Origin: a virus
Lineage: Duplodnaviria > Caudoviricetes
Reading direction: 5' to 3' (one strand)
Length of the DNA stretch: 29,467 nt
IMG/VR virus record: IMGVR_UViG_3300033067_000880
Location: 1-29,467 of that record
Position 1 is the stretch's first letter. Each line of letters begins with the position of its first letter. This document shows, in pieces, positions 1 to 29,467 of the stretch. The notes beneath the pieces are model-generated. The model searched no databases. It saw only the letters and a program-made list of their open reading frames with translations, and was not told where the DNA came from. Made by a program: the position numbers and the translations under genes.

Positions 1-2225
1 GGATTCCTTTGCGGCGAGTAGCCGTACTTGGCGAAATACCGATGCCACGCCTGGATGTATGCGGCGTTCGAGTTGTGGACCTGATCGCCTGCGGGTGAAG
101 CGTCCGGGGAGCCCGGCGCGATGCCGAGGTCATAGGCGAGGGCGTCCCCGCCAGAGTACAGGAGCGAGAGGTCGGCAACGATGAACCCGGGACGCGGACC
201 GAGATAGGCACCGATGACGCTCGCGTAGCGGTCAAAGCGGTATTCCTTCTGGGCGTACTGCTGGAGTCCCGTGCCGCCGCTGATCGCCGTGTCGTCGGCA
301 ATGACCGTTTTTGTGGCCGAGAGCGGTATCGGGCGCACCCAGACGTACCAGAAGCGAGCCGCGTCTCCGCCCGCCGCGATCCACTTGGACCGCTTGAGGT
401 TGTAGTCAAAGAGCAGATCCGTCGCAAGCCCGAGCGGGTTCATCAGGAGATTGCCCTGATAGACAACCGACGTGTCGGCGTGCGCCGCCGGGACCGTGCC
501 ATAGATGCCCCGCGTGATCGTGCCCGCGTACGTCGTCGCCGTGATGGACGTGTAGCCGATTCGCTCGGTGCCGATGAGGATGTGGCCCGACGCGGGCGAG
601 CCAGCGGTGGAGACAACCGTGATCGCCGTCGTTGAGGCGTTCGTTACAGCCGTCCCGCCGTTGATGGTCGTCTGTCGTGCGATGGTCCAAGGCTCTGTCG
701 GGTCCACCAGAGCAGTCTCCGCCGTGGCCGCCGCCGTCGATTCGTTGTGGCCGGTACAGGTGACTTGGCAGAACCCGCCGATCTGGTTGCCGCCAAGGGC
801 CGTCGCACACGCGCCGGTGGTCGTGTCGGCCCCGAAGAGCTTGTACCGAGAGACGAGCCCCGCGTCAAACTCGCACGTCGTATTCGTCACATCGTAATTG
901 CGGAGGGCCTTGAGGAGAGCATTGAGCGTCTTGCCGCCCTGAGAGTCGCCCTCGGACTGGATGATGCCATATGGCCGATTGGCCGCGAAGAGCCCTTGGT
1001 ACATGATCGCCGCCGGACCCGCAGGGCCGCGCCCGTTCGTCGCCGACGTTCCAAAGTCGAGCGTCACCTGCGCCGTGCTCGTGAGGTCCGAGCCGGTGTA
1101 TCTTCGGTCGATGCGATGCAGCGAGCCAATCGCGTACGTCGCATCCCCGAGAGTCTGGAGGTGGCCTACTGCCGTGCTGTTGGAGTGAGCGTTGCCAGCC
1201 GTTCCGAGCTGCGCCCGCGTGATGCCCGTAAACGTCGTGGCAGTCTTGCCCGTGTAGGCGATGATCTCTTGAACCGTGCCCTCGGTGATGATGTAGCCAG
1301 CCGTGGGAAACTGAGTAGTCGAGACGACGGTAATCGCCGCTGTCGTCACGCCGTCAGCAATGCCTCCATTGAGCGTCGTCGTCGTCTTGGCGGTGTAGGT
1401 CGTGTCGGTGTTGACCGGCGTAGCCGTCGTGTCGAATTGCAAAGACGCGATCGCGCACTGGGCCGCGTTCAGGTCGATGTTCGTCATGTAGAAAACCGAC
1501 TGAACCAAAACCGCTCCCGAGCCGATAGGATGCTTCGCCGCCGAGAGCATCGTGCTGATCGCCGCGCCGTTGTCGCACTGTCCGATGACCGCGCCGCTGG
1601 AGTGGGTCGCCGCCGTGGTTCCAAGGTTGCCGCGCGAGCAGCCGGTAAAGACGTTGGCGACAAGGCTCGTGTACTGGACAATCTCGCCGTCGATGCGGAT
1701 GCGTCCCGACGCCGCGAATCCCGCCGTGCTCGTGGCGGTAATGTCGCCGCCGATGAGGACCGCACCATTGGCCGTCGTCCCCGCGAGGTATCCGACTTGC
1801 GGGCCGATGTAGCCGCTCGCCGCCGGCACCGGGATCTGGCACCCGTACTGCTTGAACGCGACGGGGTAGCCGACAGCATCGACGCCGATGTCATTGACGC
1901 ACCCGAGTTTCGTGCTCGCGTTATTCCGACGCCGGGCTTCGTTGAGTCCCGCAGTGTCGTTGAATGCCGCCGTCGTGTTGGCCGGGATGAACTGCCCCGC
2001 ACACGGCGCGACGCCCGCGAACCCCTTCGCGAATCCGACCGAGTGCCCGCCGCCGGACCGCTCCACCGTCGAATCGCCCCACGCCTCGAACGTGAGCCGT
2101 CCCGTGCTTGTGGCGAACGTCACCATGTCGGTAAACGACTGGGGTTCAGCACGGGCCATCGGGATCGGCGCGAGCACCGACGCGAACGCGAGCAGGATCA
2201 GGACGGGAAGCCGAATCAGTCTCAT
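1..2225 (-). CDS. Secreted SGNH/GDSL-type hydrolase with three inserted ~65-70 aa repeats (3' partial, at least 741 aa)
   Basis: Manual translation is open from ATG 2225 (ATGA overlap) to the window edge. Signal peptide MRLIRLPVLILLAFASVLAPIPMARA; WGDS (GDS at 2070-2078); GHNE (741-752); DQVH (75-86). Missing from the ORF track because there is no stop in the window. Confidence 0.8.
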   Translation of the reverse strand, partial: MRLIRLPVLILLAFASVLAPIPMARAEPQSFTDMVTFATSTGRLTFEAWGDSTVERSGGGHSVGFAKGFAGVAPCAGQFIPANTTAAFNDTAGLNEARRRNNASTKLGCVNDIGVDAVGYPVAFKQYGCQIPVPAASGYIGPQVGYLAGTTANGAVLIGGDITATSTAGFAASGRIRIDGEIVQYTSLVANVFTGCSRGNLGTTAATHSSGAVIGQCDNGAAISTMLSAAKHPIGSGAVLVQSVFYMTNIDLNAAQCAIASLQFDTTATPVNTDTTYTAKTTTTLNGGIADGVTTAAITVVSTTQFPTAGYIITEGTVQEIIAYTGKTATTFTGITRAQLGTAGNAHSNSTAVGHLQTLGDATYAIGSLHRIDRRYTGSDLTSTAQVTLDFGTSATNGRGPAGPAAIMYQGLFAANRPYGIIQSEGDSQGGKTLNALLKALRNYDVTNTTCEFDAGLVSRYKLFGADTTTGACATALGGNQIGGFCQVTCTGHNESTAAATAETALVDPTEPWTIARQTTINGGTAVTNASTTAITVVSTAGSPASGHILIGTERIGYTSITATTYAGTITRGIYGTVPAAHADTSVVYQGNLLMNPLGLATDLLFDYNLKRSKWIAAGGDAARFWYVWVRPIPLSATKTVIADDTAISGGTGLQQYAQKEYRFDRYASVIGAYLGPRPGFIVADLSLLYSGGDALAYDLGIAPGSPDASPAGDQVHNSNAAYIQAWHRYFAKYGYSPQRN

Positions 2226-2485
2226 GGGGTCACTCCGGGGGGTGTCGTCTTGCCGCCGCGAACCCACGCCGCGCCGAGCGTCGAGAGGTTGCCGACAAGT
2301 CCGCCGACGATGAGGTTGAAGGGAGGAGGAAGGAACGCACCGAGCCCGCCGACCGTTGGCCCCGTCGTTTCGAGCGACTTGGCGACGGCCTCCCGCTGTG
2401 CGTCCCCTTGGGCGCCGGGAAGGAACGAGCAACCGGCGATGAGCAACGCGAGCCCGACGATCGAGAGAGCGATGATCTTTCTCAT
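2222..2485 (-). CDS. Small lipoprotein (87 aa) with C-terminal hydrophobic segment; spanin-like candidate
   Basis: MRKIIALSIVGLALLIAG-C lipobox at Cys19; hydrophobic LGAFLPPPFNLIVGGLVGNLSTLGAAWV; ATGA overlaps at both ends. Confidence 0.7.
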   Translation of the reverse strand: MRKIIALSIVGLALLIAGCSFLPGAQGDAQREAVAKSLETTGPTVGGLGAFLPPPFNLIVGGLVGNLSTLGAAWVRGGKTTPPGVTP

Positions 2486-2670
2486 TTGGCCGCCTCCGTG
2501 GCGATTCCCGTGTCGTCGATCTTGGACCACTGCGAGAGGATGCCAGTGACCGCCGCCATGATCGCGGTGCCCCATTCGACACTCGCGTACTTCGTGCAAA
2601 GGCCCATCGCCGCCATGAGGAGCAGTTTGCGGATGAGCGAGTTGACGGTGGGGGTAAACAGCTTTTTCAT
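2482..2670 (-). CDS. Small membrane protein (62 aa), holin-like
   Basis: MKKLFTPT... with two short hydrophobic helices and a charged C-terminus; coupled by ATGA overlaps. Confidence 0.55.
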   Translation of the reverse strand: MKKLFTPTVNSLIRKLLLMAAMGLCTKYASVEWGTAIMAAVTGILSQWSKIDDTGIATEAAK

Positions 2671-2981
2671 GGGTTCCGCCTTTCGAGGATCTTCTTCACG
2701 TCGAGCCCGATCTCTTTCACGTCCGCCTTGGTCTCTTTGAGGTCCGTCTTGATCTGCTTCGCGTCTTCCTTGGCCGAGTCCGCCGTGGTCTGGGCCGTCT
2801 TGATGCTCTCTCGGAGCTGCGACCACACGAGCACGGCGCTTCCGCCCGCGAGAACGAGAGCGACCGTGAACGCCCATGCCGCCCGAGCGTTTGCCGACAC
2901 CTTGGAGTCTGGCGTGAACTCGGGCTCTCGGTTGTCGTTCACCCGGTCATGTGGATTGAAGGCGTGCTGCCTGTGAGACAT
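2667..2981 (-). CDS. Single-TM plus coiled-coil protein (104 aa); holin- or i-spanin-like
   Basis: TM AWAFTVALVLAGGSAVLVW followed by heptads IKTDLKETKADVKEIGLDVKKIL; AGGAG RBS. Confidence 0.6.
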   Translation of the reverse strand: MSHRQHAFNPHDRVNDNREPEFTPDSKVSANARAAWAFTVALVLAGGSAVLVWSQLRESIKTAQTTADSAKEDAKQIKTDLKETKADVKEIGLDVKKILERRNP

Positions 2982-2996
2982 AGAGACTCCTGTAGA

Positions 2997-3458
2997 TCAA
3001 GAATGAGCGATGGAACTCCCGCTCTCGCGCCGACACCATCCGCTGATCGTCACTGTCGCCGCCCGTATCCGCCGCTGTTCGTCGGGAACCTGCGCCTCCT
3101 GAATAATCGCCTCGTCGAGGTGCAGCTCGTGAGTCGTCCCCGCGTCCGTCGTGTACTTCATGCTCATCGCCTGTTCCACTTTCGAGCAGGCCCCGTCCAT
3201 CGTCGCCTGATCGGTTTCGATGCGAGCCTCCGAGACGATGACGACGACTACGACTTTCACGTCGGCCAGGTGGTTCTCGTCATTGCGGCACCGGCGCCGG
3301 GACACCAAGTCGCACGCGACAAGCCGAATCTCCACCTCGGGGCTATCGGGGTCAACGCCGCCGAGCGGAACGAGTGTGTAGTTCGTCCCCGCGATCGTGA
3401 GGAAGAGGTCCGTTACGAGCTTGACGATCATGGACTTGTCGATGAACACGTCGGCCAT
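2997..3458 (-). CDS. Putative tail terminator/completion protein (153 aa)
   Basis: Size, helix-strands-helix-strands pattern (DVKVVVVVIVSE...MDGACSKVEQAM...RAATVTISG) and position among virion genes. Confidence 0.5.
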   Translation of the reverse strand: MADVFIDKSMIVKLVTDLFLTIAGTNYTLVPLGGVDPDSPEVEIRLVACDLVSRRRCRNDENHLADVKVVVVVIVSEARIETDQATMDGACSKVEQAMSMKYTTDAGTTHELHLDEAIIQEAQVPDEQRRIRAATVTISGWCRRESGSSIAHS

Positions 3459-4291
3459 TACCAGAGCCCTCCAAGATCCTGGAGGTCGTAGATTTGAGCC
3501 GCCGACGACGCGATCGGGACGCCATCCTTATTCGTCTTGGTCCACTGCGTCAGCCAATCGGGCGCGGCCTGGAGCAAGTGAACCACTTCGTAGACGTAGT
3601 TCGTGCCCGTCGCCGAGAGAATCCATTGGGTCGATTGAGGCCCCATGTACCGGAGTTGGCCGATCGCAAAGTCGAGCGACGGCGGAGATAGATTGAGGTT
3701 GTACGGCGTCTTCATCCGCGGCAACGTCATGGCGTTCGCGTTCCGCGAGCCGTTGGCACCGAGTGTCAGCATCCGGGCCATGTTCAGCGACTGGGGATTG
3801 AGCGAGAACCCGTGAACCTTGCACGAGAACGACGCGACTTCCTTTGCGGCGCCCTCGCCGTTATTGATCGGGCCGCTGTCGCCCTCGTGGCCCGGAGTGA
3901 ATGGACCGCCCGGGTTGAATCCGAACATGACCTGCACCGATCGCTGGGTGTAGTCGAGCTCCGTGTAGTTGCTCTCGGGACCCGTCACCTGATAGCCCCA
4001 GTTCACGTAGCCAGCCGATGCGTACTTCACCGTGACCTTGCAAGCCCCGCCGGTCTGGTTGCCCTGCCGGTCCCACCCGCCGATGCGAACCGCCTCCGCC
4101 GTCGTCGCGAATAGCCCGGTCGTCCCGTACTGGTCGCCCACTCGCGGGATGCCCGTCGCCATCAATGCGACGAGGTGATCGCCGGTCCCAGTGACAAGGG
4201 CAGTGCGTGTCATAGTCCGACCATTCGCGTCTTTGGCGGATGAGGTCGGGAACTTTTCGAGGTCGTCGGGCCATGAGACTTCAATCGCCAT
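3458..4291 (-). CDS. Hypothetical virion/tail protein (277 aa)
   Basis: Beta-, G- and T-rich ORF in the late operon; TAATG overlap with the next gene. Confidence 0.6.
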   Translation of the reverse strand: MAIEVSWPDDLEKFPTSSAKDANGRTMTRTALVTGTGDHLVALMATGIPRVGDQYGTTGLFATTAEAVRIGGWDRQGNQTGGACKVTVKYASAGYVNWGYQVTGPESNYTELDYTQRSVQVMFGFNPGGPFTPGHEGDSGPINNGEGAAKEVASFSCKVHGFSLNPQSLNMARMLTLGANGSRNANAMTLPRMKTPYNLNLSPPSLDFAIGQLRYMGPQSTQWILSATGTNYVYEVVHLLQAAPDWLTQWTKTNKDGVPIASSAAQIYDLQDLGGLW

Positions 4292-4303
4292 TGGTGGTCA
4301 AAC

Positions 4304-4786
4304 TCAGTACGTCGCCTTCGTGAAGTCCGCCATCTTGCAGACGATGGTGATCGTCGGGATTGAATCAACCTGGTCCGACGTTGCGATCTCGGGCACCTTG
4401 TCGAACCAGCAGTTTGCCATCGTGATCTTCTGGCCGACCGACGCGCCGCGGAAGTTGGGCCACGAGAGCACGAGCCCCGCCGTGTGGGTCGGCACCGTTC
4501 CGGCCGCCGCGTTGACCGCAGCTGCCAGGGCGTAGAGGCTCGTCGCCGTCGTGAAGTCCAGGCCGCGAACATCGAACGAGACGCGACAGAGCGAGTCGTC
4601 GAGTTCGATGGGTGTCTGTTGAACCGATCGATCGGTGTACTCGAATCGGCCTCGGTTGCCTTCCATGACCTTCACAGAGCCGGGAACGATGTTCTGCACC
4701 GTGATCGTGTCGGTGGCAGTCGTGAGGATCGCCGTGCCCGAGTTCTCGAACCGGCGCGGCGTGCTGTGGGCGTTGACTGAGGCCAT
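4304..4786 (-). CDS. Putative tail tube protein (160 aa)
   Basis: Size and beta-strand pattern typical of tube proteins (CRVSFDV, LVLSWP, KITMANCWF, TITIVCK); AAGGA RBS. Confidence 0.5.
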   Translation of the reverse strand: MASVNAHSTPRRFENSGTAILTTATDTITVQNIVPGSVKVMEGNRGRFEYTDRSVQQTPIELDDSLCRVSFDVRGLDFTTATSLYALAAAVNAAAGTVPTHTAGLVLSWPNFRGASVGQKITMANCWFDKVPEIATSDQVDSIPTITIVCKMADFTKATY

Positions 4787-4810
4787 GGGTGTTTCCTTCG
4801 CGTGAGTGGA

Positions 4811-5638
4811 TTACCGCGCCTGGCGCGGATCAACGATGTCGGGGAGAGTGCAGGTGCCCCAAGCGATGAGGCTCGGGTCGGATGGGTTGATGATGCGAAC
4901 GGCGGCGCCGAGGGTCGATGCTCCAAATGTCAGGGGCCGGGCCAGCCGCGAGAAGTCGAGCACACCCGACGTCGCAATCATCGTGCCGCACGTCAGGCCC
5001 ATCGGTCCAGTGTCGGTTCCGAATCGAACCGTGCCGCCGGACACCGTGAGCGTGCCCGAGGGTGTCACGTCCTTATGACTCATCCGCAGTTCGCCGCCGG
5101 ACACCACGCCATCGGTGAAGTCCCGCAGCGTCTCGCAGACGCCTCCCGAGACGGTCAAGAGGTCAACCGTGGGATTCGCGTTGCTCTGCGCGATGTACAT
5201 CGCCCCGCCCGAGACTCGGCAGTTGTCGAGGTCCACCGAGTCCCAGACGTTCGTTGCCCCGCCCTTGCCGAGAAGGTTCTTGAGCCGGCAGTCGGTCCAG
5301 TGAACAGTCCCGCCGTTGACGGGATCGATGAGAGCCTGATAGATGATCGCCGCGTTGGACGATGAACCGAGTTTGAGCGTCCGCCCGCCCCAGTTGACGG
5401 TCACGAGGCCCGTACTCGTCCGGTCGCAAACAAACTTGAATGGGGCCGCCTCAATGTCGCCCGTATACCCCGCACCAAACTTCACCGCGAGCAGATCGAT
5501 CGCCGCCAGGTTGGGCAGACTGTTCGTGTACTTCACCGAGTCCCGCGAGAAGCTCACGGAGTCGCCGGCCGCGGGCGTGCCGCCGAGAGCGACGAGAATG
5601 TCGTTTGAGAGCACGTCGTTATAGAAGATCGTCGGCAT
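4811..5638 (-). CDS. Beta-helix-like virion protein (275 aa)
   Basis: PAAGDSVSF N-terminal motif and recurring VSGG/VNGG turns (CRVSGG, LTVSGG, VVSGG, LTVSGG); AGGAG RBS. Confidence 0.6.
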   Translation of the reverse strand: MPTIFYNDVLSNDILVALGGTPAAGDSVSFSRDSVKYTNSLPNLAAIDLLAVKFGAGYTGDIEAAPFKFVCDRTSTGLVTVNWGGRTLKLGSSSNAAIIYQALIDPVNGGTVHWTDCRLKNLLGKGGATNVWDSVDLDNCRVSGGAMYIAQSNANPTVDLLTVSGGVCETLRDFTDGVVSGGELRMSHKDVTPSGTLTVSGGTVRFGTDTGPMGLTCGTMIATSGVLDFSRLARPLTFGASTLGAAVRIINPSDPSLIAWGTCTLPDIVDPRQAR

Positions 5639-5649
5639 CCGTGAAACTC

Positions 5650-5886
5650 CTACCGCACTTCCATCTCGGCCCTCAACCTCACAAACGCGATCAACTGCGC
5701 CTTCATCCCCCGGCCCATCCGCTCGAACCGCCGCACGTACTCCACCGGGTCCTGCCCAAACGTTCTCGCTACTTCCAAGGCCATGTACAGGGGAGTCAGA
5801 ACGTGAGCCTCTTTCGTCGGGCTCGGAATGTCCTCACTCCCCAGCGGCCCCGCCCTTCCATCGCGAGGCCGCCTTATCAGTTTCCC
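5650..5886 (-). CDS. Tail assembly chaperone gpT-like extension (-1 frame of the G-T fusion)
   Basis: The -1 frame from GGGAAAC is open to TAG at 5650-5652 and reads KLIRRPRDG...LYMALEVARTFGQDPVEYVRRFERMGRGMKAQLIAFVRLRAEMEVR; it fills the gap before the next gene. Confidence 0.8.
   Translation of the reverse strand, partial: GKLIRRPRDGRAGPLGSEDIPSPTKEAHVLTPLYMALEVARTFGQDPVEYVRRFERMGRGMKAQLIAFVRLRAEMEVR
5844..5886 (-). promoter_or_regulatory. Programmed -1 ribosomal frameshift signal: G_GGA_AAC heptamer plus stimulatory hairpin
   Basis: Heptamer at 5886-5880 directly before TGA; 7 nt later a 10-bp stem GCGGCCUCGC/GCGGGGCCGC (5872-5863 with 5853-5844) with a 9-nt loop. Confidence 0.85.
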
Positions 5887-6365
5887 GCCGCACCCGCCGC
5901 AACATCCGCCGTCGCCAGTTTCTCGTACGCCGCCCGCAAAGGCTCAAGCCGACTCTCGGCCATGCCGCCCAGGACTCTCATCGCCTCTTTGCACCAAGCC
6001 TCGTTCGCCGCGCCGATTTCGTTCTCGGGCAGCACGAGTACCTCCGACAACGCCATCGGCGCCGGGTTCTTTGCGATGCTCGCCGGGCCGGTGTTGACCG
6101 TGTAGCCGATGGTCACGGAAAGATCGATCGCCGCCGCGAGTTCAAGGATGCCCATTTCCTTCTGGTCCGCCATGAGCCGGGCCTGATAGATCGGGCTCGC
6201 GTAGTCCCGCTCGCCGTTCTCCATCGTCGGGGCCACCGGCGCGGGCCAGTTCGCCCGAAGCTGCGCCATGGTGGCGACAGACACCGCCGTCAGTTTGCAG
6301 GGCTTGCCGAGCCAGGTGATTTCCGCCGTGTCCAGAAGTGCCGCCGATTCGTCGATCGTGAACAT
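5877..6365 (-). CDS. Tail assembly chaperone gpG-like (162 aa)
   Basis: Ends in ...AAGN* on a slippery heptamer, as in many tail chaperones; N-terminal EITWLGKPCKLTAVS pattern; GGAG RBS. Confidence 0.75.
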   Translation of the reverse strand: MFTIDESAALLDTAEITWLGKPCKLTAVSVATMAQLRANWPAPVAPTMENGERDYASPIYQARLMADQKEMGILELAAAIDLSVTIGYTVNTGPASIAKNPAPMALSEVLVLPENEIGAANEAWCKEAMRVLGGMAESRLEPLRAAYEKLATADVAAGAAGN

Positions 6366-6393
6366 TCGATGCTCCGTGAGGGATGGGAACTTG

Positions 6394-6433
6394 AATCAAA
6401 CGGGCACGAGCGGGTTTTCGCCGCTCGCCCCGT
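6394..6433 (-). terminator. Probable weak intrinsic terminator or stabilising hairpin after the major capsid gene
   Basis: mRNA ACGGGGCGAGCGG-CGAAAAC-CCGCUCGUGCCCGU followed by a short tail UUGAUU. Confidence 0.55.
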
Positions 6434-6445
6434 AGTCATGAGTGG
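6433..6445 (-). repeat. Inverted 13-bp copy of the late element (TAGTCATGAGTGG on +)
   Basis: Exact reverse complement of CCACTCATGACTA at 7440-7452 and 12326-12338. Confidence 0.85.
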
Positions 6446-6450
6446 ACGGT

Positions 6451-7425
6451 TTAGGAGTGGACAGACTTCAGGAGGCAGCCCGTCGCCGTGTAGTTGACCT
6501 GGATGCCAACGGTTCCACGGAAGCGGTACACGTCCGAGCGGGCCGACTCGTCGCGGTACTGTTCCGCGATTTCGTCGCCACCGTCGGCGGTGTTGACGTA
6601 GGTACGTCCGACGCAGAACTCATCGGGCGAATTGGTCTGCGCGACGTTGCCGACCCATGCGTAGGTGTCGGACCAGATGCCCGAGAGCGAGATTGCCACG
6701 CCCTCGGTTGCCCCGTTCTTGAGCGGAGTCCCGACGATGATGTCCTTGAGGCCCAGGGCGGCGGCGATCGATGCCCGGTTGGCGTCGTTCACGAGCTGAT
6801 CCGGGAGGATGGTGTACTTCTTGTTTCCGATGATCTGGGCGTTGTTGAGCAACGCGATCATGTTCTTCCAAGAGCACACCATGACAGCATTGGTCGGGTC
6901 CGCGCCGTTGGCGTACATGCACTCAAGAGCGAATCGCACGTCGTCGATCGGGGTGCCGCTCGCGCCGTCCCAGACGTTCGAGACGGTCTTCCCGGTCGTG
7001 CCCGCCAGGGGCCAATTCGTCTCGTTGAACAGGGCGGTTGCGGCGATGACTTCGCGGGCCGTGATGACCCGGCGACGGAGGATCTCGATGATGCTCGCCT
7101 CGTACTGGAACATATCCTCGTAGTTGGCCCGGTCGTTGTCGTCGTACGGCAGTTCGAGGCCGTCGTCGTAGCAGACGTAGGTCTTCTCGCTTGTCTTGCC
7201 GACGACGCGGTTGTAGTTGCCGCCCGGAGCTCGCTTGGTCAGCGCCGGGTTTTCGTAGTAGTTGGTCTGGGGCATCGTCCCGAACGAGCCCTTGTTCTTC
7301 GGCACGTTGATGCGGCCGAAGACTTTCTGGTAGATCGGGTTGAAGCCAAGGGGACGTTCTTTGACGGTGATCATCAGGTCTCCACGCGGGAGAGCCTGAG
7401 AGGTGGAACCACGGATGATGGGCAT
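6451..7425 (-). CDS. Major capsid protein, lambda gpE-like (324 aa)
   Basis: Follows protease and cement genes; RAPGGNYNR, KTYVCYDDGLELPYDD, REVIAA, WD...TPIDD, GIWSD motifs; GGAGA RBS before ATG 7425. Confidence 0.88.
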   Translation of the reverse strand: MPIIRGSTSQALPRGDLMITVKERPLGFNPIYQKVFGRINVPKNKGSFGTMPQTNYYENPALTKRAPGGNYNRVVGKTSEKTYVCYDDGLELPYDDNDRANYEDMFQYEASIIEILRRRVITAREVIAATALFNETNWPLAGTTGKTVSNVWDGASGTPIDDVRFALECMYANGADPTNAVMVCSWKNMIALLNNAQIIGNKKYTILPDQLVNDANRASIAAALGLKDIIVGTPLKNGATEGVAISLSGIWSDTYAWVGNVAQTNSPDEFCVGRTYVNTADGGDEIAEQYRDESARSDVYRFRGTVGIQVNYTATGCLLKSVHS

Positions 7426-7433
7426 TGCTGATT

Positions 7434-7464
7434 TCTCCACCACTCATGACTAGTGGGTGATGGG
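7434..7464 (+). repeat. Late element copy upstream of the capsid gene: TCTCCACCACTCATGACTAGTGGGTGATGGG
   Basis: 23 bp identical to 12320-12342, then TGATGGG after a 1-nt indel; includes the RBS. Confidence 0.9.
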
Positions 7465-7484
7465 AAAATCGGGAACGGGGGATC

Positions 7485-8078
7485 TTACGCGGAGATGTCG
7501 GACGAGTCGAAAGCGTGAATGGCGTACACGTCGTCGGCGGCGCCAGCGGTCACGGTCACGACGACCTGGGTTGCACTCCAAACGACGGTGGAGAGTGCTC
7601 GCGGTGCGCCGGTGGCGAGAACGAAGACCTGGACGAGGCCGACAGCGGGCGAGGCCGGGAAGGGATGGGTGAGCGTGAAGGCCGCGCCGCCGGTGGTTCC
7701 CTTCGCGTCCCAGCTTCGCTTCGACGGCTCGGGCAGGAGCTTCATCACTTCCGCGATGCCCGAAACGCTGGCGCTCGCGTTGATCGCCTTGCCGATCGGG
7801 GGACCGCTCTTGGTCGTGCTTCCCTGTCCGTTGGCCGCGCCGTAGATCGTGTCGCCCGCAACAAAGGTCGTTGCCATCGACAGGCGGAACGTGTCGGGCC
7901 GCGAGTGAAGGTAGCCGATCGCCTGATCGCCCGAGGCGTAGGCGTTGGCAGAGGTCGCGTCGTGGTCCTCGCCGACGCCGGCATAGACCCAGGTGTTCGA
8001 GGAGATTTTGAGACGGCGTGCCTCTTCGAGGGCCGTGCCAGCGGGCAGAGTCATAATGCCCGGATTCGTGGTGGTCAT
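7485..8078 (-). CDS. Capsid cement/decoration protein (DUF2190-like) with C-terminal extension (197 aa)
   Basis: AGTALEEARRLKIS...FVAGDTIYGAANGQGS...IGKAINASA...IAEV pattern; lies between scaffold and capsid genes. Confidence 0.7.
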   Translation of the reverse strand: MTTTNPGIMTLPAGTALEEARRLKISSNTWVYAGVGEDHDATSANAYASGDQAIGYLHSRPDTFRLSMATTFVAGDTIYGAANGQGSTTKSGPPIGKAINASASVSGIAEVMKLLPEPSKRSWDAKGTTGGAAFTLTHPFPASPAVGLVQVFVLATGAPRALSTVVWSATQVVVTVTAGAADDVYAIHAFDSSDISA

Positions 8079-8136
8079 TGGTCGTTTCTTTCAGCCGCTT
8101 AGCGGCGTGGATGCGTGTGGTTTCGACGCCCGCGAG

Positions 8137-8655
8137 TTAGAGCCCCTTGGCCCCGTCCGCGAGCCATTTCTCGTGAGCCTCGGGGTTCTTGCCCGCCGCC
8201 GCCTCGATCGCCTTGCCCTGAGTCATGCCCGCCGCGACGTTGGCCTTGACGAGCCCGATGAACGAACCGGCCTCGGCCTGAGCAGCCGCCGGGAGCTTCA
8301 ACGGATCGGCCCGACCGGACGACTGAGCCGCGAGTGCCTGTTGCCCGGGAGTGAGTTGCGCCGCCGACGCATTCGCGCGGAGGGTGTCATTCTCGGCCCG
8401 CAGACGCTTGGCATACGCCGCCGTCGCCTGGGTCTCGGTCATGCTCGCTTCCATGCACGTCTCGCGGAAGGACGCGAGTTCGTCGCCCGGCGCGATCGCC
8501 TTGAGCTGAGCGATGGTTGCCGCCGGTTCCTTGGCGGATGCCTTGGCCTCGGTCGCCAGAGCCTCGCACAACTCGGGGTGAGCCGCCCGCATTTCGGCGA
8601 GCGTGCTGATCTTTGGAACCGGCACGCCCGGCCCCTGTTTGTCCTTGTCAGACAT
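8137..8655 (-). CDS. Nested in-frame scaffolding protein (Nu3-like, 172 aa)
   Basis: Internal ATG (MSDKDKQG) preceded by GGAG at 6-nt spacing, after an acidic linker; helical Ala/Glu-rich sequence; same layout as lambda C/Nu3. Confidence 0.6.
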   Translation of the reverse strand: MSDKDKQGPGVPVPKISTLAEMRAAHPELCEALATEAKASAKEPAATIAQLKAIAPGDELASFRETCMEASMTETQATAAYAKRLRAENDTLRANASAAQLTPGQQALAAQSSGRADPLKLPAAAQAEAGSFIGLVKANVAAGMTQGKAIEAAAGKNPEAHEKWLADGAKGL

Positions 8656-9624
8656 GGTGGACTCCAATGCGGCCGGGGTGTGAGAGCCAGCGCGGGCCGC
8701 CGCGTCTGGCTCTGAGGAATCTGAGGGAATAATACCCTCTTCGTTTTTGTCCGCGTCCGGGAGGTCGTCGGCGCACATTTCGATCGCCGCCGTCTCTTCC
8801 CACTTGCCGCCCGAGACGAGACGGACGTAAGCATCGAAGGGAGCGATCGCGTCGATGAGCCCGGCGCGAAGTCCACCCGTCGCCGTGAACAAACGGGCTT
8901 GCATCGCCTTCACGTCGGCCTCGGGAATGTCGCGCCGCTCCGATACCAGTTGGCGGAAGTCGCCGCCCATGCTCTCGGCGAGAGACGTGAAGTACGCCAT
9001 GACTTCCGGCGTCAGCGGTTGCGTCGGGTCGCCAAAGTCCTTGAAGTCGCCATCCTTCGCATTCTTCACGACGATGCCGAAGTCCGCGAGCATCTTGCTC
9101 ATATCCGTGATTTGCCAGATCGTGCCGATCGAGCCGACCATGCCAGTCTTTGTCGTGACAATGCGAGCCGCCGACGCCGCATACATGTACGCCGCCGACA
9201 TGGCCCAATCGTGCGGGAGGGCATGCGTCCGCTTGACCGCCGCAAGAGAACCGATCGCCTCAACCACGTCGTTCGAGCCACCCACCGTTCCGCCCGGCGA
9301 GTCAATGTCGAGCAGTACGTCGGTAGCCATGTCGCCCTCGGCCTCGTGACACGCCGCAACGATCGCCCGCGTGTGGACGCCGCCCATCCAGAAGGCATCG
9401 ACCCAATCGTTCATCACGGGGCCGCGAATCTTGAGGATGAGTGCCGAGCCCGAACGCGACAGGAGCGGGGACTTGACGGGCAGATCGCCGCCGACCGGCA
9501 TCGCCGTAGACATGCCCATCCGCAGGGCCGCGCGAGTGATTGCCGCGAGTGCCGCCCGGGGCTCCATCGCAAGCGGCTGAGACAAGAGCGAACGCATGGC
9601 CGATTCTGTGTGGGTGTTGCTCAT
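8137..9624 (-). CDS. S49 (SppA/gpC-like) prohead protease fused to scaffold domain (495 aa)
   Basis: LLDIDSPGG, AMSAAYMYAASA, VGSIG, GDFKD and GLIDAI motifs; ATG 9624 overlaps the portal stop. Confidence 0.92.
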   Translation of the reverse strand: MSNTHTESAMRSLLSQPLAMEPRAALAAITRAALRMGMSTAMPVGGDLPVKSPLLSRSGSALILKIRGPVMNDWVDAFWMGGVHTRAIVAACHEAEGDMATDVLLDIDSPGGTVGGSNDVVEAIGSLAAVKRTHALPHDWAMSAAYMYAASAARIVTTKTGMVGSIGTIWQITDMSKMLADFGIVVKNAKDGDFKDFGDPTQPLTPEVMAYFTSLAESMGGDFRQLVSERRDIPEADVKAMQARLFTATGGLRAGLIDAIAPFDAYVRLVSGGKWEETAAIEMCADDLPDADKNEEGIIPSDSSEPDAAARAGSHTPAALESTMSDKDKQGPGVPVPKISTLAEMRAAHPELCEALATEAKASAKEPAATIAQLKAIAPGDELASFRETCMEASMTETQATAAYAKRLRAENDTLRANASAAQLTPGQQALAAQSSGRADPLKLPAAAQAEAGSFIGLVKANVAAGMTQGKAIEAAAGKNPEAHEKWLADGAKGL

Positions 9625-11249
9625 GGTTTCGCCGGTTCGTCCTTCGCGGGTCCGTCCTTCGTGTTGTCCGGCTGGCCCGGCGTCTTCGTGCCAGGGAGTT
9701 GGCTGGGCGTGATCCCCTTCGCGGCCTCGTCCTTCACTTCGATCTGACGACGTGCCGCGTTTTTCTCGCGGTCCCCGAATCCAAGCTGCTGGGTCGCGTG
9801 TTCCTTCGTCGTCAAGTTCCCATTTACCGCCGCGAGCCATGCTGCAACGTCCGTGCCCATGTCGATGACCGGCGCGGGCGGAGCGGATATTTCATGGCGT
9901 GCGTTCCAGTCCTCAACAAAGGGGAGTCGTCCCGCTTTGATCGCCGCCGCGAGCCGCCACAGAATGAGCGGGCGGTAGAAGTCCTCTTTCTGCCAGTGCT
10001 GGAGCGTGCCGATCGTGGTAGACCACGCGATCGCTACCGTCACCTTCGCATTGCTCGCGGTCAACCCCTGGAAGTCAAACACCGAGAGCATCATCGGCAA
10101 GCCCACCTCGGAGCCGATGATCTGGGCGTTCGTCATCACAAACTCGCGGAAGTTCGTCGCCGGTTGCTCGGGCTTGATCTGTTCCACGCCCTCATTCGGC
10201 TTACAATGGAACTGGAATCCGGGCTCAAGCGCCGCCTCTTTCGGCGTGCCTTCGACGACGGACTCTGCCGCGCCGATCGCCGCGCCGAGCGAGTTCTCCA
10301 TCGCCTGACGCTGGGCCGCCGGGGTCTCGGATTTGTACACCAGCCCGAAGAGCGTTGCCATCTGTGACGCGACAGCCACGTTATCGATGTAGTCGTCGAT
10401 GAGCCGGAAGCGGTTGATGCTCGCCTGGAACCCGGGCTCGCCGCGGAATTGGTTCGCCCTCGCCCACAGCGGCCAGCGGAGATAGATGCACTCTTCCGCC
10501 GCAACCCGCGTCGGGTCCGCGAGCACTCCGAACGCGCCCATGATCGGAGCCGTCTGCCCGACGCCGCTCTGAGGCCGGTTCGTCTTGGCCGACGCAACGT
10601 CCTTCCACTCGGCAACCCAAAACGCGGCGATGCGGCCCGTCGTCTTGTCAACCTCCACTCCGTCATAGACGAGGTTCCCGTTCTCGCCCGTGACGATCGT
10701 TCCAATGTCGCCGCGATCCTTGACGCCGGGCGAGACGATCTGCTGGGCTTCGACTGCTTGGAGCTCGCCGCTCTGGAGCTTGACGTAGAGAATGTCGCCA
10801 TCGGAAAGGCCGGCACAGATTGACTGCTGGACGATCTGCCACGCCCGCAACCGCTCCATGTCCTCTTCGATGAACGCCTCGGCGAGCTCGTTCCACGCCT
10901 GATCCTTCGACCGGGCCTGGAAGGTGTAGCCGTCGCCGCCGACGCACTCGGACAGCCGACGCCCCATCATGCGGGCGAGCGTGTTATTCCGCAAGAGGTC
11001 CTGAACCCGCCCAGTCTGCGTCGTTCGTGCCCGCTGATTGAGGCTCGTTCGAGACGGTCCCGGGTAGACGTAACGACCGCCGCCGGCCCGTGCGAAGTTC
11101 TCGCTCTTGTATCCGCCGACCATCGCCAGGGCCTTGCCCGCTACCGCGATTTGCAACTGCGCGAGAGCGAGACGCGAGCCCGCTTCGGCCTGTTCCGCCG
11201 CTTGCGCCACACTCTGGACCGCCTCGATTGTGCCGTTCGTTCCCGACAT
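9621..11249 (-). CDS. Portal protein, lambda family (~542 aa)
   Basis: RVQDLLRNN, VGGDGYTFQ, DGDI, DGVEVDKTTGRIAAFWV, NQFRGEP, GLPMMLSVFDF motifs; ATG 11249 preferred over TTG 11258 on RBS spacing. Confidence 0.92.
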   Translation of the reverse strand: MSGTNGTIEAVQSVAQAAEQAEAGSRLALAQLQIAVAGKALAMVGGYKSENFARAGGGRYVYPGPSRTSLNQRARTTQTGRVQDLLRNNTLARMMGRRLSECVGGDGYTFQARSKDQAWNELAEAFIEEDMERLRAWQIVQQSICAGLSDGDILYVKLQSGELQAVEAQQIVSPGVKDRGDIGTIVTGENGNLVYDGVEVDKTTGRIAAFWVAEWKDVASAKTNRPQSGVGQTAPIMGAFGVLADPTRVAAEECIYLRWPLWARANQFRGEPGFQASINRFRLIDDYIDNVAVASQMATLFGLVYKSETPAAQRQAMENSLGAAIGAAESVVEGTPKEAALEPGFQFHCKPNEGVEQIKPEQPATNFREFVMTNAQIIGSEVGLPMMLSVFDFQGLTASNAKVTVAIAWSTTIGTLQHWQKEDFYRPLILWRLAAAIKAGRLPFVEDWNARHEISAPPAPVIDMGTDVAAWLAAVNGNLTTKEHATQQLGFGDREKNAARRQIEVKDEAAKGITPSQLPGTKTPGQPDNTKDGPAKDEPAKP

Positions 11250-11250
11250 T

Positions 11251-11619
11251 TCAGCCAAGCTCCCTTGTCGTCAATCGATATTGACGCCCCGCGACTTCCG
11301 CCGTTGCATGAACCACAGGATATGTCACGCCGCCGAGTGTCAGTTTGTCGTTCTCTTGCGGCGCCCGCGAGAGGCCCGACGCTTTGATGATCCAGGTCGT
11401 GTCCTTGACCTTCGTCGGCTTGCCATTGATCGGCGTCTCGTAGCAGATTGTGGCCCCGCGAACGCAATCGACATCGACGCCCGGGGCCGTCGTAACCGTG
11501 TTCTTCATCGTCGTCGTCGAGAATGCCCCGAGCGTCACGAGATAGAGCACGGCCTGAACGTCCGACAGCATTTCTACCGTGTCGGCCGCGAGCGTGTCGA
11601 GTTCTGTGCTGTAGCTCAT
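11251..11619 (-). CDS. Putative head closure/head-tail joining protein (gpFII-like, 122 aa)
   Basis: WIIKASGLSRAPQENDKLTLGGVTYPVV motif typical of head stoppers; ATGA overlap. Confidence 0.6.
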   Translation of the reverse strand: MSYSTELDTLAADTVEMLSDVQAVLYLVTLGAFSTTTMKNTVTTAPGVDVDCVRGATICYETPINGKPTKVKDTTWIIKASGLSRAPQENDKLTLGGVTYPVVHATAEVAGRQYRLTTRELG

Positions 11620-12068
11620 GTAATCACCCCGCCGGCGCCTTCGCCGCCATCGGTTCCGCCCGGGATGATGCCGCCCACGCCGCCGGGAGACGCGCCGGAC
11701 CCCGCCGCAACCGCCGCCGTCGCCACGTCGGTATCCGCGGCGACGACAAGATCGACCGTGCCCGTTACCGCCGCGGCGAGCCATGCGATTTCAATCTCGG
11801 TCGCCCCGGCCATGTCGGTCGTGCTCGCGACAACCGCCCCGCCGCCAGCCGCGATGGTCTTGGCACCGCTGGCGAAAGCGAACGGCCCGACGTTGCCCGC
11901 CCACCACTGGACCGAGAGCGTGCCCGCGGCCCACGCACCATCGACAAGCCGAGCCGAGATGGTCGCAGCCTTCCCGTTGGCGACAGGGAAACGCCAGACT
12001 CCGCTCGGAGTGTTGAGACTCACCCGCCGCGTCTGTACCGGCCTTGTCAGTGTGGGGACGGTGTTCAT
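11616..12068 (-). CDS. Hypothetical virion protein (150 aa) with Gly-rich C-terminus
   Basis: Start MNTVPT at an ATGA overlap; beta-rich sequence. Confidence 0.6.
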   Translation of the reverse strand: MNTVPTLTRPVQTRRVSLNTPSGVWRFPVANGKAATISARLVDGAWAAGTLSVQWWAGNVGPFAFASGAKTIAAGGGAVVASTTDMAGATEIEIAWLAAAVTGTVDLVVAADTDVATAAVAAGSGASPGGVGGIIPGGTDGGEGAGGVIT

Positions 12069-12313
12069 CCGAATCGTGCCCTCGTGATGTTCGCGTATCC
12101 GCCGGTTTGCACGTCGGGCATTCCGAGCAGTCGCATCTGCTGGCGTTCGAGCAACGCGAGATATTGCACAATGTCGCCGGTCGAACGACTCGCGCCATCC
12201 TTCGACACGCTCGGACCCATCTGGAGAGTCACCTCTCCAATGTGCAATTGCAGCATGGCGAGCTGGGCCGCTGTCGTCGATTGGGATGCCCACGCCGAGT
12301 AGGAATAGGACAC
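12065..12313 (-). CDS. gpW-like head-to-tail adaptor (82 aa)
   Basis: Helix-hairpin-helix pattern (QLAMLQLHIGEV...SVSKDGASRS...IVQYLALLERQ); lies between terminase and portal; GGAGA RBS, GTG start. Confidence 0.65.
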   Translation of the reverse strand: MSYSYSAWASQSTTAAQLAMLQLHIGEVTLQMGPSVSKDGASRSTGDIVQYLALLERQQMRLLGMPDVQTGGYANITRARFG

Positions 12314-12319
12314 TTTGAC

Positions 12320-12349
12320 TCTCCACCACTCATGACTAGTGGTGATGGG
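12320..12349 (+). repeat. Late element copy upstream of the gpW-like gene: TCTCCACCACTCATGACTAGTGGTGATGGG
   Basis: Near-identical to 7434-7464; contains the perfect dyad CACCACT-N7-AGTGGTG. Confidence 0.9.
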
Positions 12350-12358
12350 GGGGGACGC

Positions 12359-12862
12359 TTATCCGCCCGCGAGAACAGGCGTCGTCCTTACGACCGCCTC
12401 AATCTCCGCGAGCCTGCCCGCGATTTCGACCGGCTGGAAAGCGTTCTCGGCGTCCCGCAGCTTGGTCCGCAGTTCGGAGATGCGAAGACGCCGGGCCTGC
12501 GCCTGGTCGTCGTCGTCCTTAACCGCGGCCTTCCACGCTTCGTTCGCTTCGGTGATTGCGGCCCGGTACTTGATGAGCCGGGTATGCTCGCCCGCGAGTT
12601 CGTCGTCTCGCAGTTCGGAGACGGGAAGCGTCTGGGGATCTCGCACAGCATCCGCGAGCGACATGGGCGGATTCTCGATCGCCGTTTCCGCGTCGTCGGG
12701 GCCGATCTTGCCGGGCGTTTCCGCGTCGTCGGGGCCATCGACCGGCGGCGCGTCAGTCAAGATACCGCTGCCCGACCTTGGCTCGTTCGCCGACTCGCTC
12801 GCTGTCGTCGCGAGGTCCTGGAGGCTTGACTCTTCCGCCGCTTTGGTCTTGACCTTTGCCAT
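12359..12862 (-). CDS. Hypothetical protein (167 aa), acidic disordered N-half and coiled C-half
   Basis: AGGAG RBS before MAKVKTK; 21-bp direct repeat encoding GPDDAET twice (12683-12703, 12716-12736); overlaps the terminase 3' end. Confidence 0.6.
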   Translation of the reverse strand: MAKVKTKAAEESSLQDLATTASESANEPRSGSGILTDAPPVDGPDDAETPGKIGPDDAETAIENPPMSLADAVRDPQTLPVSELRDDELAGEHTRLIKYRAAITEANEAWKAAVKDDDDQAQARRLRISELRTKLRDAENAFQPVEIAGRLAEIEAVVRTTPVLAGG

Positions 12863-14717
12863 TGGCCGCTCCTGTGACGTTGATTTCCCGAACACCGAAT
12901 CGCTCAAGCATAGCCGCCGCGTAGACAAATATATCCCAGAAGTGATTTGCCGTCCCCTTGCGCCTCACGTCCCAGAGTCCATTGAGGTATTGCTCGCTGC
13001 AAAGTTGGCCGAGTAGATTCGTGTCCGCGTCCTTTGGAAGGTGCCATGTCGAGACGGTTCCGGCGTTCGTTCCGTCCGCGAGCGAGACGATGTTCATCGC
13101 GTGTTCCGCACTGGTATTCGAGAGCCAACGGGCCATCGAGTTCTTCCAGAGCGTGACGTTGATGAGGTGGAGCGGCACCTCGCCATCGCCGCACTTCTGC
13201 ATCGAAGTCGAGTAGAGCCGCGAGTCTTTATTGCCCCTCGTCGCCCGGCCTTTGACGAGAACCGTTCGAGCGTCCCGGTCCTTGCGATAGCGGTAGAGCG
13301 TGTCGGTCCGGTGCCCGGTATCGACGACGACCAGGGCCGGCGAGAACGCCCGATCTTTCATGCCCGGGACCGCCATCGGCCATTGGCGCTTCCGCACGTC
13401 GTCAAGGGCCGTCGCCAAGGTTCCGTCGCCAAGGCAGTCCTCGCATCCCCAATCGACGAGCCAAATGTGCTCGCCGCGATTCGAGAACGCGAAGAGAGCC
13501 CAGTACATCCGGTCCGGCTGAACATCGCACGAGAGCAGCGTGCCGACAGTCCCGATCGGACATTGCCCCCGCGCGTTGGGAGACTGCTTGGCCCGCGCCT
13601 CCAGTTCCGAGACTTCGATGCGTGACCCCTTCACCATGAAAGCCTCCCCGAGAGTTTCGGTACACCACACGTAATCGACCTGCCCGTGTGCCCGGATCTT
13701 CTCCAGAAACGCCGCCGCGACTTCGCCGTATGGATTCGGGAGCAGATCGTTGTCGATGCCCAGGATTGCGAACGAGACGTGATCGATCGGAGGCATCGGA
13801 CCAATGACGGCGCCCGCTACGTCGTGCCCGTGCTCGTCCTTCGTGAGGGCCGCGATCGATTGGCCCTGCGCGACCCACTCGCCGAGCCGCCCTTGCCATG
13901 CGCGATCGGAGGCCGAGCACTTGCCCGCACAGGCTGGACATTCGTACCACGCGGTCCGCCGGACGATCGTTGGATCGGCGTCCCCTCGGTTGGCCCATCG
14001 CACTTGCCGCCAGGTCCGCGAGTGGTACTGCCGACAATGAGGACACGGGACGTACCACTGAAATTGGCACGTCGCCGATGCTCGCCGGGCGTCGATGCCC
14101 TTGCCGGCGTCCCCGGGTGTGCCCGTTTCAATGACCTTGGAATCGGCAAACGTCTTGCCTCGCTCGAGCAACTTGGACGTTGCGAGCGGGTCGCATCGGT
14201 CGTACTCGTCGATCCAGACGTATCGCGCGGGCGTGCCCTCGGTTCCGCTCTCGCTGTTCGAGCCGATCCATTCGACGATGCCGCGATCGAAGGTCGTGCG
14301 AGCGGAAGTAAACGCCCGCTTCTCGTTGCCGACGTGACGCATCGCCCGGGCGCAGGCTTTGAGTGCCGGTTGGAATCGCGTCTTGTTGAAGTCCTCGGCC
14401 TTCTCGGCCTTGGGGAGCATAATCATCCATCGGCCCGGGCGCACGTCCATCGACCACAGGACGACGCCGATGATGAGTTCGGTAAAGCCGCACTGAGCTG
14501 GCTTTGAGATGGTGATAACGCGAACGTCGGACCGCCCGCACATTTCCATCATGCGGCGCGTGTAGGGGACGATTCGCGTTTCCCACTGGCCCGGCATGGC
14601 ACCGCCGACGATGACGCGATTCTCGTCCATCCACTCGGCGACGGGAAGCTCGGGCTCGACGTGAAAGACGAGCGAGAGGGTTGCGGCCATGATGTCGCGT
14701 GCGGAGGCGTAGGGCAC
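12753..14717 (-). CDS. Terminase large subunit, lambda GpA family (654 aa)
   Basis: PGQWET..VPY, KPAQCGFTE (Walker A-like), VWIDEYDR (Walker B), GTP, CPHC/CPAC, CDVQPDR, VDTG and NHFWD..VYA motifs. Confidence 0.95.
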   Translation of the reverse strand: MPYASARDIMAATLSLVFHVEPELPVAEWMDENRVIVGGAMPGQWETRIVPYTRRMMEMCGRSDVRVITISKPAQCGFTELIIGVVLWSMDVRPGRWMIMLPKAEKAEDFNKTRFQPALKACARAMRHVGNEKRAFTSARTTFDRGIVEWIGSNSESGTEGTPARYVWIDEYDRCDPLATSKLLERGKTFADSKVIETGTPGDAGKGIDARRASATCQFQWYVPCPHCRQYHSRTWRQVRWANRGDADPTIVRRTAWYECPACAGKCSASDRAWQGRLGEWVAQGQSIAALTKDEHGHDVAGAVIGPMPPIDHVSFAILGIDNDLLPNPYGEVAAAFLEKIRAHGQVDYVWCTETLGEAFMVKGSRIEVSELEARAKQSPNARGQCPIGTVGTLLSCDVQPDRMYWALFAFSNRGEHIWLVDWGCEDCLGDGTLATALDDVRKRQWPMAVPGMKDRAFSPALVVVDTGHRTDTLYRYRKDRDARTVLVKGRATRGNKDSRLYSTSMQKCGDGEVPLHLINVTLWKNSMARWLSNTSAEHAMNIVSLADGTNAGTVSTWHLPKDADTNLLGQLCSEQYLNGLWDVRRKGTANHFWDIFVYAAAMLERFGVREINVTGAANGKGQDQSGGRVKPPGPRDDSERVGERAKVGQRYLD

Positions 14718-14734
14718 GCGGGGAGTTTAGCGGC

Positions 14735-15109
14735 CTACTCCATGTCTTCGAGAACGAGACGGCGCAGGCGTCTGTCACTCTCGCTCGCGGCGGTGGGTGG
14801 CATGTTCAACGATACGAAGCCCGCTTTCATTTCTGGCGTGGGATTCAACCCGATCAGTTGCCCGTTGCCGATGCCGACGAGATAGCCCTCGCCGAGAACG
14901 TGCCGGATCTCGGGCGCGTCCATCTTGAACTCGGGCGGTCCTTCGTCGCCGTGTCCGCCACGCCCACGACACGCGGAGGCAACGATCTTGTCGGCCTCTG
15001 CTTCCGTGTAGCGGCCCGCGTCGTCGATATTCGTCGTGTACCCGCAGTGGTTCGGACCCCACCACGCATTATGTTCGCGGGAATAGACCAGCATTGTTCG
15101 TTCGCTCAT
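14735..15109 (-). CDS. Hypothetical phage protein (124 aa)
   Basis: WWGPNHCGYTTNIDDAGRYTEAEA motif of a kind seen in phage hypotheticals; GGAGG RBS, ATGA overlap. Confidence 0.65.
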   Translation of the reverse strand: MSERTMLVYSREHNAWWGPNHCGYTTNIDDAGRYTEAEADKIVASACRGRGGHGDEGPPEFKMDAPEIRHVLGEGYLVGIGNGQLIGLNPTPEMKAGFVSLNMPPTAASESDRRLRRLVLEDME

Positions 15110-15381
15110 TCGGTTTCCTCCCCGATCTTCTCGGGTTGCTCCAATCCGACACGGCCCCACTTCTCACGCATGAACGCGATGTCTTTGCGGGTCGCCTTTC
15201 GCCAAGTCACCCATCCGCCGTCGCAATGCTTTCGGCAGAGCCAAAGTTCGCCGCCGTTGAGCCAGCGAAACGATCCTTCCGTTTCTGGCGTGTCTCCGGT
15301 TGAACGCTGGCCAGCCTCGGTCCACACGTCCACAATGCGGAAGGTGTGTCCCCATTGCGTGTTGTACTTCCGCTCGCTCAT
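15106..15381 (-). CDS. Hypothetical Trp-rich protein (91 aa)
   Basis: GGAGG RBS and ATGA overlaps at both ends. Confidence 0.55.
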   Translation of the reverse strand: MSERKYNTQWGHTFRIVDVWTEAGQRSTGDTPETEGSFRWLNGGELWLCRKHCDGGWVTWRKATRKDIAFMREKWGRVGLEQPEKIGEETE

Positions 15382-15710
15382 GTCGCCTCCCATTTTCGCC
15401 GATCGAACTTGTACCGCGCGTACTCCGCGATCAGCTTCCGGCCCGACTTCGTTGTCGGCAGTTTCTTGATCCACTCGCGGGCACGATTGGTCTGCGCCTC
15501 TGTGAGCGGCTTGCCGGGTGTGATTCTGAACCGCCGTCTAAACAAGACTTTGCAGTCCTCGGTGATCGCGTCGATTTCCTTCTGTGTCCTTGCGCATTGC
15601 TCATTCCACTCCCGGGTTTCCTGCTCCGTCATGGGCTTCGATACCGGGAGCGGCTTTCCTCGCATCTCAACAATCGCCGAGAGAGGTATGCCTCGTGGTT
15701 TCCGCTTCAC
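15378..15710 (-). CDS. Hypothetical basic protein (110 aa)
   Basis: GTGA/ATGA overlaps at both ends. Confidence 0.55.
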   Translation of the reverse strand: MKRKPRGIPLSAIVEMRGKPLPVSKPMTEQETREWNEQCARTQKEIDAITEDCKVLFRRRFRITPGKPLTEAQTNRAREWIKKLPTTKSGRKLIAEYARYKFDRRKWEAT

Positions 15711-16321
15711 GACGCCCCCCTCTCAAGATCGCCCAGCACCCGCACCGCTTCCGCCGTTATCGCCTCGCGCATCGCCGTCTCCGTTGCCCGCTCCAGGGGC
15801 GTTATCGCAACCACCGATCGCGTAATCCTCGCCGCGAGCCCGTCCAGCATCGTTCGCACAATCTGGAGCGTCGTCGCCCACGTCTCTTTCACGTCCTCAA
15901 CCGATACCAGTTTCCCGCTCGCCACGTTCAGTTCGTTCAACGCCGCCGCCGACTTGATCGCCCGCTCGAACGTGTGCATCCCGACGACCGTTGCCCCGCC
16001 GCGATCCATGAGGCCCATCACGTCGTCGGACGTTCGCAGCCCCGCGAGTGCCGCAGTCGGATCGACGACCGGAGCGGAAGCGGGCGCGTCCCTGCGCCCC
16101 TTCTTTGGTCCGCCGTGATTCCCACCATGAACCCGCTGCACGTTCGCGTTGACCCACGCCTGACACTGGGCCAGGTCGTACAGGGCGTGCCTGCCCCGCT
16201 TCTTGCCCGACGATGGAAGCCCGATGAGCTTCCACTTCGACACGGCGCGGATCGTCACACGCGGGCGGATCTGCGCCGCGAGTTCTGTCGCCGTGAGGAG
16301 TGGTGGGCGTGCTTTGGTCAT
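15707..16321 (-). CDS. Terminase small subunit, Nu1-like (204 aa)
   Basis: N-terminal wHTH (TATELAA...RAVSKWKLIGLP...YDLAQCQAW) and C-terminal ELNVASGKLVSVEDV...VRTMLDGLAARI. Confidence 0.8.
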   Translation of the reverse strand: MTKARPPLLTATELAAQIRPRVTIRAVSKWKLIGLPSSGKKRGRHALYDLAQCQAWVNANVQRVHGGNHGGPKKGRRDAPASAPVVDPTAALAGLRTSDDVMGLMDRGGATVVGMHTFERAIKSAAALNELNVASGKLVSVEDVKETWATTLQIVRTMLDGLAARITRSVVAITPLERATETAMREAITAEAVRVLGDLERGAS

Positions 16322-16581
16322 TCTTCCCCGTACGTGTTTGTCATGTAGTGCCATCTCTTGTCGAGTGCGATCAGGGCGAGAACCTTTCGGGCCGACGTTT
16401 CGATCGTCCCGCACCGAGCACGGCACGATCTGGTTTTGTAGCGTCTGCCGTTGTGAGTGAATGGCCCACGCTGCGACACCGAAACTGTGACTCTCGCCTG
16501 AGGCGCGGCAAAGCTCACTCGGACCCGCCCGTGATTGGCGAGGTTGCGTAGAAGAGTCTCAGTTTCGCCCAGCTCGATCAC
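16318..16581 (-). CDS. Hypothetical protein (87 aa)
   Basis: GTG start overlapping the MTase stop; stop overlaps the small terminase start. Confidence 0.5.
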   Translation of the reverse strand: MIELGETETLLRNLANHGRVRVSFAAPQARVTVSVSQRGPFTHNGRRYKTRSCRARCGTIETSARKVLALIALDKRWHYMTNTYGEE

Positions 16582-17567
16582 GCCTCGGCCTCCCGCTTCA
16601 CGTCGTCGAACATGGTGGCGTCCTGTTGCTCGACTCCGCGTGCGATTGCCGCCTCGATATTCGCCACGGCTTGACGGTAGTACGCTGCCTTCAGCTCCAC
16701 GCCGATTCCGAACCGCCCGCACGAGACGGCCCCGTACACCTCGGAACCGACGCCAAGGAACGGCGTAAGCACCCGCTCGCCAGGATTCGACCACAGCTCT
16801 ACCGCCCGTTCAATCACGTCCAACTGGAGGGGGTGCATGTGCTTCTCGTCGTCGGGCTCGCGGCAATCGCGGAACGGCATCACGCGACCGATCCGCACGT
16901 CGTCCCAGAACGCCGATGCGTACTGGCGCCAGATCCAGTGAGAGTACCGATTCTCCGTCTGCTTGCCCGCCCATCCCTTGAATCGCAGAACGTCCGCCGG
17001 AATCTCTCGCTCGCCGGCGTAGCTCATCAGCCCATGATCGTGGGTCACAGGGATCGGGTTCTCGCCCTTCTTGCGAAACATGAGCAGGTAATCCGCCGAC
17101 GCCACGTCACAGAGCGACGAATCCTCGACCACCTGCCGGTGCGTCAAGCCCTTCGCCATCGTCCTATTTCGCACCCCGAGCGGTTCCTTCCAGACGTGGT
17201 AGCGGGCACAGTACGAGAACCCGAGCCGCCCGTGCATTCGGATGATGTCGCCCGGGAAGTCGGTGAGCCCGCCGCCAAGGTTCGCCCCGGCCTTGGGCAC
17301 GTCCATGCAATGAACCGCCGTGCAACGTCCCGGGAGCGTCAGCCGGTAAATCTCCTTCACGATGAACTCGTAGTGGTCGAAGAACTCGCCGTAGGTCCGG
17401 CAGTTGGACAGGTCCCGGTCAGACGATGAGTAGTTGTAGAGCCCGCAGAACGGAGGCGAGTAGACGCTCAGGTGAATCGACTCGTCGGGGAAGGTCGGCA
17501 GAACCTCGCACGAGTCTCCGTTGTAGATCGCGTACTTGTCGGTCACTTTTGAATCGGAGCAAGCCAT
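16578..17567 (-). CDS. DNA N4-cytosine/N6-adenine methyltransferase, beta class (329 aa)
   Basis: IYNGDS, catalytic SPPF near the N-terminus, KHMHPLQLDVIER, SAM-binding TPFLGVGSE and GVELKAAY near the C-terminus. Confidence 0.92.
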   Translation of the reverse strand: MACSDSKVTDKYAIYNGDSCEVLPTFPDESIHLSVYSPPFCGLYNYSSSDRDLSNCRTYGEFFDHYEFIVKEIYRLTLPGRCTAVHCMDVPKAGANLGGGLTDFPGDIIRMHGRLGFSYCARYHVWKEPLGVRNRTMAKGLTHRQVVEDSSLCDVASADYLLMFRKKGENPIPVTHDHGLMSYAGEREIPADVLRFKGWAGKQTENRYSHWIWRQYASAFWDDVRIGRVMPFRDCREPDDEKHMHPLQLDVIERAVELWSNPGERVLTPFLGVGSEVYGAVSCGRFGIGVELKAAYYRQAVANIEAAIARGVEQQDATMFDDVKREAEA

Positions 17568-18943
17568 GAGGGAACCTCTACTTTCTTGTTGAAGTTGTGA
17601 TCGGAGTTGATCGCCAGGGAGTTATTCATGTGTTCGACCAGCCGGGCAAACATCGCGTCGGCGGCATCGGCCTTGCGTTGCATGTTCGCCAGCACGCCCG
17701 CAGATCCTTCGCTGGTCACGATGTCTACGACGACTTTGCGTTTCTGTCCGAACCGCCAGGAGCGACGGACCGACTGGTAGTATTGCTCGAACGAGTGCGA
17801 CGGAAAGAATGTCTGGTGGGCGCAGTGCTGCCAGTTGAGCCCGAACCCGGCGAGTACCGGCTTGGTCACGAGCACCCGGAGCTGCCCGGACGCGAACGCC
17901 GCGAGTAATTCCTCTTTGCGTTCGTCGGAGTCGCCGCCCGAAAGTTGCTCGCTGTCGGCAACGAGCTTCTTCACGAGGTCGCCCTCTTCGTTGAGGTGAA
18001 CCCACGCGACCGCCGGTTTCTTGTGGTCAACCAGTGACGCGACCATCTCGCACCGCTCTTGAATCGTCCTCCGCCGCTCCTCCCGCTGTTCGGGCAGTGA
18101 GATAGCCGGAAGGTCGAAGAGCATCCCGCTCGCCGCACGCCGGGCGGTAACGACGTGCTCTCTGGTCGTGATTGGCGGGAGTACAAACTTGCCGTCGTCG
18201 AACCCAAGGTCGGAAGGCTTGCGGATCGCACGCGACCACGAGCAGACCCACCTCCAAAAGTCCTTCTCGGCGTGCCCACGCATTTTGTACTGGGTGCGTC
18301 CCCATCCGAGATGGTCCTTCCCGGTTTCCTTGCGAAAGAACTTGGACACCATGTCCTGAAAACCCATCTCGCCAAGGGCTTCGGACAGGTTGCCCAGTTC
18401 GACGTAATCGTTGGGCGCCGCCGTCGCCGTGCAGAGCAGCCGATAGAGAATCGTCCGCATGAACTCGACAACCAGGTCCCGCGTCGAGCCGTCGAAGTTC
18501 TTGAGGATTGATGCCTCGTCGCACACGACGCCCGCCCAGTCGTCGGGCGAGAACTTGTGGAGCTGCTGGTAGTTCGTGACGTAGACGCCGACCGATGGTT
18601 TCTCTTTTGGGTTGGCCTTGTGGACTTCGATGCCAAACTTCTCGCCCTCGGATCGCGTTTGCGGACCAACCGCGAGAGGCGTCAGAATCAGGACCGGGCG
18701 ATTCGTGTGGCGGACAACCGCGTCGGCCCATGCCAATTGGATAGGTGTTTTTCCAAGACCACAATCTGCGACTACGGCCGCCCTGCCCTTGCGGATGGAC
18801 CAGTCGAAGAGGTGCCCTTGGAACGGGAACAGAAACTCGGGGGTCGACTTGGGCTCGAAGCCGCTCATGCCGCCGATCTGGGCGCGTTTCGATAGAAAGG
18901 CGTTGTAGTCCGCGAGCGAGTTTGGTGAGAGCGTCAGTTCCAT
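17543..18943 (-). CDS. Superfamily II (SNF2-like) helicase (466 aa)
   Basis: DCGLGKT, VVCDEAS, TAT..PND, GFGLNWQ and QSVRRSWRFGQ motifs. Confidence 0.92.
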   Translation of the reverse strand: MELTLSPNSLADYNAFLSKRAQIGGMSGFEPKSTPEFLFPFQGHLFDWSIRKGRAAVVADCGLGKTPIQLAWADAVVRHTNRPVLILTPLAVGPQTRSEGEKFGIEVHKANPKEKPSVGVYVTNYQQLHKFSPDDWAGVVCDEASILKNFDGSTRDLVVEFMRTILYRLLCTATAAPNDYVELGNLSEALGEMGFQDMVSKFFRKETGKDHLGWGRTQYKMRGHAEKDFWRWVCSWSRAIRKPSDLGFDDGKFVLPPITTREHVVTARRAASGMLFDLPAISLPEQREERRRTIQERCEMVASLVDHKKPAVAWVHLNEEGDLVKKLVADSEQLSGGDSDERKEELLAAFASGQLRVLVTKPVLAGFGLNWQHCAHQTFFPSHSFEQYYQSVRRSWRFGQKRKVVVDIVTSEGSAGVLANMQRKADAADAMFARLVEHMNNSLAINSDHNFNKKVEVPSWLAPIQK

Positions 18944-18944
18944 T

Positions 18945-19220
18945 TCAGTCCTTTCCGATCGTCGGCACGATTGGGAGTTTCGCGTTCCAGTGAATCGCCA
19001 TCGGGGCGAGCTTTGGGGCGTTCTGTGAGTTCCATTCGGCGCGGGCCGCTTTCTGTGCCACGATCAGATTGGCGTCTTTGGTCGTCGAGTGGTCATACCC
19101 GATGTGCAACAGGAGCTTGCGAATCCGATCCTCCGTGATCGCCTCCGGGTCCAACCCCAGGCAGTAGCATTCCCAGCGGATCAATCCGAAGAGTCCCGGG
19201 CCACGGTCGGAGTAGTTCAT
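18945..19220 (-). CDS. Hypothetical protein (91 aa)
   Basis: AGGGAGG RBS before MNYSDRGPG. Confidence 0.55.
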   Translation of the reverse strand: MNYSDRGPGLFGLIRWECYCLGLDPEAITEDRIRKLLLHIGYDHSTTKDANLIVAQKAARAEWNSQNAPKLAPMAIHWNAKLPIVPTIGKD

Positions 19221-19315
19221 GCTGCCTCCCTGTAAGCGTCCACGAATTGCCGGATGATGAGCGGGATGCCGACGAGCCCGGCGACGACGACGGCTAGGAA
19301 AGAGAGTTGGTTCAT
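19217..19315 (-). CDS. 32-aa single-pass membrane peptide
   Basis: MNQLSFLAVVVAGLVGIPLIIRQFVDAYREAA; ATGA overlaps at both ends; below the ORF-track length cutoff. Confidence 0.65.
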   Translation of the reverse strand: MNQLSFLAVVVAGLVGIPLIIRQFVDAYREAA

Positions 19316-19536
19316 CGTTCATCCTTCCTGAATGCTTTGAGTTCCGCACGACGATCCGCCGCGCGTATCTGGTCCTTCCCTGTCGGCGGTTGCGCCGCCG
19401 CGATCTTCTCCCATGCCCGTGCTTCCAAGAATGCTTCCTGTGCTGTCAGCTTGCGCGGACCAGTTCGCTTGTGACACTCCGCGGCAATCTCCGCGTCCGA
19501 GACTTTGTGCCAACCGGGCTTTGGTGCTCGCTTCAT
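19312..19536 (-). CDS. Hypothetical basic protein (74 aa)
   Basis: MKRAPKPGW...; GGAG RBS; ATGA overlaps. Confidence 0.55.
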   Translation of the reverse strand: MKRAPKPGWHKVSDAEIAAECHKRTGPRKLTAQEAFLEARAWEKIAAAQPPTGKDQIRAADRRAELKAFRKDER

Positions 19537-20201
19537 CGTCCAGTCTCCACCCGATGCTTTATCGCCGCCCATCGTGCCAGGAGAATCGCATCGGCAACAT
19601 TCTCGGCGCGAGACTTTCCAACGTGCTCCACGATGTCCATGCCCGTCATCATGTTCGCCATCGCTATTCGGTTCGGCTTGCCCTTGCCGCCGGTCTTGAT
19701 GCCGCCGGACCACAGCGTAGCGGAGGGGCAGTAGAGCTTCGCATACACCGGCCTGTGCGGATGCTGGAACTCGCACTTGATGCACGACGCCACCGCCCCG
19801 CAGACGACGCCGTAGCCCGGCAAGTGGGCGGAACTTCTGGCCTCTTTCACGCCGCCCATTTGTGTCATCGGCATTTCGACGGCGCACACCTGTAACCGAA
19901 TGGACACGTCGTAGGATGCCATATCTGCGAGCACACTCGCCTCCATGGCCTCCATGGCGCACGCTTCGGATATCGCCATCGCCCGTTCCCACAGATCGTC
20001 TTTGCCCGCCTTGTCGGGCGGCTCGATGTACCCGAACCGCCGCAACGCGATTTGAGGCATCCGCCCATCGTCCCAGACATCGCAGAGAGCGAAGCCCGTA
20101 CACGTCAAACTCGGATCGAACGCCAGGGACCGGATCGCACCGCGAGGAATCGGCGGTAGCGTCTCGGAGGTCTTGATCGTCTGGTGGTTGAGGGACTTCA
20201 C
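19533..20201 (-). CDS. RuvC-like Holliday junction resolvase (222 aa)
   Basis: LAFDPSLTCTGFA, AVEMP and ENVADAILLA acidic catalytic motifs; GTGA overlap start. Confidence 0.85.
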   Translation of the reverse strand: MKSLNHQTIKTSETLPPIPRGAIRSLAFDPSLTCTGFALCDVWDDGRMPQIALRRFGYIEPPDKAGKDDLWERAMAISEACAMEAMEASVLADMASYDVSIRLQVCAVEMPMTQMGGVKEARSSAHLPGYGVVCGAVASCIKCEFQHPHRPVYAKLYCPSATLWSGGIKTGGKGKPNRIAMANMMTGMDIVEHVGKSRAENVADAILLARWAAIKHRVETGR

Positions 20202-20419
20202 TTCGTCTCTCCAATCTCCAGTGAGAGCCCGACCGCCGCGAGTACACGCGAGAGCGATTCGAGCCCGAATGATTTCTGTCCGCTCAGCCACCGCGAAAGG
20301 TTCGGACGCGAGACGCCCGCGAGCCGTGCGATTGCCGCGTCGGACTCTTTGAGGAAGTCGATGCGTGCGCGGACCTTGACCCGGAGTGCCGCCTCGTCGA
20401 TGTTGCGGGTTTGTTTCAT
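20198..20419 (-). CDS. XRE/Cro-type HTH DNA-binding protein (73 aa)
   Basis: SDAAIARLAGVSRPNLSRWLSGQK...LESLSRVLAAVGL. Confidence 0.85.
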   Translation of the reverse strand: MKQTRNIDEAALRVKVRARIDFLKESDAAIARLAGVSRPNLSRWLSGQKSFGLESLSRVLAAVGLSLEIGETK

Positions 20420-20856
20420 GCCTGCGCCTTCTGTGCCGCCAGTTTCGACTGCGCGAGAATGTCGTCTGGCACCTCAAAGAATCCCTGCGAGCCCTTGAAT
20501 CCGATCGGCAACGGGAGCGGGATGATGCCCTCCAGAATCCACCCATACCGCCCCTCGGCGTAGTCTCCATACAGACGTTCCACCGCCGTCAGTTCGCAGC
20601 TCGCGACAAGATCGCCTGTTCTCTTCACGCCGACAAGCCGAGCAACCGCGACGATCGCGCCGAACGGGAGACGCCCGGGGAGTCTGCCGAATGCCCGCTC
20701 GGTCATCGCAAACTCCTGTTGTCCCGCGTCCCATCGCTTCGCCGCGTGAATCGCAATCGGCCCGCGATAGTTTGTGGACCAACTCCGCGTCTCGATCCGC
20801 TTGTGCCCGAGTGCGATCGCCGATGCCCAGGGTTGCCACAGGGATATGCACTTCAT
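20416..20856 (-). CDS. ASCH domain protein (146 aa)
   Basis: ISLWQPWA...GHKRIETRSW..YRGPIAIHAAK...KGSQGFF signature. Confidence 0.9.
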   Translation of the reverse strand: MKCISLWQPWASAIALGHKRIETRSWSTNYRGPIAIHAAKRWDAGQQEFAMTERAFGRLPGRLPFGAIVAVARLVGVKRTGDLVASCELTAVERLYGDYAEGRYGWILEGIIPLPLPIGFKGSQGFFEVPDDILAQSKLAAQKAQA

Positions 20857-21266
20857 CGCCTTCCTCCAATCATCGCCAACTGATCGACGCACAGGAGGAG
20901 CGTCGTCATCGGCTCGGTGTATCGGTCCAATGCGAACCACTCGGGGGCCACGCACGCCTCCGCGTCTCGAAAGAGCACGCGACAGAATCCAGGTATGTCA
21001 GAGTTCCGGTTCGCTCCCTCCGGGTAGTGCTCGACCATGATGCACGCACGCCCGTCGAGCTTCTTGCCCATCCGCTCGGGCACGGACGCGAGGTACTTCC
21101 ACACTTGTTCCGCCGCGTTCGTCACGCTCATTCCGCGATTGTCCCGATGCTCGATCGCCACGAGCGCGACCGTCTCATTGTCCTCGAATCGAGCATGGCC
21201 GAACTTCACCGTTTGCCCGTTCGAGTCCGTCACTTCCGCAAAGCCGCTTGACACCATCTGCATCAT
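20853..21266 (-). CDS. Hypothetical protein (137 aa)
   Basis: DNRGMSVTNAAE and VEHYP motifs; GGAGG RBS, ATGA overlaps. Confidence 0.6.
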   Translation of the reverse strand: MMQMVSSGFAEVTDSNGQTVKFGHARFEDNETVALVAIEHRDNRGMSVTNAAEQVWKYLASVPERMGKKLDGRACIMVEHYPEGANRNSDIPGFCRVLFRDAEACVAPEWFALDRYTEPMTTLLLCVDQLAMIGGRR

Positions 21267-21505
21267 TGAAGTCCTCCGACTCTGGGCGGCAACGTCGAGT
21301 TGTTCGCCCGAACCCATGCCTGTCTCGCTCCGTCGTCCATTTGCGCCAGTCGCAACGCTGTCGACGTACACACGCGACAGGGGCGAGTACCCGCCTGTGC
21401 CTTCGTCTCTTGGAATGACGCGAGCACCTTGAACACCCTGCATGCTGGGCATTTGTAGAATGTCTGCCCGTCGCATTTCTTCGTGACCGCCACCGTGCCG
21501 CTCAT
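21263..21505 (-). CDS. Small Zn-ribbon protein (80 aa)
   Basis: CPAC...CRVC; GGAG RBS, ATGA overlap. Confidence 0.55.
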   Translation of the reverse strand: MSGTVAVTKKCDGQTFYKCPACRVFKVLASFQETKAQAGTRPCRVCTSTALRLAQMDDGARQAWVRANNSTLPPRVGGLQ

Positions 21506-21876
21506 GTCTCCGCCTTTCTCGCCATCCATGTCGCCGCCGTTCGTCCCGTGATCCGGCACGCTCGCGCCGGGCCCCTCGTCACCTTGCCCACCCGTTCCAG
21601 CTCAGGCAGTCTCCGGGCCAGGTCGTATCGCCCGACGCCCGATGCCGCCGCAATCTCGCTCGAAGTCTGCCCGCCGTGCGCCTCGACTGCCGCGAGGGCT
21701 TCGGCCTGTTGACGCCCCAAGGTCCCGTCCGCGACGATCGCCCGTGCTGCCTCATGCGACGGTGCCGGGTCCTGCCGCCGCGCGAGAATGTGCGAGGCCT
21801 GGAGGTCGAAGAGGGATTGAGTCTCATTCCGTTTCAACGTCCGCCTTTGGTGTTTCGCCCAGTGCGTGCCGCTCAT
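21502..21876 (-). CDS. Winged-helix DNA-binding phage protein (124 aa)
   Basis: ARRQDPAPSHEAA followed by GQTSSEIAAASG..RRLPELERVGKV. Confidence 0.75.
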   Translation of the reverse strand: MSGTHWAKHQRRTLKRNETQSLFDLQASHILARRQDPAPSHEAARAIVADGTLGRQQAEALAAVEAHGGQTSSEIAAASGVGRYDLARRLPELERVGKVTRGPARACRITGRTAATWMARKAET

Positions 21877-22258
21877 TTTCCGCGTCGGCCTCGGCCGCCA
21901 TTTCGCAAAGACGCTGCCCCATCGTTCTCGCCTCGTGCGGCTCGATGAATTGCTCGGCGATTACGTGCGTCCCGTGAACTGGGCACACCTTCACGACTCG
22001 CAGGCCGACCATCGCGCCGGGCGCAACCTCGCCGGGCCTCGTACTTACCGCGAGCACTCCAAAGCATGTCTCGGCCATTCGCCTGCCTCCATTCGTCATC
22101 GCCCACGTCGCGAGCACCGCGCCCGCAATCGCCACCGCCCCGCAAAGGCCGACGACAGGATCGAATCCCGACTCGCCGGCCAGAACCACCATCGCCCCGA
22201 CGCAGGCCGCTAAGCCCACGCCGTAGACGCTCCACCGGACCACGCCGCGACGGGTCAC
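21824..22258 (-). CDS. Hypothetical protein with two N-terminal TM helices (~144 aa); possibly two fused genes
   Basis: GTGA overlap start; internal GGAGG-N7-ATG at 22078 (MAETCF). Confidence 0.45.
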   Translation of the reverse strand: MTRRGVVRWSVYGVGLAACVGAMVVLAGESGFDPVVGLCGAVAIAGAVLATWAMTNGGRRMAETCFGVLAVSTRPGEVAPGAMVGLRVVKVCPVHGTHVIAEQFIEPHEARTMGQRLCEMAAEADAENERHALGETPKADVETE

Positions 22259-22671
22259 GTTTCCCTCTTCGCTTGCCATGCCACTCCGTCCGCAACGTGA
22301 TCGGACAACTTCTCGACCATCGGCAGCACGCGGTACGGGTCCACGCCGCACGCCCGCGCCATCATCACAAGGCTTGTGTGGGCGACGATCATGCACGCAA
22401 CGGCGCCGGCAATGGCCTTTGTCTCCTCCGGGGCTGCCTCTTTGCACAAGATCATCCCGGCCGCGAGCCTCCCGGATTCCTCAGCCTTCGCCTTGACCAT
22501 AATCCCCTGGTTTACACCGTGGGTCTGATCGGCTGCCGAGATTGCCGCGTCCGTCGCGCCGCGAAGGAACAGAACCGACGCGGTTATGCCCATCGCCATG
22601 AGGCCGCAGGCGAGTTCGTTCGCCCGTCCGTTCTGTGCCTCGATCACCAACATCGATTCAATGCCGCTCAT
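22255..22671 (-). CDS. Hypothetical helical protein (138 aa)
   Basis: AAGGAG RBS; ATGA overlap with the csrA stop. Confidence 0.6.
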   Translation of the reverse strand: MSGIESMLVIEAQNGRANELACGLMAMGITASVLFLRGATDAAISAADQTHGVNQGIMVKAKAEESGRLAAGMILCKEAAPEETKAIAGAVACMIVAHTSLVMMARACGVDPYRVLPMVEKLSDHVADGVAWQAKRET

Positions 22672-22865
22672 GGGTTCTCCTTCGCCTTGCTCGCCATCAC
22701 CAGGTCGTAAATCTCCGCTCGGTGAATCTCAAACTCTCGCGGGAAGTCGAAGGCGAGCCCGATCCGCCCGTCCTTCTTGCTCCGCGTCACCTTCACCGTG
22801 CCAATCTTCCCGCTCTTGTCGCCAATCACCACCGACTCGCCGATCTTCCGCGTCAGTACAAGCAT
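22668..22865 (-). CDS. csrA: Carbon storage regulator CsrA/RsmA-family RNA-binding protein (65 aa)
   Basis: MLVLTRKIGESVVIGD...IGLAFDFPREFEIHRAEIY matches the CsrA signature, including the conserved Arg of HRxE; AAGGAGG RBS. Confidence 0.9.
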   Translation of the reverse strand: MLVLTRKIGESVVIGDKSGKIGTVKVTRSKKDGRIGLAFDFPREFEIHRAEIYDLVMASKAKENP

Positions 22866-22933
22866 CGAAAGCCTCCTTGCTCTTGAAAGCGTCCGGCGCG
22901 GGACACACTCCCGACGCCGGGCCGCTCTGGTTC

Positions 22934-23983
22934 CTACTTCTCGTGCGCCACCCGGATCTGATTGAGCTTCGCATCCGCGCCGTCGCAGAAGTCAATCCAG
23001 GCATCGACGTTCGCCGCCGCGAGCCCGACGATCGCGTCCCGCACGCCGTACGTCCCCTCGGCATCCGCTTCCGCCGCCGCCGTCAGGATCTCACGCACGC
23101 CGCTCCACAGGTCATGGTTCGCGTGATCGGGAAGGGCTTCGATCGCCTGTTTCCGATCCGCGGCGTTCGTCCACCACATCTTCATCTTGGCGAGCAGCAT
23201 CGACGGGGAACGACAATCGGCCTCGTGCAAAGACTCGATCCACTTCGCCACCGTCTTCGGGAGCTTCGCGTTCCATGCGGGCGTGTTGAGGTGCGCCCAC
23301 CACGAGAGAGCCGCCGCTCCCGCCGTGACGGGTCCGCCCTGGATGATCGCGGGAACCTCTTGGCCCGCGTCGTCCTTCACCGTCTGGGAGCCCGCGATCG
23401 TGGACGGCGACAACGGATCGGCCGGACCGGCGACGACTTTCTCCGTGTGCTTCCCCTTGGGCTTTCCCGGCGTGCTCACGTCGTAGAGGGAATCCAGCCC
23501 GTCCTCGTGTTCGCCCTTGGATTGTTCGGCCAGCTCGAACAGGTTTCCGCCGACCGTCTCGATGATGAGCCGGTGAACATCGACGACGACGCCCTTCAAG
23601 GTTTGCTTCATCGAGTCCGACTCGCGGACCGCGTGAACGAGCTGCACCGCCAGCGTCCGCTCCTCGTTCGATGCGATGCCCTTCTCGTCCAGGGCCGTGC
23701 GAATGACCTTCAGGGTTTCTTTGAGGCCAGACAGCCGCGAGGCGCATGAGTTGTGCATCTCGACCAGGGCCACGAGCCGCTTGCACGTCACGAGCGAGAA
23801 CGGCTTGCCCATCGACTCACTGAGAGCGACGGGCTTTGTGCCGCCTTTGACCTTTGGCGCGGTTTCGGCCACCGTCTTTGCCGACTTTGGGGCCTTCGCG
23901 GGCCGGGGCTCTTTCGCTTCCGGCTTGGCCGCTGGTTTCTGTGCCGCTTTCTTGGCCGACTTCTTCGACACCTTCTTTGTCAT
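22934..23983 (-). CDS. Hypothetical protein with histone H1-like K/A/P-rich N-terminus (349 aa)
   Basis: MTKKVSKKSAKKAAQKPAAKPEAK..., then coiled and helical domains. Confidence 0.7.
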   Translation of the reverse strand: MTKKVSKKSAKKAAQKPAAKPEAKEPRPAKAPKSAKTVAETAPKVKGGTKPVALSESMGKPFSLVTCKRLVALVEMHNSCASRLSGLKETLKVIRTALDEKGIASNEERTLAVQLVHAVRESDSMKQTLKGVVVDVHRLIIETVGGNLFELAEQSKGEHEDGLDSLYDVSTPGKPKGKHTEKVVAGPADPLSPSTIAGSQTVKDDAGQEVPAIIQGGPVTAGAAALSWWAHLNTPAWNAKLPKTVAKWIESLHEADCRSPSMLLAKMKMWWTNAADRKQAIEALPDHANHDLWSGVREILTAAAEADAEGTYGVRDAIVGLAAANVDAWIDFCDGADAKLNQIRVAHEK

Positions 23984-24287
23984 CGTCTACGCCTTTCAAT
24001 CCGAGTGTCCGAGCATGGTCCGCCGCAAGTTCGCTTGCGACGGTTTCGCCAGAGGGGGTCAACATCAATCCGCCGTGTTTGTGCTCCGCGATGTAGCCCG
24101 CCGCTACGCATTCGTCCAGAGCCTTGTTCCAACCAGGCCCGATGAGAATCGGCAATTCGTCGGGCGACGGGAACACCTCAAACTCCGCGAACGTCACGAG
24201 CAGGGCTTGCATGTCGCGGACAAGATCGCCCGATGGAGTTGTCAAGCCGGGGTCGTCGGGTTCGAGTTGAGGGGGGACGTTTTGCAT
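23817..24287 (-). CDS. Hypothetical protein, possible winged helix (156 aa)
   Basis: GGAG RBS; KALDECVAAGYI...LMLTPSG wing-like motif; C-terminus overlaps the next gene by 167 bp. Confidence 0.5.
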   Translation of the reverse strand: MQNVPPQLEPDDPGLTTPSGDLVRDMQALLVTFAEFEVFPSPDELPILIGPGWNKALDECVAAGYIAEHKHGGLMLTPSGETVASELAADHARTLGLKGVDDDKEGVEEVGQESGTETSGQAGSERAPAREGPKVGKDGGRNRAKGQRRHKARRSQ

Positions 24288-24290
24288 GGG

Positions 24291-25016
24291 TCACTCCGCC
24301 GCAACGGGTTCGAGGCTCACGCCGCGATCTTTGGCCCAATCCTTGATCCACTCGCAAATCACGAGCACATGCGCCGAGTTCTTGGGCGTCATGCCTGGGC
24401 GAATCGGCATAAACAGTTGTTCGGCTGGCCTGTTCGCATCGCGGGGGAGGAACGGGCTCCCGTGCATTCGCTCCAGGGTGCCAACCAGACATGCGCATTC
24501 GCCGTCGTAACACGAGCCGTTCACCTTGCCTATCTGGAGTGCCGCAAGCAGTCCGGGCGTCTCGGCCTTGGCAGAATCCAGAACCACGATCAGATCGTCT
24601 CGGTTTGAGTAAGTCATCGGTGCGGATGCGGGTCCGACCCAAGAACCCCTCACGTCGATGGAGGGCTTGCTCAAATCCCACACGTCGATGGAGGGCGTGC
24701 TCGAATCCCACACGTCGATGGAGGGCTTGCTCGAACCCCTCACGTCGATGGAGGGCTTGCTCGAATCCCTCACGGCAATGGAGGGCGTGCTCGAACCCCT
24801 CACGACGATGAAGGGCGTGCTCGAATCCATCACGGCAATGGAGGGCGTGCTCGAACCCCTCACGACGATGAAGGGCGTGCTTTCCAACACGAGCACCCGG
24901 GGCGAGCCGCTGGTAATTGTGAATAGGACCGCCGCGCCGAGCACGATGATCTTGCCCGTTGGGATTGCCGCGTCAAACTCGATCTGGGTTCGCACGATGA
25001 TTCGATCTTCGCTCAT
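24291..25016 (-). CDS. Decapeptide-repeat protein with GECACLVGT-type C-terminal domain (241 aa)
   Basis: 8 x S[TK]P[SF]IxVx[GD]S followed by GSCYDGECACLVGT...RPAEQLF..I.PG.TP; GAGGA RBS. Confidence 0.75.
   Translation of the reverse strand: MSEDRIIVRTQIEFDAAIPTGKIIVLGAAVLFTITSGSPRVLVLESTPFIVVRGSSTPSIAVMDSSTPFIVVRGSSTPSIAVRDSSKPSIDVRGSSKPSIDVWDSSTPSIDVWDLSKPSIDVRGSWVGPASAPMTYSNRDDLIVVLDSAKAETPGLLAALQIGKVNGSCYDGECACLVGTLERMHGSPFLPRDANRPAEQLFMPIRPGMTPKNSAHVLVICEWIKDWAKDRGVSLEPVAAE
24641..24880. repeat. Coding tandem repeat, 8 x 30 bp
   Basis: Consensus TCGAA[CT]CCCTCACG[TGA]CGATGGAGGGC[GT]TGC with no spacers; units 5-6 are duplicated as 7-8. Confidence 0.95.
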
Positions 25017-25043
25017 TGGGTGGTCCTCTGTTTCGGTTCGCAT

Positions 25044-25223
25044 CTACAACGAGAGATGAGTAAATCTTCCCGTCTTCGTAGTAGTAAGCCCTGTCGGTTG
25101 GTGAACAACTCTGCCCGCGTGATCGGTAAGCGTTTGCGTCGTCTGGCTTTGTGCCTCGCCGCTCGCGGTGGAGTTCCTGTCGGTTGTCTGTCGGTTGCTG
25201 ACAACTAGCGCCAACTGTTCCAA
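25044..25223 (-). CDS. Possible short T/Q-rich ORF (59 aa) spanning the iteron-like repeats
   Basis: GGAGGAGG RBS before TTG 25223; MEQLALVVSNRQTTDRN...; coding status uncertain. Confidence 0.35.
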   Translation of the reverse strand: MEQLALVVSNRQTTDRNSTASGEAQSQTTQTLTDHAGRVVHQPTGLTTTKTGRFTHLSL

Positions 25224-25325
25224 GAATCGCCTCCTCCAATGTGGGGGACACAAGCCGAATAGTCGTCAGTAGTTGACAGGACCCGACAGGTTCTACACCG
25301 AGTTTTGCACAATGCCTGTCGGTTG
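25090..25325. repeat. Iteron- or operator-like cluster of (C)CTGTCGGTTG
   Basis: Direct copies at 25090-25100, 25176-25186, 25188-25197 and 25315-25325; inverted variant GACCCGACAGG at 25280-25290. Confidence 0.75.
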
Positions 25326-25336
25326 CGCGTAAGCCC

Positions 25337-26329
25337 TTAGAAGTTCGTCCCTTCCGTGTCCGGCGGCTCGGTCAGCCCCGGGAGCGTCGTCGGCGCCTTC
25401 GCGTCCTTCTTTGCCGCCGGTTTCGTCGGTACAACGGTCGTCGGGCCCGGGGTCGTCGTCACGATCGGCTCGGTCTTGATGCCAGCCGCCTCGCGTTTGG
25501 CCTTCAGCTCGGCGGAGAGGTCGAGAGCCTTGTTTCCCGTGCCGGCCTTTTTGTCCGCCGCCTCTTGGGCGCCTGTCGGGTCAGGGAAAGCGTCGTCGAT
25601 CGTCGTCTCTCCAGTCTTGATCGAAGTCGCCACGCCGCGGAGCTTCGCCAGTTGCTCCAGTCCGATTTCCATCTCGGACGTGATGCCGATAGCGACGAAC
25701 AGCCGATCGGTCTTGACGCCGAGCTTCTGAAAGTATGCGAGTACTTCCGTTCGGCGAGCCGAGAGCGTTTTCTCATCGCCCATCGCTACCCGTTTGCACG
25801 TCCGGTAGAGGTCCTGGACAAACGCATTTGGGACAACTCGAAAGATCGCGTTGCGGAGGGCCTTCGACATTGCCGCCGCTCCGGTCACTCGCACCATGTC
25901 TTCGGTGTAGCGTTTGTTGAACTTGTCGAGGACGCTAACGTGGGCCTCGGCCCCGATGCGAACGTTTCGCTCCATGTCCCACGCGACGGCCTCGGCAACG
26001 ACAGACTTTCCAGTGTCGCCACTGACGCGAGTTGCCGCGTGAAGGTTGCCCCACGCCGACGCGATAATTTCGGCGAGCCGAACGGACGGACCTTCGATCA
26101 TCTTCCCGCCGCGAGGGATCGCGTAGCAGCAGTCCGCCGCCACTTCTTCATTGAGCGTTGCCATTTCAAGAGCGGCCTGCATCGCCCGCTTGACGTTGCG
26201 CGGGTATTTCTTGGCCGTCGTGATTTGGATATCGAGGTTGGACGATTCCATCGAGGTCATAATCTGGCCTTCGACTGGTTCGGGTCGCTCGATAATCTCG
26301 TTGGGGTTTCCATCATGCACGTCTGACAT
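25337..26329 (-). CDS. Conserved phage protein, probable ssDNA-annealing/recombination protein (330 aa)
   Basis: QITTAKKYPR...YAIPRGGKMIEGPSVRLAE..A.AWGN...AWDMERN...SKALRNAIF motifs; lies beside DUF932 and the AAA ATPase; AAGGAG RBS. Confidence 0.6.
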   Translation of the reverse strand: MSDVHDGNPNEIIERPEPVEGQIMTSMESSNLDIQITTAKKYPRNVKRAMQAALEMATLNEEVAADCCYAIPRGGKMIEGPSVRLAEIIASAWGNLHAATRVSGDTGKSVVAEAVAWDMERNVRIGAEAHVSVLDKFNKRYTEDMVRVTGAAAMSKALRNAIFRVVPNAFVQDLYRTCKRVAMGDEKTLSARRTEVLAYFQKLGVKTDRLFVAIGITSEMEIGLEQLAKLRGVATSIKTGETTIDDAFPDPTGAQEAADKKAGTGNKALDLSAELKAKREAAGIKTEPIVTTTPGPTTVVPTKPAAKKDAKAPTTLPGLTEPPDTEGTNF

Positions 26330-26423
26330 CGGTGGCTCCTTGAGGGTTGAAGGGAATCCGGCCCGTCCTCTTTCGAGGGCGGATCGGAAGCCCGCCGCCC
26401 GAGGGCGACGGCGGGCAGAAGCA

Positions 26424-27467
26424 TCAGGCTCCAAGCATCGCGACGGCGGCAACGAATGCGCCCCTCTTGTCGCGTGCGGATTCTCCAAACAGGTTGGAAT
26501 GCTGGCGGCGGCCGTTCTGGACCCGCGACGCGGACCGGACATGATCGTGCCATTGCGTGACGGCGTTCATCGCGGCCCAGAGAGTTCCGCCGACGCCGGC
26601 GACGTTCTGCTTGGGATCAGACATGAGCCCTTCCCACTCGGCAAGCCGAGCCGCGAGCCGCTCGTCCCACATCTCGGCGTGCTCAATGTCCTTCGGATCG
26701 GTCGGCCGCTCGCCGTAGATCGCGACGTAGCACGCGGTGAAGTATGACGTAAGATCAGCCGTCACAAGTTGGCGACGGGCGAGCTGGTCCGCGAGCACCT
26801 GGAATCGCTCGGTCGTCGTCGTCGCGATCGCCAGCATGCGGCGAGCCTCGTCCACCTTCTCCAGCACGTTGCCCGAGTGGCGGAACCGAAACGCCCGGCC
26901 CCGATCTGCTTGCTCTTCGGCATTCTCGAAGTTCGAGCCCAGCGCCATCGAGAGCGTGTTATTGCACACGACGCGAACCGATGTCCACATCGCAAAGAGG
27001 GCCGACGTTCCATCGTGCGTGTTCGACATGACCAGATACGGCACCGACTCATCCTCGCCGCCGTTGCCGACGCGAATCGACTTGGGGCACTTCACCAGCA
27101 TGAATACCCGCTTACCGCCCATGAGCGAGCCACACGTCTCGGTCTGGAAAGCGGCATCTGCCCCGTGAATCGCCTCGGCAAACTCGCCGAACACGCGATT
27201 GGGAACGATCTTGTATCCGTCCGAGACGATGCCGAGACACTCCTGCGTGTCGTTGCGGACGTTCGCCTTGTAGCCCGACGCGACTTCATAGAGCCCGCTC
27301 TTGGCATTCTTGAAGTAGACCGGCTCGGGCTCAGGCTCCCATCCGAGAACCATCCGCACCGCCTCGCTCGGCGAAAGGTCCTGGTCTACGACGGTTCCAA
27401 GCCCGTGCCACGCTTTCTCCCCAGAGTTCAAGACAAGACGATCAGACTTCGTGATTTCGTGAGACAT
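26424..27467 (-). CDS. DUF932 family (TIGR03299-like) phage/plasmid protein (347 aa)
   Basis: AWHGLG, LGIVSDGY..VPN, ETCGSLMGGKRVF, NTHDGT, VRVVCNNTL, GTLWAAMNAVT..DH motifs. Confidence 0.92.
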   Translation of the reverse strand: MSHEITKSDRLVLNSGEKAWHGLGTVVDQDLSPSEAVRMVLGWEPEPEPVYFKNAKSGLYEVASGYKANVRNDTQECLGIVSDGYKIVPNRVFGEFAEAIHGADAAFQTETCGSLMGGKRVFMLVKCPKSIRVGNGGEDESVPYLVMSNTHDGTSALFAMWTSVRVVCNNTLSMALGSNFENAEEQADRGRAFRFRHSGNVLEKVDEARRMLAIATTTTERFQVLADQLARRQLVTADLTSYFTACYVAIYGERPTDPKDIEHAEMWDERLAARLAEWEGLMSDPKQNVAGVGGTLWAAMNAVTQWHDHVRSASRVQNGRRQHSNLFGESARDKRGAFVAAVAMLGA

Positions 27468-27541
27468 TTATAGCTCCTGCCTTTCGGCTTCCGCAACTCC
27501 GTCAGTTGCCGACCCGCCACGTCCAGGCGGTAGGTTTCGAT

Positions 27542-27703
27542 TTAGTTCGCCGAGTCGCGGTCTTCGATGCTCTCGCGGTTGAGCTGGCGGCAGATAGTCG
27601 CCATGTTCCCGTAGTATTTGCTCCACGCACATACGCGATCGTCGTTGAAGGTGTCAACCACCTGCCACATGCCCCGGTTCTGCGTGATCGTGTATCGGTT
27701 CAT
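27542..27703 (-). CDS. Small hypothetical protein (53 aa)
   Basis: AAGGAG RBS before MNRYTITQ; first gene after the predicted promoter. Confidence 0.6.
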   Translation of the reverse strand: MNRYTITQNRGMWQVVDTFNDDRVCAWSKYYGNMATICRQLNRESIEDRDSAN

Positions 27704-27751
27704 CTTCCGTCTCCTTCGTCTCGGGTCCCGGTCGTCGGTTCCCATGCAGGA

Positions 27752-27780
27752 ACGTTAGTCGATCGGCTACACCCGGTCAA
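27752..27780 (-). promoter_or_regulatory. Sigma70-like promoter TTGACC-N17-TAACGT
   Basis: -35 at 27780-27775 and -10 at 27757-27752, in an AT-richer intergenic region downstream of a terminator. Confidence 0.55.
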
Positions 27781-27854
27781 GCCTTTAGGCGTCTCGAAGT
27801 TGCATTTTTGGCAACTTTATTTGATCGGCCCGCGTTCGGCGTGTTTCGTGCATG

Positions 27855-27888
27855 AAAAAGGCCCATCGGGGAGGAGTCCCGACAGGCC
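27855..27888 (-). terminator. Rho-independent terminator after the AAA ATPase gene
   Basis: GGCCUGUCGGG-ACUCCUC-CCCGAUGGGCC followed by UUUUU. Confidence 0.8.
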
Positions 27889-27916
27889 CGAGAGAGAGAA
27901 ACAAGACGATTCCAGT

Positions 27917-29188
27917 CTACTCGATTTCCGTCCCGAGTACAGCCCCATCCTCAATGACCACGCCAACCTCGCCCGATTCATCTACCCGCTCGAGCCACAC
28001 TTGGGCGTCCCGTTCCTTGGCGATTTGCTCCAGGGCCTCCATCGACTTGGAGTCCAAGAGCGAGCCGTCACGGATCAGCATGAGCCGCAGTTTGGGATTC
28101 TGTGCCAGGCCAACCGCGACCGATGCCCGGAGACGTTCGGCACCCGAGCATTCGGCGATTGCGATTCCGCCGAGTGTCACGCCGTCCGCGGTGAACGCCA
28201 TGCCCGGCACTGGCATCGTTGCCGACGCGACAAGTGCGGCTTTCGACTCCGCGAGCCTGTCGAGTTCCTGCGTCTGTGCCTCGCTCTTGTCTTTGAGCCC
28301 GAGCGATTCGTACATGAGCCGGTTGCGTTCCTTCTTCTGTGCGACCTTCCGGTTTGTCTCCTGGACCGTTCGCATGCGTTCGGAGATTGTCGTGAGGTCG
28401 GGATCTTGGAGAGCGTCGATAGCCTCGCCCTGTTCGGCGATGCCAGCCTCTCTCGCCGCAAGTTCCTTCCGGGCCGCTTCGAGTGCCGCCTCCAATTGCG
28501 TCACCTTCGCCGCCCACTGTTCGCGCGACGACTTGACGCCAGCGAGCCAACGCCGCTTCTCTTCGTTGTCCGTCCGCTCTTGCATCGCTGCCGCGTGTTG
28601 CTCCGCGAGGGCCCCCATGTCCTCTTCTTTCTCGGGTGCCTCGACGATTGGCATCCCCGCGAGCTTGGCCTCTGCCGTCCGCATGTTCGCGTTGACGTTG
28701 CGACGTTCCGCCGTCAGCGTCTCAACCTGGAGATCGATCGCCTTGAACTTCTCATCGAGGCCGAGCACCCGGCGCAGGACCGCCGCCTGTTCCTTGGGGT
28801 CCTGGCGCGAGAACGCGAGCGGGTCAAAGGCAATGTCGCCCATCAGCGTGTTGAGCCACGCTTGCGGCGAGTTGATCGGCTGTCCATTCTTGGGCGTGAT
28901 CGTCAGTTTCGATTTCCCGTCGTCGGAGAATTGCCGCTTGACGGTGTGGGTCGAAAGGTCGATCGTCACGTCGCCCGAGATTGCACCCTTGCGGAGTGCG
29001 CCCGCCGGGATGCTCTTCTCGCCACCGAGAGCGTACATCATGGCGTCGAGAACGGAGGTCTTGCCCTGCCCGTTTTTGCCGGTGATCTGGACGACGGCGC
29101 CGGTTGGCGTGATGTGGACGGCGCGGATGCGTTTGACGTTTCGGATTCGGAGTTCGATGATGCGGGGGGAGTCAGTGGGCTTGGTCAT
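27917..29188 (-). CDS. SMC/RecN-like ABC ATPase with coiled coil (phage AAA family, 423 aa)
   Basis: NVKRI, GKNGQGKTS (Walker A), central coiled coil, CSGAER signature, LIRDGSLLD and QVWLE; AAAGGA RBS. Confidence 0.9.
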   Translation of the reverse strand: MTKPTDSPRIIELRIRNVKRIRAVHITPTGAVVQITGKNGQGKTSVLDAMMYALGGEKSIPAGALRKGAISGDVTIDLSTHTVKRQFSDDGKSKLTITPKNGQPINSPQAWLNTLMGDIAFDPLAFSRQDPKEQAAVLRRVLGLDEKFKAIDLQVETLTAERRNVNANMRTAEAKLAGMPIVEAPEKEEDMGALAEQHAAAMQERTDNEEKRRWLAGVKSSREQWAAKVTQLEAALEAARKELAAREAGIAEQGEAIDALQDPDLTTISERMRTVQETNRKVAQKKERNRLMYESLGLKDKSEAQTQELDRLAESKAALVASATMPVPGMAFTADGVTLGGIAIAECSGAERLRASVAVGLAQNPKLRLMLIRDGSLLDSKSMEALEQIAKERDAQVWLERVDESGEVGVVIEDGAVLGTEIE

Positions 29189-29450
29189 TGGGTCCTTTCG
29201 TGTGTGGACGCGAGAGCGGGATAGTGACGACGCACGAGTCTTTGCCGCCGAACGTGCCATCGGCGTCGATGGGGACGGCAACGCGGCCGGTTCGCCCCTC
29301 GCTGTCGGTCACATTGAAGACGAGGCCCATGTCGGGCTCACCGCCGCACGGCTCGCCGATTGTCCGACGTTCGAGGCGCTCGCGGAGTCGCTTGACTTCG
29401 CACCGATATCCCCACGCCCACGCGAGAGCAAACAGGTCAAAGCCGATCAT
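29172..29450 (-). CDS. Hypothetical protein (92 aa)
   Basis: Open frame in the same orientation ending just inside the ATPase start; start uncertain. Confidence 0.45.
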   Translation of the reverse strand: MIGFDLFALAWAWGYRCEVKRLRERLERRTIGEPCGGEPDMGLVFNVTDSEGRTGRVAVPIDADGTFGGKDSCVVTIPLSRPHTKGPNDQAH

Positions 29451-29467
29451 GACGCATTCGGTATATG

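Follow-up and report, generated by a model that had tools for sequence, protein, structure and literature searches.

Complementary leader and trailer of a phage major capsid gene co-vary between two phage lineages

The head module and the complementary flanks of the capsid gene

The DNA analysed here (the window) is the whole of a linear virus record, IMGVR_UViG_3300033067_000880, comprising 29,467 nucleotides of a Caudoviricetes phage and about 47% complete. Its minus strand carries a lambda-like head module made up of the small and large terminase, portal and head protease genes and the gene of the major capsid protein, together with a probable decoration gene (Table 1). Sixteen public runs hold at least half of the sampled words of positions 5500-13000, and those of the sixteen with a stated habitat are metagenomes of rivers, wastewater and freshwater; no RNA run is listed among them. 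Elsewhere in the window, adjacent DNA methyltransferase and helicase genes (16578-18943) lie upstream of the terminase genes, and tandem 30-nt units (24613-24911) lie within a minus-strand open reading frame (24291-25043) for which neither Pfam nor PHROG returned a match.

In the initial annotation, the capsid gene was described as bracketed by a perfect 13-bp inverted repeat whose trailer copy, just after the stop codon, is complementary to the leaders of both the capsid gene and the small gene that follows the terminase genes. Both statements are confirmed: a search of the window for perfect matches to the 13-mer finds just three, at 6433-6445 on the plus strand and at 7440-7452 and 12326-12338 on the minus strand. 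With up to three mismatches allowed, eight matches are found against a shuffle mean of 3.98, and the five further ones, each with three mismatches, are at chance level. Inverted repeats of at least 13 bp are not rare, 20 pairs being present in window positions 1-15,600; between random pairs of 60-nt windows, a run of at least 13 bp occurred in 3 of 19,886 trials.

A metagenome scan recovered one close relative, represented by the contigs L007 and L008, which share 99.7% identity; its capsid protein is 71% identical to that of the window. Another contig, L001, is the same phage as the window (99.98%).

Table 1 Features of the capsid locus and of the second leader copy (window coordinates)
Feature	Position	Strand	Remarks
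Major capsid protein gene	6451..7425	-	324 aa; PHROG 1005 major head protein, E 4.9e-32; start and stop verified
Probable decoration gene	head module	-	label by position only
Predicted capsid leader hairpin	7430..7470	-	6-bp lower stem, 7-bp upper stem CCAUCAC/GUGGUGG, short top stem, loop
Predicted loop CUAGUCA	7447..7453	-	opens with YUNR motif; CUGA in L007
Leader copy of 13-mer	7440..7452	-	loop and first four bases of the hairpin 3' arm; at -27..-15 from the ATG
SD-like GGAG	7435..7438	-	9 nt ahead of the ATG; sequence reading; retained in L007
CCG extension	6447..6449	-	would add 3 bp (one G-U) beyond a one-base bulge, engaging the GG of GGAG
Trailer copy of 13-mer	6433..6445	-	complementary to both leaders; begins 5 nt past the capsid stop
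Terminator-like or 3'-protecting stem	6400..6433	-	directly 3' of the trailer copy; U tract weak
82-aa gene after terminase	12065..12313	-	possibly head-completion or adaptor protein
Second upper leader hairpin and SD-like motif	12320..12349	-	ahead of the small post-terminase gene; absent in L007/L008

The capsid leader is predicted to fold into a hairpin of one and the same architecture in both phages, with folding energies of -15.4 kcal/mol in the window and -18.6 kcal/mol in L007 (z -1.7 to -2.2 against shuffles). The 7-bp upper stem is invariant between the two, and the top stem is predicted to comprise 2-3 bp. In both phages, the hairpin would bury the GGAG, which we take to be the Shine-Dalgarno (SD) motif, as well as the bases downstream of it. 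A YUNR motif is present on the 5' side of both predicted loops (CUAG in the window, CUGA in L007); its retention through two transitions only is weak evidence.

The trailer is predicted to be largely single-stranded, lying as it does between the capsid stop codon and the strong stem at 6400-6433. In L007, a different 9-bp stem takes the place of the latter; in the window, the stem was not called by the terminator scan. The overlap of the trailer with the base of this stem, pointed out in the initial annotation, exists and amounts to just one base. Display of the trailer in a CCGU...ACGG loop, as suggested there, is not favoured: the 32-nt piece folds no better than its shuffles (z -0.28), and its ACGG is used by the base of the terminator-like stem. 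A search of the window with the Rfam covariance models gave no match at E up to 1.

Several further features of these sequences were recorded. At 6443-6464, the final capsid codons echo the start of the trailer motif, with GTCCACTC occurring twice, 14 nt apart; six bases of this repeat are retained in L007. Seven bases of the trailer motif, CCACUCA, occur again in the mRNA past the stop of a 275-aa gene (4788-4813); not being retained in L007, this copy is probably due to chance. The word CTAG is strongly avoided in the window (observed/expected 0.2), and two of its four sites (7450, 12336, 19294 and 25205) are the two leader loops. A self-complementary 6-8-mer lies in or at the leader loop of both phages (window 7444-7449, L007 7974-7981), through which two leaders may be able to pair with each other (computed at -6.6 and -13.8 kcal/mol), maybe by chance. 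Leader-peptide models were dropped, as the AUG in the leader loop and the AUG in the trailer are both absent from L007, and so was the idea of CATG or GATC methylation sites, neither word being depleted and the two phages differing from each other in them.

Compensatory changes between two phages

L007 and the window are 70.6% identical over 14,964 aligned columns. In the L007 leader, positions 2, 3 and 7 of the 13-mer are altered, and its trailer carries the three complementary alterations. With one extra pair, the L007 match becomes a perfect 14 bp at unchanged offsets, so that the 5' and 3' UTRs of the capsid gene are complementary over 13 bp in one phage and 14 bp in the other. Two of the co-varying positions are inside the predicted loop; the third, 7446, is beside it.

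As a control, every inverted repeat of the window was mapped onto L007. Of the mappable repeats of at least 13 bp, only the leader-trailer pair is still perfect there (1 of 14), the other 13 being lost. At a threshold of at least 10 bp, two of 280 are perfect, and the leader-trailer pair alone is so by way of substitutions. The naive odds of three matching changes by chance are 1e-4 to 1e-3, a figure that comes from a single comparison of two independent lineages in which two of the three changes are adjacent and may be one event. The conservation and co-variation of both ends had been named in the initial annotation as the test of its proposal of long-range or in-trans RNA pairing, and both are seen in L007/L008, which lends that proposal support. 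Judged by this comparison, the leader-trailer complementarity is real and selected. Because the two ends co-vary and a predicted leader hairpin with its YUNR loop and a terminator-like stem are present in both phages, leader and trailer very probably pair in RNA, the basis for this being two lineages.

Selected complementarity could also arise in DNA. The repeats might be an operator or late promoter present in both orientations, or recombinase sites with matching spacers that invert the capsid gene, and such spacers would likewise yield co-varying inverted repeats. The presence of the exact 13-mer at the starts of two genes and at the end of one would suit this reading; the matching variable cores beside an invariant GAGTGG side are reminiscent of spacer-plus-arm sites, and in a record about 47% complete a recombinase could be missing. 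Against it, no inversion joints were seen in the contigs of 8 runs (at low depth and with rare variants dropped), one 23-kb contig crosses 5000-13500 unbroken, and the orientation is unchanged in L001, L007 and L008. The runs X18-X20, in which the phage has a small share, gave short pieces that do not reach the repeats. A search for tyrosine or serine recombinases gave no match to PF00589 or PF00239 in records G000 and G001 (47% and 44% complete, respectively), and no sigma-70-type promoter was called in 3000-17000. The palindromic cores of the window and of L007 are out of register with each other, and what is conserved is a hairpin shape and G-U pairs. We consider DNA sites improbable. Of the two forms given to this idea in the initial annotation, the invertible segment is left unsupported by the contigs and the domain searches, all of them weak tests, and the third, oppositely oriented protein site is disfavoured.

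The initial annotation had further linked the pairing to read-through into the tail genes, and the pairing could in principle refold the terminator-like stem and thereby set such read-through, given that trailer copy and stem base meet in both phages. An attenuator calls for an alternative pairing that excludes the terminator stem. Here, only one base is shared, and all complexes predicted to form with the capsid leader, in both phages, contain the two helices together; the U tract is weak and the scan called no terminator. A role in read-through is thus unsupported, and we regard it as very improbable.

The occurrence of the arrangement in other phages was surveyed at several levels. Four protein scans found no further close relatives in viral contigs; none were present in GTDB genomes (best match 35% identity) or among named phages (all below 27%). 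The capsids P0003 and P0004, 67-70% identical, are, like further members of the P0002 cluster, known as Logan/ENA proteins only. Among 78 and 83 distinct capsid loci, the distant ones compared at about 23-45% identity, a leader-trailer run of at least 13 bp was confined to this clade, the next longest being 10 bp. The interaction energy has a z below -2 in 6 of the 83 loci, L001 and L007 included. A 13-bp match was recorded at one locus, L139, and a 16-bp match of the L009 trailer was treated as chance, since it falls within the upstream coding region and is missing from the relative L011. Pattern scans with a 16-mer and with the hairpin matched 3 unrelated contigs and 19 other stretches, respectively; no complementary partner accompanied any of the 3 or any of the 19.

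Other capsid loci show features of their own. A C/U-rich run opens the capsid trailers of some distant relatives (L009 5270-5285, L011 8955-8970, L058 7275-7295) and, by its sequence, could pair with the SD-like motif of the same gene. A strong GC hairpin with a U run lies just ahead of the capsid start in a separate clade (L030, L056, L060, L065, L067 and L068).

The second leader copy precedes the 82-aa gene, which had been called 'gpW-like'. That name is a positional label only: the gene has no Pfam or PHROG hit, and searches of an Atlas gave weak leads to head-tail connectors, DUF6706 and DUF4054 (0.87-0.94). The two leader copies are identical in 30 of 31 columns, and the loop of the second is that of the window. 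The L007 orthologue of the gene, 63% identical, begins 3 nt past the upstream stop codon and is without the leader element. The second copy would be either a recent duplication or a copy held in step by selection; from two lineages, gain and loss are not separable.

Predicted effect of the probable pairing on ribosome access

The energetics of the two states were computed. The cognate leader-trailer duplexes, at -26.0 kcal/mol in the window and -30.6 kcal/mol in L007, are stronger than the hairpins they would replace, while duplexes swapped between the phages (-18.3 and -15.9 kcal/mol) are about equal to them. In folds of the full 1,106 nt, the inner pairs have a probability of about 1.0 in both phages. 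With the open reading frame held open, it is 0.84 for the window and 1.0 for L007, and the single best fold of the window is then the hairpin state; these values come from folding programs that treat 1-kb loops poorly. The capsid leaders are unusually closed. Opening them takes 10.1 and 10.8 kcal/mol, which places them ninth and sixth in a set of 89 capsid leaders with a median of 1.9; the starts in this set were chosen automatically and are possibly wrong in some cases. Three control starts (orf12874, orf12062 and L007 9063) are left out of the comparison. Among the 26 leaders with a local G+C of at least 55%, they rank sixth and about fourth, beneath a separate clade.

What pairing would do to ribosome access varies with the stretch that must be opened. 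For positions -14..+3, the cost of 10.8 kcal/mol in the window drops to 3.8 on pairing, and that of 11.3 kcal/mol in L007 to 7.9; with the first 8 nt from the stop codon held open, the cost in the paired state is 0.3 and 3.7 kcal/mol, respectively. For opening from -18, the passage from hairpin to paired state changes the cost from 14.9 to 13.7 kcal/mol in the window and from 11.3 to 14.8 kcal/mol in L007; from -20, pairing is the costlier state in both phages. Because the direction flips with the assumed footprint of the ribosome, the predicted sign of the effect is uncertain.

Our tentative reading, to which we give a little less than an even chance, is that the trailer invades the loop of the hairpin that covers the ribosome-binding site (RBS), displaces the upper stem and so would ease translation of the capsid gene when its transcription is complete. 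Three points favour activation: a phage requires hundreds of copies of its capsid protein, this leader is closed to an unusual degree, and the trailer does not extend to the start region. The leader would first fold as the predicted hairpin, hiding the SD-like motif and the bases ahead of the AUG, and the mostly single-stranded trailer would nucleate at the YUNR loop, a loop motif described as speeding antisense pairing (PMC6562991). As the trailer's CCG-U-CCAC imitates the 5' arm of the hairpin, all seven upper-stem base pairs could be replaced, after which the lower stem would be lost. The trailer would end at the GG of GGAG, leaving the spacer and the AUG free. In the window, the trailer may have a second target in the leader of the small gene after the terminase, acting either in trans or in cis across 5.9 kb. 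That duplex is computed to be equally strong (-26.0 kcal/mol); ribosome access to the second leader is barely altered by it (11.9 to 11.4 kcal/mol), and the best fold of the second leader pairs the CU of YUNR instead.

The same duplex might on the contrary repress, in the manner of icaR, the finished mRNA locking its own RBS so that capsid synthesis would be limited to nascent mRNA or mRNA under active translation, and abundant trailer damping the small post-terminase gene, as would fit a low-copy head protein. In either phage, the duplex does extend as far as the GG of GGAG, and it is the costlier structure to open if the 30S subunit needs bases to -18 (L007) or -20 (both). Published long-range pairings at an RBS repress (PMC3868564; PMC12697547), distal anti-SD sequences of Bacillus subtilis among them (PMC12697547). 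The trailer nevertheless pairs with only the GG of GGAG, across a bulge, and leaves the AG, the spacer and the AUG uncovered. As few capsid leaders are more closed than this one even before pairing, there is little apparent reason for locking a high-copy protein a second time. Repression appears unlikely to us.

Going beyond eased initiation, the activating reading can be extended to a closed loop, which we put forward as a doubtful but specific possibility. The stop codon would be zipped beside the start codon, the 3' end would unlock the RBS, and terminating ribosomes would expose the SD motif and re-initiate; a phage-specific loop code would avert cross-reaction between relatives, and the lock would be portable to another head gene. 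The helix might have both codons on one side, the stop 5 nt and the start 14 nt from it. The mRNA channel of the ribosome extends 11 nt past the first P-site base (PMC7282821), which corresponds to some 9 nt counted from the U of the stop codon, so that a terminating ribosome would melt roughly the 3-bp extension and free the SD motif, which might favour re-initiation on the same gene. This extension, with its G-U pair, is predicted in both phages. Re-initiation is speculative because the window leader can refold into its hairpin, as it does when 8-10 nt from the stop codon are held open.

A further reading takes the duplex as a device for stability or processing. It could shield the leader from cleavage or, with the adjacent stem, form an RNase III-type helix that excises a one-gene capsid message from the late transcript. 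A typical RNase III substrate spans about two helical turns, and 13-14 bp plus 3 bp over a bulge is short by that measure, being longer only if stacking is counted; the duplex does adjoin the 3' stem and could stack on it. The geometry recalls that described for hbs, a 14-bp 5'/3' pairing just upstream of a terminator (PMC5737220). Neither shielding nor processing would account for why the pairing replaces exactly the stem that covers the RBS, nor for the single-sided copy at 12320-12349, and we hold this reading to be quite unlikely.

Relation to known systems

Pairing of 5' and 3' UTRs is a known, small class, in a review whose main text does not contain the word 'phage' (PMC7821165), and the long-range mRNA interactions described so far in bacteria are few in number (PMC12697547). 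In a literature search confined mostly to non-subscription journals, we found neither a phage capsid case of 5'/3' pairing nor a re-initiation closed loop in bacteria or phages.

The nearest likeness is to hbs of B. subtilis, where about 14 perfectly complementary bases connect the 5' UTR of one highly expressed gene with the sequence immediately ahead of its 3' stem (PMC5737220). In hbs, the role of the pairing is to protect a leader site from RNase Y, whereas the phage partner is the loop and arm of a predicted RBS hairpin; the phage trailer also begins 5 nt past the stop codon, and a second phage gene bears a copy of the target. As with icaR of Staphylococcus aureus, the 3' UTR would meet its own translation-initiation region after a structured 5' UTR has formed, but the icaR anti-SD motif lies in a long 3' UTR, blocks initiation and recruits RNase III (PMC3868564). 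The phage core, in contrast, pairs upstream of the SD-like motif through a variable, phage-specific sequence and reaches only the first two bases of the motif.

The antisense systems hok/Sok and pIP501, as presented in PMC6562991, share with the phages a loop opening with YUNR, a single-stranded partner and variation in or next to the loop. The phage partner is, however, the same sense mRNA 1 kb downstream and not a counter-transcript, and the U-turn is here a prediction. In the closed-loop translation of eukaryotic mRNAs, BYDV and dengue, the ends of the coding region are likewise joined, by base pairing in the viruses (PMC3868564; PMC7821165), while here bacterial ribosomes would act on an internal cistron in the mRNA of a DNA phage. 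Finally, this gene would resemble rRNA precursors in being looped out by complementary flanks. The leader-trailer helices of those precursors are processed by RNase III; the phage helix is much shorter and would compete with a local hairpin over the RBS.

Relative to the known bacterial cases, the element described here would be a phage 5'/3' pairing on a major capsid gene, the sign of its effect being uncertain. The known bacterial long-range mRNA cases consulted repress translation or guard against cleavage, and the capsid case concerns the most abundant virion protein. The natural compensatory variant pair suits swap experiments, which could show if a gene can be turned on by its own 3' end, and a looped phage cistron lets one ask whether bacterial ribosomes can be recycled. 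If the pairing merely stabilises or represses, it would be a phage example of a known principle; if it activates, it would be a compact switch that responds to full-length mRNA only.
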